Shown in pieces: positions 1 to 64,000 of a stretch of DNA of 64,000 nucleotides. Position numbers and translations under genes: made by a program. The notes beneath the pieces were generated by a model, which was not told where the DNA came from, did not search any database, and worked only from the letters and a program-made list of their open reading frames with translations. Every line of letters starts with the position of its first letter. The first letter of the stretch is position 1. Location: the IMG/VR virus record IMGVR_UViG_3300022750_000001, positions 1 through 64,000 of that record. One strand, given 5' to 3'. This stretch comes from a virus.

Positions 1-279
1 TATTCAGCAGGAATACGTTTATACACAGATGGGAGTTTTTCCCTAAGTGCAATGTATATAGACTATATTAAAAAAGTAGATTATATACACAATGCAGCAG
101 CTTCCCAAACAGGTCAGTATAAATTGGCTGATGGAACATTACTAACAGGTACTAAAAGTTCACCCTTTAGTAGTGATATAGAAGATGAGATTGTAGACTT
201 AGCAGTTCTTATAACTACAGGTAACTTACAGATACCTGACTATCAGTTGAAGATGGCTAACCTGAAACTAAATGACTAA
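1..279 (+). CDS. hypothetical virion-module protein, C-terminal fragment (5' end outside window)
   Basis: Frame 1 is open from base 1 (YSAGIRLYTDGSF...) through the listed 52..279 ORF to TAA at 277-279. The gene therefore starts upstream of the window. No motif recognised. Confidence 0.5.
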   Translation, partial: YSAGIRLYTDGSFSLSAMYIDYIKKVDYIHNAAASQTGQYKLADGTLLTGTKSSPFSSDIEDEIVDLAVLITTGNLQIPDYQLKMANLKLND

Positions 280-312
280 CAAAATTAATTAACAATTTAA
301 AAATTAAACAAA

Positions 313-1353
313 ATGATTAGTAGCAACCCTTTATTTCAAATACTTTTCACAAGTGGAAACAAAGCTTTAGCAGCAGCAGGTACTAGACCTGACGAATTAA
401 CCCCAGGTCAACTAGGTTTCTTTGACTACAATACAGGGTTAGCTGTAACTGCCGCCAATGCAAAAACCACTAGGCAAATCTTTATTGCTGTAGGGAAGAG
501 TACTACAGGTAGTACAACTACCTCAAACAACATAGCTAAATCCGCTGCTGAGTATATCTTAGTAGGTGGTATTCAATCAGCTATCGGTAAAGAAGCAGTA
601 GCCCCTGTAGCGCAGATATTAACTTATAATATCGGTGACATCAAACCTTTAACTGATTACGGTATTAAGTTAGAGATTCGTAATCAGGAAGCTTATGCTA
701 ACTATGGTTACAATGTGCCAAGTAAAATCTTTACTACTACATCAGGTCCTGAAGAAGACTTAGCTACAGGCTTAGCTTCTACTGAAGACTTAATTGATGA
801 CTTAGTAGCAATGGTTAATGCTGACCCTGAGAATCAAGATGGTACACCTTTATTAGTTGCTACTAAAGTTGATGCTGATACTTTCACTATTACCATTAAT
901 CCAATGGCAATGGAACAGTATGCAGGTGTTAACTTAAAGTATGCTAATCCTCGTGGTACTTTAGCTATTCCATCTTTAATTGGCTTCGAAGAAAACCCAG
1001 TATCTCCTTCAACTGTAACTGAAACTCAAGCAATGGTCTATGCTCAAGGTTCAGGTTATGACTTGATGGAACTTGAATATGAAGCAGGTGGTTGGAATGG
1101 TAATCCAGGCATTTATCGTAACTCTGACGTAACTGGTTTTGAAAGAGGTATCTCTGAAGCAGTTAGAACAGGTGTTTATGATACCTTCTCAATCGGATAT
1201 ATCAACAAAGGTGTTGGTGGTGGTTTAGAGTATGGTAAGTCTTTATTGACTATCATTGCTTGCGGTGCAGGTGAGACCAGTGCTAAAACTGCATTAAATA
1301 CTTTTGTAACAGGTTTAAATGGTGTAGGTTCGACTAACGTAACTGTGGACTAA
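313..1353 (+). CDS. putative major capsid protein (assigned by position only)
   Basis: 346-aa ATG-initiated ORF, Ala/Gly/Thr-rich and non-repetitive. It is followed 28 nt later by the strongest intrinsic terminator in the window, as expected for a very highly expressed late gene. No diagnostic motif was recognised. Confidence 0.4.
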   Translation: MISSNPLFQILFTSGNKALAAAGTRPDELTPGQLGFFDYNTGLAVTAANAKTTRQIFIAVGKSTTGSTTTSNNIAKSAAEYILVGGIQSAIGKEAVAPVAQILTYNIGDIKPLTDYGIKLEIRNQEAYANYGYNVPSKIFTTTSGPEEDLATGLASTEDLIDDLVAMVNADPENQDGTPLLVATKVDADTFTITINPMAMEQYAGVNLKYANPRGTLAIPSLIGFEENPVSPSTVTETQAMVYAQGSGYDLMELEYEAGGWNGNPGIYRNSDVTGFERGISEAVRTGVYDTFSIGYINKGVGGGLEYGKSLLTIIACGAGETSAKTALNTFVTGLNGVGSTNVTVD

Positions 1354-1380
1354 TTAAACCCAATCTTATTAATAGTAAAG

Positions 1381-1417
1381 CAGTCTTGTAAGAATACCTT
1401 TTACAAGACTGTTTTTT
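1381..1417 (+). terminator. rho-independent terminator after the capsid-candidate gene
   Basis: Perfect 11-bp stem CAGTCTTGTAA (1381-1391) / TTACAAGACTG (1401-1411) with a 9-nt loop, followed by TTTTTT (1412-1417). Confidence 0.8.
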
Positions 1418-1443
1418 ATAAACTCATTTTAACAATAAACAAG

Positions 1444-3087
1444 ATGCCATTATTACCTAAGAGTGAAGACTTAATAAAACTTATTTCCACTAGAGTTGGG
1501 AATGGTTATATAGGGACTACCCTAAAGAGGATAGTAACAACTATAGATACTCTTATACAAGAGAATGTAGGAAGTGGTGGAGGAGGTGGCGGAGGCTTAT
1601 CTCTTGGTGAAACCCCAACTACAGCTTATGCAGGTAATAAGGGTAAGCAAGCTTTAGATAACTCTAACAATGCACTCTCTCAAATTAACACTTTAAAGGG
1701 AGGTTCTACTGAAACTATTGCTGCTTTAAAGGCTGCATTAACAACAGTTCAGAATAGTAATAGTAGTAATACTCAAGCTATCAGTGATTTGATGACTTTA
1801 TTAAACTCTGATAACAGTGCATTAGATACAATCCAAGAGATTGTTGATTACATCGAAAATAACAAGACTACACTAGATTCTGTATTAGTTAATAAACTAA
1901 ACAAATCTGTGTATGATTCTTTTATTATAAGTAACAATCAAGCTTTAGCTAACAAGGTAGACAAAGATGGTGCTAAGGTATTATCTGATGTTAACTACAC
2001 TACAGCCAAAGATACTAAGTTAAATGGTGTACAAACAGGGGCACAAGTCAACAGTGTTGATATTAGCACTTTTACTACTGGTACTTTAAATGATGACAGA
2101 TTATCTACTAAAGTAGTTAAGAAAGGTAGTGATGAACTAATTCCAATTGCAGATTTACCTGAAGCTAACTTAGTAGATTTAGTAGACTCAGGTGATTTTG
2201 AGTTTAGCACCAATGGTAAACAAAGAATCAGAAGAGATACTTTAATAACTATTATCCAAAATCAAATTGCTATGTCAGGTGGTAATACTACTCCTGATGC
2301 CCCTACTGCATTTGTAACCAATGATACAGATAAAACTGCTGATTGGACTAATACAGCAGGGTTTGCTAATATTGCAGACTATGAAAAAACTTTAGATGGT
2401 GGTACTAACTATACAGCAGCAGGTAGTAAACCTTTTACTGTAATAGGTGAGAAAGCCGCAGGACAAGTAGGGATAAGAGTAAAAGCTGCTACAGGTAGAA
2501 ATGCTTCACCTACCCTATATAATACTGTAGCCTTTACCGCAGGTGAAGCTAGTGAAGATTTACTTGCAGGATTTGAATACATAACTGAAGCTGATTTAGC
2601 ACAGTTTAGTGGTGATGCTTATGAGTTCAGTGCTAATGGTTTAGTTACTTATACTAATGGTAGTGGAGACTTAAGATTAAGATTCAATAAAACTTTTAAA
2701 AATGGTAGTCAGATAGCTTTCCGTTATAAAGGGGAAGAGAATAGTATGATGGGTTCAAGACACGATGCTGACCAATATGGTATAGAACAGGGTCTTGCTT
2801 TATCAGCTAGTGATAATGTAATATTCTTTATCAATGCTGTAGGTAATGATTATCCTGCATCTGCTACTGCGGCTATTTTAAATAATTGGTATAGAGGTAC
2901 TTTTAGTGAGAGTACAGGTTACTTCACTTGGGAGACTAGTACTAATGGTACAGTATGGACAGCAGTTGATACTCCAACTGATAGAAGAACAACAGCAGTT
3001 GGTGACTTCTTTGTACTGCAATTCTTTGCAGATGGTGAATATAAAAAATTACACGCTGTTCAATATAAAGGCTTAGATACAGTATAA
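1444..3087 (+). CDS. tail fibre-like protein
   Basis: 547 aa. It has a short N-terminal anchor, a poly-Gly linker (GSGGGGGGG) and an ETPTTAYAGNKG motif. A long Asn/Ser/Thr/Leu-rich shaft-like region leads to an aromatic-rich globular C-terminus. TAATG overlap with the next gene. Confidence 0.55.
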   Translation: MPLLPKSEDLIKLISTRVGNGYIGTTLKRIVTTIDTLIQENVGSGGGGGGGLSLGETPTTAYAGNKGKQALDNSNNALSQINTLKGGSTETIAALKAALTTVQNSNSSNTQAISDLMTLLNSDNSALDTIQEIVDYIENNKTTLDSVLVNKLNKSVYDSFIISNNQALANKVDKDGAKVLSDVNYTTAKDTKLNGVQTGAQVNSVDISTFTTGTLNDDRLSTKVVKKGSDELIPIADLPEANLVDLVDSGDFEFSTNGKQRIRRDTLITIIQNQIAMSGGNTTPDAPTAFVTNDTDKTADWTNTAGFANIADYEKTLDGGTNYTAAGSKPFTVIGEKAAGQVGIRVKAATGRNASPTLYNTVAFTAGEASEDLLAGFEYITEADLAQFSGDAYEFSANGLVTYTNGSGDLRLRFNKTFKNGSQIAFRYKGEENSMMGSRHDADQYGIEQGLALSASDNVIFFINAVGNDYPASATAAILNNWYRGTFSESTGYFTWETSTNGTVWTAVDTPTDRRTTAVGDFFVLQFFADGEYKKLHAVQYKGLDTV

Positions 3088-6000
3088 TGAAAACAACAAG
3101 AAGATTTATTACAGGTAATACTCCACCAGTACAGGGGGAACTTCCAGTTAATGTTCCTTTGTATCTTACAAGCTTACAAGCACCCCCTCAACCTATTATG
3201 AATGACCTCTTTAGGGGATTGAATGAAGCACCACAAGATTTCTATGGTGCTTTATTCCAAGACCCTGATACATATCATGATTTCCCTACAGGAATGAATC
3301 CAGTTATTAGTGGGTTTATTGTGGGGGCAGCCTCATCTTCACAGACAGGTAGAGAGTTTAGAATCTATGGTGTGAATAATGATGACTCAGAAGACTTGTT
3401 ATTAACATACTCAGGTGCAGGTACTTTTAATATTACACCAAAAGCTTATAAAAGATTAAGATATAATGTTAGGTCAAATGGTAGACCTAACTTTTTAAAG
3501 TTATTAGGTACATTTAATAGTGTATCTATACCTGATTTACCATATACTAAGTATACTTTGGGTGGTCATATGGGTACTAATATTCATCCATACTCAATCT
3601 TAGAGAATCCAAATGATGCAAATGACAGATATAATGTCTTTCCATCTGCAATGGATATGGCTAAGAAGATGGGTGGACTAAGAATATATGTTGATAATCA
3701 AAACATCAATGAAGTACAGAATGAGTTTACTTTTGATAAAGATAGACAAGGTTATGCAATAGACAACATGATGCTACAGCTTCATAATGAGGGAGTTAAT
3801 GTAGTTTGGTGTATGCAAGCACTTACTCAATGGCAGTTTGCAACCTATCCTCCTGTAGTAGCCCCTGAGCCTGAAAACTGGGAAAGAGTTCCAGTATTCT
3901 ACAATGCAGATAGGTTAAACCCTGCATCATGGGAACCTTATGCAGAGATTGCATTTCAAATTGCATTAAGATATGGTAGTAATACAAACCACACTTTATC
4001 AGAAAGTAAAAGTAAAGATGAATACTTCTATCCAAATGACCCAAGTGCAGGTGCATGGACTAAGAAGATAGGGTTAGGTTACTTAACTGAGATAGAACCA
4101 TACAATGAGATTGATAAATGGTGGAAAGGATTAGAGTCTTATGCTTCAGCAGAGGAACTTGCAGTTGGTATGAATGTTATCTATCAAAGGATTAAAGATG
4201 CTGACCCTAATATGAAGGTTACTTATCCAGGTATAGCTTCATTCTCTCCTGATATGCTTCAAGAGTTTGTATATCACTCAAAGAGGTTATACAATAGAAT
4301 ACCAGTAGATAACTATGCTTACCATGTTTATCCATCAACATCAGGAAGTCAGTATGCAAGTGGTGAATCAGTTGGTGCTGTACCTGAACTTTGGTACTAC
4401 CCTGAGTCTATGTCAAACTTTAGGAAATCAATCCAACACAGATTAGGTAATAAGCCTTTTGATTGTGGTGAGATTGGTTTTGATTCTACTACAAACTCTC
4501 CCCTAAGGGCAGTACCCCCTACTGGTAGTGGTTATACACAAAGACAGTGGGCAGGTATAATGTATCTTAGGGTTGCTCTATTTAATGCAAAGAATGGTGT
4601 AAGAAGAACATATCACTATCAGTGGAACGACTTAAGTGATGACCAGTATAATCAGTTTTCTGCAATGGGTATGTGCCATGTTACAGGGAACTCACCAAAT
4701 AAAGTATTTACACCATACCCTAATCTATATCTTATGGGTCAGGTAAGAGACTTATTTGGTAACTATACTCATGATAGTCAACTATCTTCTTCACCTTTAG
4801 TGGACAAGTGGGTATATCAAGGTAGTGTTATGTACTCTGTATACAACCCTACTGAGACTAATCTTTCACAGAACTATAATTTACCATTGCCAACTGGTAC
4901 AAAGATTGAAGTAATTGATTTAAATCTTAGTAGCTTTACCCCAACTGTAACTCAAGTAACAACAACAGGAAGTGTCTATACAGTAAATTGTATTGAGAAA
5001 CCTAAGTTCATTAGAGTAGTAGAAGAGGGACAAGGAAGCACAGGACTTGCAGCTTTAGATGCAACTATGGATGCTATATGGGAAAATCGTATTTCAGCTA
5101 GAGATGCTAAGAAACAAAATGGTTCTCAAGCATTAAAAGGTGATGGAGTATTTATACTACCATGTAGAAAAGGTACAAGAGATATGCATTGGGTTGGACC
5201 TGAGAATCCACTATTAGGTATGCCTTACTTAGATTATCAAGATAGGTTTATTGATAACTATTCATTACCTTTTGTATGGTATAAAAATGCAAGTGGTTAT
5301 ATTCATGCATCAGATGAGACAGATGGACTTTCAGAAGAGAGAACAGTTACAATGTCTTTACTGTTTCCTGACTATCAGATATATGAAGGTTTCCTAAAAG
5401 CTTATGGTACTGTATACTTAGGTACATCTAATGCAAGGAACTCTAATACCTCTCCATTTACTCTAAGCCTAAGAACAACTAATGATGATACAACTAACTT
5501 AGAAGTACCTAACTTTGCAGTAAATGCAGTTCACCATATAGTTTATGTGATGAAGAGAGAGGGTAATGAGAGTGAAAACCCAGGTAAGATTGGAGTTAAA
5601 CTTTGGTTAGATGGTGTTTTACTGAATCCATCTTTAAGCAAAGAGACTTTCAATACACTAAAAAGAATTGAAGTAATAGGTGCTGATACTAACTGTATGA
5701 CTATGGGCTTCTTAGAGATGTCTACTGCATATAGAGCAATGAGTACTTCTGATATTAATGCTACCTTCAATGCTTTAAAAGCTTTCTATGGTAACTTTAA
5801 TACACCTATCAATCTACCAACCCCTACAAACATTAATGTAACTAAGGTAGGTAATCAGGTGACAGCTACTATTGAAATAATTAAGTCACTAGGTTTTGCA
5901 GAAGATTTATCTAAGAGGGTTGTTATTTGGGAAAGAGGTGTCTTGTTACAGACTATGTATCAGATAAATGAACTAAATAATTTATCAACTTTTAATATTT

Positions 6001-6107
6001 CTACTGCCTCAGGTAGTGGTAGTGCTTGGAGATGTAGTATCTTTATCACCGATACAAATAACAATCAATTAAAATTACCTGCCATTTGGTTTGGTAACTT
6101 ATCATAA
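3087..6107 (+). CDS. tail spike/fibre with clan GH-A (GH5-like) glycoside hydrolase domain and C-terminal LamG/concanavalin-like region
   Basis: 1006 aa. GH-A signature is present in canonical order and spacing. Acid/base Asn-Glu is in IEPYNEID (E341, nt 4107-4109), His-x-Tyr is in YAYHVYPS (H413), and the nucleophile Glu is in CGEIGFD (E462, nt 4470-4472). The C-terminal part contains a LamG-like stretch (IGVKLWLDGVLLN). Confidence 0.6.
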   Translation: MKTTRRFITGNTPPVQGELPVNVPLYLTSLQAPPQPIMNDLFRGLNEAPQDFYGALFQDPDTYHDFPTGMNPVISGFIVGAASSSQTGREFRIYGVNNDDSEDLLLTYSGAGTFNITPKAYKRLRYNVRSNGRPNFLKLLGTFNSVSIPDLPYTKYTLGGHMGTNIHPYSILENPNDANDRYNVFPSAMDMAKKMGGLRIYVDNQNINEVQNEFTFDKDRQGYAIDNMMLQLHNEGVNVVWCMQALTQWQFATYPPVVAPEPENWERVPVFYNADRLNPASWEPYAEIAFQIALRYGSNTNHTLSESKSKDEYFYPNDPSAGAWTKKIGLGYLTEIEPYNEIDKWWKGLESYASAEELAVGMNVIYQRIKDADPNMKVTYPGIASFSPDMLQEFVYHSKRLYNRIPVDNYAYHVYPSTSGSQYASGESVGAVPELWYYPESMSNFRKSIQHRLGNKPFDCGEIGFDSTTNSPLRAVPPTGSGYTQRQWAGIMYLRVALFNAKNGVRRTYHYQWNDLSDDQYNQFSAMGMCHVTGNSPNKVFTPYPNLYLMGQVRDLFGNYTHDSQLSSSPLVDKWVYQGSVMYSVYNPTETNLSQNYNLPLPTGTKIEVIDLNLSSFTPTVTQVTTTGSVYTVNCIEKPKFIRVVEEGQGSTGLAALDATMDAIWENRISARDAKKQNGSQALKGDGVFILPCRKGTRDMHWVGPENPLLGMPYLDYQDRFIDNYSLPFVWYKNASGYIHASDETDGLSEERTVTMSLLFPDYQIYEGFLKAYGTVYLGTSNARNSNTSPFTLSLRTTNDDTTNLEVPNFAVNAVHHIVYVMKREGNESENPGKIGVKLWLDGVLLNPSLSKETFNTLKRIEVIGADTNCMTMGFLEMSTAYRAMSTSDINATFNALKAFYGNFNTPINLPTPTNINVTKVGNQVTATIEIIKSLGFAEDLSKRVVIWERGVLLQTMYQINELNNLSTFNISTASGSGSAWRCSIFITDTNNNQLKLPAIWFGNLS

Positions 6108-6112
6108 CTGAT

Positions 6113-8830
6113 ATGACTACAACAGAATTAAGAAGATTACTAAGGTTAATAAGGATTAAAGTTAAGGAGGTTAAGGGGGGACTCTTAACCAACAAGGCTT
6201 TAGCTGAAGTCTTAGAGCAGCTAGTAATGGAGATTGATGAGGGTGAGAGTGGAACATCTTATGACTTCCTTAATGGATTAACTGAACTCAATGGTGAAGT
6301 TAATCTTGGGGGGAGTTATGAAGGTTATGTACAGATAGGAGACCATACAGTACAAAGCTATATAACACTTGGTAATGATATAGCCTTCTTTGGTAACAAT
6401 GGTGCAGGATTTACAGCATTCAATGGGGATGTGGCTATGTCTTATACAGACTTAGATTTTAATACTCAACAGTTTCACATGAGTGCTGAAGGTATCACAT
6501 TTACAGATACCTTGTTTGAGAAAGGTGCAGGTGATTGGGGAGACTACTCAGCTAATAAGACAGCTTACTCTTACATAACTAAACAAATGTTAGAGGATGC
6601 CTTACCTGAAGACATCTATGTTAAAAGGTCAGGTGATACCATGACTGGTAACTTAACCTTTGGCTTTGATGATAATACAGGTGGTAACATAAACCCTGAT
6701 GCAGGAGTTGGTTTATTCTTTAACAATGGTTTTACAGACTATGGTGCAGTTTACTATGAGAGTACTGGTGACCAAAATGAATCTTCTAACCTTATTATAG
6801 AGACAGGAGATAATAATCCTGATAGTCCTTTAGGTGCTAATGAGGGTATTATCTTTAGACATTGGAATGGAGAGATTGGACAGATAGCAGAAAACTACTT
6901 AAGACTAACTCCACGTAAATTTGTTTATAGGAATCAAAATGTTGTTAGGTCTGTTAATGGGATTGAAGCTGATATAGAAGGTAATGTATATGTAGATACT
7001 GTACAAGAAGGTGACTATATTATTGCTGACCCAGTATTTGCACAAGATGCAGATATATGGCTACAAGGTTCAGTAACTGCTATAGATGTAAGGGCTAGTG
7101 ATAGTGTTTACACACCTTCATTTAATTTATTAGGTGGTGATGGAGAGAGTACATGGACTATTAGAAATAAGGCTCAGGCTTTTGCAGTGTCTAACTTTGG
7201 TGGAAGTGAAACAAAGTTTGCTGTAGATAATGCTTTTACTTACTTATATAATGCTTTAAATATAGTTGGTCCTACAGGTAGAGGTTCAATCATCTCATCT
7301 ATAGATGAGAATGAACTCCCAGGTCAAGGTGGTACAGCAGTTAGTTTAAACTTTAACTCTAATGAACATGAAGCATCTATAAGGTATCAGCCTGGTGCAA
7401 CTGAAGTTAAGAGATTAAGTGTATTTGTAGATGGTGGTGCCATACAAGAAAGAATTGCTTATCTAAGTGATATTGTTACAGGTGGTGATGTTTATACTTC
7501 AGGTGGACCAGGTGCTAGAAACTATATAACTAAAGAAACAGAGTTTGCTAATAGTTTGATTATTAATGGTGCTCCTTATGCAACAGAAAATTTTAATTTA
7601 GTAGGCACAAATGTTTCTGATGGCAAAGTTTATAGAATTGACCCTGCTTTATTTAGTGGGGGTTCTTCTTATGAGTTTGAAAATGGATTAAATGAAAGTT
7701 TAGGAGTAGTTGGATTAGGTGGTAGTTTAAATGAAGGTGCTACAATTATAGGTGGTGGCACACAACCTACTATGATATTTGGGAATGGAGTAAACAAAAG
7801 TTTATTATCTATACTAGGTGATGGAATTGGTAATGGTGCCTTAACTTCATTAGATATTCTTGCAGAAGATGGCTCTTATAATGCTTTATTTGGAGTTCAG
7901 ACTGATGCAGGAGGTTCTCCAATTACTTTAAATATTAATACATTAACAGGAGCAAGATTTAGAGATGACCTATTAAGTAGAGGTGCAGGTGATGCTGATG
8001 ACTATTCAGCAACCAAGCAAGCCTTAGATTATATCACTAAGCAAATGTTAGAGGATGCTTTAGCAGGAGTTGGTGGAGGTGGTACAACTTATGCTTTTAC
8101 TAATGGTTTAAGTGAAAGTGGTGGTACAGCTAAACTAGGAGGACCTTTACTTAATGCAGTAACTAGGATAGGCACTTTTAATGCAATGGAGTTAGCATTT
8201 CTTAGGGATGGTAATACAGGTGAGAACAATGATTTTATTATTAGGAATAAAAGACCTAGTGGTAATGAGAGTTTCTTATACTTAGGTGGTGCAGGTGGAG
8301 GCTACAATGGTTGGGAGTTAAAGTCTCAGAATGGTAGTAGGTTAAACTCTACAAATGCAGGAGTTTTCCTTGATGATAGTTATGGCTTTAAGTATAACAA
8401 TGATACTATAGCAGCTAAGACATTTCCTGCTGATAACTTTTGGGTGCCACCTGCTAAGTGGTCATTAGATAAATATAAGAGTGATGTCTATACACCAACA
8501 TTATCAATAGTACAAAATGGTAGTAGCCCATCTGCTCAAGGGTTTAGGTATATGAAGATTGATAATACTGTATTTGTAACAGGTTATGTTCAAGTTACTA
8601 TACCTACAGCAGCATTAGGAGGTGGTGTTAGAATATCATTACCAATTGCAAGTGACTTAACTGCCTTTGGAGATGTCACTGGTGTGTCTACAGAGAATTT
8701 TGGAGAAGTGCAAAATACTGTTGAAGCTGATACAACAGCCAATACTGCTACTATCTACTATAATATACCTACAGGTAAAACATTAGGTAGTAGAAACTTT
8801 AATGTATCTTTCAGTTATACAATTAAATAA
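6113..8830 (+). CDS. tail fibre protein with internally duplicated module
   Basis: 905 aa, Gly/Asn/Thr-rich. Three copies of a [ST]Y.F.NGL.E..G...LGG motif start near nt 6257, 7667 and 8087. A GAGD..DYSA.K.A..YITKQMLEDAL block is duplicated at 6524-6604 and 7982-8062. Confidence 0.55.
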   Translation: MTTTELRRLLRLIRIKVKEVKGGLLTNKALAEVLEQLVMEIDEGESGTSYDFLNGLTELNGEVNLGGSYEGYVQIGDHTVQSYITLGNDIAFFGNNGAGFTAFNGDVAMSYTDLDFNTQQFHMSAEGITFTDTLFEKGAGDWGDYSANKTAYSYITKQMLEDALPEDIYVKRSGDTMTGNLTFGFDDNTGGNINPDAGVGLFFNNGFTDYGAVYYESTGDQNESSNLIIETGDNNPDSPLGANEGIIFRHWNGEIGQIAENYLRLTPRKFVYRNQNVVRSVNGIEADIEGNVYVDTVQEGDYIIADPVFAQDADIWLQGSVTAIDVRASDSVYTPSFNLLGGDGESTWTIRNKAQAFAVSNFGGSETKFAVDNAFTYLYNALNIVGPTGRGSIISSIDENELPGQGGTAVSLNFNSNEHEASIRYQPGATEVKRLSVFVDGGAIQERIAYLSDIVTGGDVYTSGGPGARNYITKETEFANSLIINGAPYATENFNLVGTNVSDGKVYRIDPALFSGGSSYEFENGLNESLGVVGLGGSLNEGATIIGGGTQPTMIFGNGVNKSLLSILGDGIGNGALTSLDILAEDGSYNALFGVQTDAGGSPITLNINTLTGARFRDDLLSRGAGDADDYSATKQALDYITKQMLEDALAGVGGGGTTYAFTNGLSESGGTAKLGGPLLNAVTRIGTFNAMELAFLRDGNTGENNDFIIRNKRPSGNESFLYLGGAGGGYNGWELKSQNGSRLNSTNAGVFLDDSYGFKYNNDTIAAKTFPADNFWVPPAKWSLDKYKSDVYTPTLSIVQNGSSPSAQGFRYMKIDNTVFVTGYVQVTIPTAALGGGVRISLPIASDLTAFGDVTGVSTENFGEVQNTVEADTTANTATIYYNIPTGKTLGSRNFNVSFSYTIK

Positions 8831-8870
8831 AAATTTAATTTCCATATATTTACACAAAAAATAAATAATT

Positions 8871-9170
8871 ATGAACTTTGAAGTAGAAAACCAAGAAGTA
8901 GCAGTAGCTAGTCAAGTTGGAGAAATTATTAGAGTAGAGGCTAGTATTAGTACTAGAAAGAAACTACTTGATAAAGAAGGAGTTTTGATTGCTTATACTC
9001 AAGCTGAAACTATTACTATAGGTAAGCAACCTCTAGTACAGCCAGGTCAGGCAGTTACACCTGAACAACAAGCACTAATTGAACTTGAAGCTAAGGCTAA
9101 GAAAGACATTGCTGATATTATAATTCAGTACAAGAAAGATGCTTTAGCTTTGATTGAGAAAAAATCGTAG
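8871..9170 (+). CDS. hypothetical protein
   Basis: 99-aa ATG ORF in the co-directional late block. Acidic/helical C-terminal half. No motif recognised. Confidence 0.55.
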   Translation: MNFEVENQEVAVASQVGEIIRVEASISTRKKLLDKEGVLIAYTQAETITIGKQPLVQPGQAVTPEQQALIELEAKAKKDIADIIIQYKKDALALIEKKS

Positions 9171-9171
9171 T

Positions 9172-9561
9172 ATGAAATTCTTAGGATGGATTAAAGAGTC
9201 CCTACAAGGAAGAGATGGTAAATCATCTCTAAGGTCTTTAACCAATGCTTACACAGTAGTATTCCTTATTACAGCTTTAGTGGTTAATCATATAGTATTA
9301 ACTAACTATGTAATAAGGAATACTAATCCTAATGCTAGAGCAATAGATGTACTTAATGTAAACATATATTTGATATATGGGTTATGTATATATGTATGTC
9401 TATTGTTTGGTATTATAGCTTTCCAATCAATTACCGAGTTTGTGAGGTCAGTTAGAGGACAACCTGCTGCACCTGTAGAGGTAGTAACTCATACACAGAC
9501 TACAACACAAGTTACACCTAGTGTAGCTGAAGAAGAAATTAAAGAAGATAAATCAGAATAA
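9172..9561 (+). CDS. small membrane protein (2 predicted TM segments; holin-like architecture, speculative)
   Basis: The ORF track starts at a TTG (9154) that overlaps the previous gene. The first ATG is at 9172, one base after the upstream TAG. Two hydrophobic helices (YTVVFLITALVVNHIVL and IYLIYGLCIYVCLLFGIIAF) are followed by an acidic C-terminal tail. Confidence 0.5.
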   Translation: MKFLGWIKESLQGRDGKSSLRSLTNAYTVVFLITALVVNHIVLTNYVIRNTNPNARAIDVLNVNIYLIYGLCIYVCLLFGIIAFQSITEFVRSVRGQPAAPVEVVTHTQTTTQVTPSVAEEEIKEDKSE

Positions 9562-9562
9562 A

Positions 9563-11053
9563 ATGGTAGCAGATTTCATTTTTACTAAGTATAAAGATAA
9601 GTACTACTTAAAGAATTTAGGGACTACTACACTTTCGTATACACTTGATATTAAATATGGGTGTAATGATGACTATAAGAATATAACTTCTTCTACTGTA
9701 GATGGTGTAGATGATGTTCAAACTATCATACCCCTAGAAGTTGCAGTAGATATAGATAGAGGTATTGAGATACTAATACCTACTGATGGAGAATATAAGT
9801 TAGTACTAACTAGAGGGTCAGATACTCAAACTGTTTTATTCAAATCCTATTTAAGGCTACAGAAAGCCTTTATTCAAAATTTCCTTACCATTATATGTGG
9901 AAGCAATAATAATTGTCAGGGATGCGCTGATAATCCCCTTTCTCTTAGGGAACAGCAGGCAATGTTTAACCAAATTCTTACGTATAACTTTTTGATGATT
10001 ACACCCAATACAGAATATTGTGGTGGTGATTGTCTATTTAGTGGATTTACTCAGCAAGCCATAGAGTTATCTAGTTGTTCCCTAAAGGAGAAAGTATACT
10101 GGAATCTTAATAAAGAATTACAGTCAGGCAAAACAGAGGTAGAGTCAGCCTTAGAGACTACCCTTACTTATGCATCTATATACTACCTAACATATTACTT
10201 CTATGAAGACCTACTAGCTGTAGATGAGGAAGAGAAGATTTATGTTAATAAGAAGTTTAACTATGATGTAGCTAAGATATGTACATCTAAATACATTAAC
10301 TGTATAGATGACTTAAGGTCTGTATTCTTAAATCAGACTACAGATTGTAATGAAGCACCTACAGTTAATAGTATAGTTAAGTTATTCTCAGACTTTACCC
10401 CAGGTGCCAATCAAGATGTCTATATCTTTCAACCAATAGATTTTAGTACAGGCTTCTTTGATAGTAATGGAGACTTGCCTGGTATGGTAACTATACTTAG
10501 TAATACTTTTAATGGTGTGTTATCTTATAATGGTACACCAATACCTAATAACAATTTTCCTTTTCAGTTTAATATAGCTAATGCGAACTTACTTCGTTAT
10601 ACTTATACTATACTAACAAGCAGTGCAAATTTTGATAAAATATTCTTTCAGGTAGCTGATAATAATCCAACACCAAAAAAATCCAACATGGCAACTATAA
10701 CAATTAATACTGAAGCTTATGTGAATCAACCACCTTCAGAGGTAGGTGATAATACTTTCAACTTAGCTAACAGAGCAGTTAAGGTATTTACTGTAGCTGA
10801 TTTCACTACAGGTACAACACCTGCTTATGCTGACCCTGAGAATGACCCTATTGATGCTTTAAGAATTGATAGTTTACCTGCTGATGGTGTACTTAAACTT
10901 AATGGTACTAATTGTACTGTAGGTCAAATCATTGCTGTAGCTAGTATTAATGCAGGATTGTTTTCATATACTTCACCTAATCAGAATGCTGCCGATAATG
11001 ATACTTGGACTTTCTCTGTAAGAGATACAGGTTCAGGTCAGTTTGCATCTTAA
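9563..11053 (+). CDS. virion/adhesin-like protein with two C-terminal cadherin-like beta-sandwich domains
   Basis: 496 aa. The C-terminal copy reads DPENDPIDALRIDSLPADGVLKLNGTNCTVGQIIAVASINAGLFSYTSPN...WTFSVRD, the classic bacterial cadherin-like pattern. A weaker copy precedes it; together they span about nt 10348-11050. Confidence 0.5.
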   Translation: MVADFIFTKYKDKYYLKNLGTTTLSYTLDIKYGCNDDYKNITSSTVDGVDDVQTIIPLEVAVDIDRGIEILIPTDGEYKLVLTRGSDTQTVLFKSYLRLQKAFIQNFLTIICGSNNNCQGCADNPLSLREQQAMFNQILTYNFLMITPNTEYCGGDCLFSGFTQQAIELSSCSLKEKVYWNLNKELQSGKTEVESALETTLTYASIYYLTYYFYEDLLAVDEEEKIYVNKKFNYDVAKICTSKYINCIDDLRSVFLNQTTDCNEAPTVNSIVKLFSDFTPGANQDVYIFQPIDFSTGFFDSNGDLPGMVTILSNTFNGVLSYNGTPIPNNNFPFQFNIANANLLRYTYTILTSSANFDKIFFQVADNNPTPKKSNMATITINTEAYVNQPPSEVGDNTFNLANRAVKVFTVADFTTGTTPAYADPENDPIDALRIDSLPADGVLKLNGTNCTVGQIIAVASINAGLFSYTSPNQNAADNDTWTFSVRDTGSGQFAS

Positions 11054-11065
11054 TCTTATAAGATA

Positions 11066-12004
11066 ATGGGAATAATAAATATAAACAGTGCCTCAAGATA
11101 TGGCAATGACCCTATGACAGTACCATTTACAAAGCAGTGTTCAGACCCTGACTTTAATGGTACTGTAGTACCTTATACTGTACCTGCCAATACCTTCTTT
11201 GCACCTACACTAGCAGAAGCTAATGCTATGGCTACAGCTAATATAGAAGCTAATGGACAAGCTAATGCTAATACAAATGGAGATTGTGTAGAGAAACAAA
11301 CATCTGTAATTAACTATCGTATTACTAGAGACCTTAGTCCTTATGTAGATGGTAGTTTCTCATTACAGAAGAATGGTAGTACTACAGATTTATTCACATT
11401 TGCAGGTGATGGTACTTCAACTGGTAATTATCATTATGGTGATATACTTAGTTGGAATGCATTTCACTATCATTTGGCTACTAGATGGCCTGATGATGCA
11501 TCACTAACATTTAATTTAAGACAAGGTGGTATTACAGGTACTATAATTAAAACCTATACTGGTGGTGTTGTTGGATTAGCAGATATATATAGTGACAATA
11601 TAACTATATCTCAACCTCAGTATTTTGTAGAAGTAATAACTCAAAGTTCTGACTCTTCATTAAAGATATTGGGATATGACTTTATTAATAACACTACTGT
11701 ACCTGATGATGTAATTAAAGTATCAGTTGTAGATGAGACTACTGGTCTATACATGTTAGGTCAAACACCATCAGAGGTTCCTATACCATCAAATTTTGGT
11801 GCTAGGAGTGGTGCATACAATGTTAAGAATGATGGTAACACTCAAACAGTTTACTTTATTAATACTGGTGGTACTACTGTAAATGTTACTTTAACAAGCT
11901 TAGGTGGTTATAGTAATACGTTCTCATTAGCTGCGGGGACTATTATGCCTCTACCTAAAACTGGTGTAGATAAAACTGGAATTGTTATCACAGTCAATCC
12001 TTAA
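11066..12004 (+). CDS. hypothetical virion-module protein
   Basis: 312-aa ATG ORF. N-terminal Ala/Asn-rich motif (TLAEANAMATANIEANGQANANTNGDC), followed by a beta-rich sequence. No enzymatic motif. Confidence 0.55.
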   Translation: MGIININSASRYGNDPMTVPFTKQCSDPDFNGTVVPYTVPANTFFAPTLAEANAMATANIEANGQANANTNGDCVEKQTSVINYRITRDLSPYVDGSFSLQKNGSTTDLFTFAGDGTSTGNYHYGDILSWNAFHYHLATRWPDDASLTFNLRQGGITGTIIKTYTGGVVGLADIYSDNITISQPQYFVEVITQSSDSSLKILGYDFINNTTVPDDVIKVSVVDETTGLYMLGQTPSEVPIPSNFGARSGAYNVKNDGNTQTVYFINTGGTTVNVTLTSLGGYSNTFSLAAGTIMPLPKTGVDKTGIVITVNP

Positions 12005-12035
12005 TTGTTAATATTATTTATTACTTTTGATACCA

Positions 12036-12449
12036 ATGATTCTGCTACAGAAAACGATTCAGGTTGATTCTTACATGCTCCAAGTTGGTATTTGGTTGCT
12101 TGTGTTTTTGTTTACTTCTCTCTTAGGTATCATAGGATGGTTAGCCAAGACTATGACATCTAAAGTAGACTCGTTAGCAGAGACAGTTAATAAGCAAACA
12201 GTAGATATTAATGAGGCTAAGATTATAGCTATCAGTACTAAGGAAGATACTATAGAGATATATGATACACTTAAGACTATACCTGAGATTAAACTTCAGC
12301 TTAATAATATAGAGAATACTTCTAAGAATATTGAGAAGGATGTTAATACTTTAACAGATAGAGTTAATAAACACTCTCAGAGATTATTAGACTTAGAAAG
12401 AACAGTAGGAATACATGCACAATATTTAAAAACTAAAGAGTCTCAATGA
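12036..12449 (+). CDS. membrane-anchored coiled-coil protein
   Basis: The track start at 12027 is TTG; the first ATG is at 12036. One TM helix (GIWLLVFLFTSLLGIIGWL) is followed by about 100 aa of heptad-like helical sequence. Its stop overlaps the next start (ATGA at 12446-12449). Confidence 0.5.
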   Translation: MILLQKTIQVDSYMLQVGIWLLVFLFTSLLGIIGWLAKTMTSKVDSLAETVNKQTVDINEAKIIAISTKEDTIEIYDTLKTIPEIKLQLNNIENTSKNIEKDVNTLTDRVNKHSQRLLDLERTVGIHAQYLKTKESQ

Positions 12450-13216
12450 CACCACAAGAGATTATAGATAACTTCGAATTAAAAGTCAAACCTTTCTTTA
12501 AGGGTTTGACTTTTGAAGCTTCTAGGCATGAGTACTTTTATAGAGGTAACAAGATAGCTAAGTCGGTGTCAGGTCTTATACATGAATTTGTTAAACCACA
12601 AGATTGGGATAAGATAGCTGAAAGAAAAGATATTAAAGAGGGTAAACCTTTAGGGTATCATAAACAACTTTGGGCTAAAGTAAGTAAAGATGCATGTGAT
12701 GATGGTTCAGATGTACATGACTTTGGTGAGAAGTCTAGGAAACTAGAGGAAGCTAAGGAGCATAATAAGAAGAAAGCTATAGTTAACTTTTGGTCTGATT
12801 GTTTTAGTAAGTACCCTGGTAGGTATGTAGTAGTAGCTAGAGAGTTGAAGATGGTTCACAAGAAGTTCCTCTTCTCAGGTACAGGTGACTTTATACTATT
12901 TGATACTTGGACTAATACTTTTATAATAGGTGATTATAAGACTAATAAAGATTTGTTTAAGAACTTCAGAGGTCAGAAGTTATTAGCACCATTTAGTAGA
13001 CTATTAGATAATCCTTATAATCATTATCAAATACAGTTCAGTCTATATCAAGTATTACTTGAACAGATATATGGATTCAAAGTATCAGAGAGATGGTTAA
13101 TACATCTTAAGCCTGATGCTACTTATGATAGATTCCTAACTGAAGATTATAGTGGTATATTGAAGGTAGCACTAGAAAACAGATTAGCTAAACAACAATT
13201 AAAACGGGCATCATGA
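12446..13216 (+). CDS. PD-(D/E)xK (RecB/Cas4-like fold) nuclease
   Basis: 256 aa with the ordered motifs GTGDFILFD, IIGDYKTNK (D-x-K) and QFSLYQ (QxxxY). This is the RecB-type nuclease signature. No Cys cluster is present. Confidence 0.6.
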   Translation: MTPQEIIDNFELKVKPFFKGLTFEASRHEYFYRGNKIAKSVSGLIHEFVKPQDWDKIAERKDIKEGKPLGYHKQLWAKVSKDACDDGSDVHDFGEKSRKLEEAKEHNKKKAIVNFWSDCFSKYPGRYVVVARELKMVHKKFLFSGTGDFILFDTWTNTFIIGDYKTNKDLFKNFRGQKLLAPFSRLLDNPYNHYQIQFSLYQVLLEQIYGFKVSERWLIHLKPDATYDRFLTEDYSGILKVALENRLAKQQLKRAS

Positions 13217-13911
13217 ATGAGGTAAGAGAGGTGATACAAAGATTTCAAACTGCATACTCTCATGGTGCAGCCAGTAGGTCTACTAGATTAAGTAAGAGAT
13301 ATATCTTTAGTATTATTAAAGGTATAAGGGCTAGAGTACTATCTCAAGAAGCTAAGAAGAATCAGATGATTTCTAGTTGGGCTTATCAGACTATACCTTG
13401 TGTAGACTTAGAAGTAGTTCCGTTAAACCAATGTCCTTGTACTCCACAAACAGGATGTATGATACTTAGGAGTACAACTAAGTTACCTGAGATAATTGCA
13501 CTTAAGAATAAACACTTATGTATAATTACTACTAATGAGGGGACACTTAGATTAACAGAGTCTACATTTTCAGAGGTAAAGTTTAACAAAGGTAATAAGT
13601 ATACACCTAGTGCAATATGTTTCTTCTTTACTGGTGATGGGTATTTATATGTATCAGCAACCCTTAAGCTTGAGACACTAAGAGTCGAAGCAGTATTTGC
13701 GGACTTTGTAAAAGCTTATCAATATCCTTCTGCTTGTAGGGAAGAAGATATTAGCTGTATCAGTCCCCTTAACTTTCTGTTTCCTTATGAGGAAGATTTG
13801 ATACCTAGCTTAATAGAGTTAGGCTTACCTGAGGTTCAGGTATTTGCTAATGGTAGAGAAGATAAATTTAATAATAGTTCAGAAGATGGGTTTACAGCTA
13901 CCAAAGGCTAA
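13213..13911 (+). CDS. hypothetical virion-module protein
   Basis: 232-aa ORF whose ATG overlaps the upstream stop (ATGA). No motif recognised. Confidence 0.55.
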   Translation: MNEVREVIQRFQTAYSHGAASRSTRLSKRYIFSIIKGIRARVLSQEAKKNQMISSWAYQTIPCVDLEVVPLNQCPCTPQTGCMILRSTTKLPEIIALKNKHLCIITTNEGTLRLTESTFSEVKFNKGNKYTPSAICFFFTGDGYLYVSATLKLETLRVEAVFADFVKAYQYPSACREEDISCISPLNFLFPYEEDLIPSLIELGLPEVQVFANGREDKFNNSSEDGFTATKG

Positions 13912-14446
13912 GAGAGATAGAAAACCATTTACTAATGGTGGTAGTCTTGGATATGTAGTATATCCAAGTAAGTATGAAGAGGGCAGTTATATACATGGAG
14001 CATATCCTATGTATGCTGAAAAGTGTGTTGACCAAGTTACTGTTAGTGTATTTAGTAAGATAACTAGAGGTTTCTTTAAGTTCATAGCTAAGAAGATACT
14101 TGAAGGTTATCAAGTTGAATTACCTAGCAGGTGTGGTAAGATGTATGTCAAGGGTACTAAGATTAAAGTTAGATTTAATGAAGAGGGTAAGCCTTGTAAT
14201 CTAGCACCTGACTGGAAATTGACTAAAGAACTATGGGCTAGAGATGAGCAAGCTAGACTAGACAATAAAAAAATATATTATACTAATGACCATAGTAATG
14301 GTATTAGATATAGAATGAGGTGGTATAAGAGGAATTTGAATATCGAGAATAAAACATTTTATTCATTTAGATTAAGTAAGGGTAATCAAGAGGCTCTCAG
14401 TAAATTAATCTTTGGTGGTAAGGAATTTATTGTCGAAAATTATTAG
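13886..14446 (+). CDS. hypothetical basic protein
   Basis: The track start at 13844 lies deep inside the previous gene. An ATG at 13886 (MGLQLPKAKRDRK...) gives a 26-nt overlap. Lys/Arg-rich sequence with no secure motif. Confidence 0.45.
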   Translation: MGLQLPKAKRDRKPFTNGGSLGYVVYPSKYEEGSYIHGAYPMYAEKCVDQVTVSVFSKITRGFFKFIAKKILEGYQVELPSRCGKMYVKGTKIKVRFNEEGKPCNLAPDWKLTKELWARDEQARLDNKKIYYTNDHSNGIRYRMRWYKRNLNIENKTFYSFRLSKGNQEALSKLIFGGKEFIVENY

Positions 14447-14475
14447 TTTTGTATAAATAAACTGACAAAAGAATC

Positions 14476-14751
14476 ATGGAATCAGGAATTAAAAGTCTAA
14501 GGACTACAAGCAAAGAAACTAAGGATGTCAATAAGATACCTAGTGATGCTACTATTATAAGGAAAGAAAGTACAATCACTGTAAGGGAGATTGAGAATGG
14601 CTTTGTAGTTAGTAAGAACTTTGATATTAGTTATAAGCTTAAAGGTTCAGACCACAATGAGTATATGTATTATACTAAAGAGTGGTTCTCTCCTACGAAT
14701 CCTGTAGAAATTAAATCTAAGGATAAACAACTTGCTGACCTTTTTGAATAA
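14476..14751 (+). CDS. hypothetical protein
   Basis: 91-aa ATG ORF in the co-directional block. Confidence 0.5.
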   Translation: MESGIKSLRTTSKETKDVNKIPSDATIIRKESTITVREIENGFVVSKNFDISYKLKGSDHNEYMYYTKEWFSPTNPVEIKSKDKQLADLFE

Positions 14752-14757
14752 GATATA

Positions 14758-15702
14758 ATGAGATTTGAATTAACTTCTGTAGATAGAGTATTCTCTAGGC
14801 TTAAGGGTACTATGCCTTTAGACCAAGAGAATGATATAATTGAATGGATTGGAGATGCCTTACAACAGATAGGTGCTATAACTCAATTCAAGGAGACTGT
14901 ATGTTTTGCAGAAGTTAGAAACTATAGGGTAGCTAAACCTAAGTTCTGTCATGCTATCATACAGTTAGCTAGAAATAGGAGAGCAGACTTTGTAGATAAG
15001 TCTACTTTAGCTACACCTAGCTTTATAACTAATAACTACATACAGGTAGGTCCAAGTGATGATAACATCACACCTGATATACCTGTAGCAGTAGACCAAT
15101 ATGGTGAGCCAGTTAATGCCTATGAGTTGGCTTACTATAGACCTTTCTTTGAATTACAGTATGGTTATTATAATTGGATTAGTTCCAATGTATACAAGTC
15201 AGCTTTTAGTCCTATTAGATTAGCTACTAATACTATGTTCATGACAGAAGTTTGTCAAGAGCAAGATTATGATGCTATCTATAGTGGTTGTGAAGATGAG
15301 TATAAGTTAGATGATGGTATGCTTAAGTTCTCTTTCAAAGAGGGACAAGTAGCTATAGCTTATGCTAGACAACAAGTGGATGAAGAAGGTAGACCAATGA
15401 TACCTGATGAAATATCTTATATTACAGCAGCAGCAGATTACTGTAGATGGCAGTACTATAGTAGAGAGTTCTATACTGGTACTGAAGGAGCAGAGAAGAA
15501 GATGCTAACTGCTGAAGGTAACTGGGTGTGGTATTGTGGTCAAGCTAGTAGTAAAGCATTAATGGTAAGTGGGGTTGATGAACATGAGAATCTTCTTAAG
15601 CAAAGGAGTTATATACTACCGAGGAAAGCGAGATACTTTAACTTTTTTAAGAATCTAAACAAAGGCGAGAATAGAGCCTACAACAACCCAGGCAGAAGAT
15701 AA
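14758..15702 (+). CDS. hypothetical virion protein (adaptor/tail-tube-A position)
   Basis: 314-aa ORF. Its stop overlaps the start of the 1589-aa gene (TAATG). The role is inferred only from T7-like gene order. Confidence 0.4.
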   Translation: MRFELTSVDRVFSRLKGTMPLDQENDIIEWIGDALQQIGAITQFKETVCFAEVRNYRVAKPKFCHAIIQLARNRRADFVDKSTLATPSFITNNYIQVGPSDDNITPDIPVAVDQYGEPVNAYELAYYRPFFELQYGYYNWISSNVYKSAFSPIRLATNTMFMTEVCQEQDYDAIYSGCEDEYKLDDGMLKFSFKEGQVAIAYARQQVDEEGRPMIPDEISYITAAADYCRWQYYSREFYTGTEGAEKKMLTAEGNWVWYCGQASSKALMVSGVDEHENLLKQRSYILPRKARYFNFFKNLNKGENRAYNNPGRR

Positions 15703-18700
15703 TGGACACTAACATAGAAAAACCTATTAAAGGAGAACACTCAGACTTCTCTCCTGTAGACCAACCTGATGGTACTTTCAGAATGGGCTTAAACTTAGTT
15801 AAGTCCACAAAGGATGGTAGAGGTAATTCTATCTCTAATGAGAATGCTAATGATATTTGTGGAAACTTTCCTGAAGGTTATATACCTATAGGTAAAGTAT
15901 ATATGAATAATGGTAGGAATGTAGTATGGCTTTGTAACCTAGATGAGACTAGTAATGAAATAGGTGTAGTTGATAAAGACTGTAACTATACCACTATTGT
16001 TAGTGGCAAGCTTGGCTTTACTCTTAATCATCAGATAAGTGCTACCTACAGACTAAGAAGAGGTTGTGAAGATGTAGTATACTTTACAGATGGTAATGTA
16101 TCTGTCAAATACTTTAACTTAAATAGACTTCAAGATTTCTATAGTCAAAAATATAAGACTTGGTTAGCTAATCCTGTTGGTAGTTTTACTGGTCAAAGAT
16201 GGGATGTTAATAAGTTCAATCTATTTCCTGCATATACTGTACCATGCTTTAGTGGTATGGAAGTATTAACAGGTGGACAGATTAAGTCAGGTACTATTAA
16301 CTTTGCTATACAGTATGTTGATAGTAACTTAAATCCAACTAACTTTATCTACAGTTCTCAACTAGTACCTATCTATGCTTCATCATTAAGTTCTAGCTAC
16401 TCATCTATTGTAGGTTCATCTAATGTAGATGTTGACCCATTAGCAGGTACACCACCAACTAACAAATCTGTTAAACTAACTTTAAGTTCTTTAGACAATA
16501 CTTATACATTCTATAGGATAGCTGTAATAGAGGCTACAGATAAAACTGGTAATCCTACTAGAGTATTACTTAGTCCTAATATTCCTATCAATAGAACAGA
16601 GTTTACTTATGATGGTAATACCTCAGGCTATACTGAAATCACTTTAGCTGACTTAGCTTTAGGTAAATCAGATATAGATACTGCTGAACATATAGAACAA
16701 CAAGAAAATAAATTAATCTTAGCTAGTACTAAAGGAAAGCAAGTAAACTATTGTGGCTTCCAGAGGTTTGCATCTAAGATTAGAACTAATTATATTATAA
16801 GGGAAGCCTCTGCATCTGATGTTTTAGATGTAGGTAATCCTAAATCTCCTCATACCTATTGGGAGAGAGAGGGTTATATGGGAGGAGAAGTTTATCCTCT
16901 TGGTATAGTATATGTATTTAACAATGGACTAGAGAGTCCTGTAGGTCATATCCCAGGTAGACCTTTAAATAGATACTGGAATCCTATTAACAATACAGTA
17001 GTAGTTACAGCAGATGATACTGTTATCACTCCTTGGAATAAGGATGTAGCATTCATTAATAGTAACCCTACTAACTATAACGCATTACCAACTACATCTA
17101 AAGCTAAGAAGTTTCAAGTGTATGAGACAGCAGTTAAACTTAATACTGCTAATGATAGTATAGGTGCTATGGGCTATCATCAGAACACTGGTGTATTCTA
17201 TGAGAACAGGACTGATTGTAATGAAAATGATTACTGGGGTTTAGATGGTTATGGACAAGTACTTACAGGTAAGCCTATAAGACATCATAAGTTCCCTACT
17301 AGGGGTATAGAACCTCATGTTAAGAATGGTTCACTTGCTACAGGTAAGACAGGGCTATATGCTACTGTTGCTTTACTAGAGGGACAAACATTTGAAACTA
17401 CTGATAGTTATACACTAAGTGTTACTTATGAATTAAATGGTAGTCCTCAAACTAAAGATTATGTTATTGATGATGAGAACTTTCCTTTCAATGCTGTTAA
17501 GATAGATGAGGGTGATGGTGGTTATGATATATTTGAAATCATTGACATATCAGGTACAGCTACTACAGAGACAACTAAGTTTACTGTAACTGTAGAGAAA
17601 CAAACTATCAATGCAGGGTTTACAGATACTACCATAGTAAGAAACTTAGGTATTCAATTTAGCAATATTCAATATCCGCATCCCGATATTGTAGGTCACT
17701 ACTTCGTTAGGGGAAAAAGGGATGACCAAAACAGAACTATCCTTGATAAAGGATTTGCAGGGCAGTTAAAGAAAGTTGATATTGACGGACAAAGATATAA
17801 TGCCTTTGCTTATTTTAATTCATTTGATGATAACGAGAAGGAGACACTAAGTAATTATTTATTTACTCCTAGAGTATTCTTTAATAAAGAAACACTTAAT
17901 GGGGATTACTTAAGATATGAAGGAGAGTTTCCTAGAACTGGTGTAAACGTATTCTCTAATGAAGAAGATGGTGCAGGTAGTTGGACTAAGGAAGTTAACA
18001 TGAAGATTGAAGTTAGAGTTCATGGTTATGGTGGACTTAATTCAGTTAATAGTAATCAGAACTATGCTGTTACTAAATCTATAGTATTAGATGGAGCAGC
18101 TAAGGACTTAACCTTTAATGGACCGACTTCACCTTTATATAATCTATCATGGACTAATAGGGCACACATAGTTAACACACAATCAAGATTACCTATATCA
18201 GGTAAAGACCACAAGGATATGTATTATGTATCTTATATGGTTAATAGGAATGTACATCCTATACTAGATGATATTAGATACCAAAGAATGCATAACTGTA
18301 TGTATACTTTAGCTAATACTCAAAGAGTATTTGGTGGAGACACTTTTATTTCAAGATGGGATATAGCTAACTCTTTATATAGAAAACAAAAGAAAGGTAT
18401 CTTTAAAAGTTTACTTAAACTTATATTAGTAGTTGGTGCTGCTGTAGCTACAGTTATAACAGCGGGAGCAGGCGCACCTGCAATTGTTGCAGCCTTAGGC
18501 GCAGTAGGTGTTACTGCTAGTGCTATTGGTGTATCAGCTATCATAGTAGCTACTGCTATATTAGCAGGTGCTATTGGTGTAACTTCTACAGCTATTGAAG
18601 TTCTTACTAATGAAATCAATGATGGTGTACTTGAACAAGTAACTGATGATGGTGAATTTAATAATGCTTCAGGTAATGGTATAAGATTTTCTTCTTATGT

Positions 18701-20471
18701 AGCTTATGCTAATGAGTTAATGGAAGGACTATATGTTGAGAGTGAAGTTAATGTTTCATTAAGACAGACAGAGGAACATGTTTGTGGTGAGTACTTTGCC
18801 TATAAGACTTCTATCTATGATTACTTTAGAAGTAGGTGGTTAATGTATAACATTGATACAAACAAGTATGAGCCTAAAGGTTTTGCTTGTCCTGAAACTT
18901 ATAACTATAACAAAGATTTTAGTAGAGAGAATACTCAAAACATATATGAGTCTTTACCATCTACCTATGATTGCTGTTCTAACTGTAAAGAGTCTCATCC
19001 TAATAGAGTACACTGGTCAGAAGAAAGCTTTCAAGAAGAGTTAACTGATAACTTTAGAGTATTCAAAGTTAATAACTATAGAGATATAGAAGCTGAACAT
19101 GGTAATATTACAGCTATCACTAAGAGAAACAATAACTTATTCATACTTACCTCTGAGGCTTTATGGTTACTACCACAGAACCAACAAGAGAGAGTTACTA
19201 GTGAGTTAATATCATTTATAGGTACGGGAGAATACTTCTCTATTAAGCCTAAGAAGATTATTGATGGTGATATAGGTTCAGCAGGTACTCAACATAAATG
19301 GACTGTACTTAATACTGATAATGGATTAATATATGTTAATCAATTACAGAATAAGATATATCTATTTGATAGAGAGTTACAAGAGATTTCTAAGGTAGGT
19401 ATCAAGTATTGGTTTAAGAATAACTTAGTAGACCACTTTGCTAATCAATATAGAGGTATTACTGGTAAGAACTTTCCTAATGTAGATAACCATGCCAATC
19501 CATTTGGTATTGGTATACATACTACATTTGATAGTTTCCACAATAGGTTGATTGTAACTAAAAGAGATTACTTATTACTAAGTGATTACATACTTAACTT
19601 TAAGATAGTTTCATCTGTAGGTGGTGTTATGCCTGATGACCTAACTCCAGGTCAACTAGTATTTGACTCTACTACTAATAAGTTTGTAGTCAGTAGAGGT
19701 ATACCTACTAACTTTGATTATGTAGATTTTAGTAATCAAGTATACTTTGAAGATAAATCTTGGACTAGAAGCTTCTGCTTAGAAGAGGGTGAGCAAGCTT
19801 GGATGGGATTACATAGTTATATACCTAACTTTTATTTGTATAACCATGATGACTTATATTCATTTGTAGCTAGAACTAATAAGGTATGGAAGCATAATAC
19901 TCCAAACAAGTATCAGCAGTTCTATGGTGTAACATATCCACATATCTATGAGTATGTAGACCAAAAGAATAAAGCTGAGACAGTAGTCACCGAAGATATA
20001 ACCTTTCAAACAATAGCTTCAAAACTAGATAGTGTAAGTAGAGAAGAAGTTGAGTTAAGGGATGTTACTTTCAACAAGATGATTGCCTATAATAACAGAC
20101 AGTCAACTGGTGAATTGTTGCTTTCTCCTAAAGGTGAAGGTGATGAGGATTACATGTTTGAGCAAACTAAAGATTTGGTAGGTATCATTACTGTTAACAG
20201 AGTAGAGAGAGATTGGAACCTTAATGATATTAGAGATAATGTTATCGACCCATCTAAACCTTTGTTCTTATCTAACTGGGGTGCTATCAAAACTGAGTTC
20301 CCTATAGACAAAGTACCTAATCAAGCAAACATTAACTTTCTTAAAGATTGGCTTGAACTTGAAAGTATGCGTGACAAATATTTAATTATACGATTAAAAT
20401 TTGATAACTTTACCGATGTTCAACTTACTACTAATTACTTATTAAGTACTCAACAAAACTCTGACAGATAA
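15702..20471 (+). CDS. large tail/nozzle-position virion protein with central Ala/Gly/Val-rich hydrophobic segment
   Basis: 1589 aa. Beta-propeller-like N-terminal pattern (...VVYFTDGNVSVKYFNL...). About 65 consecutive hydrophobic or small residues lie at aa ~903-969 (nt ~18409-18610). The position in the gene order resembles a podovirus nozzle gene. Confidence 0.4.
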   Translation: MDTNIEKPIKGEHSDFSPVDQPDGTFRMGLNLVKSTKDGRGNSISNENANDICGNFPEGYIPIGKVYMNNGRNVVWLCNLDETSNEIGVVDKDCNYTTIVSGKLGFTLNHQISATYRLRRGCEDVVYFTDGNVSVKYFNLNRLQDFYSQKYKTWLANPVGSFTGQRWDVNKFNLFPAYTVPCFSGMEVLTGGQIKSGTINFAIQYVDSNLNPTNFIYSSQLVPIYASSLSSSYSSIVGSSNVDVDPLAGTPPTNKSVKLTLSSLDNTYTFYRIAVIEATDKTGNPTRVLLSPNIPINRTEFTYDGNTSGYTEITLADLALGKSDIDTAEHIEQQENKLILASTKGKQVNYCGFQRFASKIRTNYIIREASASDVLDVGNPKSPHTYWEREGYMGGEVYPLGIVYVFNNGLESPVGHIPGRPLNRYWNPINNTVVVTADDTVITPWNKDVAFINSNPTNYNALPTTSKAKKFQVYETAVKLNTANDSIGAMGYHQNTGVFYENRTDCNENDYWGLDGYGQVLTGKPIRHHKFPTRGIEPHVKNGSLATGKTGLYATVALLEGQTFETTDSYTLSVTYELNGSPQTKDYVIDDENFPFNAVKIDEGDGGYDIFEIIDISGTATTETTKFTVTVEKQTINAGFTDTTIVRNLGIQFSNIQYPHPDIVGHYFVRGKRDDQNRTILDKGFAGQLKKVDIDGQRYNAFAYFNSFDDNEKETLSNYLFTPRVFFNKETLNGDYLRYEGEFPRTGVNVFSNEEDGAGSWTKEVNMKIEVRVHGYGGLNSVNSNQNYAVTKSIVLDGAAKDLTFNGPTSPLYNLSWTNRAHIVNTQSRLPISGKDHKDMYYVSYMVNRNVHPILDDIRYQRMHNCMYTLANTQRVFGGDTFISRWDIANSLYRKQKKGIFKSLLKLILVVGAAVATVITAGAGAPAIVAALGAVGVTASAIGVSAIIVATAILAGAIGVTSTAIEVLTNEINDGVLEQVTDDGEFNNASGNGIRFSSYVAYANELMEGLYVESEVNVSLRQTEEHVCGEYFAYKTSIYDYFRSRWLMYNIDTNKYEPKGFACPETYNYNKDFSRENTQNIYESLPSTYDCCSNCKESHPNRVHWSEESFQEELTDNFRVFKVNNYRDIEAEHGNITAITKRNNNLFILTSEALWLLPQNQQERVTSELISFIGTGEYFSIKPKKIIDGDIGSAGTQHKWTVLNTDNGLIYVNQLQNKIYLFDRELQEISKVGIKYWFKNNLVDHFANQYRGITGKNFPNVDNHANPFGIGIHTTFDSFHNRLIVTKRDYLLLSDYILNFKIVSSVGGVMPDDLTPGQLVFDSTTNKFVVSRGIPTNFDYVDFSNQVYFEDKSWTRSFCLEEGEQAWMGLHSYIPNFYLYNHDDLYSFVARTNKVWKHNTPNKYQQFYGVTYPHIYEYVDQKNKAETVVTEDITFQTIASKLDSVSREEVELRDVTFNKMIAYNNRQSTGELLLSPKGEGDEDYMFEQTKDLVGIITVNRVERDWNLNDIRDNVIDPSKPLFLSNWGAIKTEFPIDKVPNQANINFLKDWLELESMRDKYLIIRLKFDNFTDVQLTTNYLLSTQQNSDR

Positions 20472-22555
20472 TGAGAAAGAGAAAACAATTAGCTTTCGGT
20501 TCAGGTATAAACTCTATGGGTTTAGACTTTCTGATAGGTAATGCTTTCAGTGGTCTTGGTACTATACTTGGAGGAGCAGAGGATGTAAGTAATCCATTAG
20601 ATGCTATGTTTAATAAGATGGCATTTGGTGGTACAGTTGACCCACCAAAAAAGAAACTAACTGGTGATGGTAGTTGGCTTGGAGATAAGGGAGCAGAGTT
20701 ATTAAATTATCTTCAATCCCCTGAAACTGAAAATTCAATAAAGACTTTTAGAACTAAGGGTAAGGCTATAACAAAAGACTTAGTACAAATAGCTGACCCA
20801 ACAGGTATCTCTAACTATGGAGATACTTATGATGCTTTTGCTAACAATAAATCTTTTGATGAAAAGGCTTTGAACGTATTAGGCTCTATACCAATTATGG
20901 GTAAAGTACCAAAGGTAGGTAAAGTTATGTCTAATGCTTATAAGATTTCAGGTCATTTATTAACAAATATATTAGACTACGGTCAACTAGCTACAGATGT
21001 GACTGGCACTGGTAAAAAGAAGATGGCAAACGGAGGTATAGTAACTATGGAAAATCCACCAAAGAAGATAAAAAATAGATACCCATCTGTACCTAGTGGT
21101 TTAGATTGGATTCATCAAGATATAACTACACCTAAAGGTAATGTTATTACAGATAAAGACTATAGAGCATACAAAGATGCAGGTCTAGATTTTGGTAATA
21201 CCTTAGGTCTAGCTAATTATATTGAGAGTATGCCTGAGGGAGTACCTTTAAATACTAAAGGTATTGTTAAAACAGGTAGAGAGGGTATGACTTATGATTC
21301 ACCTGATTACAATATACCTAAGAAGAGATTAGCTAATGGTGGTACAATAGGTTCAACTGCTGTTGAAGTAGAAGACCAAGAAGTTGCTGAAACTCCACTA
21401 GGAGATATTATGCAATTCCAAGGTAACACACATGAGGAAGGTGGTATAGATGTTGACTTACCTAATGGTACTAAGGTATTCTCTGATAGAATTTCTATTG
21501 ATGGAAAGACTATGCAAGAGAGAAAACTTAAACGTGAGAAGAGTCTTAAGAAATTTACTAAAGCATTTGAAGCTAACCCTACTGATATAGTAGCTAAGAA
21601 CTCTCATGATAGAACTAAGATAGGACTAGACTTAGAAGAACAACATGACTTGGCAATACAAGAGATTGCTAATAGGAGTGTACAACCTAAAAAGTTTGCA
21701 TTAGGTGGTGAAGTTGGTACAGACCCTTGGGAAGATATACTTAAAGGTATCATACCTAGTTTTACTAGTAACCCAATACAAGCACCTTTTAATATAGGTC
21801 AACTGGTTAATCCTGATAATGGTGAAACCCCTACAGCTAGTCCAATGTTAACAAAAGCGGGACTTTCAGTTGGTACTCCACCTGCACCATTAGCAACTCC
21901 TAATGCAGATGTAGATGCATCAGGTATGACAGAAGGAGATTCTCTAGGGATGTTTGGAAATGCATTTAGTGCAATCACCCCATTACTCTCTACTTTAGGA
22001 AGCAGCCTCTCAGATACTCCGAATATTAATGCATTCCAAAACTTTGGTGAGGATGCTTTAATAGCAAATACAAATGCTAAAGGACAGCTTGCTGCAATTA
22101 AAACTGCACAAGACCAAAAGCTACAATTAAGTAGAACAGGTGCTAGAAATAGAAACAGAAATTCGGCAGGTAGTGTTAATACACTTAGGGCTTTGGATGC
22201 TGTAACTGATTTAAGTGGAGACTTAGCTAGTAATGATATAGCATCTAGTATAGCTCAACAAATGGTTGGATTATTTAATACTCAATCACAGTTAGAGAAC
22301 CAACAAGATATGTATCAGATGCAGGGTGAGCAACAAAGAGATGTTGCTGATAGACAAGACAAAGGTAACTTTGATACTATGCTAGGACAATCACTAGCTG
22401 ATATAGGTACAGGTATATCTAAGACAGGTAAAGATTTAAACACTACTCAAGCTAATCAAGACTTAATTGATATTATGGCAGATATGTCAACTAATGGTAT
22501 CACCTATGTTAGAGATGCTAAGACAGGTAGACTTAAACAAAAGAAAGTTAAATAA
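20471..22555 (+). CDS. internal virion (ejection-type) protein with repeated basic-x-[AFL]-x-GG motif
   Basis: 694 aa. Four copies of the motif: KMAFGG, KKKMANGG, KKRLANGG and KKFALGG. The C-terminal third is Gln/Asn-rich and helical. TAATG-coupled on both sides. Confidence 0.45.
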   Translation: MRKRKQLAFGSGINSMGLDFLIGNAFSGLGTILGGAEDVSNPLDAMFNKMAFGGTVDPPKKKLTGDGSWLGDKGAELLNYLQSPETENSIKTFRTKGKAITKDLVQIADPTGISNYGDTYDAFANNKSFDEKALNVLGSIPIMGKVPKVGKVMSNAYKISGHLLTNILDYGQLATDVTGTGKKKMANGGIVTMENPPKKIKNRYPSVPSGLDWIHQDITTPKGNVITDKDYRAYKDAGLDFGNTLGLANYIESMPEGVPLNTKGIVKTGREGMTYDSPDYNIPKKRLANGGTIGSTAVEVEDQEVAETPLGDIMQFQGNTHEEGGIDVDLPNGTKVFSDRISIDGKTMQERKLKREKSLKKFTKAFEANPTDIVAKNSHDRTKIGLDLEEQHDLAIQEIANRSVQPKKFALGGEVGTDPWEDILKGIIPSFTSNPIQAPFNIGQLVNPDNGETPTASPMLTKAGLSVGTPPAPLATPNADVDASGMTEGDSLGMFGNAFSAITPLLSTLGSSLSDTPNINAFQNFGEDALIANTNAKGQLAAIKTAQDQKLQLSRTGARNRNRNSAGSVNTLRALDAVTDLSGDLASNDIASSIAQQMVGLFNTQSQLENQQDMYQMQGEQQRDVADRQDKGNFDTMLGQSLADIGTGISKTGKDLNTTQANQDLIDIMADMSTNGITYVRDAKTGRLKQKKVK

Positions 22556-24897
22556 TGGCTAACAGATTTTATAAAGCACCTACATACAATCCTGTGGATT
22601 ATATGTACAACTTACCTGCTGCGCAGATGATGAAAGCTATTGCTGTCACTGATGCTGCTGTAGATAATGCTGTTCAACAAACAGACTTGTTCGGGAATGC
22701 TGTAAGTAAGATTAACCATTTAACATCTGATAATGAAAGAGTCTTACAGATACAAGACACTTACAATAAAAGAATACAAGATACAGCTAAAGCTTTGCAG
22801 GCAGACCCCACTAATTACAGAAAGCAAATGCCATTAATCAGAAGCCTAGGTAGAGAGATTTCTACTGATATGGCTACTGGAGAGATTGCTGCTATACAAG
22901 CTAATGCAGCAAAGCTTAATCAATGGGACACTATGTATGCACCTCTTGTAGCTAAAGGAGAGATTACTCCTGATGCTTATAGGAAGATGAAAACAGCTTT
23001 TGTTAAAAACTATCAAGGGGCTAACTTTGATGCTAAGACTGGTAATTACAATCAGTTGTATACAGAAGATGTATATAAGACACAGGACTTTAATAAATTA
23101 CTTAAAGATAAAGTAGGTGACATCAAAGCTAACTCTAAGGAAACTAAGAATACAGGTAATGGTGGTCAATGGTTAGTTACTAACAATGATAAAGATGAGT
23201 GGGTAGATGCTAGAAGAGTTGCTCAAATAGCTACTGATGCTTTACTTGGTGACGAGAATGTTAAAGGTTATCTGAGACAAGGTGGTAAGTATGGTTATCT
23301 TCAAGGAGTTAATGATGAGAATGGTAATTTTATACCTCCATACCAATTAGATAAAGCAGGTCAACCTGTATTTGATATGAGGTCTCCACTATCAGGTGCT
23401 ATTAGAGCAATGGTAGGTACTGAGGCTTTTAGAAAAAGTTCTACTGAACATGATATAGCTGTTAATCCTTATGCTATGGAAGCAGTAAACTTCTCTCATG
23501 ATTTACAAAAGATTGCAATCAATAACCAAAACGATAGAGATAATTTTAACTATGAAGAAGGTATCAAACAAGCCAATGCAAAAGAACTCGCAACACTTAA
23601 AGCTTCCTTGGCGGAGAAGAAACTTGACAAGGTTGCTGAAACCAAAGCAAAACTAGATGCTAAAGCTAATGCACCTAAAGTAGGTAATGCTAGTAATCCA
23701 GTTACTAGCCCACTTAAAGATACAGAAGGATTCGAGTTTACTTGGACTCCTAAGGGTACTGATGGTAAAATTAGTAATGAAGGATTACTTAATGATATAG
23801 CTGCTGAAAGGTCTACTGCACTTAAGAATAGAAACTTAGCTAATGATGAGAGATTATCTACAGATGAGCGTAGTATGTATATGTCTCAAGCTATAGCATC
23901 TGAGAAAGCATCTGCACAAAAAGCAGCCTTAGCTTATCAAGCTAGACAGTCTGTTAATGGTAAACTTATAGCTGATGGTTTTGATAGTGATGATTTAAAA
24001 CAATTACCTAACATTAATAAAAAGGTAAGAGATTTAAAAGCACAGATTAGTGCTTTAGACTTAAACAAGAACATAGCTATATCATCAGGTGGTACTGGTG
24101 GTAGAGGACCTTCTTACAATCCTGCTAATGATGCACAGATTAAACCTTTAGTTAATAAGCTTAAGTATTTAGAGAAGATAGCTAATGCTGATAGTAAACA
24201 CATGGAAAGTTGGTTTAAAGATAATCAAGATAAGACTAGCTTTAAAGTTAAGGGAGCAGGTGTTGATGTTAAACAACAGAAGCTAGTAATGGATGAGATT
24301 AAAAAGAATCCTGAATTATATAAACCTTTAGACCTACTTGGGGGTAAGACTCCTAAAGTTAATTGGGGTGAAGCTTTAGGTGATGTTGAAATCTCAACTA
24401 TCAATCCACCTATGAGTGGAATACCTGCATCCATTACAGTTAAACAAAAGACTACAGGAGAGTTATATGTAGTACCTATTACAGGTAACTTACAGAAAAC
24501 ACTAGCTACTCAATTAGCTAACTCTAAGAATCCTGAGAAATCAAGAGTAGGTAGATTAATTAAAGATAGTGCTATCTCTCAAGCTATAGCTGAAGTTGAT
24601 GATAGAATAATTAACTTTGAAGCACAAGGTGGACAACCACAAGGTTATACTCAACTACCTGAGGTCACACTTAATAATGGAGCAAGGTTTGCACCACAGT
24701 TGATTATTACACCATCTAAGAACTTAGCTAATACTGCAAGTGGTAACTTAGGTGTATACAATGCTAAGATTACAACACCTAATGGTGGAACAGTGGTAGT
24801 TCCTAACTCAGCTAATACTAAAGATGCAACAGGTAACTTTGCAAGTGTAGAAGATGCAGTTAGAAATGCCTTTAAAACATTTGAAGTTCAACCATAA
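22555..24897 (+). CDS. internal virion protein (coiled-coil rich)
   Basis: 780 aa with Lys/Ala/Asn-rich helical segments. The assignment is positional only. Confidence 0.4.
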   Translation: MANRFYKAPTYNPVDYMYNLPAAQMMKAIAVTDAAVDNAVQQTDLFGNAVSKINHLTSDNERVLQIQDTYNKRIQDTAKALQADPTNYRKQMPLIRSLGREISTDMATGEIAAIQANAAKLNQWDTMYAPLVAKGEITPDAYRKMKTAFVKNYQGANFDAKTGNYNQLYTEDVYKTQDFNKLLKDKVGDIKANSKETKNTGNGGQWLVTNNDKDEWVDARRVAQIATDALLGDENVKGYLRQGGKYGYLQGVNDENGNFIPPYQLDKAGQPVFDMRSPLSGAIRAMVGTEAFRKSSTEHDIAVNPYAMEAVNFSHDLQKIAINNQNDRDNFNYEEGIKQANAKELATLKASLAEKKLDKVAETKAKLDAKANAPKVGNASNPVTSPLKDTEGFEFTWTPKGTDGKISNEGLLNDIAAERSTALKNRNLANDERLSTDERSMYMSQAIASEKASAQKAALAYQARQSVNGKLIADGFDSDDLKQLPNINKKVRDLKAQISALDLNKNIAISSGGTGGRGPSYNPANDAQIKPLVNKLKYLEKIANADSKHMESWFKDNQDKTSFKVKGAGVDVKQQKLVMDEIKKNPELYKPLDLLGGKTPKVNWGEALGDVEISTINPPMSGIPASITVKQKTTGELYVVPITGNLQKTLATQLANSKNPEKSRVGRLIKDSAISQAIAEVDDRIINFEAQGGQPQGYTQLPEVTLNNGARFAPQLIITPSKNLANTASGNLGVYNAKITTPNGGTVVVPNSANTKDATGNFASVEDAVRNAFKTFEVQP

Positions 24898-24946
24898 TAA
24901 CTAACAAAAATTGAGGTATTTACATAAAATACTTTAATTTTGTTAA

Positions 24947-27900
24947 ATGGGAAAACAACACATCTTAGATTTACTAGAGGGAGATAATACTCCCCCTAGT
25001 AATCCTCTTAAGCCAATCTCACAGGCTAATCCTTACGGTTCAAAACAATTTCTTGACTCACAGAAAGTAGGCAGTTCTGTAGCTGAAGCACGTTCAGGCA
25101 AAAAAGCTAAGGACTATATTGCATACATACCCCAAGTAGATATTGATAATCCTAATCTAGATGCTATTAGAGCAACTAACCAAACAGGTGCAGAGCAGTT
25201 TGGTAATAGTCTTGCACAATTTGGTACAGGAGTAGCAGGAGGGTTTATTACTTCTTTAGGAACAAGCTTGGATATTGACCAATCTATAGGGACTATTAAA
25301 GGTGTTCAACAAGAGTTTGGTAATGCTGTAACAGAGTTTGGTAAGACTCTTATGGAGAATGCCAAAGAAGATAATCCCATATATCAAACAGAACAAGGTG
25401 AGGTTAACCCAGGAGATAGTGGATGGTGGGCACAGATGTTTGCTGATACAGGTTTATCAGCAGGTATTATGGCTTACTCTGCATTAGAGACTATAGCTAT
25501 AGGTGCTGCAACAGCAGGTATAGGTGAAGCTGCTGAGGCTGCTTTGATGTCTAAAAGAGTACAAACATTCAAGAATATGTTAGGTGGTATTACCGAATCA
25601 GGTAACCTAGCATCTAAGATGAGAAGAAATGCTACAGCCTTTGGTGTCTTCAATAGACACAATGAGGGTATGATGGAAGCTGCTGATTCATTTGAAACTA
25701 CATATAAAGATTTATTAGATAAGAAAGTTCCTGAGGAACAAGCTAAAGAAGCTGCTGCTAAGGCGGCACAAGATACCTATCTTGGTAATTTACCATTAAT
25801 GGCTTTAGACATACTACAGTTTAGAGCAATGACATTCAACCCTATATCAGGTGGTGCTAATGGTGGTATAGTTGAAAGTGTATTAAGTGGGATTAAGAAT
25901 CCTAAAGTTGCACAAGGTATTGGTCACACTTTTGGTATGCTATCAGAAGGTGGTGAGGAATATTGGCAAGCTTTAGTACAAGATGAATCTAAACACAGTG
26001 CTGATGTATTAGCAGGTAGAGATGATAAATCTAGTTTTGGTGAGAGATTCTCAGAGTTCAATAGAAAAGGTGATACTTGGAATGCAACTATCTCAGGTAT
26101 CTTTGGTGGTGCAATCTTAGGTGGTATATCTCATGGTATAGGTAAAGCTACTGAAAGTAGAAACACTAAAGAATTAAACAAGAATTATGATGACTTCATT
26201 AAATCTTCTACAGGTATTGGAGTAGAAATGGCTGATGACATCAGAGCCGCTGAAGAAACTGGTGATGAGGTTCATGCTAATAATCTAAGAAGAAAGATGG
26301 GTGTTACTAAAGCACTGCAAGCTGTACACTTAGATAATATGAAGGATGATAGTAAAGCCTTTGATTCTTATACTGGTTATTTGAATGATGTTCTTGGTGC
26401 TGTACAATCTAATGATACTGATTTCCTTAAAGAGAATGGTCTTGAAGGTAGTGAAGACTTTATAGCTAGTAATTTCCCTAGCTTTATAGCTGATGCTAGA
26501 GAGATACAATCTATCTATGATACAGTTAAAGTGAATAATGCAAGAGAGGCTGTACCTAATATAGTGTTCAGACAGTATGCTTTAAACAATCTTAATAATG
26601 AGAAGGTTTCTGTTGACCAAAAGATAGGAGACTTACAAGCACAGATGCCTGACTTAAGTAATATCTCAAATCCAGGCAAGGAGATTAATGACTTACAAGT
26701 ATTCCAATCATTAGCCAATTCAAAATTAAAGTTTCTTAATTCTCAACTTAAAAGTGAAAAACTTACTCAAGTTCAGAAAGATGGATTAACTGCACAAGTT
26801 GAAGACCTAAATGCTAGACTTACTGAAGCTGAGGAACAATTAGCTATACAAAAAGAGATAGCTAGTAACTTGTCCCCTAGACAACAGATACTAGATAATG
26901 AAGTTCTTAAGTCTGTTAACCTTAATGCTCAACTTAAAAAGTTAACAGCACAGAAGATTGATATTGAGTCTGAGATTACTAAGACTAGAAAAGAGATGAA
27001 TACTTGGTCTGACCCTGTATTCCAAAAGAAGAATGCACAAGAAAGATTATATCAAGTAATAGAAGATGTAGATAATCTATCTGACTTAAATAACTTTGAG
27101 GCTAGTACTATACAACAAGGTCTAGCTACTGATGATATTAATAGAAGAATACAAGCTAAGAGAAAAGAACTTAATGCTCAAGATGAAGCTACTAGATTAA
27201 AGAATACTCCATCAGTAACAGCTACACCCCAAGCAGGTACAGCACCTATTAATAATATCTTAGGTGCTACAACTGAAGTAGAGGAAGAAGAACAGCCTGC
27301 TGCGGGTACAGGTTTATTTGGTAATGTATTACCTGCTGATGAAGAACCTGCTAATGCACCTGTAGTTAAACCTACAATTAATCCAATTAGGTCTCAGTTA
27401 GGTGCTACTATAGTATCTAATGATGTAGCTGATTTATTTGGTAGTCCTATTGCAGAAACAGACCCTAGGAAGAAAGCTTTATCAGAGTTACCTTATAGTA
27501 TGACTGAGGATGCAGTTATGGTAGATAATATTCCTAGATTGAAATCTGATGTAGATAGAATAAATGCAGAGTTTGATGCTAAGGAAGTAAAACCATTAGA
27601 TAACTCAGAAGTGTCATCTAAGGCTACTGTAGTTGAAGATGAGGGCTTCTCATGGTTTGACCCTTCAGTACTTAATGATAACTTATCAGATGAACAAAAG
27701 GAAAATGTAAGACAGAAAATATCTGACTACTATACTTCTATGGCAGCAGAGTTAGGTAGAAAGCCTAGCTTCAAAGAGTTAGTAGAAGACTTAATGTTAC
27801 ATACATCTCCTGAGCAAGTAGAGAAACAATTTAATGCAATTAGATTAGGATGGGAGTTAAATAACTATGCGAACACTAATTTCAATCAAGTATATAATGA

Positions 27901-30900
27901 ACTCTTTGGCACACGTAAGTCAAAGGCTAAAGACTTCTTTGATTACATCGAAGAAAGTAAAATAACAGAACAAGAACTTAAAGAAGAACAACAAGTTCTT
28001 ACTGAGAAAATAGAACAAGAGCAAGCTGCTCCATTACAAATTGAGGAAACTGAAACAGGTCAGAAAGTTTATAAGCACTTACAACCATTTAAAACTGTCG
28101 AGAGTACTTTAAAGTTCGCTCACCTGTCAGTTCCTTATGAAAGATTCTTTAACGAGAATGAGCAAGGTGAGATTGAGATAGACTACAGATATACTTCTGA
28201 TAGTTTAAACCAAGGTCAGTATGTAGATAGCAAGGAGTTAATGAATCCTAATCTATATCAGCCTGGGACTAAGCTAGATGTTAAAGTACCTACTGAATCA
28301 AATGATATGTTAGTTGCTCAATGGTCTGAGGACTATGAGAAGAGAGACTCTATATCATTTAGTAAGTGGGCTGTAGGTAAAGATAAAAACTCAGATGAGT
28401 ATGTAGGTAAAGTGCCTATGATTATATATAACTCTGAAGGTAAAGGTGTAGCTTTTGTACATGATGTTGATTGGTATAACCCAACCAATGTAGGTTATGG
28501 TGAAAAACCTGGACAGCAAAAACAACTTATTGAGCAATCAAGAAAAGAGTTGTTAGAGTTTAGAAGAGGTGTATTAGAGAATGGTTCTAGTTCAATTACA
28601 GTTACAGAGAAGAGACCTGGGACTATGATTACTATTCCTATGAATCAGCCTACTATAACTGTAGCACAAGCTAACCCTCAAGCATTACTTGGTTATACTA
28701 ACTCTAATGGTAACTTAGTTACTAATGAGGGTATAATTAACTTTGAAGACTTAGTTAATGCTCAAGACTTAAGTATAGGTCATAGATATGATGCTAGACA
28801 AGTAGGTTTAGTTGATGGTAGAAAACAATATGTAGCTTCTAAAGTTATGTATGAATACATAGATGGTGAAGCTAAGTCTAGTATTGTTATGGCTATCAAG
28901 ACTTATATGGCTCAACTAGATACCAAAGAAGAGTTTGCTAAGGCTTCTGAGATTAAAGTTATAAGAGATAGTATCAAAAACCAAACTAATTTAGATTTAT
29001 TTGACCAAGCTGACTTACAAACTTATCTAGGTAACTTCATCCAAGTATTCAATTCAAATGCTAAGACTAACAAAGGTATAGCTGATGATATAAACTCAAG
29101 AGAGGGTGTGCCTGATGGTACTCCATTCTTATCTATATCAGAAGGTAGAGTTGTTATGGGTCTGAAAAATGGTAAGCTTAATCCTAAGGATGAAAGTAAT
29201 GGCTTTGCTTTGTATTTACACCCTCAAAACTTAACTAAGAGTAATAGTGCATTGTTAGCTAACATAGCTGCTACTAACTTAGCTAGAATATTCAGAGGAC
29301 AGAGTATAGGTAATGGTCAGTTTGTTGATGACTACTTAGGTAAGATGAAACAGAACATGACCTCTAAGCAATTAGAAACTAATCCTAATGTAGCTACTAT
29401 TGGTTTAGATAACAAGGTAACTCCTGTTGGAGATTATAGTACATACTTAAAAGGTAAGCTTAAGACTAATGTTAAGTCATTTGATTTAGGTGATGGAAAC
29501 TATGCCACATTTGTACAACCTGTAATTCACTACAGTTATTCGGGTCAATCTACTTCTTTAGGGAACAACATCGAAACTGAGCCTAGTCCTAGGGAAGTTG
29601 CAAAAGAAATTGCAAAGTCTATTACTAAAAACATAGATACAACTGCATCTACTATTGCTGCTATCCAAGCAGATATGGAAAACTTTGAGAACTTAGGTTT
29701 AACTCCTGAGGCTATGCAAGCTTTAAGAGAACTAGGTGGTGCTAAGTTTGACCCTGACTATGCTAAGTTAACTGATGATATAGTACAATCTATTAAAGTT
29801 AAATTAACTAAGGTAGAAGACTTAAATATTGTAGATAGGAATACAGTAGTTCAATTCATTGCTAATGAAGTAATGAATAAGATTGACCCAGTTAAAAGAA
29901 CTACATTAAATAAGAAAGATTTAGAAGCTGACATTAGAAAAACTTTTGGTGATATTATTTCCCCTAAAGTAGCAGTAGTAGATAGACAGCTTGCCAACCT
30001 TAATAAGTTATATGAAACTGGTAACTATCCTGCCCTAAAAGAGGTGATAGACCAATTCAATAACCTAAGAGGCAATGCAGAAGTATTAAAGAAAAACTGG
30101 AATTTCTTAATCAATGAAGCTTTTGAAGACTACATTAGTAAGTTCACTGGTATATCTATTACTATGTCAAGAGACCAAAAGACTGTTGATATAGAGGTTA
30201 AAGATGAAGAGGAGGTAGCTGAGATTAATGAACAAGAAGATGGTCAAGATACTGATGAGGCTATAGTAATAGATGCTGCTGACCAAAGAGAAAAAGACTA
30301 TACTCGTGAATCTGTTGAAGATAACGGTAAACAGTCTGCATCTTACTTACTTAAAAGATTCTTATCTCAAATACCTAACTATGATACTAATGGTAGTACT
30401 AAGAAGGGTTACATGGGATTAACTACATACCCAGGCTTTGATTACTACTATACTCTTATAGGTTCTATCTTATCATCACCTAATCAAGTAGACTCTAACT
30501 TTGATGCAATGATGGATAGATTAGAACAACATGCTGAGACTAAGAGATGGGTTAAAGATGTTGTTGATAAGATGAAAGCTTCTGATGAACAGATGAAGAA
30601 TACTTTCATGTATAACTTTAACAGAGAGACTTTATCTATGAAGTTTGTTATGACCTCATTCAATAAGAAGACAGAGTCTTATAAACTTAAAGTATATGAT
30701 ACTAATGCTAATGAAGTACTAAGAGTTATTCAATCTCAATGGAGAGAGAACTTTAAACAATCACCTTTAGTTATGGTTAATGGTGATAACTATGGTATAA
30801 ATAAGGTAACTGCTCAAGAGATGTTAGACCAATTTAACAACTGGGTTACATCCAAACAACTACCTGCTGAGGTAGAAGCACAAAAATGGTTAGAGAAGTT

Positions 30901-33900
30901 TGGCATCTCTGTAGCTACCGATACTGTTAGTGATTTAATTAAGAATGGTGTATATGTAAATGAAGGTACTAAACCAGTTAAGTTTCCTTATAACAAGATG
31001 TTTACTAAGTCTGCTGATACAGCAGGAGTGTTTGGTGCATTAGCTAGGAAGCTAGAGTTAATGGTAGCGGCTACTGATACAGATTTTGTAGAGAATGATT
31101 CTATTAGTCCATTTGAAAATACAACTGGCTCACTTGGTAAACTTGCCAATATAGAGTCTAAATATTCTTTAAATGTGACCACAAATTCTTTCAGAGATGG
31201 AACAAAATCTATTTATGGATATACTCCATCAAAATTTGCTACAAGCTTCTTAAATCAGCTTAAAACAGATTCCCAAATATTAGAAAATAAAAAGCAAATT
31301 GCTTTCGACCAAAATAGTTATCTGATTGATTTACTTCAATCTGATGAAGACTTTGCAGCTAAGTTTAATATAGACCATTTAGGCATCAATGCTTTTAAAG
31401 AATTAGGTAAGAAGTTATATGCAGATAATGAAATACAAGGTTTAGCTGATGCTGACCATGAGGCTACTAAGTTAGGTATGTTTCAGGATAAGCAACAGGG
31501 TGAAGTTAAATCCAAATCAGTAATAGTAGATGGTATTAAACATGAACTTCCTTTTAGAATGGCACGTATGTTTTTCCCAACTATGTCAGATAAGAAAGCC
31601 ATGCTTAGTATCTCTACTGCTGTATTGGAACTTAAAGCTAAACACCTAGAGTTTGTTGATGGTAGAACTATTATCTCACCTGAGATTAAATCATTCTTGT
31701 CTAGTCAGTTAATCGAGCCTGAGTTAAAAAGAATACTTGCACATCATAAGAGAGCAAAAGAATTAGGTCTTCATCCTAATCAAGTTAATAATCAAAAAGG
31801 TTATAACTTAGGGGCGCAGATATTTACTATGATACCTGCAATGAATAATCTAATGTACACTAAATCTAATGGTGAACAAGAGAGACTTATAGAGTATGTA
31901 GCTAACAATGCACAAGCTATAACTCCTGAGGTATACTCTAATATCTTAGGTGCTATTAGAGAAGATAGTAATCTACTATTAGACAATATGTTTAACCAAC
32001 TTGTAGAAGATAAGTTAGCTGTGTGGGAATCTAATGGTTACTTTACTAAGAATCAAGTTAATCAAATAACAGGAGTTAAGTTCTTAGATAATGCATATCT
32101 TAATAGTAAGCAGGGTACATTAGAAGACAAACTCAGAATAGGTGCATTTGATTATGTTATTAACTCTGCTCTAACTAATGCTAATATGCATATGTTAGTT
32201 GTAGGGGATGTTGCTAACTACTCCCAAGATAAAGCTTTCAAGAATGGTTTTGAGAAAGACTTTGATGGTAATGTATTACCTTACAAGCCTACTAACAATA
32301 GTAGATACTCAACTATTATGTCTGACATCATAGGTGTTAACTTAGGCAAACGCCTAGCTTTACTTATAGCCCCAGGTGCAACTATTGCTCAATCTAAGAA
32401 TGATAGGTATGTGCAGTTGTTTATCAAGGATAGGGTATCAGTATCTAGTAATATAGAATACTTAGTAGAATTATATAATGGTAGAGAAGCTTTAAGAGAT
32501 GCTCAAGCTGATATAGATTTAGCTAAAGCAGGTGATGAAAAAGCTAGAAGAGGTTTGATGAAGAAGTTTCCTCAATTAGATGCTTACTTTGATATTGAAT
32601 CTACAGATGCTCAAGAGTATACTACTACTAAAGAACATTTAGATATTCAGTTTAGACAAGGTAGAATATCTGTAGAGGAATACAATGACTTTACTAAGAG
32701 AATAAACAATCAGAAAGAGTCTGAAAGAAAAGGTCAGATGATTAATGCAGAAGATTACTTATCTGATGCTGAACTTAAGATGATATTCCAACCTATTAAA
32801 CCAGTATATACAGGTCAGATTAATGATGTGACTAATGGTAATAGTAGAATGATGTACATCAAATCATCTTCGTTTCCTTTGATACCTCAATTAACTAAAG
32901 CTTTTCCTGCCCTTGATGGTCTTAGGAGAAAGATGGAAGAAATTGAAACTTTGTATGGTAGAAATGTTAGAGCATCTTATGATACTGCTAATAAGGTTGG
33001 TGCTGTATTAGATAAAAACCAATTAGACATTTGGGATGCTCAAGGTAACTTTAGAGAAGACTCTATTAACCCACAAGATATTGTGGATAAACTTAATAGT
33101 GGAGATGATACTTCAGCCTTAGTATTAGATAGACAATTCTTTAGAATACAACAGGATGTACCATTCAAGTCTACTAAGCATGACCACATTGATAATGTTA
33201 CTGTAGGTACACAGATGATGAAGTTAATGTTTGGTGATGGTGTATCTAATATTACTGAGAAGATATTTACTTTTAATGGTCAGCCTATTAGTGGTAAAGC
33301 ATTACACTCTCATTATAATAAATCATTTGAAGGTTGGATTAACAATGAAAAATCTAAACTATATGAAAGCTTAGGTATAGATGAGTCTACTGGTAAGCCT
33401 GTAGATAAAGTTAAGACTGTACAGAAGTTACAAAACATGCTACAGTTAGAGGCTAAGAAAAGAGGTTTCCCTAAACAAGATATAGAAGCCCTAGAGTTAG
33501 ATATAGACTCTGATGCAACTAATCCTCAGTTCACTATACCTTTGTGGTTGTCTCCTAACAGTAACAGATATGAGGCACTACTAAATGCTATCGTAACTAA
33601 CAGATTATTAAACCTTAAACTGCCAGGAGCATCATTTGTTGCAGGTTCAGAAGAGGGATTTAAGTTTTCTGAAGATATTAACTCTGTAGACCAATCTAAA
33701 GTAATCTTTACTAATGGTTGGGTAGGGGAACTTAAGGGTACTAGGAATGAAGATGGTACTTTCAAGACTGCTCAAGTGTTAATGCCATCTAAGTTCAGAG
33801 ATAGTAATGGTAAACTATTAGACTTATTTAAACAAGAGAATGGTGAGTATGTATATGTAACTCAGAAAGATAATGGTACATATATGTTAAATCAGAATAT

Positions 33901-36900
33901 GATTGATAGTGAATTACTAAGTAATCCTTCCTTCCGTATTCCAACATCTTCACATGTGTCTCTATCTCAAATAGAAATAGTAGGTATACTACCAACAGAG
34001 GTTGGAGATTTAATGATAGTACCTAAGAACTTTACCAAACAAAAAGGTCTTGACTTTGATGTGGATAAAGAGAACATGTATATGTTACACCATATTGTTG
34101 ATTCTAATGGTAAATTAATTAGACTAGAGGATAACGAAGATGGTATCACCGTTGATAATATAGATGAAGCCGTAACTGAATTACAAGAGTTAATTGAATT
34201 ACAGAGACCTATTATTGAACAAAATGCTGATATTAAGAAACAAATCAGAGAGTATGAGAATGAAATAGCTGTATTAGAAGAGATGGATTTCCCATCTAAG
34301 GATGCTAAGAGATTTATTAAACAACTTAAAGAAGAGGTTAACTATAATGTAACTGCTAAAGACTTTAAGGATATGGTTAAGTTACTTAAGGATTATAAAG
34401 ACCTTAAGACTCAACTATATCAGAATGAGATTATCAAAGCATACTCTTCTGTATTATCATCAAGTGATGATAGAATACAAAGAAAGATTAATAAAGTACT
34501 ATCTACAGACTTTGCTGAAGAGCAAGCTAACTTAATTAGTGGTCTTACTAATCTTGAGGTTGATAGCTCTAACTTCACTATCTTATCTGATGAGTATCAG
34601 AAACAAAAGATGGGACTAGGTGCAGCAGGTAAATTAGGTATTGGAGTTTACTCTAATGCAGTTGTATTACATTCATTAATACAACAATCTACTGGTATCA
34701 GTTTAATGGAAAAAGTAGAAGTTGAAACACCTGATGGACCTAAATCTATATGGCAACCATATACTTTGAACTTAGGTGGTATTATATCTAATGGTAAACT
34801 AGGTAGAGAAGAAACTTTAGATGGAGATAGACGTTTAACTGATGTACTTGCTGAGAGACAAAATACTGCAACAGATAATGAGAAGTTACAGATTATGGGT
34901 AAGGCTCACATCAATGAGTTAACTATTAATGTTGACACCATTCTTTCACTCTTAGGGTATGATAAAAGTAAAGAAGCTGTTAATATTAACGGCATTAATA
35001 CTAAGATGTCTATTCCTTACTTACTATTATCTCAACCAATTATTAAAGATTGGGTTGCTTTAACCCGTAATACTAAATCTAATTTAGCAGGGTATAATCC
35101 TAATGCAGCTTCAGAGGTAGAAGCTAAGTTATGGGAGAAGTATAATTTCAAAGAGTTAAACAAAGAATTTGAAAACTATGATGAGAATTTAGTTACACTT
35201 ATCTCAGAACTAACTGCACAGAAACTAGTAGATAATATACTTGAGAATGGTAATGACTCTGAGTCACAGTTTGCTGTCTTAGAATTATTTAAACAATTAC
35301 AAGCTTATGGAGAAGACATCACAGGTCTACAATCTAAATTGAATATACAACGTTCAGGTCTAGGTAAATCCACTTATGAGATGTTATCTAAGTATGATAA
35401 TGTTAAATCATTAGCTTATAATCCTAGGATTAGTAATATAGCAAACTTAGTAGGTGAGTATTTAATCAATGATGATTATAACCCTGATGACAGACAACAA
35501 TTAGTTGAAGAGGGTTATACTATATTTGATGATGATAAATTCTCAGCACCATTTGCAGTTAAGCCTAATACAGTTACAGGTAGTCTTGTAGTACAAGCTG
35601 CTAAATCAGGTTATGAATTATGGAATGATTACTTCCCACATAACAATGGTAGCTTGAAACAAGTTATGACTGAGATTATGGAGACTATGTCTAGTGAGGA
35701 GTTAAGTGAATCTAAGAAACTTAAAACTCAACATGAAGTATTTGCTGAGTTAAAGAAATACTTATACTCATCAGGTCAACTAGGTATCTTTAAAGGTAAT
35801 CCTCAAGCAGAGAGATTTAGATTATTCTTTGATAAAGAGGGTAATCAATCTTTGGCTAGTTACTTATCAGCTTTCTTAAGGTCAGACCATGCTAATAAAG
35901 ACTTTCTAACTAATAATAAATTAATTAGTGGTTTCACTTTTGGTTTAGAGCAAGGTAAGTTACCATCTTTAGTTAAATATAACAATGCTAGAGGTGAGGA
36001 CTTTAATGAAGAGTATAAGTACTTAGCTTTAGTTGAGTTAATGGATAAGAACTTACCAATAGCTGACTATAACGGTCAACCCTATACTACTAGAATGTTA
36101 GCTAAAGATTTAATTACTTATAGCTTTATCCAAGGTGGAGTACAAGAAGCTATTGAGTTTGTTAAATATATACCAGTAGCTTATCTTAAACAGATGGGGT
36201 TTGCTGATGTAACTCAAGCTTGGCAGAAGTCAGCTATAGGTCAATTCAGAGTTGATATATGGCATCAAATGTTAGGAGTTAAGTCAGAAGACTCACCTAT
36301 ACCAACTCCATCAAGATTTGTTGCTCAATACTTCCAAAACAATCCTGCTAAGTTACCTAAGTTGACTACAGAGGATATGGATAGTAATAGCTTAATTTAT
36401 GGTAAGGAAAAAACTTTAGAAGACCTTCAATCATTTAAGATTAAAGACCCTAAAGACATTAGACCTATGGTAGCTATATATAATACTAAAGTACCTAAAG
36501 GTTTCTCTAAGTTACAGATATATACTTGGAATGGTAAACAGTATAATAGAACAGCTAACTTAGGTGTGTTTGGTATGGCTGAGTATTCAGTTAGAGATAA
36601 TAATGTTGAGCCATTAATTGATGCTAAGTATGTAGTACCAACTGATGTTGCACCTGCTATACAGAATAATCCTATTCCGTTAGGGCAAAGTGACGTATTT
36701 GATTTAGCTAAGGGTAGTCTTACTAATAGTTTAGGTATGATGGTAGACAATGCTGACCATTACTATCCTGGGATTTCAGAGGTAGCTAAAGCATTAACTC
36801 CTTATATAAACAATAACACTAAACTCGAAATAGGTATAGTTAATGGTGGAAAATCAAGAGGTGTTTTCTTAGGGAACACAATCACTATAGATAAGGGCTA

Positions 36901-37570
36901 CCTTTCAAATCCTAAGGTTTCTAATGAAATGGTGGCTAGGACATTGTTGCATGAAACTACCCATTCGTTAGTGTCACCAGTGCTTAATGAGTATTTCAAC
37001 TCTAATGGTTCTATCATTAAGCCGTTGTCCCCTAACGTAGAGAGATTATCCCGACTCTTCTCTGAAGTTCAGACTAAGCTTGGACCTCAACTAGAAGAGT
37101 TTAAACAATGGTATGCTACTAACCCAGGTACAGTTAGAACCGAAGCTGATAGAATACTATATGCAGGTATGGATATACATGAGTTTACTACCATGATTAT
37201 GTCAGAACCTGCACTGCAAAAACTATTAGCTGATACACCTAGCAGTACAGCAGGTAAGAGTTTACTACAACAGTTTGTAGATACTTTGAAAAGAGTATTA
37301 TCAGAGTTAGGTTTAAACTTTAAAGAAGATAGTATTACAGCACAAGCTATGGATGCAGTCTTCTCAATTATTCAAGATGAAGTTCAAAAACCTGCCGTAA
37401 CTACAAATCCTTTTAGTAATTTTGGAATAATGGAATCATCTGAGGATGAAAATCTTGGCAAATTACTAGATGATGAAGATGCTAAAGATAACTCAAAAGA
37501 TGAAACAGGGTTCTTAGACCCTAACACTATAGACAATAGTGAAGTAACAGAGGAAGATTGTATATTCTAA
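24947..37570 (+). CDS. giant virion-associated protein with two-barrel (DPBB) RNA polymerase core and C-terminal HExxH zincin motif
   Basis: Uninterrupted 4207-aa ORF. aa ~2885-3050 match the beta-prime/Rpb1 catalytic barrel: LKLPGASFVAGSE, AQVLMPSKF, FRIPTSSHVSLSQIEIVGILP and GLDFDVDKENMYMLHH. D3036, D3038 and D3040 map to nt 34052-34066. HETTH lies at aa 4002-4006 (nt 36950-36964). Gly-zipper-like hydrophobic stretches occur near the N-terminus. Confidence 0.65.
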   Translation: MGKQHILDLLEGDNTPPSNPLKPISQANPYGSKQFLDSQKVGSSVAEARSGKKAKDYIAYIPQVDIDNPNLDAIRATNQTGAEQFGNSLAQFGTGVAGGFITSLGTSLDIDQSIGTIKGVQQEFGNAVTEFGKTLMENAKEDNPIYQTEQGEVNPGDSGWWAQMFADTGLSAGIMAYSALETIAIGAATAGIGEAAEAALMSKRVQTFKNMLGGITESGNLASKMRRNATAFGVFNRHNEGMMEAADSFETTYKDLLDKKVPEEQAKEAAAKAAQDTYLGNLPLMALDILQFRAMTFNPISGGANGGIVESVLSGIKNPKVAQGIGHTFGMLSEGGEEYWQALVQDESKHSADVLAGRDDKSSFGERFSEFNRKGDTWNATISGIFGGAILGGISHGIGKATESRNTKELNKNYDDFIKSSTGIGVEMADDIRAAEETGDEVHANNLRRKMGVTKALQAVHLDNMKDDSKAFDSYTGYLNDVLGAVQSNDTDFLKENGLEGSEDFIASNFPSFIADAREIQSIYDTVKVNNAREAVPNIVFRQYALNNLNNEKVSVDQKIGDLQAQMPDLSNISNPGKEINDLQVFQSLANSKLKFLNSQLKSEKLTQVQKDGLTAQVEDLNARLTEAEEQLAIQKEIASNLSPRQQILDNEVLKSVNLNAQLKKLTAQKIDIESEITKTRKEMNTWSDPVFQKKNAQERLYQVIEDVDNLSDLNNFEASTIQQGLATDDINRRIQAKRKELNAQDEATRLKNTPSVTATPQAGTAPINNILGATTEVEEEEQPAAGTGLFGNVLPADEEPANAPVVKPTINPIRSQLGATIVSNDVADLFGSPIAETDPRKKALSELPYSMTEDAVMVDNIPRLKSDVDRINAEFDAKEVKPLDNSEVSSKATVVEDEGFSWFDPSVLNDNLSDEQKENVRQKISDYYTSMAAELGRKPSFKELVEDLMLHTSPEQVEKQFNAIRLGWELNNYANTNFNQVYNELFGTRKSKAKDFFDYIEESKITEQELKEEQQVLTEKIEQEQAAPLQIEETETGQKVYKHLQPFKTVESTLKFAHLSVPYERFFNENEQGEIEIDYRYTSDSLNQGQYVDSKELMNPNLYQPGTKLDVKVPTESNDMLVAQWSEDYEKRDSISFSKWAVGKDKNSDEYVGKVPMIIYNSEGKGVAFVHDVDWYNPTNVGYGEKPGQQKQLIEQSRKELLEFRRGVLENGSSSITVTEKRPGTMITIPMNQPTITVAQANPQALLGYTNSNGNLVTNEGIINFEDLVNAQDLSIGHRYDARQVGLVDGRKQYVASKVMYEYIDGEAKSSIVMAIKTYMAQLDTKEEFAKASEIKVIRDSIKNQTNLDLFDQADLQTYLGNFIQVFNSNAKTNKGIADDINSREGVPDGTPFLSISEGRVVMGLKNGKLNPKDESNGFALYLHPQNLTKSNSALLANIAATNLARIFRGQSIGNGQFVDDYLGKMKQNMTSKQLETNPNVATIGLDNKVTPVGDYSTYLKGKLKTNVKSFDLGDGNYATFVQPVIHYSYSGQSTSLGNNIETEPSPREVAKEIAKSITKNIDTTASTIAAIQADMENFENLGLTPEAMQALRELGGAKFDPDYAKLTDDIVQSIKVKLTKVEDLNIVDRNTVVQFIANEVMNKIDPVKRTTLNKKDLEADIRKTFGDIISPKVAVVDRQLANLNKLYETGNYPALKEVIDQFNNLRGNAEVLKKNWNFLINEAFEDYISKFTGISITMSRDQKTVDIEVKDEEEVAEINEQEDGQDTDEAIVIDAADQREKDYTRESVEDNGKQSASYLLKRFLSQIPNYDTNGSTKKGYMGLTTYPGFDYYYTLIGSILSSPNQVDSNFDAMMDRLEQHAETKRWVKDVVDKMKASDEQMKNTFMYNFNRETLSMKFVMTSFNKKTESYKLKVYDTNANEVLRVIQSQWRENFKQSPLVMVNGDNYGINKVTAQEMLDQFNNWVTSKQLPAEVEAQKWLEKFGISVATDTVSDLIKNGVYVNEGTKPVKFPYNKMFTKSADTAGVFGALARKLELMVAATDTDFVENDSISPFENTTGSLGKLANIESKYSLNVTTNSFRDGTKSIYGYTPSKFATSFLNQLKTDSQILENKKQIAFDQNSYLIDLLQSDEDFAAKFNIDHLGINAFKELGKKLYADNEIQGLADADHEATKLGMFQDKQQGEVKSKSVIVDGIKHELPFRMARMFFPTMSDKKAMLSISTAVLELKAKHLEFVDGRTIISPEIKSFLSSQLIEPELKRILAHHKRAKELGLHPNQVNNQKGYNLGAQIFTMIPAMNNLMYTKSNGEQERLIEYVANNAQAITPEVYSNILGAIREDSNLLLDNMFNQLVEDKLAVWESNGYFTKNQVNQITGVKFLDNAYLNSKQGTLEDKLRIGAFDYVINSALTNANMHMLVVGDVANYSQDKAFKNGFEKDFDGNVLPYKPTNNSRYSTIMSDIIGVNLGKRLALLIAPGATIAQSKNDRYVQLFIKDRVSVSSNIEYLVELYNGREALRDAQADIDLAKAGDEKARRGLMKKFPQLDAYFDIESTDAQEYTTTKEHLDIQFRQGRISVEEYNDFTKRINNQKESERKGQMINAEDYLSDAELKMIFQPIKPVYTGQINDVTNGNSRMMYIKSSSFPLIPQLTKAFPALDGLRRKMEEIETLYGRNVRASYDTANKVGAVLDKNQLDIWDAQGNFREDSINPQDIVDKLNSGDDTSALVLDRQFFRIQQDVPFKSTKHDHIDNVTVGTQMMKLMFGDGVSNITEKIFTFNGQPISGKALHSHYNKSFEGWINNEKSKLYESLGIDESTGKPVDKVKTVQKLQNMLQLEAKKRGFPKQDIEALELDIDSDATNPQFTIPLWLSPNSNRYEALLNAIVTNRLLNLKLPGASFVAGSEEGFKFSEDINSVDQSKVIFTNGWVGELKGTRNEDGTFKTAQVLMPSKFRDSNGKLLDLFKQENGEYVYVTQKDNGTYMLNQNMIDSELLSNPSFRIPTSSHVSLSQIEIVGILPTEVGDLMIVPKNFTKQKGLDFDVDKENMYMLHHIVDSNGKLIRLEDNEDGITVDNIDEAVTELQELIELQRPIIEQNADIKKQIREYENEIAVLEEMDFPSKDAKRFIKQLKEEVNYNVTAKDFKDMVKLLKDYKDLKTQLYQNEIIKAYSSVLSSSDDRIQRKINKVLSTDFAEEQANLISGLTNLEVDSSNFTILSDEYQKQKMGLGAAGKLGIGVYSNAVVLHSLIQQSTGISLMEKVEVETPDGPKSIWQPYTLNLGGIISNGKLGREETLDGDRRLTDVLAERQNTATDNEKLQIMGKAHINELTINVDTILSLLGYDKSKEAVNINGINTKMSIPYLLLSQPIIKDWVALTRNTKSNLAGYNPNAASEVEAKLWEKYNFKELNKEFENYDENLVTLISELTAQKLVDNILENGNDSESQFAVLELFKQLQAYGEDITGLQSKLNIQRSGLGKSTYEMLSKYDNVKSLAYNPRISNIANLVGEYLINDDYNPDDRQQLVEEGYTIFDDDKFSAPFAVKPNTVTGSLVVQAAKSGYELWNDYFPHNNGSLKQVMTEIMETMSSEELSESKKLKTQHEVFAELKKYLYSSGQLGIFKGNPQAERFRLFFDKEGNQSLASYLSAFLRSDHANKDFLTNNKLISGFTFGLEQGKLPSLVKYNNARGEDFNEEYKYLALVELMDKNLPIADYNGQPYTTRMLAKDLITYSFIQGGVQEAIEFVKYIPVAYLKQMGFADVTQAWQKSAIGQFRVDIWHQMLGVKSEDSPIPTPSRFVAQYFQNNPAKLPKLTTEDMDSNSLIYGKEKTLEDLQSFKIKDPKDIRPMVAIYNTKVPKGFSKLQIYTWNGKQYNRTANLGVFGMAEYSVRDNNVEPLIDAKYVVPTDVAPAIQNNPIPLGQSDVFDLAKGSLTNSLGMMVDNADHYYPGISEVAKALTPYINNNTKLEIGIVNGGKSRGVFLGNTITIDKGYLSNPKVSNEMVARTLLHETTHSLVSPVLNEYFNSNGSIIKPLSPNVERLSRLFSEVQTKLGPQLEEFKQWYATNPGTVRTEADRILYAGMDIHEFTTMIMSEPALQKLLADTPSSTAGKSLLQQFVDTLKRVLSELGLNFKEDSITAQAMDAVFSIIQDEVQKPAVTTNPFSNFGIMESSEDENLGKLLDDEDAKDNSKDETGFLDPNTIDNSEVTEEDCIF

Positions 37571-37580
37571 ACTAAAGATA

Positions 37581-40500
37581 ATGGCTAAGAGTTGTGGTAA
37601 TATTACCAATAACTTTGCAAAAACAAATGCAAAGAATGAATTAGTTAAAGTAGGGGCTATTGATGTATATAATAATATACTAGATGAGTCTCTACTTAGA
37701 CAACAACAAAAAAGGTTTAGAGACCATGCTATTAATAAGTATGGATTCAGGGCAGACTTTATTGTTCAAGATGATGCTAACTTTAGTAAGATAGTATTCA
37801 ACGTGGCAGCATTTAAAGCTGTTGATGTACTTAACAATAAAGATACTGTAGCACTAATTGATAATAAAACTCAAAGCTATATAACTCAAGCTAGACTTAA
37901 TCAGCAACCAAGGTTTGAACCTGCATTTGATTCTATGTTTGATGCAAGTACAGCCCCTGCTGATAGAAGTGTGCCTACTCAAGGTTTAACTAGAATGGTT
38001 ACTCTTAAGGAGTCCTTATTATCTAGGGCAAAGAGAAGACAAGTTATAGTTAGTACTGAACTAAGGAATAGTAAGGATAATGTAGCTGACTATAATAGAT
38101 TATTTGCATTAAAACAAACTTTAGATACTAGGATAGCTAGCTTAGAGGATGAGATAATCCAACTTAATAGGATAGATACTAGAGCGCCTGAGATTATAGC
38201 ACCATATATAGTTGGTGAACTAGATAGGCTTGCAGAGTTAACTAAATCTATTGACCCTGCTGACATCAAAGAAGCTAAGGATATTATCAAGTTCATTAGA
38301 GATATAGCTGAGTTTGATGCTCAGATTATAGAACAGAATCCATTAGGACATCCTCTATATCTTAAGGGTGAATTATATGATGCTGAGGGTAACTTCTTAT
38401 TAACTGATGCTATGATACAGCCTTATAAAGATTGGGCTGAGATTGCTAAGCAGTATAATGATAAGTTAGCTATACAAGAGGTAAGACTTATAGAGAATAC
38501 ATTCAATGCCAATCAGAAGATACAACAGATGTTTGGCAAACAGTTTACCTACTCTGATATTATAGGTCAAGGTCTTAAGGATGCTTCATGGATTGACTCT
38601 ATGGTTATGGATATAGCAGCAGGTATTACATCTCAAAATGGATTACTTGCACAAGTTATAAAAAATACTGTAGATAATAACTTTGAAAAACACTTTGCTT
38701 GGGCCAAAGAGATAGAAGAAAAGATTAATAATCTAACACCACAAGCTTCTGAAGAACTTAAAAAAATGGGGTATAGCCTCAATGGACTAGGTATATTAGG
38801 GGTGAATGGTGTTAGTTATGATTTGTTTAAACAGATTATACCTAATACTAATAATCAATCTAGTGGTAATATAGTACACAAGTACTCATACAAGTGGTTT
38901 GAGAATAGGTCTGAGATGAGTAACTTCTTTCAGAAACAGATGGATAACATACATGTACTATATGCTAATGCAGATGATAGAAGAAATGCTTATCAAAATG
39001 CTATAGCTAATAGAAATAACTGGTATGCTAAGAATACTAAGTCTTTAGACCCATCATTATTATCTAGTATAATCAATGACCCTGAGTTTGCAAGCTTATT
39101 AGAAAACTTCAGTACAGATACAGCAGCTATAGAAGCACATGAGAATGAACTTAAAGCTATAGTTGGTGAAGACCACTTGAATAAGGTAGTAGATGCTCAG
39201 AAGATTAAGTTAAGGCAATACTTATCTCAAAAGGAGATTGTACTACAAGATTTATTTGCTGAGGATGCCGTAACAGATGTGGCTAATCTTACTGCCTTAG
39301 GGAAAAGAAAGCTAGATATATGGGAAGCAGAACATAATCCTTTCTTAGGTATTACTTATAGAACATCAGGTCAACCTTTCTTTGTAGGTACTTATGCCTA
39401 TCATTCTAAGTTTGAGTTCAATGAGTATGTACCTAATAAAGCTGATTACTATGATGCCAACTATGCTAAAATAGAAGCTAACCCTAAACTTAAGGAGTTC
39501 TATGATGCAGTGTATGAGGCTACATCAGGTATGAAACAAAGGTTTTCTTTTGATGTTCAACAGAAAATATCGGCTACTTCTATACCTTTCTTACAGAAAA
39601 GTATTATTGAGATATTAACTGATAAAGACTTGACTTTTCATCAGGCTATATCTAAGATATTCAGAGAGATTATTGATAAGATACAGAGTATGTTTACTAT
39701 CAATAAAGAAGACCAATTCTCTTATGCTAAGACTGACCCTAATACAGGTATACCTAACTATCAAGTTAGTGACCAATTTATTAGTCAGAACTTAGATAAG
39801 ATTAATGAGAAGTTCTTTATTAATAGTGTAATAGTATCAGGTCAAATAGGTCTTAAGAAGATTACTAGATTTACAGGTCTTAATCAGGCTAAGATGGACG
39901 ATGGTTTCATAGCCGAGTTCACTCAACAGTATCTAGGTAGAAGACTAACAAGAGAAGACCTAGTAAAAGAGTTTGGTCAGGTTATACCATTAGGTAAGAT
40001 TATATATAGAAATGCTCAACATGAGATAGCTAAAGAAAAATCATTTGATTTACCTAAAGTTATTAAGTTATACTCACACCTAGCAGCCCAGTATTCAGCT
40101 AGACAAGAGATGTTACCTCTTGTTGAGATGATGAAGCAGAACTATCAGCAGATTAAAGATGAGAAGACTAATAATATTGGTGAAGCTATCTTAAACTATA
40201 CAGGTTTAAATAAAGAAACTGGTAACAAAGATGGTGCTAAAAGATTAGGTGGACTAAGAGATAACGCTAACAAACAAGTGGAAAATTGGTTTGAGAGAGT
40301 TGTGCTTGGTAATTTTGGTCTTAGGAAACAGTATGGTGTTATTAAGGGTACTAAGTATGTTGACCAAAAATATCTTACTACTAAAGAAAGAGAGACTAAG
40401 TCTCAAGCAGAGGATGCTATAGAAGCCTTAGTTGGTAGAGATGAAAATGGTAAACTTAACTCTCCCGCAGGATTAAGTGAAGAGTCTTTAGCTAAGTACA

Positions 40501-42266
40501 AAAGACTTCAGAAGATTATTGATGACTTAGGTTCAGAGAGGGCAGCTTCAGCAGCAGTTGATAGTATACTTAATTTCATTAGATTTAAAGGTCTTGGGTT
40601 TAACATCTCATCAGGTATCAATAACTTTATCGAAGGTCAGATAGCTAACTCTATTACTGCATCTTCAGGTAACTATTTCTCCCCTGAATTTATACATACA
40701 GTATCTCCATCAGATATGATTGCAGGTGACTTGATTAAACAAGCTACTCCACAATTAGTACCTGAGGCTGTAGCTAAAGCTGAGTTCTTAGCTTCTGCTT
40801 CTGATGTATTACAGGATAATACCAATGAGTTACAGAAAGCTTCAACTAAAACTGCATTCTCTGCCCTAAGGAGATTGAATCCTTACTATATGACTGCTAA
40901 AGGTGAGCAGTATAATCAGATACCTCTTATGGTTGCCACTCTAAAAGCCGAACCTATTACTGCAATAGATGGTACTGTTTCAAATGTGTGGGATGCCCTA
41001 GAAGGAGAATATTTGCCTGACTCAAAACAATGGACTGTCAAAGTAAGAGAAGCTTTCAGAACCGAGGAAAACATCAAAGGATGGGAAAATTATGATGCCG
41101 ATAACTACTTCAACTGGAAATCTAAGATTAAATCTGTAATTGCCAATACACATGGTGACTTTTCTAATACAGGTGGTATGATGGCTAAGTCTTTCCAAGC
41201 AGGACAAGCAGCTATGATGTTTAAGACTTGGTTACCTAGAGAGTTCTATAAGAGATTTGCAGTGGAGCAAGATGATATTACTACAGGACTTAAAGGTTTC
41301 AAAGGTAGATGGAGAAGTCAGACAGCAACTACCGCAGCTATTACTGGTGGTATCATGGGTAGTTACTTTATGGGTCCAATAGGAGGTATAGCAGCAGCAT
41401 CTGTAGGTGTAGTATTAGGTAGAATGTATGGTGCTAACTCTAACTTAACTTTAGTACAAGAGTTAGCTTTAGTTAACAAGATGTTATTTAAGAAAATGAT
41501 AGGTATGCCTATTAATGTCTTAGGTAGTTTGATAGGTAGAAAACAAGTTATCAATACTCAAATATCAAACGATAGATATAAGAGTATGGGTAGTGCTACC
41601 TTTACACAACAAGACTTTAATAACTTTAGGGCTAATCTACAAGAGATGTCTATAATGCTATCATTCTTTGCTATGTTACTACTAACAAAAGCATTCCTAT
41701 GGGATGATGATGATGAGACTGAAGACCCTAGAAGAATGGCACACAACTTGTTAGCTAATAGATTTATGTCATTAGCAGGGTCAGGTATGATGTATGCTAA
41801 TGCAACTGACTTACAGAAGAATCTTAATCTACCCTTATTCAAGTTCTTAGGAGATGTAGGTAAGGTAGTAGCAGATGCATCACAAGCTATAGCAGGTAAT
41901 GATATATTAATGTCAGGTTCTAATGCAGGTGAATCTAGGACTATGAATCAGATGCAGAAAACTTTCTTACCTGGGATATTTCAAAACCCTCTTACAGGTG
42001 GATTTGCACCCCAAATGGAAAGACAATTTGTACCATCAGAATATGATAGTTATTTCTTTGGTGAGGAGAAAAGTGCTAAGAATGAGATTAAGAGAGATAA
42101 AGCCTCAAGAAAGCAAGAACTCATTGATGCAGGAGAACTTACAGATGATGAAATCAAGAAGATTATTAATAAGGAATACCCAAGAAGGGCTAAAGGTCAG
42201 ACCTATACTGAACTACTGGAACAGATAGAGGCAACTGAGAAAGAGGATGATGAAGTAGAGCAATAG
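37581..42266 (+). CDS. large internal/ejection-type virion protein with C-terminal membrane segments
   Basis: 1561 aa. Glycine-zipper segment AITGGIMGSYFMGPIGGIAAASVGVVLG (nt ~41320-41430) and a TM helix MSIMLSFFAMLLLTKAFLW (nt ~41647-41703). It is the last gene of the late arm. Confidence 0.45.
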   Translation: MAKSCGNITNNFAKTNAKNELVKVGAIDVYNNILDESLLRQQQKRFRDHAINKYGFRADFIVQDDANFSKIVFNVAAFKAVDVLNNKDTVALIDNKTQSYITQARLNQQPRFEPAFDSMFDASTAPADRSVPTQGLTRMVTLKESLLSRAKRRQVIVSTELRNSKDNVADYNRLFALKQTLDTRIASLEDEIIQLNRIDTRAPEIIAPYIVGELDRLAELTKSIDPADIKEAKDIIKFIRDIAEFDAQIIEQNPLGHPLYLKGELYDAEGNFLLTDAMIQPYKDWAEIAKQYNDKLAIQEVRLIENTFNANQKIQQMFGKQFTYSDIIGQGLKDASWIDSMVMDIAAGITSQNGLLAQVIKNTVDNNFEKHFAWAKEIEEKINNLTPQASEELKKMGYSLNGLGILGVNGVSYDLFKQIIPNTNNQSSGNIVHKYSYKWFENRSEMSNFFQKQMDNIHVLYANADDRRNAYQNAIANRNNWYAKNTKSLDPSLLSSIINDPEFASLLENFSTDTAAIEAHENELKAIVGEDHLNKVVDAQKIKLRQYLSQKEIVLQDLFAEDAVTDVANLTALGKRKLDIWEAEHNPFLGITYRTSGQPFFVGTYAYHSKFEFNEYVPNKADYYDANYAKIEANPKLKEFYDAVYEATSGMKQRFSFDVQQKISATSIPFLQKSIIEILTDKDLTFHQAISKIFREIIDKIQSMFTINKEDQFSYAKTDPNTGIPNYQVSDQFISQNLDKINEKFFINSVIVSGQIGLKKITRFTGLNQAKMDDGFIAEFTQQYLGRRLTREDLVKEFGQVIPLGKIIYRNAQHEIAKEKSFDLPKVIKLYSHLAAQYSARQEMLPLVEMMKQNYQQIKDEKTNNIGEAILNYTGLNKETGNKDGAKRLGGLRDNANKQVENWFERVVLGNFGLRKQYGVIKGTKYVDQKYLTTKERETKSQAEDAIEALVGRDENGKLNSPAGLSEESLAKYKRLQKIIDDLGSERAASAAVDSILNFIRFKGLGFNISSGINNFIEGQIANSITASSGNYFSPEFIHTVSPSDMIAGDLIKQATPQLVPEAVAKAEFLASASDVLQDNTNELQKASTKTAFSALRRLNPYYMTAKGEQYNQIPLMVATLKAEPITAIDGTVSNVWDALEGEYLPDSKQWTVKVREAFRTEENIKGWENYDADNYFNWKSKIKSVIANTHGDFSNTGGMMAKSFQAGQAAMMFKTWLPREFYKRFAVEQDDITTGLKGFKGRWRSQTATTAAITGGIMGSYFMGPIGGIAAASVGVVLGRMYGANSNLTLVQELALVNKMLFKKMIGMPINVLGSLIGRKQVINTQISNDRYKSMGSATFTQQDFNNFRANLQEMSIMLSFFAMLLLTKAFLWDDDDETEDPRRMAHNLLANRFMSLAGSGMMYANATDLQKNLNLPLFKFLGDVGKVVADASQAIAGNDILMSGSNAGESRTMNQMQKTFLPGIFQNPLTGGFAPQMERQFVPSEYDSYFFGEEKSAKNEIKRDKASRKQELIDAGELTDDEIKKIINKEYPRRAKGQTYTELLEQIEATEKEDDEVEQ

Positions 42267-42291
42267 TACCTCTTGGTAAGAGAAATTTTTT

Positions 42292-42326
42292 AGAAAGCCT
42301 GAGGTTTAATCAGGCTTTCTATTTTA
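42292..42326 (+). terminator. terminator hairpin at the convergence point of the two arms
   Basis: 11-bp perfect stem AGAAAGCCTGA (42292-42302) / TCAGGCTTTCT (42310-42320) followed by ATTTTA. It lies 25 nt after the + strand stop and 4 nt from the stop of the last minus-strand gene. The T-tract is present only for the + strand. Confidence 0.6.
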
Positions 42327-42665
42327 GTTTAATTCTCTTACTTTGTTAAACAATTTCCTTATCTGTATCTCTTGTTGTACATCTGAGATATAACCTGAAT
42401 CAAGTATATACTCTAATGTCTTCTCAATTTCTACATTAAGGGTTAAATCTAAATCAACATCAACCCAATCTTCTCTAATAGAGTCATAGTTGTTATTGAT
42501 TTCACCATCATTAAAAGCCTTGATGAATAGTGGTAAGGTTAATACTTTACCATATTGTTTAGCTAAAGGTATAAACTCATCATTAGGTAGGACATTAATA
42601 TCTTTACCTACTGGAAATCTATCATTGGGTAATACGTATATCACCAACTCTTGTTGCTTATTCAT
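42324..42665 (-). CDS. hypothetical protein
   Basis: 113-aa ATG ORF. Short internal repeat VLPNDRFP / VLPNDEFI. Acidic C-terminal half. Confidence 0.55.
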   Translation of the reverse strand: MNKQQELVIYVLPNDRFPVGKDINVLPNDEFIPLAKQYGKVLTLPLFIKAFNDGEINNNYDSIREDWVDVDLDLTLNVEIEKTLEYILDSGYISDVQQEIQIRKLFNKVRELN

Positions 42666-42798
42666 CGTCTTTATCGTTTCTATGAAAGTAAGTTTTCTTC
42701 TTCCTACAGTATTTAGAGTATGCTACTAAAGCTATTAAAAATAGAATAGAAGCTATACTTACATAATCATCTGTAGGACACATGTAAGTATAGTCCAT
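42658..42798 (-). CDS. small single-pass membrane protein (below the ORF-track cutoff)
   Basis: Hand translation of the only sizeable gap gives MDYTYMCPTDDYVSIASILFLIALVAYSKYCRKKKTYFHRNDKDDE (46 aa). ATG is at 42798-42796. Its stop overlaps the next ATG by 8 nt. One hydrophobic helix is followed by a basic stretch. Confidence 0.4.
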   Translation of the reverse strand: MDYTYMCPTDDYVSIASILFLIALVAYSKYCRKKKTYFHRNDKDDE

Positions 42799-42804
42799 TG
42801 TGTC

Positions 42805-43068
42805 TTATTTTTTACTTAGTTCAAAATCAAAGTACTTCTTGAAGTATCTCTCATAAACTGCATTACCGTTATCATTAAGATTCTTCAAGCAAAAATTTAA
42901 ACCATCTTTAGTAATAAACTTAAGATTAAGTTTTATACTGTTAAAATCTTCTAAACCTTGTTTATAAATTTTTTGGTCGGGATTAACATCAGCATCAACT
43001 ACAAACTTATTAATCCTATCAGCTAACCACTGACCTTCGGGACTGTGGTCACTAAGATTCTTTAACAT
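42805..43068 (-). CDS. hypothetical protein
   Basis: 87-aa ATG ORF, tightly packed in the co-directional array. Confidence 0.5.
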   Translation of the reverse strand: MLKNLSDHSPEGQWLADRINKFVVDADVNPDQKIYKQGLEDFNSIKLNLKFITKDGLNFCLKNLNDNGNAVYERYFKKYFDFELSKK

Positions 43069-43318
43069 TACTTAAGCTTAAAAGTTTCTCTAAATAGATA
43101 ATTACTTCATACTCACTATTAAAGCCAAGTCCTACAGCATTGTTGTTAAACTTATAACTCCAAGTGCTATTACTACCTGCCTTAAGTGATTTGTATGGAA
43201 CATAGCCTTTCTTTTGAAGTATTGCTCTTCTCTGTACAAAGTCATTGTGTCTATCAATAACCTTCTGTTGTTTGACTGGATTCATCCTACTCCAATCATG
43301 TTGATTGTAACCGTACAT
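43052..43318 (-). CDS. hypothetical protein
   Basis: 88-aa ATG ORF with a 17-nt overlap onto the downstream gene. Confidence 0.5.
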   Translation of the reverse strand: MYGYNQHDWSRMNPVKQQKVIDRHNDFVQRRAILQKKGYVPYKSLKAGSNSTWSYKFNNNAVGLGFNSEYEVIIYLEKLLSLSNVKES

Positions 43319-43319
43319 A

Positions 43320-43580
43320 TTATCTTAATTTATATAAAGTTTCATAAGCAAAACCACTTTCACCTAATATAGTACCTATATATAAACCATCATTAGGTAT
43401 ATCTTCATTATGTCTTACCCAACAAAATTTATGATTAACCTTCTCTGCTTGAGGTGAAGCTTCCATCACTAATTGCACTGAACCCTCAAAACTTACTAAA
43501 CCAACTATCTTACAATTAGCAGGTAGTAGCACTGAAAAATTTTTATCTTTAGTACTAAGTAATGAATGATATAATCTCAT
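43320..43580 (-). CDS. hypothetical protein
   Basis: 86-aa ATG ORF, small and beta-rich in appearance. Confidence 0.5.
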   Translation of the reverse strand: MRLYHSLLSTKDKNFSVLLPANCKIVGLVSFEGSVQLVMEASPQAEKVNHKFCWVRHNEDIPNDGLYIGTILGESGFAYETLYKLR

Positions 43581-43582
43581 AA

Positions 43583-44371
43583 CTATAATATTTTAAAGGA
43601 CAACCCTGCCCCAATGAAAAAATCTGTTTGTTGTACTTTGAATCCAAATCCATATCCACCTATTAGACCTATCCCTAATCTCTTAGGCTTAATGTTATTC
43701 TTTATACTAAAAGTCTTAACAACTGGGTCTTTACTATATGGATTAAGGTTAGTTACCTCTGAGAATGGTTGATACTTTCTACCGATACCAAGAAAACCAG
43801 TACCTTTAATAGGGTCTTCCCCTAGTACTAATTCATATTCATTCACAATATTGGCAGCTAAGGTACTGGAATCCCTGTTAGCGGTAATCTTTGCGTTTAT
43901 CCATCTACCTAAATTAACAACTGCTTGATATTCGGGATAAACATATATGGTATCGACTTTCTTCCCTAAGAGAGAAGAAGTATCGGGTCTAAACTCAGAC
44001 TCTTTTGGAGTTACTTTTGTGGTTGCTACAGTTTCGTTTATCTTAGTGGTAGAACCTATAATAGAAACAGACCCAGTACTACCGAGTCTGTCTTTATTCC
44101 TATCAACTACATCTTGTAATTGCCTATTAATACCTTTAAGATTCTTGATTTCAAGGAAACTCTTTGCACTACTAGCTTCAAGTCTTGCAATCTTACCAAC
44201 AGCTTGACCCTTAGCATTAGTTGTAACTTCTAAGGTGTCGGTTAAGAATACTATTTGATTATCCCTCTCTACTATAGTCTCAGTCTTTTGTTTAAGTAAC
44301 CAACCTAAAGCCCCTATTGTTATCAGTAATACTATCACTACTAGATACATTGTTTTCTCTAAAATCTTCAT
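43583..44371 (-). CDS. membrane-anchored protein with beta-rich, Gly/aromatic C-terminus
   Basis: 262 aa. N-terminal signal-anchor (MYLVVIVLLITIGALGWLL), then a helical segment. The C-terminus GIGLIGGYGFGFKVQQTDFFIGAGLSFKIL resembles outer-membrane beta-strands. Confidence 0.45.
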   Translation of the reverse strand: MKILEKTMYLVVIVLLITIGALGWLLKQKTETIVERDNQIVFLTDTLEVTTNAKGQAVGKIARLEASSAKSFLEIKNLKGINRQLQDVVDRNKDRLGSTGSVSIIGSTTKINETVATTKVTPKESEFRPDTSSLLGKKVDTIYVYPEYQAVVNLGRWINAKITANRDSSTLAANIVNEYELVLGEDPIKGTGFLGIGRKYQPFSEVTNLNPYSKDPVVKTFSIKNNIKPKRLGIGLIGGYGFGFKVQQTDFFIGAGLSFKIL

Positions 44372-44382
44372 CTTATTTAGTT

Positions 44383-44916
44383 TTAAAATCTAAATGCTCC
44401 ATCAGAACCATCTTTAGGGTCTAATACAGCACTCTCTACTATTGGTAGTAAATTTGCAGGTGAATAATTAATTGATTTTAAGCCTTTGCCATCTGTAGTT
44501 CTAAATACAATGAACTTATCTGCAACTTGCTTATAGTCAAATATGTCAGCTTCTTCAGGTGGTGTACCTTCAGGTAGTTCGGAAACATACTTAAGGATGG
44601 TAGCTTCAGCCTCTTCTTCAGTAGCACAACCTTTACTCATGTTTGAGCGTTGAACTTCGTCAGATAAAGCTTCCATAATATTTCCCATACCACAAGCTTT
44701 AACTGTTCCATTAACTACATAAAGCAAGTCAGCTAAACCATCAGCCACACCTACTAAATCTCCATCTGCCATAGCTTTTTGTAACTCATAGAGTTCTTCC
44801 TCAATCAGGTTAACTCTAAGTCTCTGACAAGCTTCAGTAGGTATTGTAGGAACATCATATTGCTCATGCTCCATCATGGTCATAAACTCACCTACTTCAT
44901 TGATTTGTTTTATCAT
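44383..44916 (-). CDS. mazG: MazG-like nucleoside triphosphate pyrophosphohydrolase
   Basis: 177 aa. All-alpha MazG signature LIEEELYELQKA ... VADGLADLLYVVNG (the EExxE ... D metal-binding helices). Confidence 0.65.
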   Translation of the reverse strand: MIKQINEVGEFMTMMEHEQYDVPTIPTEACQRLRVNLIEEELYELQKAMADGDLVGVADGLADLLYVVNGTVKACGMGNIMEALSDEVQRSNMSKGCATEEEAEATILKYVSELPEGTPPEEADIFDYKQVADKFIVFRTTDGKGLKSINYSPANLLPIVESAVLDPKDGSDGAFRF

Positions 44917-44931
44917 GTTTATAAAATTAAG

Positions 44932-45240
44932 TTAAAATATCTTTTTTAATCTTCTTTCTATGCCTGTAACTTTAGTGAGTTCTACATCTACTGTTACATA
45001 GATTAGACCATAGTATACATCAAGGCATTCTAAGACTTTTGAATACACGAAGTCTATATCTTCTTTAAAACCTGGCTCTTCCTCTAAATACTCGTACTCA
45101 ACTTGAAAGTATTCAGCTAAGTCTAAGTCTAAGTTAGCTACCATGTTGAAGTATGCTCTAAGAATTTCTATCTTAACATCATCAACATCAAAGTTAGGTC
45201 TCATATCAATATAGTCCTCCCTAGTTATTGAGAAGTTCAT
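44932..45240 (-). CDS. hypothetical acidic protein
   Basis: 102-aa ATG ORF, Asp/Glu/Tyr-rich. Confidence 0.5.
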   Translation of the reverse strand: MNFSITREDYIDMRPNFDVDDVKIEILRAYFNMVANLDLDLAEYFQVEYEYLEEEPGFKEDIDFVYSKVLECLDVYYGLIYVTVDVELTKVTGIERRLKKIF

Positions 45241-45291
45241 ACGCTTTTACATTTATTCTTTTTCTCTTAGGGGAGAAATTATTATCCTCTC

Positions 45292-45735
45292 CTAAATTAG
45301 GGTTGATGCTCTAACCAACGGTACAATACTTGCCTTAGCAATCTTATCACCATAATTTAATCGAGCAGGAAATTGAGTGCTATTATACAGTATAAGTGTA
45401 ATCTCATCCTTATAAGATGACTCTACATAGTATGGAGATACAAGCATTACTATACCTACACTAAGGGCTAAACCTGGAGCAGATACAATTTGAAGTTTAT
45501 ATTGATTAGGGAAATCTGTAAAGCTTATCCCTGTACCTAATACAACTCTTTCAAAAGGTCTAAGTGTAATATAACCATTCTCTTTAGAATGTTCCATTAC
45601 ACTTTTATCTACCTTAACTCTACCTTTATATATGTCCTTAACTGTATTAAAGAATAAATCAAAACTATCTGTAGTCTCAACTTGATATTTAGGAGTTTGG
45701 ACTCCTGCCCATGATTTTACTATTAATTCTGCCAT
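45292..45735 (-). CDS. divergent trimeric dUTPase-fold protein
   Basis: 147 aa. Recognisable but degenerate dUTPase motifs: SFDLF (motif 1-like), SAPGLALSVGI (motif 2-like), YVESSYKDEITLILYN (cf IDSDYRGEI.V.L.N) and GDKIAKA (cf GDRIAQ). The Gly-rich C-terminal motif 5 is absent. Confidence 0.5.
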   Translation of the reverse strand: MAELIVKSWAGVQTPKYQVETTDSFDLFFNTVKDIYKGRVKVDKSVMEHSKENGYITLRPFERVVLGTGISFTDFPNQYKLQIVSAPGLALSVGIVMLVSPYYVESSYKDEITLILYNSTQFPARLNYGDKIAKASIVPLVRASTLI

Positions 45736-45767
45736 TTTTACATTTTATCGGGACTCAAAGATAAAGA

Positions 45768-46850
45768 TTACTTTTTTAAACCAGTAGATAATTCTGCCTT
45801 AATTGAGGCTTGAGGATTATAATCTTGTAAGAATAAATCTTCGAACTCAAACCCATCTATGAAAGCTTCTATATCAGGTCTATTTTCAAAAGCTGCTTCA
45901 GTATTCCAATGTAATTTAGGTAAGACTGTAGGTGTTCTCTTAAGTTGCTCTTCTACTGCATCCATGTGGTTATCATAGATGTGAACATCACCAAAGGTAT
46001 GTACAAACTCCCCAGGAATCATGTTTAACAACTTAGCAAAGATATGTGTAAGTAATGCGTAACTTGCAATATTAAATGGAACACCTAATACTACATCAGC
46101 AGACCTTTGATAAAGTTGACAATCAAGGTAATACCTAGGTATATTATAATCATCCATTATCTTATGTTTTTGCTCTGTACTTGCACCTATAACCTCAAAT
46201 TCAGCTCTCATAAAGATACTAATTCTCTCATTTAGGGTTAAAGGTCTACAATTAAATTGGAACATTGCATGACACCAATATAAAGCTAAATTAGTGTCGT
46301 TTACTGGGTCTATAGCTGTAATTATATGTCTACGTGATTCAGGATTATTCTTAAGAGAGTCAAAAACATTTGTAATTTGGTCAATACTTCCTCTGTGGTC
46401 TTCATCAGGAGTTTGCCAATCTCTCCATACTCTACCATACTGATAGCCACAATCCCCATAAATGTAGTCATCTAAGTTAGAACTTGTATTACCTAACTTA
46501 GTTAACCATACATTCATTGGCATAGGATGATATTTACCGTCTTCAGGAGTTAAACCTAACTCAGAAGCTACTACCTTAGTGTAATAGTTATAAGCATCTT
46601 CATTCCAAATGTTAACACCATTTTCAACTAAATATTTAATATTAGTATCACCCCTTAAAAACCAAATAAGTTCATGTACTACACCTTTCCAATATATCTT
46701 CTTAGTTGTAAGTAAGGGAAAACCTTCACTTAAATTATGCCTAAGTTGATAGCCAAATAGTGATAAAGTTCCTGGCATACCCTCTCTTGCAGCAGGTTTG
46801 TATGTACCTTTCTCCTTTATAGTTTGGAGTAACTCTAAGTATTGTCTCAT
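45768..46850 (-). CDS. thyA: thymidylate synthase (ThyA) family enzyme, dUMP-specific type, with insertions and atypical C-terminus
   Basis: 360 aa, colinear with ThyA. Matching motifs are MRQYLELL, GTLSLFG, FPLLTTKK, HELIWFLRGDTN, catalytic Cys in LALYWCHAMFQF, CQLYQRSADVVLGVPFNIASYALL (Asn of PFN present) and GDVHIYDNH. It ends ...IKAELSTGLKK rather than the usual ...APVAI/V. Confidence 0.75.
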   Translation of the reverse strand: MRQYLELLQTIKEKGTYKPAAREGMPGTLSLFGYQLRHNLSEGFPLLTTKKIYWKGVVHELIWFLRGDTNIKYLVENGVNIWNEDAYNYYTKVVASELGLTPEDGKYHPMPMNVWLTKLGNTSSNLDDYIYGDCGYQYGRVWRDWQTPDEDHRGSIDQITNVFDSLKNNPESRRHIITAIDPVNDTNLALYWCHAMFQFNCRPLTLNERISIFMRAEFEVIGASTEQKHKIMDDYNIPRYYLDCQLYQRSADVVLGVPFNIASYALLTHIFAKLLNMIPGEFVHTFGDVHIYDNHMDAVEEQLKRTPTVLPKLHWNTEAAFENRPDIEAFIDGFEFEDLFLQDYNPQASIKAELSTGLKK

Positions 46851-47371
46851 TATTTTAAGATTTTAAATTTTTTATCTGACCATCTATACCCAAAAGCTGA
46901 CTTCTGTTTACCATGTATTACACTACTAATACCTCCATTTGTATGAGGACTAGATGCACCTACCTCTCTAAGTGCTACTTGAGCATTAGGGAAACTCTTG
47001 ATAAACATACCTGTTTTCTTATGGTATTGATATACTTCTTTACCTTGATTTGCTTTACCAAAGGGATTATTAACATAGACTACATCAGCAGTATCTAATG
47101 GATTATAGGCTATCTTATGTTGTCTCATCAGAGAATGAATATACTCAATCTTATTCCTAAGTTGTTCTTCAATCTCTGATAAGATAACAATTTTAGACAG
47201 ACATAATCTACCAAAGGCACTACCATTCATAGCTATCTCAACCCCTGCCATAGTTTCAACTACGAATTTCTTATCTCTAACACCTATGTAAGTATACTCT
47301 AGGAAGTTTAAGTCTTCATCCATATAGTATAACTTAGTTCTCTTTGGTATATATGATGCTGTGAGTGACAT
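46850..47371 (-). CDS. homing-endonuclease-type DNA-binding domain protein without recognisable nuclease motif
   Basis: 173 aa. The C-terminal half reads KEVYQYHKKTGMFIKSFPNAQVALREVG...ISSVIHGKQKSAFGYRWSDK. This matches the NUMOD/IENR-like module of GIY-YIG and HNH homing endonucleases. The N-terminal 90 aa have no GIY-YIG or HNH motif. TAATG-coupled to thyA. Confidence 0.4.
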   Translation of the reverse strand: MSLTASYIPKRTKLYYMDEDLNFLEYTYIGVRDKKFVVETMAGVEIAMNGSAFGRLCLSKIVILSEIEEQLRNKIEYIHSLMRQHKIAYNPLDTADVVYVNNPFGKANQGKEVYQYHKKTGMFIKSFPNAQVALREVGASSPHTNGGISSVIHGKQKSAFGYRWSDKKFKILK

Positions 47372-47372
47372 A

Positions 47373-47618
47373 TTACCCTGTTTTTAGATTAATTGCTGAA
47401 TTAGTTAGAAATTCAAAGAACTCATCATAATACATATTAAATATATCTTGAATTTGTTCTTTGTATATTTTACTACCCCCACCATCATCTTGCCACATAT
47501 CCTCTTCTCTATAGATACCCCAATTATGTTGTCTCTCAAATCTTTCAGGTAATTCGGCTACAAGTCTTTGATGTGCTAGTTCACTAGCTACTTCAATAGC
47601 ATTGATTACGATTTCCAT
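47373..47618 (-). CDS. hypothetical protein
   Basis: 81-aa ATG ORF, acidic and helical. Confidence 0.5.
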   Translation of the reverse strand: MEIVINAIEVASELAHQRLVAELPERFERQHNWGIYREEDMWQDDGGGSKIYKEQIQDIFNMYYDEFFEFLTNSAINLKTG

Positions 47619-48025
47619 CTTGGATTATCTTTAAGTTTTTTAAGCATCTCTCTACTGACTACAACTTGTTTCTCTCTGTGAGTTTTTTGTTTAGTAACTA
47701 CATTCTTGATTAACTTAGTCATAAACTCTATAGTGGCTCTGTCTATATTATCATTCTTAGTCCAAAAGAAACATGTTATTATATTCTCTGTTTCATTATA
47801 AGCTGAAGATATTTTAGGTATACCTATTAAAGTCTTATCAAGATTTTTAGTATAAGCTTTACGTACTATATCATCAAAATCATCCTCTACTAAGACTACA
47901 TTAACTACTTTAGGTCCTTCCTTAAGTATTGCATACTTGTTAGTCTTAATAGTAAAATCATTAGAAAATAAAGTCATAGAATGCTTATATATTATTGATT
48001 TTGGTCTTGCCGTTATCGTTATCAT
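47606..48025 (-). CDS. hypothetical protein
   Basis: 139-aa ATG ORF overlapping its neighbours by a few nt. Confidence 0.5.
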   Translation of the reverse strand: MITITARPKSIIYKHSMTLFSNDFTIKTNKYAILKEGPKVVNVVLVEDDFDDIVRKAYTKNLDKTLIGIPKISSAYNETENIITCFFWTKNDNIDRATIEFMTKLIKNVVTKQKTHREKQVVVSREMLKKLKDNPRWKS

Positions 48026-48387
48026 ACCTTAAATTGATTAATAATGTTAACACTTAAAAATATCTGTAGTTCAAAGCCTTGTTGCTTAAAGTTTAAATAC
48101 TTACCATCTGTTTTAAATACAGATAAGGGTATGATAAAACTCTCATCTGTATCTGTAATCATTAGGAATATCTCTTTAAACTTAGTTGCAGTCTTGATGA
48201 TAGTATCATTAAAACCATAGGCATTACCTGCTCTGAATAGATGTACAGATTGTTTTCTGATTATATTTAGTCTTTCTCTATCATAATCAAGGTCTCCTAT
48301 CCTCCTAGATACATTTTCTGAAACTAGTTTGATATAAATGGAGTGACCTTTCATGTAAAGCTTGTTGCCAACTCCATCTTGTACCAT
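48022..48387 (-). CDS. hypothetical protein
   Basis: 121-aa ATG ORF with ATGA-type overlap. Confidence 0.5.
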   Translation of the reverse strand: MVQDGVGNKLYMKGHSIYIKLVSENVSRRIGDLDYDRERLNIIRKQSVHLFRAGNAYGFNDTIIKTATKFKEIFLMITDTDESFIIPLSVFKTDGKYLNFKQQGFELQIFLSVNIINQFKV

Positions 48388-49163
48388 TACTTTATGATGT
48401 CAAGTGTCCTAAGAACTAGTGCTATACCTTCAATGAAGTCAGTCATAGTACCACTATTATCAATGCAAGCATAAAAACCATTCCAATCATTGAGGTCATT
48501 CTCTGAAGCATGTGTACCTTTGGTTACTCTATCATTGTTAATAAGTAGACAGATACCACCTCTTGAGTTGATTGCTTGACCTTCATTTTTGAAACGTAGG
48601 TCAGGAATAATCCATTTAGGATAGATAGGAGTAACTTCATTCTCTCCATGCTCATCTGTGTAAAAAAGACCATCCGAATGTTGAGTGCAATCATTTGTAG
48701 GTCTATAGTCAGCAAATAAGGCGTTTACATGAATGTTCTGATGTACTTTGTCTCTTAGGGCATCAGTTCCTACTCTTTGTAGCATCTCTCTTACTGTGAG
48801 TGGTCTTCTACCTGTACCAGTTTTAATCACCTCATCAAGAGAGATAAAACAACTCCACTCTTCCCCTAAGAGAGAGGATTTAACTGATTCTTTTTCAAGG
48901 TTTTCAACAGGAATACCTGTAAGTAGTGATACAATTTGTTTTAACTTGCCTGCAAATCTCTTGATTTCATACCCTGAGTACTGGCTTCTCATTGTACTAG
49001 TATAAGCTACAAATAATTCAAATGGTATATTGCTGTGATTAGGTAATCTATCAGTTCTAGTTATCCAATCCTTAAATATAAGCCACTGGATAATCTTAGC
49101 AGCGGTATCTTTACCACTGCCGATACTACCTGCAATCCCAATTAAGTTCTTATTAAATTCCAT
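48387..49163 (-). CDS. P-loop dNMP-kinase-family protein
   Basis: 258 aa. N-terminal Walker A GIAGSIGSGKDTAAK and an IPDLRFKNE motif, as in phage deoxynucleoside-monophosphate kinases (D-x-R-F-x-N-E). Substrate cannot be assigned from the sequence. Confidence 0.55.
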   Translation of the reverse strand: MEFNKNLIGIAGSIGSGKDTAAKIIQWLIFKDWITRTDRLPNHSNIPFELFVAYTSTMRSQYSGYEIKRFAGKLKQIVSLLTGIPVENLEKESVKSSLLGEEWSCFISLDEVIKTGTGRRPLTVREMLQRVGTDALRDKVHQNIHVNALFADYRPTNDCTQHSDGLFYTDEHGENEVTPIYPKWIIPDLRFKNEGQAINSRGGICLLINNDRVTKGTHASENDLNDWNGFYACIDNSGTMTDFIEGIALVLRTLDIIK

Positions 49164-49638
49164 CTTCTTTAGGTTTATGTTGGTTATGAATACTTTGTAA
49201 TTTCTCGTTTAACATTTGGAATGCCATTCTTAATGCATTAATCATGCATAAACCCTCATTGCCATAGACCATACCTATTGTGAAAGTATCATCAACAAAA
49301 TCTGTCATGAATGTACCTTCACTATAGTCTACTACTTGGAATGAAAATCCTGGCTTAGTTGGATGTGGTGAAGATATAACTGACATATTCCACTTAAGAA
49401 AGAATTTAACTAAAACACCTCTTTGAAAATCTAAAGGTAATTCATGGAACTTAGGTGCTTTCCTTAGTTCTATACCTTCAGCATCAGCACATACTGATGT
49501 ACCTTCTCCAAAGATATTACTCCAAAGTATATCTTTCTTATAAGTGTCTATCCACTTACTGAAGTCTTCCATAGCTAAAGGAAATTCTTTAGATATGGAA
49601 TTAAAAAATGTTTGTTTACTGAGTGACACTATCTCCAT
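49153..49638 (-). CDS. hypothetical protein
   Basis: 161-aa ATG ORF. Confidence 0.5.
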   Translation of the reverse strand: MEIVSLSKQTFFNSISKEFPLAMEDFSKWIDTYKKDILWSNIFGEGTSVCADAEGIELRKAPKFHELPLDFQRGVLVKFFLKWNMSVISSPHPTKPGFSFQVVDYSEGTFMTDFVDDTFTIGMVYGNEGLCMINALRMAFQMLNEKLQSIHNQHKPKEDGI

Positions 49639-49936
49639 TATATTTAAGTTTTAAGGTTTCTAACTGTTCTTTAAGTAGTCTGAGTTCATTTATCTCTGCT
49701 ATACAGGTCTTACCAAAGATTCCTCTTTGATAGTCATGTTTAACCCTCATTACAAAAGAGTCAAATTGATTTTTAACAACTTCATCATTAGCTATATCAT
49801 CAACTCTAAGTATAGTAGTCATTTGAGCCAAAACTGTTTGTATAGCTATCTCTATAGCTACTAATTCTAAATCTTTCCCCTTTAACTCCCTAAGTGTATT
49901 GGCTATTCTTGCAACTAATTCATCTGATGTTATCAT
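49616..49936 (-). CDS. hypothetical protein
   Basis: The track start at 49981 is TTG and lies inside a hairpin. The first ATG at 49936 (MITSDELVARI...) follows the hairpin and gives a 106-aa helical protein. Confidence 0.45.
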   Translation of the reverse strand: MITSDELVARIANTLRELKGKDLELVAIEIAIQTVLAQMTTILRVDDIANDEVVKNQFDSFVMRVKHDYQRGIFGKTCIAEINELRLLKEQLETLKLKYNGDSVTQ

Positions 49937-49955
49937 TATTTTATGATTTAAGTAT

Positions 49956-49978
49956 AGGGCAGCTATTTCAACTGCCCT
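49956..49978 (-). terminator. intergenic hairpin (weak terminator or RNA-processing candidate)
   Basis: 7-bp G/C-rich stem AGGGCAG (49956-49962) / CTGCCCT (49972-49978). It sits just downstream of the stop at 49986 on the minus strand, followed by A/T-rich sequence. Confidence 0.3.
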
Positions 49979-49985
49979 CAATTCA

Positions 49986-50579
49986 CTATTTAGAAAAATT
50001 TAGGTTATTAATTACTTCTTCTTCAATCTTTGCAGGGAAGTCAAGTTCATAATGATTACCAATATCTGTTGGTTTAATGACTACTTTAAATTCATCATAT
50101 AGTTGCTTAGAGAAGTCCTCTTTATAAGTCTCATCTTTGATAAGTACTTTAGCTACATTAACATCAGATATTAGTTCATTAATCTCCTTAGTAGTATACA
50201 TCTTACTATACTCTCCTTTATTAAAGGGTTCTAGTATATGACGAAACTGTTCAGGAAACTTTAATACTAATACGTGTAAGAAGCCCTCTGATAAATCATC
50301 ATAGGCATAATCTTCTTCATATATATTTGCATTAAATGGTTCTCTTATCCAATTAAGGAAGGAGTTTAGGTCTTTACTTTGTCTTGAGTCTATCAAAACA
50401 AATATGTAATTACCTATAGTGATATTCTTACTTACTGTAATAATATCACCAAGCCCATAGGCAAGCTTAAAAATAAGGTCTTGAAATTTATTTGTAAACT
50501 CTGTGCCATAGACTTTAAGAACAGGACTAATGTACTTTTTAGTCTTATTCATTAAAACATTACCAAGCTGAATTTTCAT
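49986..50579 (-). CDS. hypothetical protein
   Basis: 197-aa ATG ORF. Confidence 0.5.
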   Translation of the reverse strand: MKIQLGNVLMNKTKKYISPVLKVYGTEFTNKFQDLIFKLAYGLGDIITVSKNITIGNYIFVLIDSRQSKDLNSFLNWIREPFNANIYEEDYAYDDLSEGFLHVLVLKFPEQFRHILEPFNKGEYSKMYTTKEINELISDVNVAKVLIKDETYKEDFSKQLYDEFKVVIKPTDIGNHYELDFPAKIEEEVINNLNFSK

Positions 50580-51708
50580 GCTTAATTCCTCCCCAACCTA
50601 GTTGTAAAATACCATTGCTCTCCACTATATCTTTCTCTTTTTCGAAACCATGTTCGATATACCATTTATGTCTGATAACTAAATCATTCACACCTAGTAT
50701 CTTTTGATTAGGTATCTGTCTTAAAGTAGCTTTACCTAATCTATCAAATCCTGAGTACTCAGAAACTGATTGCATACCATACATAGCTACACCCATAAGG
50801 TCATCAGTACACTCAAAGAACAATGGTTCTCCTTGATTACCTGGCTTTGTAGTCTCTACAATAAATGCAGGGTTTCTAACTACATACCTTGAAAGAGCAT
50901 CAAAGAATCCACACTCATTAGTATACCACCAAAAAGCTGCAATAGAATACCAAGCACCTTGAATATCATATCTTCTTTGTTTAAGAGAGTTTGGAAAATT
51001 CAAACTAACATCAAACATTGTCTTAAAATCCACCACCTGTATTGTTTTCTTTATGTGGTCAACTATAAGTATGTCTAACATTGCTTTATACTCTACTCCC
51101 ATATACTCAAAGTATATAATCTTTTGGAAGTATACATCAATACCTTGTTGTTCAGTAAATAACCAAGCAAAGTTATGATGATTTTTGATAGACTGAGTTA
51201 CTCTTGATACTGTAGTATATTGGTCTAAACCTAATACTGTTTTACCTAAAGCATCTACTAGTGATTTATAGTATTCACCACCTTCTACTCTGATTTTCTC
51301 TATCCTAGTTTCTATCTTCCACTTAGGATAGTAACTATGAGATTCAATAGATGACGATATATTATCATCACTAATTGAGGCTATAGTATTGGGTACACTA
51401 CCATCTTCTGATAAAGCTACTTGTACATCAAATATTTGATTTACGATAGACATAATGGTATCACTAGGCTTCTTTACATCTGAAACATGATATAAATTAT
51501 TAAAGTCTTCAGGACGACCTGTAAGTATACAGTCAACTGCTGAACCTACAACTAAGTGTTCCTTCTCTTCAAAGTACATTGTTGCACTTCTCTCATCTGA
51601 ATCTAGGAAAAGTCTTAAACTCTTTCCTATTAGCTTCAGTTTACTTTGACCAACCCTAGGGCTAGCAAAATATTCATCAATTTCCTCCTTGCTTGCTCTG
51701 TATATCAT
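50560..51708 (-). CDS. PD-(D/E)xK exonuclease (RecB-like nuclease fold)
   Basis: 382 aa. Motifs FEYMGVEYKAMLDILIVD, TIQVVDFKT (D-x-K) and RRYDIQGAWYS (QxxxY), in canonical order at aa ~200-255. Confidence 0.55.
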   Translation of the reverse strand: MIYRASKEEIDEYFASPRVGQSKLKLIGKSLRLFLDSDERSATMYFEEKEHLVVGSAVDCILTGRPEDFNNLYHVSDVKKPSDTIMSIVNQIFDVQVALSEDGSVPNTIASISDDNISSSIESHSYYPKWKIETRIEKIRVEGGEYYKSLVDALGKTVLGLDQYTTVSRVTQSIKNHHNFAWLFTEQQGIDVYFQKIIYFEYMGVEYKAMLDILIVDHIKKTIQVVDFKTMFDVSLNFPNSLKQRRYDIQGAWYSIAAFWWYTNECGFFDALSRYVVRNPAFIVETTKPGNQGEPLFFECTDDLMGVAMYGMQSVSEYSGFDRLGKATLRQIPNQKILGVNDLVIRHKWYIEHGFEKEKDIVESNGILQLGWGGIKHENSAW

Positions 51709-52186
51709 GTTCCATTTGTTTTTGATAAGCTTTTACTAATTTTAAAAAATCTTTGAAAGTCATGTGAACCATAGCATCATAGTCTGACCTGCGATACTGG
51801 TCTTCATCCTTTCTCTTGTGATGTAGAACAGCCTTTGGTAAAGTGTGTATTATATCATAAGCAGGATAGTTTTCAACTAACTTAGCTTCCATAGCTTTTA
51901 ATATGGAAGTTGGTGTCATGTTTTGTTGAAACCCTGCCTTGATTTGCAGGTTAACAGGAATATGAGTTAAATCTACCTTACAGGAGTCTAACATCTTATT
52001 CCCATTTCTGCTTGTCTTACACATAGGAAATCCTTCTGCCTGAAATATCAGAGCATACTCTCTCTCTATACCATTACCATAAGCTTTGTTCTTAACACCT
52101 TGAGGTATATTCCTTTTGACTTTGACTTCAAATTCAAAAACCTCTTCTTTTTCTTCTTCGTTACTGTAGTTCTCTTGCGATTCCAT
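51677..52186 (-). CDS. possible restriction-endonuclease-fold protein (Holliday-junction-resolvase-like)
   Basis: 169 aa. GIEREYALIFQAEGFPMCKTSR...KVDLTHIPVNLQIKAG loosely fits the E...D...(E/Q)xK pattern of Hjc-like resolvases. The call is weak. Confidence 0.3.
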   Translation of the reverse strand: MESQENYSNEEEKEEVFEFEVKVKRNIPQGVKNKAYGNGIEREYALIFQAEGFPMCKTSRNGNKMLDSCKVDLTHIPVNLQIKAGFQQNMTPTSILKAMEAKLVENYPAYDIIHTLPKAVLHHKRKDEDQYRRSDYDAMVHMTFKDFLKLVKAYQKQMEHDIQSKQGGN

Positions 52187-52835
52187 TTATTACATCATTA
52201 GTTAAACCATCTAAGTACTCTCTTCTTGCTGCTAAAGTAGGAAACTTGTTTTGTAATTGTATTGGATTCCAACACCATTGATTAATATTATCAGTGATAA
52301 TAGTATCAACACCCTGTTGCCACAAGATGTTGAGTACATACTTCTTTAAAATATTATAAAAGGTTTTGTGTTCGGGTAACTCAAGTTGACGATTAATGAT
52401 TGCGACTAACCCCTTAGGGTCTAAATCTCCATTCCTAAGATTACCTCCAAAGAGATATGACTTCTTATAGCATAGTGTATATAAGAATAGTGGTTGCCCA
52501 CTTACGTATATAAATACATTTTGCTTAGAAGTATAGTATGTATAATCTCCCTTATTGTAACCAAAAGATAAACCACCAGTTGCAATAAAAGCTCTAAAAT
52601 GATTAAGCTTATTACTTGAACCAAGTCTAGGCTTAGGGAAATTATATATACAAAATCTATAGTCTGCCTGTTGCTTAAAGTCTGCAAGAGGTATTCCATG
52701 AATAGGGATATAGTCGTTCTCAATAGAAGAAGACCTAATTAACCAGTCACTAGCAGACACCCTACTTGGGATGTAACTACCCTGTAAAATCTGTGTAGGT
52801 TGAATTAGATTATTAGCTTCTTCTGACATTAACAT
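52161..52835 (-). CDS. hypothetical protein (last gene of the Ubl/JAB/E1 block)
   Basis: 224-aa ATG ORF starting 10 nt after the E1-like gene stop. No motif recognised. Confidence 0.55.
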   Translation of the reverse strand: MLMSEEANNLIQPTQILQGSYIPSRVSASDWLIRSSSIENDYIPIHGIPLADFKQQADYRFCIYNFPKPRLGSSNKLNHFRAFIATGGLSFGYNKGDYTYYTSKQNVFIYVSGQPLFLYTLCYKKSYLFGGNLRNGDLDPKGLVAIINRQLELPEHKTFYNILKKYVLNILWQQGVDTIITDNINQWCWNPIQLQNKFPTLAARREYLDGLTNDVINGIARELQ

Positions 52836-52845
52836 ATTGTCCTCC

Positions 52846-53589
52846 TTACTGTGTTAAAAAGTCTAGTGGTATAAGATACTCCCAAGTGTAAGGTACTACT
52901 CTACTAGCTTCACCAGTTTTAACATTGGTGTAGTGATTAGTGAAGAAACCTACCATGTGAGATGCTATCATCATAGCACTATGTGATGTTTGTTTTGCTG
53001 TACATACTGCATCTTCAGCTTCAGAACTTGAAAATAAATGATTAGTCCTGTAGTCTTCAATGTTGGCTGCATCATCTCCCCTAAGACAGAAAATCTGTAG
53101 CTGTTCAAATGTAAGACGACCATCAATGTAGATAGCATTTGGATTACCCTCATTGGCAGCTATCCAGTTGTGAAAGTAAAGATTCCTAGCTTCCATATTA
53201 TCAAATCCTGATAACATGAACTCATGCGCCATAGAGTCTTTATCATAAGCTGAATTGTAAGCATAGATAGGACTACCTGCAAAGTCTAGTATATTAACTG
53301 CTAATGCACCTACTTTACTAACACCTATATCCCCTCTCTTACAAAACTGCCCTGCCATATTATGTTCTTCAAATAAATCGAAGTCCCATACATGACATAC
53401 AAAGCCTGCTCTAACCATAGCTAAAGCTAACCAAGATGAAATTCCTCCCGCACCACCTATAAACACTTCCACTTCTCCTTTTTTAGGGAACCAAGGCGCA
53501 CCACTAAATCTGCTAAACTTAGCTTCTACGATTTCTTTAGGAGCAGTAGTATCTTCTACTACTGCCTCCTGATTTAATTCTTCACTCAT
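52846..53589 (-). CDS. ThiF/MoeB/E1-like adenylyltransferase
   Basis: 247 aa. Rossmann nucleotide loop VFIGGAGGISSWLALAMVRAGF, then WDFDLFEEHNMAGQF (cf D.D.V..SNL.RQ). FDNMEARN (cf TDN...R) and a C-terminal AVCTAKQTSHSAMMIASHMVG segment are colinear with ThiF. No E2 or rhodanese fusion. Confidence 0.65.
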   Translation of the reverse strand: MSEELNQEAVVEDTTAPKEIVEAKFSRFSGAPWFPKKGEVEVFIGGAGGISSWLALAMVRAGFVCHVWDFDLFEEHNMAGQFCKRGDIGVSKVGALAVNILDFAGSPIYAYNSAYDKDSMAHEFMLSGFDNMEARNLYFHNWIAANEGNPNAIYIDGRLTFEQLQIFCLRGDDAANIEDYRTNHLFSSSEAEDAVCTAKQTSHSAMMIASHMVGFFTNHYTNVKTGEASRVVPYTWEYLIPLDFLTQ

Positions 53590-53590
53590 T

Positions 53591-54811
53591 TTAAGAGATT
53601 ACTTCTAAATTTTGTAATTGATTACCAAACTGTTTCATCATACTGATAACATCATGTATGAAGTGTGCATAAGCAGGATTATCTTCATACTCCTCAATAT
53701 GCTCTAGGAAAGTATCAGTAGCATCTATGAAATCTTCCATTGATGTTTCAGTAGTCCCAGGTCTTAACTCAAAGAACTCATCATACCAATCAATAAACTT
53801 ATCTACTATGAAAGAGGCTACTTCCATACCTGCTCCATACTGAGTTTGTTCTGCTAAGTCATCTAATGCTGATACTAAATCATCATCAGGAACTGATACA
53901 GAATATCTAAGTACATAGGCTGCAAACTGCTCATCCTGTGTTACTAGTACTTCTTCCTTACTAGCTAATTTAAGCGAAGATTTTCCATTTGGGTAAATAT
54001 CCTCTGACCCTTTTCCCCAACCCGTTTTTGTTCCACCACCATTTCCGCTGTGGAACTGATTGTACTGCTCCTGCTGTTGTTGGTTGAACTTTTGTTGACT
54101 CGGTTGGGGTAAGTACTTTTTTTCTTCAGCAAGTTTAGCTGCCGCTGCTGCTGCCCTATTAGCAGATAACTCTACCACCTTGGTAAGTCTCTCCTTATAA
54201 GTATCTTCTATCTCTACTTTAACTTGAGGTGTATGAATATCACATTCGTACTTCAATAGTACTTGGTCATCATTCTTGATACTAAAACTAACATCAAACT
54301 CTTCCCCATTCTCATCCTTAGTTTTATAAGTATAGTTTGGAGTAGACCCAATAGAAGCGACTAATGCAGTCATTTCCATAAAGTTATTGACAATTAATGA
54401 CAGATAGAAATTATGAACTAAAGAATTTTCATGTAATTCATCATCATCTGTACCTGAGAAGAAAACTCTCATCTTATTGTGAGAATGGATGTGACCTACT
54501 TTAGCAAAACCCCATACTTCAGGGTCTTCCATGATTTTATTCATGTGGAAGTCTGCTACATCTGCATCAAACTCGTATGAAGTATAGGTAGCTGTACCCT
54601 TATCCATCAAGAAGATGTCAAGTATATCTATAGAGAGGTTTGCTTTATCTCTCATACTACCATTAAGTTTGTAAAATAGTACTCCTGACCATTCTACTTC
54701 GTAAATTTGTTGACAAGTATATCTAATCTTATCAAAAATTTCTTGGCTGATGTGCAACTGCATACGCTCTGCTTGCAATATCGGTCTCAATTTTTTGTTT
54801 ATTGGCTGCAT
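53591..54811 (-). CDS. JAB/MPN (JAMM) metallopeptidase with orphan C-terminal domain
   Basis: 406 aa. Complete JAMM signature: Glu in YEVEWSGV, then H109-S-H111-x7-S119-x2-D122 (GHIHSHNKMRVFFSGTDDDE, nt 54446-54487). A Gln-rich linker and an acidic domain of about 150 aa follow. An alternative ATG at 54763 would shorten the overlap with the upstream gene from 80 to 32 nt. Confidence 0.7.
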   Translation of the reverse strand: MQPINKKLRPILQAERMQLHISQEIFDKIRYTCQQIYEVEWSGVLFYKLNGSMRDKANLSIDILDIFLMDKGTATYTSYEFDADVADFHMNKIMEDPEVWGFAKVGHIHSHNKMRVFFSGTDDDELHENSLVHNFYLSLIVNNFMEMTALVASIGSTPNYTYKTKDENGEEFDVSFSIKNDDQVLLKYECDIHTPQVKVEIEDTYKERLTKVVELSANRAAAAAAKLAEEKKYLPQPSQQKFNQQQQEQYNQFHSGNGGGTKTGWGKGSEDIYPNGKSSLKLASKEEVLVTQDEQFAAYVLRYSVSVPDDDLVSALDDLAEQTQYGAGMEVASFIVDKFIDWYDEFFELRPGTTETSMEDFIDATDTFLEHIEEYEDNPAYAHFIHDVISMMKQFGNQLQNLEVIS

Positions 54812-56651
54812 ATTCTAATTTATCTTTAATGTATTTTACTACATTGTTGTTAATGTAAAAAACCTGTCTGTTTATATTCTCTTCTGACACTTGAGTGTCT
54901 TCTAAGACTTCGAAGTATTGATTTTCTCCCCTAAAGAGAAGAGGATAAGTAGCTGCCGTATCTTCTCCGCCTAAACTTTCGAATCTCTCGGAAGCAGGCA
55001 TTGAATATTGTTGTGAAGCTGAAACTTTATGATATAATCCTTGAGCATCTTTAAAGTATAATAACCCCCTAACAGGAATACGATTATGTAACGTATTTAG
55101 ATAGTCATACTCACCTACAGTATCAAATATCCTACAGAAATCTTGTAATAGGTCATCATCTTGTATAGTAACTACACCATCAGGAGATATATTCCAATTT
55201 AATCTTTTAGGTACATTAGTAGACCTTCTCTTTATCATAAGTGCTTTGTAGTATCTCTCTACATAATCATAGCCATCACATATCTCTGTACCTACACTGG
55301 CACCTAATACGTTAGCTATCCTTACATAAGGTCCTCCCTCTAAGGATTCCCAAACAGTATAAGCTTCTAATTGGAATAATAGCATCTGAAAGGTGTACAT
55401 ATCAATACCTAAATCACTACCTAGTAATGATATAGTCTGTGAAATTTCACCTGAACCTAAACAGCATCCATTAAAAGTCATATAAGAAGATATAGTGCCT
55501 CTAGCCCTCATGTGACTAAAAGCATATTGGGCAGCTACCTCTCTTGAGGTAGGACTTGTTCTCATACCTTCTAAACCTTTGCCATTGAATTTCAAAGGTT
55601 TAATAGAATACTCTATACCATTAACCTCATCATAAGGTCTAAATACAGTACTATCACCACAATTATTAGATACAAGTTCTAACATATTATCTAAACCACC
55701 TCTGAAGCATATCCTATCTGAATATGCACTACCTCTACCTACTAGTTTAAACTTATAGTATAGATTCGTGAGTACCATTGACATACCTCTGTCATTACTA
55801 ACTGTAACTTGAGGGAACTTAATGATAATATCAATTTGTGATATGAATTTAATGCTAGGTATAGGTCTTGTCACAGTTGGAGAATCTGCATCTTCTATCC
55901 TACTCCAATCATAGTTATCCCAATACCACTGTATTGTATCTCCTTCCACTCCAAAATAGCAACCATAAGGTTGTATATCTCTCGATGCACGATTATAATT
56001 AGGATTATCAAAGTGACCTCTCATATCAAACTTACTTAGCCTAAGCTGTAAGTCCCAATTGCCTGGGTATGTAGATTCACAACAATCTTTAATAATCTGT
56101 ATTTGGGTGTATGTTTCTAAGGCTAACCAACCTTCTTGTACTTTAGAGTATAACCACTCATTATCTAGCATCTTCTGTTGAGTATTATACTCATTCTCTT
56201 CTAATTCTAGACCGTAGTTACTTACTTCATATACTTGTATTTGTCTTAATCCATTTGTTGATAGATTGACTGGTTGTTCCTCAAAATCCGCAAAGGGGTT
56301 CATAGCTTCTACTTGTGCTACCTCATTATCTTCACTATGTAGCATATCATCAAGAGTCTGTCTCATACGTTCAGATTCTTCAGGTGATACTGTAGGTGCA
56401 GGTGATACTAAATCTGTGAATACAGCTGTTGTAGAGTCTGGAGAATATGGGTCATAACCTACTGCGTAACTATTACCACTAATAAAGACACCAGTACCAG
56501 TACTAGTTGTATATTCAATACCTGACCTGTTCTCATATCTAAAAATAGGTCTACCATTATTATCAAAGTCTCCTGTATCAACTCTAACTGGCTCTTCTAT
56601 ATTAACAGGTCTGAATAAATCTTCGGTGTCATCTTCTATTATAATATCCAT
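54732..56651 (-). CDS. hypothetical 639-aa protein (between the Ubl-like gene and the JAB gene)
   Basis: Long ATG ORF with an acidic N-terminus and a Cys/aromatic-rich core. No motif could be assigned with confidence. Confidence 0.6.
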   Translation of the reverse strand: MDIIIEDDTEDLFRPVNIEEPVRVDTGDFDNNGRPIFRYENRSGIEYTTSTGTGVFISGNSYAVGYDPYSPDSTTAVFTDLVSPAPTVSPEESERMRQTLDDMLHSEDNEVAQVEAMNPFADFEEQPVNLSTNGLRQIQVYEVSNYGLELEENEYNTQQKMLDNEWLYSKVQEGWLALETYTQIQIIKDCCESTYPGNWDLQLRLSKFDMRGHFDNPNYNRASRDIQPYGCYFGVEGDTIQWYWDNYDWSRIEDADSPTVTRPIPSIKFISQIDIIIKFPQVTVSNDRGMSMVLTNLYYKFKLVGRGSAYSDRICFRGGLDNMLELVSNNCGDSTVFRPYDEVNGIEYSIKPLKFNGKGLEGMRTSPTSREVAAQYAFSHMRARGTISSYMTFNGCCLGSGEISQTISLLGSDLGIDMYTFQMLLFQLEAYTVWESLEGGPYVRIANVLGASVGTEICDGYDYVERYYKALMIKRRSTNVPKRLNWNISPDGVVTIQDDDLLQDFCRIFDTVGEYDYLNTLHNRIPVRGLLYFKDAQGLYHKVSASQQYSMPASERFESLGGEDTAATYPLLFRGENQYFEVLEDTQVSEENINRQVFYINNNVVKYIKDKLEYAANKQKIETDIASRAYAVAHQPRNF

Positions 56652-56683
56652 AACTAATTAAATTAAGTTGGTAAATAAATTAA

Positions 56684-56713
56684 ATAGTGTAGCCTAATAA
56701 AAGACTACACTAT
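56684..56713 (-). terminator. hairpin (probable partial terminator) after the Ubl/H1-like gene
   Basis: 9-bp stem ATAGTGTAG (56684-56692) / CTACACTAT (56705-56713) with a 12-nt loop. On the minus strand it is followed by TTTAATTTAATTTATTT. It lies in the 88-nt gap between the 216-aa and 639-aa genes. Confidence 0.45.
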
Positions 56714-56739
56714 TCTTTATCTATTAGGTTAACTTAATG

Positions 56740-57390
56740 TTATTTGATACCAGTTAAGCCTCTAGCAATCTCTCTTGCTTCTTTATCTAAAGCATTAACG
56801 TCGATAGCAGTTTCTACCGCCTTAGATGGAGATTTAACTACTTCTTTAGCTACTGATTTAGCAGCATCTTTGGCAGATTTTTTTGGTGCTGCAACTTCTT
56901 TGCTTTCTTTTGCAGGTGCGATAGCTTTAGTATCTTTTTTGGTTACTTTAGCTACCTTAGCTACTGCTTTTGGTGCAGCCTCAGGTTTCTTAGGTGCTTT
57001 GTAAGAGATTAAGTTCTCTCTGTTGACATCAGATGACTTCGTAGTCCAACTTTTGTCAGCACTAAAGTGTTCTTTACCTGCGTTTGGGTGATTAGCAATA
57101 GCCTCTTTAATAGCGGCTTTAACTTCGGTATAAGACATAGCATTAACTTGCTTTGCAGTTAAACCTGATTTAGTTTTAACAGGGTACAAGAATACGTTGA
57201 TGTCACCTTCACCGATTTTAGCATCAGGGTGTTCTAAAGTATTTCTTGTTGAAGCATCAATAACCTTCATGCCATTGTAGTTAACTCCTGCTTTTGAAAG
57301 GTCTTTTTGTAATTCTGCCCAATTTGTAGCTGAAGTTTCAACTTTCTTACCTACACCTGTACCTACTGTGTGAACTGTTACTTTTCTCAT
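56740..57390 (-). CDS. ubiquitin/ThiS-like beta-grasp domain fused to a Lys/Ala/Pro-rich histone-H1-like tail
   Basis: 216 aa. aa 1-76 (nt 57163-57390) follow the beta-grasp pattern, ending KIGEGDINVFLYPVKTKSG (cf ThiS VQDGDQILLFQVIAGG). aa ~133-195 read KKPEAAPKAVAKVAKVTKKDTKAIAPAKESKEVAAPKKSAKDAAKSVAKEVVK. Confidence 0.55.
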   Translation of the reverse strand: MRKVTVHTVGTGVGKKVETSATNWAELQKDLSKAGVNYNGMKVIDASTRNTLEHPDAKIGEGDINVFLYPVKTKSGLTAKQVNAMSYTEVKAAIKEAIANHPNAGKEHFSADKSWTTKSSDVNRENLISYKAPKKPEAAPKAVAKVAKVTKKDTKAIAPAKESKEVAAPKKSAKDAAKSVAKEVVKSPSKAVETAIDVNALDKEAREIARGLTGIK

Positions 57391-57398
57391 GATTTTTG

Positions 57399-57414
57399 TT
57401 TTAAACGTTTAAAA
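57399..57414. promoter_or_regulatory. perfect 16-bp palindrome upstream of the Ubl/H1-like gene
   Basis: TTTTAAACGTTTAAAA lies in the 29-nt gap between the UDG stop (57420) and the ATG at 57390. It is a possible operator. A/T-rich palindromes can arise by chance. Confidence 0.3.
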
Positions 57415-57419
57415 TTTAT

Positions 57420-58130
57420 TTATTTCCAATTAATTGTACTTTTGCCATTATCCCTAAGAAGATTGTTAACCTTAGTGAAATGGTTGCACCCATAATAACC
57501 ACCCTTGCTGTTTGGGTACATCTCTGTAGCAGGGTGTGAGCATGACATTGTTCTATTTGGGAGTGAACCTGAAACTCTTCCTGCTTCATGGTGTTCAAAT
57601 ACTTCCCAACCCATCTCTCTTGCATGCGCTCCCCATAATAACCATATAGGTTTAACTTCTGATGCGATAATATGTACCACACCTCTTATGAACTTATCCC
57701 AATATGGTTTATGACTACCAGCTTCATTTGCTTTAACTGTTAATGAAGTATTGAGTAAGAATACACCTTGATGAAACCAGTTGACTAAAGTCTTATCAAA
57801 GATAAAGTCTTTATCATCTGTACTAGGTATAATCTTCTCATTGATTAATTCTCTCTGAATAACTTGGAGAGAAGGTGGTGTCTTTATGTGTTGTGGAACT
57901 GCGAAAGCTAGACCTGTAGCCTGTGCAAAGTTTGGATAGGGGTCTTGACCTAATATAACCACCCTGATTTTATCAAGTGGCATCTCAAACACTCTAAAGA
58001 TATTCTCCCTCTTAGGGTAGAAATTCTGATTAGGTAGTATCTGAGTGTTTAACTCTACAAGTTCGGGTATATTAAAAAGGTCTTCAATGTGTTTATGCCA
58101 AGATTCATGTATTATACTAGGTATTGCCAT
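57420..58130 (-). CDS. ung: uracil-DNA glycosylase (family 1)
   Basis: 236 aa. VVILGQDPYPNFAQATGLAFAV (catalytic GQDPY water-activating loop), VFLLNTSLTV, LLWGAHA, and a CSHPA His-containing leucine-loop region. Confidence 0.8.
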   Translation of the reverse strand: MAIPSIIHESWHKHIEDLFNIPELVELNTQILPNQNFYPKRENIFRVFEMPLDKIRVVILGQDPYPNFAQATGLAFAVPQHIKTPPSLQVIQRELINEKIIPSTDDKDFIFDKTLVNWFHQGVFLLNTSLTVKANEAGSHKPYWDKFIRGVVHIIASEVKPIWLLWGAHAREMGWEVFEHHEAGRVSGSLPNRTMSCSHPATEMYPNSKGGYYGCNHFTKVNNLLRDNGKSTINWK

Positions 58131-59163
58131 ATAATCTATGTTGCCTTAAAAAAATGTCTAACTCTTTATCACCTAACTTCCAATACATTTCAGCAGCATC
58201 AGTAATGCCTTTGTCTTGTTTTAAGTGTTCAGGTAACCATATAGCCTCTGCTATATTTGGGTAATATCCATTAAATATATCTGCAAGTTTTTGTGATTCT
58301 CTTATACCTGTTAAATCATTGTCGTAAAAGAATACTATCCTTTGACACCTACTTACTAGGTCTGTGATTATTTCTTTACTAGGTATGGAACCTTCATTTT
58401 GCGTACCTATAGATGTACACCCCATATTTCTAACTACCCTACAGTCCTTATATGATTTCTCTACTACAAGCACCTCTATTTTTTCAGATGGTAAATTCTT
58501 GTAGTTAAATATATCGTTCTCTGTACAGTTGGTTATGAACTTATGTTTAATATCGTTAGGTCTATATACCTTAACTCTTGAACCAAACTCGGCAAATACG
58601 TATACTCTATCTTTAGGTCTAATAGTTACCCATCTGTTTAATTTAGCTGAATATACTTTATACCAAGTAGCTGCATATACCTCATCATCTATTAGATGCT
58701 GTTTGTGTATACCAAATTTAGACCAATCTTTAGAATCTGATTGTGTGAAAGGTCTAGGCTTGTAAATAATCTGCGCTCTCTGTTTCTCTACACTAGGTCT
58801 AAGTTGGTCAGGTGTAAGTACCTTTTTAGGTACAACCATATTACTATTCTCTCCTAAACCTAACTTAAAGTGAGTATTAATTAGCTTAAGTGCATCTATG
58901 TAGCCTATCTTATAGTAATCCATTACAAATACTATAGGTACTCTATGTGTCTTAATATCACCAAAGTCTATAAAGAAGAGTTTTTCATTCCATTCTTCAA
59001 ACCAAGCCCCAGGAAATCTATCTTTTGCTTTTATTGGATTGACTATCCTTTGATATGGTATAGGTTTGAACCCAAGAATCATCTCAATGATTTCCTCCTG
59101 ACTAACCCTCTTTAATATCTCTTCCTCTGTTAGAGGAACAAACTCTATAAATTCACCATACAT
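58117..59163 (-). CDS. TOPRIM-domain DNA primase
   Basis: The track start at 59193 is TTG; the first ATG at 59163 gives MYGEFIEF.... TOPRIM motifs are TQNEGSIP (Glu) and RIVFFYDNDLTGIRESQKLA (DxD). No obvious Cys4 zinc finger. Confidence 0.55.
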   Translation of the reverse strand: MYGEFIEFVPLTEEEILKRVSQEEIIEMILGFKPIPYQRIVNPIKAKDRFPGAWFEEWNEKLFFIDFGDIKTHRVPIVFVMDYYKIGYIDALKLINTHFKLGLGENSNMVVPKKVLTPDQLRPSVEKQRAQIIYKPRPFTQSDSKDWSKFGIHKQHLIDDEVYAATWYKVYSAKLNRWVTIRPKDRVYVFAEFGSRVKVYRPNDIKHKFITNCTENDIFNYKNLPSEKIEVLVVEKSYKDCRVVRNMGCTSIGTQNEGSIPSKEIITDLVSRCQRIVFFYDNDLTGIRESQKLADIFNGYYPNIAEAIWLPEHLKQDKGITDAAEMYWKLGDKELDIFLRQHRLYGNT

Positions 59164-59229
59164 ATCTTTACCCCTAGAAAACAAGAATAGCAAAGTTCTT
59201 AGGAAACCTTGCTATTCAATAAGATTAAA

Positions 59230-60051
59230 TTACCAACCCGCAGGTTTTGGTTGTGCAGGAGCAGCACCCACAGCAGCAGCTTGTGCTTGACCGCCTATAG
59301 CTGAACCATCTGTAGCAGTTTCTTCTCCATCTTCTCTCTGCTCATTAGCAAAGTTAGATTTAACGAACCAACCACTTCTTACAAATGGATGAATATTACC
59401 TTTACCATCTACATACATTAATGCATTAGTATCAGTATCAGCAGGAGACTCTTTGCGAACTTCTTTCCATTCACCTAAAGTACCATCAGCATTTAAAGGT
59501 TGAACTGCTCTACATAACCAAGCACCATACTTCATAGTCTTAGGTACTTGTAAGAATGTTCTTGTGTTCTCACCTTGTACTTGCCATTGATACTGCATAA
59601 ATACATCTAGGGGTACTAACTGACATCCTGCAGGAAACATAGATGCTACTGCATTACAGTATGATGCAAAACTATTTAAGTGACCTGCTTGACCTGCTGC
59701 CTGAAAAGCTGCTTGAATTTGCTCCTTAGTAAGGAAAGCCCTTAAAAGGTGACTAATAATACCATTGAAAGTATCAAAAGCCTCAATCATCTTAGGATGA
59801 TTAATGTCTGTGATAATTACATTGTTTTCTCCGTAAGCTTGAGTTACTGGGAACATTCTCATACTAGTTTCAGAACCATTAATGGTAAGTACAATGTCTA
59901 AAGCCTCTGCTGCTTCTCCACCTTTACCACCATTAGCTGTATAACCGAACTTACTTAAGAATGTTTTACCTGCATTTAACCCAAATGCTCTAGTGATTAC
60001 GCTTACCTGACTCTCGTCATCTGCATAACCATATCCACCTACTTTTGACAT
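59230..60051 (-). CDS. putative ssDNA-binding / annealing protein (positional)
   Basis: 273 aa, located between the primase and an ATPase/helicase cluster. Gly/Ala/Gln-rich flexible C-terminal tail ending in an aromatic residue (...AQPKPAGW). No secure OB-fold motif could be read. Confidence 0.3.
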   Translation of the reverse strand: MSKVGGYGYADDESQVSVITRAFGLNAGKTFLSKFGYTANGGKGGEAAEALDIVLTINGSETSMRMFPVTQAYGENNVIITDINHPKMIEAFDTFNGIISHLLRAFLTKEQIQAAFQAAGQAGHLNSFASYCNAVASMFPAGCQLVPLDVFMQYQWQVQGENTRTFLQVPKTMKYGAWLCRAVQPLNADGTLGEWKEVRKESPADTDTNALMYVDGKGNIHPFVRSGWFVKSNFANEQREDGEETATDGSAIGGQAQAAAVGAAPAQPKPAGW

Positions 60052-60089
60052 AGTATTTTATTTAATGTTTAATTGATTTTAAAATAGTA

Positions 60090-60117
60090 AGGGCTGATGA
60101 AATTATCCATCAGCCCT
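60090..60117 (-). terminator. rho-independent terminator-like hairpin
   Basis: Stem AGGGCTGATG (60090-60099) / CATCAGCCCT (60108-60117) with an 8-nt loop. On the minus strand it is followed by ACTATTTTAAAATC. It lies downstream of the 133-aa gene. Confidence 0.55.
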
Positions 60118-60149
60118 CATTCCTTCCTAGCTGTAAGGATTAAGCTTGA

Positions 60150-60551
60150 TTAAGAGAAAGATTCTCTTTGCTCAGTAGTCTGCTCACCAAAAGGAGATGG
60201 TGAACTAGTTACTGTTTCAGCTTCAGCAGTAACGATACCTTCAGCATTTGCATTAGATGCAGCAGGAGCAGCAGTGTTTTCAGCACCACCTTCTACTTTA
60301 GGTTTAGCAGGAGTTTTCACTTCTTCGGCAGATACGTTAGTAACTGGTGAACCTTCTACGGTATCATCAATGATTTCCATTGCACCTGCAACGCGGTTAC
60401 GGCTTAAACCTTTCAAAGAATCGTGTGCAAACAAAGCTTTCATTTGACCATGAGTTAATCCTAACTCTGCTTTGATTTCTTTACGGTTTTTACCTGCTGC
60501 TGCTAAATCTTTAACTGCTTGAATACTGATTACTTTTTTTTCAGTTGACAT
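60150..60551 (-). CDS. small helix-turn-helix-like protein with disordered tail
   Basis: 133 aa. The N-terminal KNRKEIKAELGLTHGQMKALF looks like an HTH. The C-terminal Ala/Glu/Thr-rich tail contains SPSPFGEQ. Confidence 0.4.
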   Translation of the reverse strand: MSTEKKVISIQAVKDLAAAGKNRKEIKAELGLTHGQMKALFAHDSLKGLSRNRVAGAMEIIDDTVEGSPVTNVSAEEVKTPAKPKVEGGAENTAAPAASNANAEGIVTAEAETVTSSPSPFGEQTTEQRESFS

Positions 60552-60609
60552 AACTTTAATTGTTTTTTGTGTATAAATTGTGTTAATTGTTTACTAAACT
60601 GTGTGTTCA

Positions 60610-61740
60610 CTATCCAAAGGGTGAACTTCCTTGTTGTACTGGTGGTACTACTGTACCAAATGGTTGCTGACTTGGTGTGTGTATAGATACAGGTACTTCT
60701 ACTGCTTCCTCTACTGTATCATCTACAATCTGCATACCTGCAACCTCTTCTACATTGGGTTGTGGTGTTGTAGGATAGAAGTTATCTACATCTTCTACTG
60801 CTTCGTTAACCACTTCCTCAGTAACTTGTTCTTCAACTACTTGTTCAACAACTGGTACTGATGGTTGTTCAACTGTTGGTGCAGGTGCTGTAGTACTTGG
60901 TGGTGCTAATGCTCCTGAACCAAATGCTGCACCCTCTGCAACTACTGCTTGTACTGGTCTGTTAGGAATATAAGATGGTAAATTATCAACCGATGGTAAT
61001 TCCTCTCCATCATAATAAGCTTTGATACATCTTTTAACAAATCCTAAGTCATTAGGTATATACAAAGGTAACATTCCTGGAGCAGATTTCGCAGGAAAAG
61101 TTTCATCTTCGTTGGTAACATAGAACTTTTCTAGTTTTTTAGTAGAATCATTCCATTGACTATAACCAAACAACATGACATCAAACTTACCCTCAGGAGT
61201 AATCATATCATCTGTGGTCTTACCAGTAGTCTTCATTTTAAACGTAATCTCGCCCTTATTGTTTTTCTTGTTTTCAGTATAGTGAGCAAGCATGAATACA
61301 GTTTTACCTGCTTTACCTGCTTTCTCTACTGCTGCAAACAGTTTAGACATAAAGTGACCTGCTTTCTTAGGAGCATCCCAACCTGTAGCTAATGACTTCT
61401 CCATCATATAGTCTTGCATGTAGTAGTTGGTATCATCAATTACGATGTTATCAATTGCTGCTACACCTGCAAGATAGTCTACGACCTTAGCTGCCACATA
61501 AGCATCACTGGTAATTACCCTTCTTCCATAAGGTATTTGGCTCAAATCACTAAGTGTGGCATTAACTACTGGAAACATTCTTGCTGAACCTCTCCTTGGT
61601 AGTGGCTTTGAAGTCTCACTGATAAAGTAAGTATTCTCAGGGCTTAACCCTAGAATATCTATACCTAGTTCAGGTTCTCGACATCCACACGCTGAAATTG
61701 TCTTACCAAACCCTGATGGGGCTAATACTAAAACTTTCAT
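60610..61740 (-). CDS. AAA_24/Sak4-like RecA-fold ATPase with acidic Val/Glu-rich C-terminal extension
   Basis: 376 aa. Walker A VLVLAPSGFGKT and Walker B IDNIVIDDTNYYM. The last ~110 aa are low complexity (VEEQVTEEVVNEAVEDV...) and end ...QQPFGTVVPPVQQGSSPFG. Confidence 0.6.
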   Translation of the reverse strand: MKVLVLAPSGFGKTISACGCREPELGIDILGLSPENTYFISETSKPLPRRGSARMFPVVNATLSDLSQIPYGRRVITSDAYVAAKVVDYLAGVAAIDNIVIDDTNYYMQDYMMEKSLATGWDAPKKAGHFMSKLFAAVEKAGKAGKTVFMLAHYTENKKNNKGEITFKMKTTGKTTDDMITPEGKFDVMLFGYSQWNDSTKKLEKFYVTNEDETFPAKSAPGMLPLYIPNDLGFVKRCIKAYYDGEELPSVDNLPSYIPNRPVQAVVAEGAAFGSGALAPPSTTAPAPTVEQPSVPVVEQVVEEQVTEEVVNEAVEDVDNFYPTTPQPNVEEVAGMQIVDDTVEEAVEVPVSIHTPSQQPFGTVVPPVQQGSSPFG

Positions 61741-61763
61741 ACAAATATATAAATTAAATTAAG

Positions 61764-62879
61764 TTAACTGTTAGTTAGTGGACCAAAATAATTAATACCA
61801 CCAAACATATTCACTTGTATATGTGCAGGACATACAGGAGCATTCCTAGCCTCAACTACATGTATACTTCTATACTTGGGATGCTTATCAACTTCAACAC
61901 CAAAGTGTTTAGTTAGATTGTACTTGTCATCACTAGGATTAAACATAGTTAGTACAACATTAGCATCTTCTGATAGGTTACCTGTATCTTTAAGGTCATC
62001 TCCTGTAGGATAGATAAACTCTCCTGCATGTTTCATTCTCTCAACTGAAGCTAGATTTCTATTAGTGTGGACAATATCAACAAAAGTACAACCTATTAAA
62101 TCTCTTAACTCTACATGATACTCTGATAACTTATCCACATTCTGCTTAAGAGTAAAGCCTTGTTCTATTCTAGGCTTTCTCATGTGGTCAGTTAGTATAA
62201 TCCAATATTCTTCAGGGTCATTAGCTTCATAGCCTACTATCCTGTGTCTAGTTACTGGTCTACCTTTATCGTCTTCTGTAGTATAGGGTTCTGTTATAAG
62301 TCTGCCATTTTGTTTAGCTACATTCATAATGTAGTTTCTGATGCCAGTAGGATTCTCTTTCTCCGTAATAAAATCAATCTTGCCTTTGTGTATTTTCTGA
62401 CCTGCTGTGTCATACTCACCAAACAAAGGTATGATTCTTTGGTTATAAATCCTAATTAAAATGTCCTTATGTTCCTGTGAAACTACAATAGGTTGGTCTT
62501 CATCATCAGTCATCATACCCATAAGGTATTCTGCTGACATCTCGTAGACTTTCTCTTTCCAAATGAACTGAGAGATGTTATGGTCAAGAAAGAAGTAATA
62601 TGAAGCGTATTTGAACTCTTTGGATATACGGTCAATCTCATAAGAGAAATAAGTCCACTTGATTTTATCAGTTTTACCCTCTTTAATCATCTGCTCCCAA
62701 GGTGCTAATACAAAACAAGCATCTGCCAGTGTAGTCTTACCTACTTTAGGTGCTGCTGCTATTGCATATATATGCTTTCTTTGTACTCCATTAATTGACC
62801 TATTAAGTTCAGGTATACCTGTTGTTAAACCTCTATTTCTACCTTCTTGACCTTTTTCAAATACTACTGGTAAATTCAT
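61764..62879 (-). CDS. DnaB-family replicative helicase (RecA-like core)
   Basis: 371 aa. Walker A AAAPKVGKTTLA, Walker B YWIILTDHMRK, and a downstream VHTNRNL (cf SQLNR). Confidence 0.6.
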   Translation of the reverse strand: MNLPVVFEKGQEGRNRGLTTGIPELNRSINGVQRKHIYAIAAAPKVGKTTLADACFVLAPWEQMIKEGKTDKIKWTYFSYEIDRISKEFKYASYYFFLDHNISQFIWKEKVYEMSAEYLMGMMTDDEDQPIVVSQEHKDILIRIYNQRIIPLFGEYDTAGQKIHKGKIDFITEKENPTGIRNYIMNVAKQNGRLITEPYTTEDDKGRPVTRHRIVGYEANDPEEYWIILTDHMRKPRIEQGFTLKQNVDKLSEYHVELRDLIGCTFVDIVHTNRNLASVERMKHAGEFIYPTGDDLKDTGNLSEDANVVLTMFNPSDDKYNLTKHFGVEVDKHPKYRSIHVVEARNAPVCPAHIQVNMFGGINYFGPLTNS

Positions 62880-63467
62880 CTACTTCACTATTCCTTTCAT
62901 GTTTCTTTGAGCGATTACATCTGTTTCTGCATGTTGGTTACCCAATACCTCTAAAAACATATCTAATCTACTACCTAGCTGACTTGTACCTGAACCTCTC
63001 TCTATCTTAGAGATGAAGTAATCTGCTCTTTGTAGGAATTTTACTTGCTGAGTACCCATTTCAAATGGATGTAAGTATAACTTAGTAGCTTTAATCACAT
63101 CATCCTTTCTAACTAGTGGATGCTCTGAAAAATACTTCTTCATCTTCTTAGTACATTCAGCCTTTGTACCTATAGCATCTCCTCTGATTTTACCAAATAG
63201 AGGTCTAAACTCTGTGTTAACCCAATCCCAATTCTTATCAACCACATCTTCATCTTCATACAAAGATATATTCCACTTAAGTGTACTATCAGTATAATCT
63301 CTCTCTACTATTTTTGTAGAGTTTATCATGGCGATGTCACTCTCACTTCTGTCTGTTAGGGGAGAATAGGTTAACTCATGGTATTGACACATTAAATATA
63401 GAACTCCTATGTTATATGGTATACCTGCTTTTTCTAATCTTTCTTTTATTAATGGATTGATTTTCAT
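62880..63467 (-). CDS. hypothetical protein (between two helicase genes)
   Basis: 195-aa ATG ORF abutting the DnaB-like gene and overlapping the SF2 helicase stop by 4 nt. Confidence 0.5.
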   Translation of the reverse strand: MKINPLIKERLEKAGIPYNIGVLYLMCQYHELTYSPLTDRSESDIAMINSTKIVERDYTDSTLKWNISLYEDEDVVDKNWDWVNTEFRPLFGKIRGDAIGTKAECTKKMKKYFSEHPLVRKDDVIKATKLYLHPFEMGTQQVKFLQRADYFISKIERGSGTSQLGSRLDMFLEVLGNQHAETDVIAQRNMKGIVK

Positions 63468-64000
63468 ATTGTCTCCTTGCCTGAAATTAAATCTTCAATC
63501 ATTACTCTTTTGATGTTATCAGGATTTATACCTGATATGGCTGAGTATGCCCAATCTCTAGCTTCTGTACCTAATGCTACTAACACTATGAACTTACCTC
63601 TGTGACCTATTCTGTATCTAAGTAATCTACCTAACATCTGAACTAATCCACCATCATCACTATCTAAGCCTATAGCTAAGCCTACATCTAACATTGGTAA
63701 ATTAGCACCTTCATTAAGTTTCTTGACTGAGGCTATTCTACTGATTTCCCCTCTACAGAATGCTTCTAAGTCTTCTTCACCTCTGTATCTCTCAAGCTGT
63801 TTTTGTATTTTAGCTTTGTAGACCTCGGTGTCATCTTCCTTGAAACTTGGTTTTGATATGTATGTGTGTTCACATAGAGCCATTGCCTGCTCTTTTGAGC
63901 CTGCAAAAATTAAAGTTCTTTCTTCCTTGCCAATGAATTTATCTAGGATAAATTTAGCACTTTTTTCTAAGGATGGCAAGGTTTTTAGAAATCTTCTTCG
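63464..64000 (-). CDS. SF2 helicase, C-terminal domain (5' end outside window)
   Basis: The frame stays open to the window edge (the TTG at 63979 is not the real start). Helicase motifs IV-VI are TLIFAGSKEQA, NEGANLPMLDVG and VQMLGRLLR (QxxGRxxR). Confidence 0.65.
   Translation of the reverse strand, partial: RRRFLKTLPSLEKSAKFILDKFIGKEERTLIFAGSKEQAMALCEHTYISKPSFKEDDTEVYKAKIQKQLERYRGEEDLEAFCRGEISRIASVKKLNEGANLPMLDVGLAIGLDSDDGGLVQMLGRLLRYRIGHRGKFIVLVALGTEARDWAYSAISGINPDNIKRVMIEDLISGKETI

Follow-up and report, generated by a model that had tools for sequence, protein, structure and literature searches.

A 4207-aa phage fusion protein very probably contains a crAss-type two-barrel RNA polymerase

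The window (the whole 64-kb stretch of viral DNA that was analysed) covers 64 kb of a phage genome whose length is probably ~90 kb. On its plus strand, a block of ejection and cargo genes starts with a gene coding for the crassvirus muzzle protein (1589 aa, positions 15702..20471; Pfam PF25731 crAss_MUZ, E 4.3e-60). The two ORFs that follow (694 and 780 aa; 20471..24897) occupy the position of crassvirus cargo proteins C1 and C2, an assignment made by position only, from comparison with PhiCrAss001 gp45 and gp46 (PMC10172136); the 694-aa product belongs to PHROG 15413, and the 780-aa product is without a family. A giant ORF with an ATG start, identified in the ORF list and its translation, extends from 24947 to 37570 on the plus strand and codes for a 4207-aa protein of PHROG 16227 ('virion structural protein'). 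It is followed by a 1561-aa ORF (37581..42266, plus strand) homologous to the rest of phi14:2 gp65, a protein labelled 'RNA polymerase associated protein': profile A4 matches gp65 at 71.6 bits, mainly over residues 975-1238 and 1264-1403. A similar ORF is located 3' of the giant ORF in most of 80 IMG/VR loci. Overall, the gene order corresponds to that of phi14:2 g070-g065, whose products, including gp65-67, were detected in virions by MS/MS. An earlier note, made from the sequence of the window, had placed the giant gene among virion or ejection-type genes, and the muzzle gene upstream and the phi14:2-like gene order bear this out. The minus strand carries, at 42324..63979, a nucleotide-metabolism and replication block recognised by Pfam and PHROG matches (MazG-like, ThyA, dNMP kinase, exonuclease, UDG, primase, AAA ATPase, and DnaB), presumed, by analogy with phi14:2, to be expressed early and from the virion polymerase. 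Of the 36 window ORFs that reach 150 aa, 35 were scanned and none matched another RNA polymerase family, and the earlier statement that the window has no second RNAP holds for the ORFs scanned; the rest of the genome could still encode one.

Three modules can be distinguished in the 4207-aa protein. The N-terminal extension (aa 1-1577; 24947..29677, plus strand) is homologous to phi14:2 gp67, a virion protein, which profile A3 matches with a score of 44.5 bits, against 1.5 bits or less for reversed and shuffled controls. PDB and Pfam searches with this extension returned no match, and a hydropathy scan revealed mildly hydrophobic segments rich in Gly and Ala (aa 169-201 and 380-398). The RNA polymerase module (aa 1578-3781; 29678..36289, plus strand), equivalent to phi14:2 gp66 by BLASTP and profile A1, was delimited using a stand-alone copy in a related locus, L003, in which a 516-aa ORF corresponds to aa 1578-2099 and P0001 to aa 2208-3781. 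Close to the C-terminus, at approximately aa 3875-4175 (36569..37471, plus strand), there is a zincin-like (SprT-like) HExxH domain, identified by invariant residues and profile A2. Its HETTH motif occupies aa 4002-4006 (nt 36950-36964); H4002, E4003, H4006, and E4079 (nt 37181-37183), the latter a Glu 73 residues downstream of HExxH, are invariant in 37 sequences. Profile A2 matches gp65 residues 126-386 at 47 bits and, in the PDB, 9sfn_G (2.8e-8), N4 vRNAP 11fw_A (6e-6), and PhiM1 gp48 8vb2_A (2e-5), with weak matches to Spartan and projannalysin (E 0.04-0.1). The zincin-like domain, located directly after the polymerase, is homologous to HExxH domains of N4 vRNAP (C1, likewise directly after the polymerase there), of a PhiM1 T7-gp16-class ejection protein, and of another internal virion protein.

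The stretch flagged in the earlier note, aa 2885-3050 (33599..34096, plus strand), corresponds to a second, beta-prime-like barrel defined by AF2 strands, the gp66 alignment, and a Foldseek match to 6VR4. The four peptides quoted there were found in the ORF translation (LKLPGASFVAGSE at aa 2889-2901, TAQVLMPSKF at 2940-2949, FRIPTSSHVSLSQIEIVGILP at 2996-3016, and GLDFDVDKENMYMLHH at 3034-3049), as was the catalytic metal-binding motif DFDVD (D3036, D3038, and D3040), which is encoded by gac ttt gat gtg gat at nt 34052-34066 on the plus strand, exactly where it had been reported, and aligns on gp66 1361-DFDID-1365. To control for chance, the 4207-aa protein was shuffled 20,000 times. On average, 1.3 bare DxDxD motifs are expected in a shuffled sequence, and the native protein contains two, DIDSD at 2852 and DFDVD at 3036; therefore, as the earlier note maintained, the bare motif is meaningless by itself. 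DFDxD occurred in 5.3% of shuffles. DFDVD is preceded by R-x-P-T, and the combined pattern of R-x-P-[ST], 28-48 residues, and D[FY]DxD was found in 0.025% of shuffles and once across the six reading frames of the window, which agrees with the view that the flanking context is not chance-like. All 19 of 19 database homologues and 79 of the 80 IMG/VR loci retain D[FY]D[IV]D, so the aspartates, whose loss from homologues would have counted against a polymerase, are conserved. Position 4 of the motif is always I or V, which is what the gp66 paper reported for all crAss-like RNAPs; each aspartate of DFDID is essential in gp66 (bioRxiv 10.1101/2020.03.07.982082).

The homology evidence for a polymerase is far stronger than the motif statistics. 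BLASTP aligned aa 2258-3337 with gp66 722-1639 (E 2e-18, ~1100 residues) and aa 1788-1941 with gp66 223-389. In the longer alignment, the second barrel falls on gp66 ~1225-1375, FRIPTSS...IVGILP pairs with YRIPNQG...IVGILP, and colinearity extends to the bridge helix and trigger loop. Family profile A1 matched gp66 at 340 bits over residues 432-2095, and crAss-like phages were found by tblastn, some of the records being annotated as RNAP catalytic subunit. An AF2 model of aa 2240-3400 (pLDDT 83.2, pTM 0.80) was matched by Foldseek, in the PDB, to the gp66 crystal structure (6vr4_A, E 1.2e-30, TMq 0.60, 1225 columns); the double-psi beta-barrel fold anticipated around aa 2885-3050 is therefore predicted, with strands of the second barrel at model residues 652-662, 703-708, 753-758, 768-776, and 802-806. 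Among BFVD models, 54 were matched at E of 1e-3 or below, essentially all labelled crAss-like or uncultured phage. Local matches to barrels of Pol II/III/IV largest subunits and of bacterial beta-prime were weak (55-73 residues, 2-3.4 A, E > 1); the element-by-element correspondence with Rpb1 and E. coli beta-prime proposed in the earlier note has support only indirectly, by way of gp66 and these local matches. Searches of Pfam with the 4207-aa protein gave no match at E <= 1, RNA_pol_Rpb1 and RdRP models included, and a phmmer search of the PDB with the whole protein found nothing, so it is pairwise BLAST, together with profiles and the fold prediction, that reveals the polymerase.

The remaining elements of a two-barrel core could also be located. 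Core strands of a first, beta-like barrel were assigned to aa 2608-2650 (32768..32896, plus strand) from conservation, AF2 strands (model residues 378-406), and alignment with gp66 1003-1035. K2639 is invariant in this barrel and K2618 is present in at least 90% of homologues, in the context QPIKPV ... YIKSSSFPLIPQ. With gp66 element boundaries taken from the gp66 paper, the bridge-helix equivalent is at aa 3213-3247 (34583..34687, plus strand; gp66 1529-1559), where the model has a long helix at residues 976-1008, and the trigger-loop equivalent, placed by alignment with gp66 1598-1639 only, is at aa 3296-3337 (34832..34957, plus strand). We conclude that the flagged stretch very probably forms the second (beta-prime-like) of the two double-psi beta-barrels in a DNA-dependent RNA polymerase of crAss type, with a Mg site at D3036/D3038/D3040; this polymerase is orthologous to phi14:2 gp66 and contained in a 4207-aa fusion.

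Several other readings of the same data were weighed. In a protein this long, a resemblance to beta-prime could arise by chance, as the expected number of bare DxDxD motifs illustrates; given the rarity of the combined pattern (just 0.025% of shuffles) and homology to gp66 at the levels of sequence, profile, and fold, this reading was ruled out, and we regard its probability as practically nil. The module could instead be a relic that has lost catalysis and persists only in a structural or ejection role: in the nearest cultured relatives, the protein is annotated solely as structural, and most of the 4207-aa chain is without a known enzymatic domain. However, relatives with just 29-47% overall identity have kept the RxP element, all of the catalytic aspartates, and the two lysines of the first barrel, which points to purifying selection on the active site, and the AF2 model superposes on an active enzyme (6VR4). 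A relic is, therefore, very unlikely. We also consider it very unlikely that the enzyme is chiefly an RNA-dependent RNA polymerase of the QDE-1 kind rather than one that transcribes phage DNA. QDE-1, which has both activities (PMC9508822), was indeed the second-best structural match in the PDB (7y7p_B, probability 0.95), but this match is far weaker than that to gp66 (E 4.6e-3 versus 1e-30, TM ~0.2), and the 4207-aa protein has no Pfam RdRP match. Moreover, gp66, which carries out Mg-dependent, rifampicin-resistant RNA synthesis, transcribes DNA and drives early phage transcription, according to the gp66 paper.

The unusual length of the protein was addressed by comparing its parts with phi14:2 proteins. 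Profiles of the N-terminal, C-terminal, and downstream regions match gp67, gp65 126-386, and gp65 975-1403, respectively, at 44-72 bits, with shuffled and reversed controls at ~5 bits or less. Judged by these matches, the 4207-aa product is a fusion of a gp67-like module, a gp66-like polymerase, and a gp65-type zincin-like domain. The earlier remark that the protein is about twice the size of gp66 is true, but it does not signal an unusual enzyme: the size is doubled because the polymerase gene is fused with its two usual neighbours, with no new enzyme design. In IMG/VR loci, the fused layout is the normal arrangement throughout the clade of the window protein. Other fusion patterns were also observed (in locus L086 and in IMG/VR ORFs of 2400-6500 aa), and in one relative the two barrels are encoded by separate genes. 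Fusions of crAss-like phage RNAPs with their neighbours have been mentioned before (bioRxiv 10.1101/2020.03.07.982082).

It is quite possible, though somewhat short of an even chance, that the fusion is a polyprotein from which a gp67-like protein, a ~2200-aa polymerase, and a zincin-like fragment are released, with the HExxH domain of the chain perhaps doing the cutting; the working enzyme would then be gp66-sized and not a 4207-aa chain. Such processing competes with the idea of a single giant chain only, not with the polymerase assignment. It is consistent with the presence of the three modules as separate genes in phi14:2, with their still further division in locus L088, with the varied fusion patterns described above, and with the conserved HExxH...E metalloprotease signature within the chain, and the gp66 paper proposes both cleavage of such polyproteins and a role of the zincin domain in activation. 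On the other hand, no cleavage site was found in the 4207-aa protein, and N4 vRNAP, which has a homologous HExxH subdomain, works as an uncleaved 3500-aa chain (PMC13434306). The Pfam SprT-like model matches 19 of the 37 relatives but not the window's own sequence, which stays below every Pfam peptidase threshold, and a Foldseek search with the AF2 model of the C-terminal domain (pLDDT 62) gave no significant match. Of the single-chain two-barrel RNAP of gp66/QDE-1 type proposed in the earlier note, the two-barrel type stands on BLASTP, profile, fold, conservation, and gene context, while the mature protein may not be one chain: cleavage is possible, and in a relative the barrels are on separate genes.

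Enzyme function, packaging, and ejection are all carried over from phi14:2 at ~22% identity, and the following scheme is offered by analogy with phi14:2 and PhiCrAss001. Host polymerase would account for synthesis of the 4207-aa protein in the middle or late phase, after which the protein would be packed into the capsid as cargo and extruded via the tail, before or with the DNA. In the cell, the polymerase would refold and transcribe the replication and nucleotide-metabolism genes of the opposite strand. Since the virion polymerase would act without the host enzyme, we propose that this transcription is rifampicin-resistant. Ejection, penetration of the envelope, or activation is the probable role of the N-terminal module and the zincin-like domain, possibly through cleavage of the fusion into its parts.

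The crAss-like virion RNAP family and its fusions are already known, and the window protein is an added member. Like it, phi14:2 gp66 has two double-psi barrels in one chain, DFD[IV]D at the aligned position, conserved first-barrel lysines, a colinear bridge helix and trigger loop, and a gene position that likewise follows the muzzle and cargo genes. The two differ in sequence (~22% identity) and in length (2180 versus 4207 aa), the window polymerase being fused to a 1577-aa gp67-like module at its N-terminus and to a zincin-like domain at its C-terminus; phi14:2 carries the latter domain near the gp65 N-terminus, whereas in the window it is part of the polymerase ORF. Judging by the placement of Fipvunavirus relatives, the window phage lineage probably also lies outside the ICTV order Crassvirales: Fipvunavirus, which includes the nearest cultured relatives, is not placed in that order, and the Fpv3 group is outside crAss-like groups in a TerL tree (PMC7886860). 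TerL, MCP, and portal were not identified within the 64-kb window; the crassvirus muzzle protein is present.

The closest cultured relatives are phages of the Flavobacterium FpV4 group. In these Fipvunavirus phages of Flavobacterium psychrophilum (FpV4, Fpv1-3, FPSV), gp32 (4287 aa) has the same fused architecture, neighbourhood, and PHROG (16227), and FpV4 gp32 is 31% identical over aa 905-4145 and ~40% identical in the polymerase core. They represent a different species or genus, the DNA-level match being a single 44-nt stretch, and BLAST does not align the first 900 aa; in their public records, the protein carries no label beyond 'virion structural protein'. More distantly, QDE-1 and eukaryotic RNAi polymerases, as well as cellular RNAP beta/beta-prime, have a similar two-barrel core and DxDxD metal site, but share no Pfam family with the window protein, have a universal Gly in place of Val at motif position 4, and are without a counterpart of ~1600 residues of its polymerase module.

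A likeness of another kind is to coliphage N4 gp50 (3500 aa, Schitoviridae), also a giant ejected polymerase, with the same order of N-terminal module, polymerase, and HExxH subdomain. The N4 subdomain (aa 2157-2328, C1 of the CTD) and the window C-terminal domain are homologous in sequence (E 6e-6 in the PDB-wide search; 27 bits versus 3.8 or less for shuffles), whereas the polymerase core of N4 is of the T7-like single-subunit type and has no relation to the two-barrel fold. N4 gp50 was not matched by the window family's profiles for the N-terminal region, the polymerase core, or the downstream ORF. The relation of crassvirus RNAP-associated proteins to N4 domains is listed as open in the 2026 N4 structure paper (PMC13434306). 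We tentatively suggest, while considering it rather doubtful, that an older ejection-protein scaffold of podoviruses underlies both the crAss-type and the N4-type virion polymerases, the two unrelated polymerases having been recruited into it independently. If so, the single-chain layout of this clade is the direct counterpart of N4 gp50.

The giant ORF of the window (nucleotides 24947-37570, plus strand, 4207 aa) contains in its translation all four peptides in which an earlier note had recognized the β′-like barrel of a candidate single-chain, two-barrel RNA polymerase (RNAP), and the codons of the DFDVD motif (D3036, D3038, and D3040) lie, as the note had placed them, at nucleotides 34052-34066. 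The caution that a bare DxDxD is uninformative in a protein of this length was justified (1.3 occurrences expected per shuffle, two observed). The flanking context is non-random, as had also been argued: in a control of 20,000 shuffles of the protein, R-x-P-[ST] followed by D[FY]DxD, with an allowed gap of 28-48 residues, was found in 0.025%, and a six-frame reading of the window contains the combination once. A set of 37 homologous database sequences was assembled, 19 of which cover the motif site; D[FY]D[IV]DK was present, and the R-x-P element retained, in 19/19. A scan of IMG/VR revealed at least 191 related viral contigs, and among the 80 loci retained for motif counts D[FY]D[IV]D was found in 79. 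In the first barrel, the sequence QPxKPV ... Y[IV]K[ST]S[ST]FPL is near-invariant among homologues, with K2639 invariant and K2618 conserved in at least 90%.

Searches of libraries with the whole protein were unhelpful: the sole Pfam match was spurious (mucin-like, E 0.11), phmmer against PDB sequences gave no match, and from PHROGs came a single family, 16227 ("virion structural protein"). Detection of gp66, the characterized crAss-like virion RNAP of Cellulophaga phage phi14:2, required pairwise BLAST, profiles, and a fold search. BLASTP aligned aa 2258-3337 to gp66 722-1639 (E 2e-18) and, in a second segment, aa 1788-1941 to gp66 223-389. The alignment places GLDFDVDK of the window on GSDFDIDK of gp66 (1361-DFDID-1365) and FRIPTSSHVSLSQIEIVGILPTEVGD on YRIPNQGQSSNDPLQIVGILPEAMGD; the gp66 bridge helix (1529-1559) and trigger loop (1598-1636), with limits as defined in the gp66 paper (bioRxiv 10.1101/2020.03.07.982082), are colinear with window aa 3213-3247 and 3296-3337, respectively. 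RNA synthesis by gp66 needs each of the three aspartates, and in all crAss-like polymerases the fourth motif position is I or V, not G (bioRxiv 10.1101/2020.03.07.982082); in the window it is V. When aa 2501-3300 were compared with GenBank phages by tblastn, the best matches were FpV4-group phages of Flavobacterium psychrophilum (ca. 40% identity, annotated as structural protein), followed by many crAss-like phages, among them phi14:2 (g066, "Catalytic RNA polymerase subunit") and crAss002 (with a "putative RNAP catalytic subunit"). The window protein is colinear with FpV4 gp32 (4287 aa) over aa 905-4145, at 31% identity. No close DNA relative of the window was found among GenBank phages.

An AlphaFold2 model of aa 2240-3400, computed from a 37-sequence alignment, had a mean pLDDT of 83.2 and a pTM of 0.80. 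Foldseek against the PDB ranked gp66 first (6vr4_A, E 1.2e-30, probability 1.00, TM 0.60) and QDE-1 second (7y7p_B, E 4.6e-3, probability 0.95). Lower matches were local and non-significant (55-73 residues, 2-3.4 Å), and corresponded to barrels of the largest subunits of Pol II, III, and IV, of bacterial RNAP subunits, and of the phiKZ and AR9 non-virion RNAPs. The four peptides fall on predicted strands 652-662, 703-708, and 753-776 and on the loop preceding strand 802-806 (model numbering), positions which, in the model, are consistent with a double-psi barrel. The proposed β′ correspondence of aa 2885-3050 thus holds by way of gp66, through the alignment to it and the fold match to 6VR4. 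Foldseek against BFVD gave 54 matches at E <= 1e-3, essentially all of them labelled as crAss-like or uncultured phages, some unnamed. Several of the crAss-like giant proteins are named in UniProt after accessory domains fused to them ("DNA helicase", "NTF2 domain-containing", "ART-PolyVal-like domain-containing"), and the polymerase is thus widely misnamed or unnamed in public records.

The gene order in the window (muzzle protein, matched by Pfam crAss_MUZ with E 4e-60, two mid-sized ORFs at the place of cargo proteins C1 and C2, then the giant ORF, and last an ORF of 1561 aa) is that of the crassvirus ejection block. The matching order in phi14:2 is g070-g069-g068-g067-g066-g065, and MS/MS of its virions revealed gp65-67. 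By sequence, the giant ORF has a conserved two-barrel active site inside an ejection-block protein. Profile HMMs of individual modules were built from IMG/VR relatives, with reversed and shuffled sequences as controls. The N-terminal profile (1577 aa) matched gp67 130-836 with 44.5 bits (controls <=1.5), the C-terminal-domain profile matched gp65 126-386 with 47 bits (controls <=5), and the downstream-ORF profile matched gp65, mainly 975-1403, with 71.6 bits. The gp67 homology was detected only by the 32-sequence profile: BLASTP against gp67 gave nothing for the giant protein or the muzzle ORF, and with gp67 as the tblastn query no other crAss-like phage yielded an orthologue, the matches being confined to short segments (4-8% of gp67) in other Cellulophaga phages. 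Against the PDB, neither the N-terminal nor the downstream-ORF profile gave a significant match. From the module matches, the giant protein comprises a gp67-like part, a gp66-like part, and the gp65 zincin-like domain; the remainder of gp65, by its profile match, sits in the next gene downstream. The earlier note was correct that the protein is about twice the size of gp66, and the cause is this fusion. Fusion as such was already known, since the gp66 paper reports that in certain phages these three proteins form one huge polyprotein, and also that a zincin-like domain occurs in gp65 orthologues (bioRxiv 10.1101/2020.03.07.982082). In the clade of the window, fusion is the rule: the motif is carried by ORFs of ca. 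4000-6500 aa, at a distance of 2900-3600 aa from their N-terminus, and HExxH follows 850-1090 aa past the motif in 47 of the 80 loci.

The C-terminal domain (ca. aa 3875-4175) has H4002, E4003, H4006, and E4079 invariant in 37 sequences. A homologous-protein search with the C-terminal 568 aa gave no match, and homologues were drawn from the IMG/VR loci. Their profile matched, in the PDB, 9sfn_G "internal virion protein" (2.8e-8), the phage N4 virion RNAP (11fw_A, 6e-6), and PhiM1 ejection protein gp48 (8vb2_A, 2e-5), with weak matches to Spartan/SprT and projannalysin; Pfam SprT-like matched 19/37 relatives, not the window sequence itself. The AlphaFold2 model of the domain had a pLDDT of 62, and Foldseek gave no significant match to it, zinc peptidases among the weak top matches being suggestive only; the putative protease fold is thus supported only by sequence signatures. 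Against full-length N4 gp50, the profile aligned to aa 2157-2328, with HExxH at 2228 (27.4 bits versus <=3.8 in 50 shuffles). This region is the C1 subdomain, which directly follows the polymerase domain (PMC13434306). Judged by profile similarity, the zincin-like HExxH...E domain (window 36569-37471) is homologous to the domains of N4 C1, PhiM1 gp48, and 9sfn_G, a relationship that we did not find stated in the N4 and PhiM1 papers searched. The likeness to N4 is confined to this domain: the N-terminal, polymerase-core, and downstream-ORF profiles had no match in gp50, and colinear homology of the whole chain is therefore not supported. That an HExxH ejection domain adjoins two unrelated virion polymerases might reflect a common older ejection scaffold, a reading we consider rather doubtful. 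The homology touches on the open question of how giant polymerases are ejected.

The modules are arranged differently in some relatives. In locus L088 (2790-20671; ENA ERZ19532935 scaffold_772), the cassette is divided into seven genes, with barrel 1 (1199 aa) corresponding to window aa 1793-2813 and the DFDVD-bearing barrel 2 (710 aa) to aa 2811-3441; a ferritin-like gene separates the two, and the zincin-like domain is joined to a PIF1-type helicase. The break falls in the connector (ca. aa 2812). L088 thus encodes a naturally two-subunit polymerase and, since the barrels are on separate genes, covalent linkage is not required for function. L086 (1439-18061; MAG Bacteroidetes bacterium, JACPEA010000007.1, 233-kb contig) encodes the N-terminal module in a 1751-aa ORF of its own, and the polymerase, zincin, and gp65-like parts fused as one 3735-aa ORF. 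Such separate or otherwise combined modules would suit the view that the window fusion protein may be cleaved into parts; the split genes of L088 do not, however, demonstrate its cleavage, and N4 virion RNAP functions uncleaved despite its homologous HExxH subdomain. A stand-alone polymerase module was found in L003/L084 (8226-14530; MAG Flammeovirgaceae bacterium, CBDATB010000010.1, 303-kb contig) as ORFs of 516 aa (window aa 1578-2099, 39% identity) and 1509 aa (aa 2208-3781, 43% identity). It adjoins a T5orf172-domain gene and has ordinary cellular neighbours (PFOR, FKBP, ABC permease, MutS2, dihydroorotase, aconitase). The N-terminal extension and the zincin domain are absent, as are phage structural genes. 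This copy may be what is left of a phage, a gene that was domesticated, or a chimera of the assembly (6x coverage).

By extension from phi14:2 and PhiCrAss001, the polymerase fusion would be capsid cargo, extruded partly unfolded through the tail, and would transcribe the early genes, presumably the minus-strand replication and nucleotide-metabolism block, in a rifampicin-resistant manner, while host polymerase would read middle and late genes, including the giant ORF. Upstream of gp66-dependent transcripts, no shared motif was found in the phi14:2 study (bioRxiv 10.1101/2020.03.07.982082). No second RNAP family was matched within the 64-kb window, which represents a portion of the genome (Pfam or PHROG scans covered 35 of the 36 ORFs with 150 aa or more), in agreement with the earlier note; scans for tRNA and Rfam families gave no tRNA genes and no matches. 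Only 57 bp (42267-42323) separate the stop codons of the plus-strand virion/ejection block and the convergent minus-strand replication block, and small minus-strand ORFs run from 42324 to 43580 beyond this point. A thymidylate synthase ORF (45768-46850, minus strand) has 360 aa and aligns with ca. 280 positions of the PHROG 160 profile, which implies an insertion of ca. 80 aa. An exonuclease-family ORF (12446-13216, plus strand; PHROG 298, E 3e-28) within the structural block recalls the nuclease genes that are reportedly typical for crAss-like phages.

The 4207-aa gene could thus be given a functional name, virion RNA polymerase, which extends to the "virion structural protein" (ca. 4300 aa) of the fish-pathogen phages in the FpV4 group and to no fewer than 191 viral contigs from the environment; all these would carry a virion RNAP with which infection starts without dependence on the host enzyme. 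The annotation gain is real for the FpV4 group and many metagenomic contigs, and unsurprising to a specialist. The fusion/fission series among relatives marks module limits at ca. aa 1577, 2812, 3442, and 3781, useful for the design of expression constructs. Prediction of the enzyme family dates from 2018 and its structural and functional characterization from 2020-21, and knowledge of the enzyme class itself is unchanged by our results. Fpv3 is counted among crAss-like relatives in reviews (PMC10136315), and its group lies just outside the crAss-like groups in a TerL tree (PMC7886860). In this large lineage outside Crassvirales proper, fusion of the polymerase to two partner proteins is the usual state. 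We conclude that the window polymerase is a rather distant member of the known enzyme family, in the standard fused architecture of its clade.

Follow-up and report, generated by a model that had tools for sequence, protein, structure and literature searches.

A JAB peptidase, an E1-like adenylase and a C-terminally capped carrier make up the logic of the sulfur pathways QbsCDE and CysO/Mec+. Known sulfur carriers have a Gly-Gly end, and single-Gly ends are typical of the conjugated ubiquitin-like proteins (Ubls) UFM1, ATG8 and ATG12. Bil (bacterial ISG15-like, BilABCD) is a host antiphage defence operon with the gene order Ubl-E2-JAB-E1 (PMC11601596). A precedent for JAB cleavage of a Ubl fusion precursor right after a conserved Gly is found in the Bub (6E/DUF6527) system, where BubAB is cut at G229 (PMC11601596). 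In phages lambda and T1, tail assembly protein I carries a Ubl with a conserved Gly and a C-terminal domain, and the adjoining TAPK JAB is predicted to release the Ubl (PMC1779556). Here, we analysed a five-gene cassette of a crAss-like phage, a description of which was not found in the literature searched. The results point to a widespread, hitherto undescribed Ubl tagging system that is run by the phage rather than by the host.

The window, which is the whole stretch of DNA analysed, covers positions 1 to 64,000 (64,000 nt) of the IMG/VR record IMGVR_UViG_3300022750_000001. The ORF check placed five co-directional, tightly packed genes (A to E) on the minus strand, exactly where the first-pass annotation of this DNA had put them (Table 1). 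Gene B and the JAB gene C overlap by 80 nt. The cassette belongs to a crAss-like phage and lies within its replication/recombination block, with nucleotide and DNA metabolism genes as neighbours, in agreement with the earlier placement in the replication arm of a lytic-looking phage. The five-gene block was syntenic in FpV4, crAss001, DAC15, further phages and 80 IMG/VR contigs, which is above chance expectation. Genes A, B, C and D were all present in 82 of the 93 loci examined, and gene A homologues stood upstream of B in 88. Co-conservation across relatives, which the same annotation had proposed to check, was thus confirmed. The commonest order was A-B-C-D (71 loci), the rest being mostly split domain hits or truncated contigs, and the order Ubl-B-JAB-E1 was kept in nearly all 93 loci. 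On balance, we favour the view that the five genes work together as a single cassette, which makes, matures and activates a phage Ubl in the replication phase of infection.

Table 1. Positions of the cassette genes and their parts in the window.
Feature	Positions	Strand	Description	Basis
Gene A	56740..57390	minus	Putative Ubl precursor, 216 aa: beta-grasp, invariant Gly76, variable C-terminal extension	ORF, homologues
Ubl domain of A	57163..57390	minus	Residues 1-76, ending K-T-K-S-G76	AF2 and Foldseek
Gly76 codon	57163..57165	minus	Predicted JAB cleavage / E1 activation site	Invariant column
Helical middle domain of A	57004..57156	minus	Residues 79-129, common to a subset of relatives	AF2
Lys/Ala/Pro-rich tract of A	56791..57000	minus	Residues 131-200, disordered, lineage-specific	Composition and pLDDT
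Hairpin in A/B spacer	56682..56715	minus	Terminator-like, 14-bp stem, 6-nt loop	
Gene B	54732..56651	minus	Conserved phage-specific protein, 639 aa, candidate Ubl transferase	Cys/His enzyme-like signature
Conserved core of B	55302..55889	minus	~Residues 255-450: N286, H380, C397, G399, E435, S436, P441	
Gene C	53591..54811	minus	406 aa: N-terminal JAMM/JAB domain (~residues 17-215), uncharacterised C-terminal domain	
Gene D	52846..53589	minus	247 aa, minimal E1/ThiF-type adenylation domain, conserved Cys196	
Gene E	52161..52835	minus	224 aa, fifth member, fast-diverging, without catalytic signature	Position conserved

Residues 1-76 of protein A had been read as a beta-grasp, and structure prediction agrees. 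Protein A matched phrog_15560 at 1.2e-12 and had no match at the sequence level in Pfam or PDB. In the AF2 model, residues 1-70 had a pLDDT of 84-91, with strands at 2-8, 14-19, 41-45 and 64-70 and a helix at 24-33, which is the beta-beta-alpha-beta-beta order expected of a beta-grasp of ~70-80 residues. The top Foldseek matches in the PDB were ubiquitin, NEDD8 and ISG15, and B. fragilis ubiquitin and the 65-residue chain 5ztb_E, from a sulfurtransferase complex, were also matched (prob 0.99-1.0; TM 0.5-0.67 normalised to the target). Direct reading of the sequence gave TKSG for residues 73-76, and the junction residues 73-77 had a pLDDT <50. G76 was the sole invariant column when 60 diverse homologues were aligned. 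Among unique Ubl domains, 75 of 77 terminate in [S/A/G]-G (one D-G), typically as K-x-K-S-G. Counted over 75 unique domains, the residue preceding the terminal Gly was mostly Ser (56), followed by Ala (12), Gly (6) and Asp (1). A therefore has the conserved C-terminal Gly of Ubl modifiers and carriers; it is always capped, and cleavage is predicted.

The same Gly could belong to a sulfur carrier, in which Gly76, once trimmed free by JAB and adenylated by E1, would become a thiocarboxylate and B, via Cys397, would thiolate a nucleotide, nucleic-acid base or cofactor needed in phage DNA replication. The setting amid nucleotide and DNA metabolism genes would suit such a role, and JAB, E1 and a C-terminally capped carrier together also follow the logic of QbsC/D/E and CysO/Mec+. 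A further point in its favour is the Foldseek match to 5ztb_E, presumably the sulfur carrier TtuB. However, the residue before the Gly is Ser, Ala or Asp in 69 of the 75 domains. We consider this reading rather unlikely, and the evidence from proteins D and B that bears on it is given below.

The sequence after the Gly ranged from 1 to 267 residues, was never absent, and showed no kinship between lineages. Such a variable, never absent and unrelated cap is a hallmark of Ubl precursors that undergo processing. Together with the invariance of G76, this lends comparative support to the earlier proposal that JAB would trim A after G76 and that E1 would then activate it. In the window, the AF2 helices of the middle domain lie at residues 79-83, 87-100, 102-109 and 120-129 (pLDDT 63-79), and an HMM of residues 79-129 matched only 28 of the 93 loci. 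K and A occur 18 times each and P 6 times in residues 131-200, whose net charge is +10, and residues 136-198 are predicted to be disordered (pLDDT <50). The histone-H1-like tract noticed by the first-pass annotation is therefore present, but it does not hold as a conserved DNA-binding feature. It is lineage-specific, tails are mostly acidic (36 of 62) with a few basic ones, and a single SAP domain match was obtained among 60 caps, which argues against a conserved DNA-binding partner. One cap carried an L7/L12 CTD.

The caps also bear on whether processing is the whole function, that is, whether the Ubl acts in cis as a chaperone or timer from which JAB frees a C-terminal cargo, with no conjugation and with E1 and B acting elsewhere. 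Tail assembly protein I of lambda/T1, a Ubl, linker and C-terminal domain beside a JAB without an E1, would be a model for this (Iyer et al. 2006, PMC1779556). The helical domain and Lys-rich tract of the A tail in the window could likewise be a basic, possibly DNA-binding cargo. However, 12 of 75 caps are only 1-6 residues long and leave no cargo for JAB to free, although those loci still have B, JAB and E1. Across lineages, conservation is seen for the Ubl and Gly76 but not for the caps, which are non-homologous. In addition, 82 of 93 loci encode an E1 whose adenylation site is conserved throughout, from which we argue that the Gly carboxylate is in use. Processing alone is accordingly an improbable account of the cassette.

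Protein C contains E40 and H109-S-H111-x7-S119-x2-D122 by direct reading, which is the complete JAMM/MPN+ motif (E...HxHx7Sx2D) with its zinc ligands and catalytic Glu. E40, H109, H111, S119 and D122 were conserved in 81 unique sequences, and the complete JAMM site described earlier is thus borne out. The match to Pfam Prok-JAB was below threshold (E 0.003; 17.9 bits against a gathering score of 25), and the PADLOC JAB model (CBASS-type) was matched at 9e-5.

Protein D contains GGAGGIS, D130-N-M-E-A-R135 and C196 by direct reading. It matched phrog_15670 at 6e-68 and Pfam ThiF at 29.1 bits (gathering 28.1; E 6.7e-7). The residues conserved in 78 sequences were R27, G46, G48, D69, D71, N77, Q81, K92, D130, R135, D156, R158 and C196. 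These results uphold the claim of a minimal ThiF/E1 adenylation domain, since every nucleotide and Mg residue is conserved and the GxGxxG loop, the ATP/Mg2+ residues and the Arg finger of the E1/ThiF/MoeB type are all found. C196 occurs in 75 of the 78 sequences (the other three have gaps), 66 residues past D130; the PDB alignments span residues 28-137 only. This distance is similar to the one published for the catalytic Cys of UBA5, ThiF and MoeB, and C196 may be the Cys of the crossover loop. The D profile matched UBA5 best in the PDB (2.7e-14, 56.7 bits), with 69 further E1-family chains; the next matches were TcdA, MccB, MoeB, ThiF, Uba1, Cap2 and BubCD, the last at 1.6e-4. For the sulfur carrier, the single-sequence NCBIfam search is favourable, with the ThiS-adenylating ThiF model as the best match of D (2e-10, well under the model cutoff). 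However, the profile favours UBA5 over MoeB and ThiF (~1e-8, ~38 bits). A tblastn search of D against 72,556 plasmids returned chromosomal-type thiF only.

Proteins C and D could alternatively serve counter-defence. JAB would work mainly as an isopeptidase of the Cap3/BilC kind and remove host Ubl or cGAS-type conjugates, and the phage Ubl and E1 would be decoys that saturate Bil/CBASS enzymes. The CBASS-type JAB match of C fits this, as do the match of D to NCBIfam 6A-MBL cap2_3 (1.3e-6) and its weak matches to the PADLOC Cap2-type E1-E2 models. However, the PADLOC and NCBIfam matches are of generic superfamily level and well under the family cutoffs. A lone deconjugase has no need of a Ubl precursor, E1, B and E that are co-conserved and keep their order at almost all loci, and the cassette is spread over very diverse phages (~3,000 B clusters). 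We therefore regard counter-defence as very unlikely.

The B family is phage-only and very large, with 3,083 representative clusters (50% identity) at E<=1e-3. The core residues N286, H380, C397, G399, E435, S436 and P441 showed little or no variation, both in 82 unique sequences and in 150 representatives (50% identity clusters); their codons were checked in the window. N286, H380, C397, E435 and S436 were invariant across the 82 sequences, and C397 was the single invariant Cys. Position 378 is Phe in the window and His in 75 of the 82 relatives. The AF2 model of B had a pLDDT of 75.7 (core >90) and a pTM of 0.68. It had no PDB match by Foldseek (best E 0.55), and in BFVD it matched its own family only. 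B was also considered as an E2 with a UBC fold, an HPN-type flap and a catalytic Cys, and no such kinship was detected: when the profile of 150 sequences was aligned to four canonical E2s by hhalign, the prob was 1.2%, and the Prok-E2 Pfam model had no match. The order of elements in B (helix, long strands, His, Cys, helices) is faintly E2-like, a likeness of order and no more. The absence of a recognisable E2, noted before, was thus confirmed by fold search and by hhalign. Because neither fold nor profile searches detected an E2 or E3 likeness in B, its candidate role as a transferase is proposed on two grounds, the invariant residues and the gene position. As for sulfur transfer, neither B nor E had a sulfurtransferase match in Pfam or NCBIfam; B has its one invariant Cys, and no rhodanese, cysteine desulfurase, PP-loop or Fe-S motif was present in the cassette.

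In 83 loci, D was followed by an ORF of 90 aa or more, and 55 of these joined one cluster (phmmer 1e-5), to which E of the window belonged at 1.3e-26. Only one Pro was conserved at >=80% in this family, and no relatives of E were found in Pfam or PDB. The first-pass annotation had called B and E orphans. Both are conserved members of the cassette, B from a huge family with an enzyme-like Cys/His signature and E from a fast-diverging family that has none.

The hairpin said to separate the Ubl gene from the other four genes is real (minus strand, 56715-56682), and the folding energy of the A/B spacer was -27.3 kcal/mol. Terminators made of a hairpin and a T-run occupied the corresponding site in FpV4, crAss001, bajarodcaudo virus, cr85, cr128, cr126 and DAC15. 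All eight phages having a spacer there showed an intrinsic terminator after gene A, which supports the suggestion that gene A may be expressed in excess.

The functional cassette that we favour would work as follows. Protein A would be a precursor, consisting of a 76-residue beta-grasp Ubl and a dispensable, lineage-variable C-terminal cap, and the JAMM peptidase C would cleave it after the invariant Gly76. The minimal E1 D would then adenylate the freed Gly carboxylate and probably load the Ubl onto Cys196. From there the Ubl may move to the invariant Cys397 of B, which would join it to a protein target and thereby do the work of E2/E3 without homology to them. E may serve as an adaptor or specificity subunit with no catalysis of its own. 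The Ubl would be held in excess over the enzymes by the terminator that follows gene A, and JAB could possibly also reverse the conjugation. We tentatively propose that crAss-like and related Bacteroidota phages encode Ubl conjugation of this kind, in which a minimal E1 and a new-fold B replacing E2/E3 covalently tag host or phage proteins during genome replication. If true, this would be the first Ubl ligation system in a virus of bacteria, and B would represent a new class of Ubl transferase with an Asn/His/Cys/Glu/Ser centre.

The PRTRC cassette (ParB-related, ThiF-related) of plasmids and ICEs resembles the phage cassette in having a ThiF-family protein and the JAB-like protein A, and PRTRC protein A was the nearest NCBIfam family for six phage JABs. 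Membership failed, as the matches to PRTRC_A (best E 0.007, from those six JAB relatives) and of D to PRTRC_ThiF (4.5e-4) were weak and well under the cutoffs, and ParB was absent. PRTRC B, C, E and F had no match among the 50 proteins scanned, and phage A, B and E matched none of them. Type II CBASS shares an E1-superfamily adenylation domain and a JAB isopeptidase (Cap2/Cap3), with weak PADLOC/NCBIfam matches. However, Cap2 joins an E2 to an E1 and conjugates the C-terminus of the CD-NTase, and CBASS is host defence without a separate Ubl or B- and E-like proteins. The sulfur-carrier JAMM systems (QbsCDE, CysO/Mec+/MoeZ, MoaD-MoaE/DRJAMM) have a capped or fused beta-grasp, a Gly-exposing JAMM and an E1-like adenylase. 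They differ in their Gly-Gly ends and a recognisable acceptor or rhodanese, whereas 68 of 75 phage domains end in Ser-Gly or Ala-Gly. Judged by its sequence, A would not be a ThiS/MoaD-type carrier, with Gly-Gly in 6 of 75 domains and no sulfur-transfer domain detected in the cassette.

The Bub system shares the Ubl fusion precursor, the JAB cut after a conserved Gly and a minimal E1 adenylation domain. The Bub cargo, however, is the E2 itself, whereas the phage cap is variable and often has 1-6 residues. Bub E1 and E2 lack a catalytic Cys and form Tyr/Ser oxyesters, whereas phage D has the conserved C196 and B the invariant C397. With these Cys residues, and with no DUF6527/PF20137 match in the five proteins or their relatives, the cassette was not assigned to Bub. 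Bil has the same order as the phage cassette, in which B stands as the second protein, and a Ubl with a C-terminal Gly. The differences are that Bil is a host operon whereas the cassette lies in lytic crAss-like phages, that BilD is a multi-domain E1 (IAD-AAD-CYS) whereas the phage E1 has 228-250 aa and a single adenylation domain, that BilB is a UBC-fold E2 whereas B shows no detectable UBC similarity, and that the phage cassette has the extra fifth gene E. Membership in Bil failed because D is a single 247-aa domain and B no detectable E2; what is shared is the gene order and the Ubl/JAB pairing only. Lambda and T1 likewise carry a phage Ubl beside a JAB, but theirs belongs to the tail-assembly module and has no E1 or B-like protein, whereas the present cassette belongs to the replication module and always has an E1.

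The window comes from a crAss-like phage. Its minus strand carries a five-gene cassette, A to E, comprising a putative ubiquitin-like (Ubl) precursor (A), a conserved phage protein (B), a JAB/JAMM peptidase (C), an E1/ThiF adenylation domain (D) and a fifth member (E). The co-directional, packed genes described in the first-pass annotation matched five minus-strand ORFs exactly. The minus-strand block runs through a DnaB-like helicase, a Sak4-like protein, a primase, UDG and the cassette to an ExoVIII-like nuclease. The plus-strand structural block includes a giant virion protein of 4,207 aa, with ORFs of 1,589 and 1,561 aa on either side. Near 42.3-43.5 kb the coding strand switches and the GC skew changes sign. 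No tRNA genes were found within the 64-kb window. By DNA, the closest cultured relatives are Flavobacterium psychrophilum phages of the genus Fipvunavirus, which are ~71% identical in parts of C and D.

Cassette genes and other features of the window
Feature	Position (nt)	Strand	Description
A	56740-57390	minus	ORF, 216 aa
B	54732-56651	minus	ORF, 639 aa
C	53591-54811	minus	ORF, 406 aa
D	52846-53589	minus	ORF, 247 aa
E	52161-52835	minus	ORF, 224 aa
Giant ORF	24947-37570	plus	4,207 aa; phrog_16227, virion structural protein
Hairpin between genes A and B	56715-56682	minus	14-bp stem, 6-nt loop

According to record annotation, the identical five-gene order, adjoining primase and UDG, is present in FpV4, crAss001 (Gp79-Gp75), DAC15, cr85, cr111, cr128, cr126, Dulem virus 41 and bajarodcaudo virus 1. 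These records label D 'thiamine biosynthesis protein', C at most 'metalloprotease domain' and the remainder hypothetical. Cassette regions were compared at 93 loci, including 80 IMG/VR loci retrieved via the B family, and all were scanned with an HMM of each component. Ubl, B, JAB and E1 occurred together in 82/93 loci, and most remaining loci end at contig edges. The order Ubl-B-JAB-E1(-E) was found in essentially every locus, so the block proposed as one module is co-conserved in related phages. The arrangement was identical around P0210, P0303 and P0330, three B homologues chosen among the matches of the representative search. A pattern scan of bacterial and archaeal genomes (one genome per species, 185,579 species) gave a single locus; it lies on a Flavobacteriales MAG contig of 54 kb, and the count is a lower bound because the pattern was narrow. 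In 72,556 plasmids, tblastn with D returned nothing but an ordinary thiF. Judged from these searches, the cassette looks phage-specific. A distant ThiF relative, with 28.6% identity over 70% of D, was seen in Xanthomonas and Erwinia jumbo phages of ~228 kb (PV764602.1, PV764601.1, OQ603359.1 and OQ603353.1).

Genes B and C share 80 nt (54732-54811), where the end of B lies over the start of the JAB gene. Overlaps of ~20-125 nt at this junction were also observed in FpV4, crAss001, cr85, cr111, cr128, cr126 and Dulem virus 41. This recurrence suggests that translation of the two genes is coupled. Alternatively, the JAB start may be mis-called, as an internal Met17 is present.

No sequence-level match between protein A and Ubl families was found. 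Pfam, NCBIfam, PADLOC and PDB-sequence searches with its N-terminal domain gave nothing usable, and a word-indexed search for homologues, with A as the only query, recovered nothing but itself. The alignment of A used here was the version with intermediate sequences; a 43-sequence MAFFT version misaligned the window protein past ~residue 60. AlphaFold2, run with a 22-sequence alignment, modelled residues 1-70 at pLDDT 84-91, with strands at 2-8, 14-19, 41-45 and 64-70 and a helix at 24-33. The junction (73-77) was of low confidence, residues 79-129 formed a helical domain (pLDDT 63-79) and residues 136-198 were disordered. Foldseek matches in the PDB were almost only ubiquitin, NEDD8, ISG15, the parkin Ubl, the B. 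fragilis ubiquitin and a 65-residue sulfurtransferase-complex chain (5ztb_E). TM-scores, normalised to targets of ~75 residues, were 0.5-0.67; probabilities were 0.99-1.0 and E-values modest (2e-3 to 1e-2), as would be expected of a domain this small. These results support the beta-grasp proposed for the N-terminus of A.

Residues 73-76 of A are TKSG, in agreement with the domain end read at first pass. The 93 loci gave 77 unique Ubl domains, 75 of which terminate in S/A/G-G (one D-G), typically K-x-K-S-G. The length after this Gly varied from 1 to 267 residues and was never 0. Seven A genes end one residue past the Gly, usually with Lys, and five more end after 3-5 residues. G76 was the sole invariant column in the 60-sequence A alignment. 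At the sequence level, a Gly that never varies, sits where the fold ends and is always followed by a variable, dispensable cap is the signature of a Ubl precursor.

The H1-like tail was partly upheld: the Lys/Ala/Pro tract is present in the window, as a feature of this lineage and not of the system. The extensions showed no relatedness between lineages and were acidic in 36/62 cases and basic in only 6/62; that of the window is basic (+12). As they are unrelated and mostly acidic, with one weak SAP match, a conserved H1/SAP DNA-binding domain was ruled out. In the uncultured phage cr126_1 (L007:2398-3324), the post-Gly tail of A includes the C-terminal domain of ribosomal protein L7/L12 (Pfam PF00542, 5e-12), so that a phage Ubl is here followed by a domain that binds translation factors. 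On one IMG/VR phage contig (L034:5622-6613), B is preceded by a tandem pair of Ubl genes; each Ubl ends K-N-K-A-G and has a short tail (68-77 residues). The 90%-identity cluster of the cr85_1 protein A (L004:3056-3712) holds 346-aa variants beside the 218-aa form, which suggests alternative starts or an extra domain in some genomes.

The Ubl gene had been described as separated from the other four by a hairpin, and this hairpin is real. The A-B spacer folds as a strong hairpin in 8/8 phages with a spacer, followed by a T-run in 7/8. The tail of the window hairpin is weaker and A/T-mixed. Such a conserved element downstream of the Ubl gene, acting as a terminator or attenuator, would fit the first-pass idea of a Ubl made in excess over the enzymes. 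A second terminator-like 14-bp hairpin (59185-59217, minus strand), with the same GAATAG start as that after gene A, sits with the primase gene on one side and an ORF at 59230-60051 (phrog_15339, unknown function) on the other. The two may be a shared regulatory element.

The JAMM site of C is present as E40 and H109-S-H111-x7-S119-x2-D122. Its five residues were kept in 81 unique sequences, apart from gaps from truncated ORFs and one H111 substitution. D carries the adenylation motifs GGAGGIS and D130-NMEA-R135 together with C196. A profile of 13 D sequences matched 70 E1-family chains in the PDB. UBA5 was the best match (2.7e-14), followed by TcdA, MccB, PaaA, MoeB, ThiF, Uba1, Cap2, the NEDD8 and SUMO E1s and BubCD. 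R27, G46, G48, D69, D71, N77, Q81, K92, D130, R135, D156, R158 and C196 were conserved in 78 D sequences. The spacing of C196 from D130 is similar to that seen for the catalytic Cys in UBA5, ThiF and MoeB, a likeness in spacing only, as the alignments to PDB chains reach no further than residue 137. With the E1 ATP site and the JAB metal ligands conserved in the alignments, as the first-pass annotation had anticipated, C and D both look catalytically competent.

B and E had both been regarded as orphans, which was not borne out for either. When 1.84 billion representatives (50% identity clusters) were searched with a B profile and without an index, 3,083 B-family clusters matched at E<=1e-3, of which 2,721 passed E<=1e-10; a narrower search with a six-sequence B alignment gave 5 proteins. 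H380, C397, G399, E435, S436 and P441 were invariant in 150 representatives, and N286 was also essentially invariant in 82 locus-derived sequences. Residue 378 (55518-55520), next to the invariant H380, is Phe in the window versus His in 75/82 (consensus Y-x-H-S-H). An obligatory HxH metal site in B is weakened because the window has Phe378. The window B has a 250-residue N-terminal extension (residues 1-250, 55902-56651) and a low-confidence insert (306-352, 55596-55736), common only to the homologue P0123 (88% identical, from a contig of 97 kb); most proteins in the family have 370-500 aa.

AlphaFold2 modelled B from 150 sequences at pLDDT 75.7 and pTM 0.68, with the core above 90. No PDB structure matched this model in Foldseek (best E 0.55, prob 0.02), and in BFVD the only matches were uncharacterised crAss-like or podovirus proteins of B's own family. 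The B profile search against PDB sequences was empty, Pfam, NCBIfam, PADLOC and PDB-sequence searches gave nothing usable, and hhalign against four canonical E2 sequences gave 1.2% probability. B was thus ruled out as an E2 at the level of detectable homology, and the cassette has no recognisable E2, as first noted. Alignment and model point to a conserved Cys/His protein of unrecognised fold that is probably enzymatic. Of the cassette's components, B is in our view the best candidate to accept or transfer the Ubl, because it has an invariant Cys, lies between the Ubl and JAB genes (the E2 slot of Bil) and co-occurs strictly. It may be a new kind of Ubl transferase, given its invariant Cys/His centre, its large, confidently modelled family and the lack of a PDB structural relative.

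After D, an ORF of at least 90 aa was present in 83 loci, and 55/83 of these formed one single-linkage cluster (phmmer 1e-5). The family matched the window E at 1.3e-26 and the crAss001 E at 2e-6; an initial E HMM was too narrow (13/93 loci). One Pro was the sole residue conserved at >=80%. No relatives were found in Pfam or PDB, and NCBIfam and PADLOC searches gave nothing usable. The alignments indicate a conserved, fast-evolving and apparently non-catalytic fifth member.

The best-supported reading of these sequences and models has four steps. C would cut A after G76. D would then adenylate G76, probably forming a thioester on C196. The Ubl would pass to C397 of B and then to its target, and E would adapt or target the reaction. 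In Bub operons, a JAB domain cleaves the BubAB Ubl-E2 precursor directly after a conserved Gly (PMC11601596), a direct precedent for the first step. A system for processing only is disfavoured, because B, JAB and E1 are retained even at loci where the cap is just 1-6 residues long. The Ubl could instead serve in sulfur transfer, since JAMM, E1 and a capped carrier also make up QbsCDE and CysO/Mec+. We mildly disfavour this reading because the Ubl ends in Ser/Ala-Gly and not Gly-Gly, positions -2 and -4 are basic, D is closer to UBA5 than to MoeB or ThiF, and no sulfur-transfer domain was found. This is mild evidence for conjugation and not decisive.

To our knowledge, prokaryotic Ubl conjugation has been described to date either as a weapon that hosts turn on phages (Bil, type II CBASS) or from operons of unknown role (Bub). 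The cassette would be the mirror image of host defence, a full Ubl precursor, protease and E1 set in lytic phages. Its carriers include the cultured crAss-like phages crAss001 and DAC15 and fish-pathogen phages (FpV4), and the crAss-like group is abundant in the human gut. With ~3,000 B-family clusters at 50% identity, the cassette is widespread. A literature search on crAss-like or other phages with ThiF or ubiquitin-like terms, in which coverage of subscription journals was incomplete, found no description of it. The cassette is a predicted phage-borne Ubl-E1-JAB system, with a minimal E1 and a new-fold partner that would replace the E2. It offers a candidate function for genes now annotated 'thiamine biosynthesis protein' and 'hypothetical', and because cultured phage-host pairs exist, the hypothesis is directly testable.

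The gene order of BilABCD is Ubl-X-JAB-E1 (PMC11601596), and the cassette has the same order. It would work similarly to Bil and Bub but belongs to neither. Compared with Bil, it has no UBC-fold E2 and no multi-domain E1; compared with Bub, it has no DUF6527 and carries a conserved Cys that Bub lacks. The only ties to PRTRC are weak JAB and ThiF matches, and neither these nor the plasmid search supported membership. Phage lambda TAPI/TAPK combines a phage Ubl-linker-domain protein with a JAB (PMC1779556). Unlike the cassette, it is without an E1 and lies in the tail module; the idea of a phage Ubl-linker-domain plus JAB is common to both.
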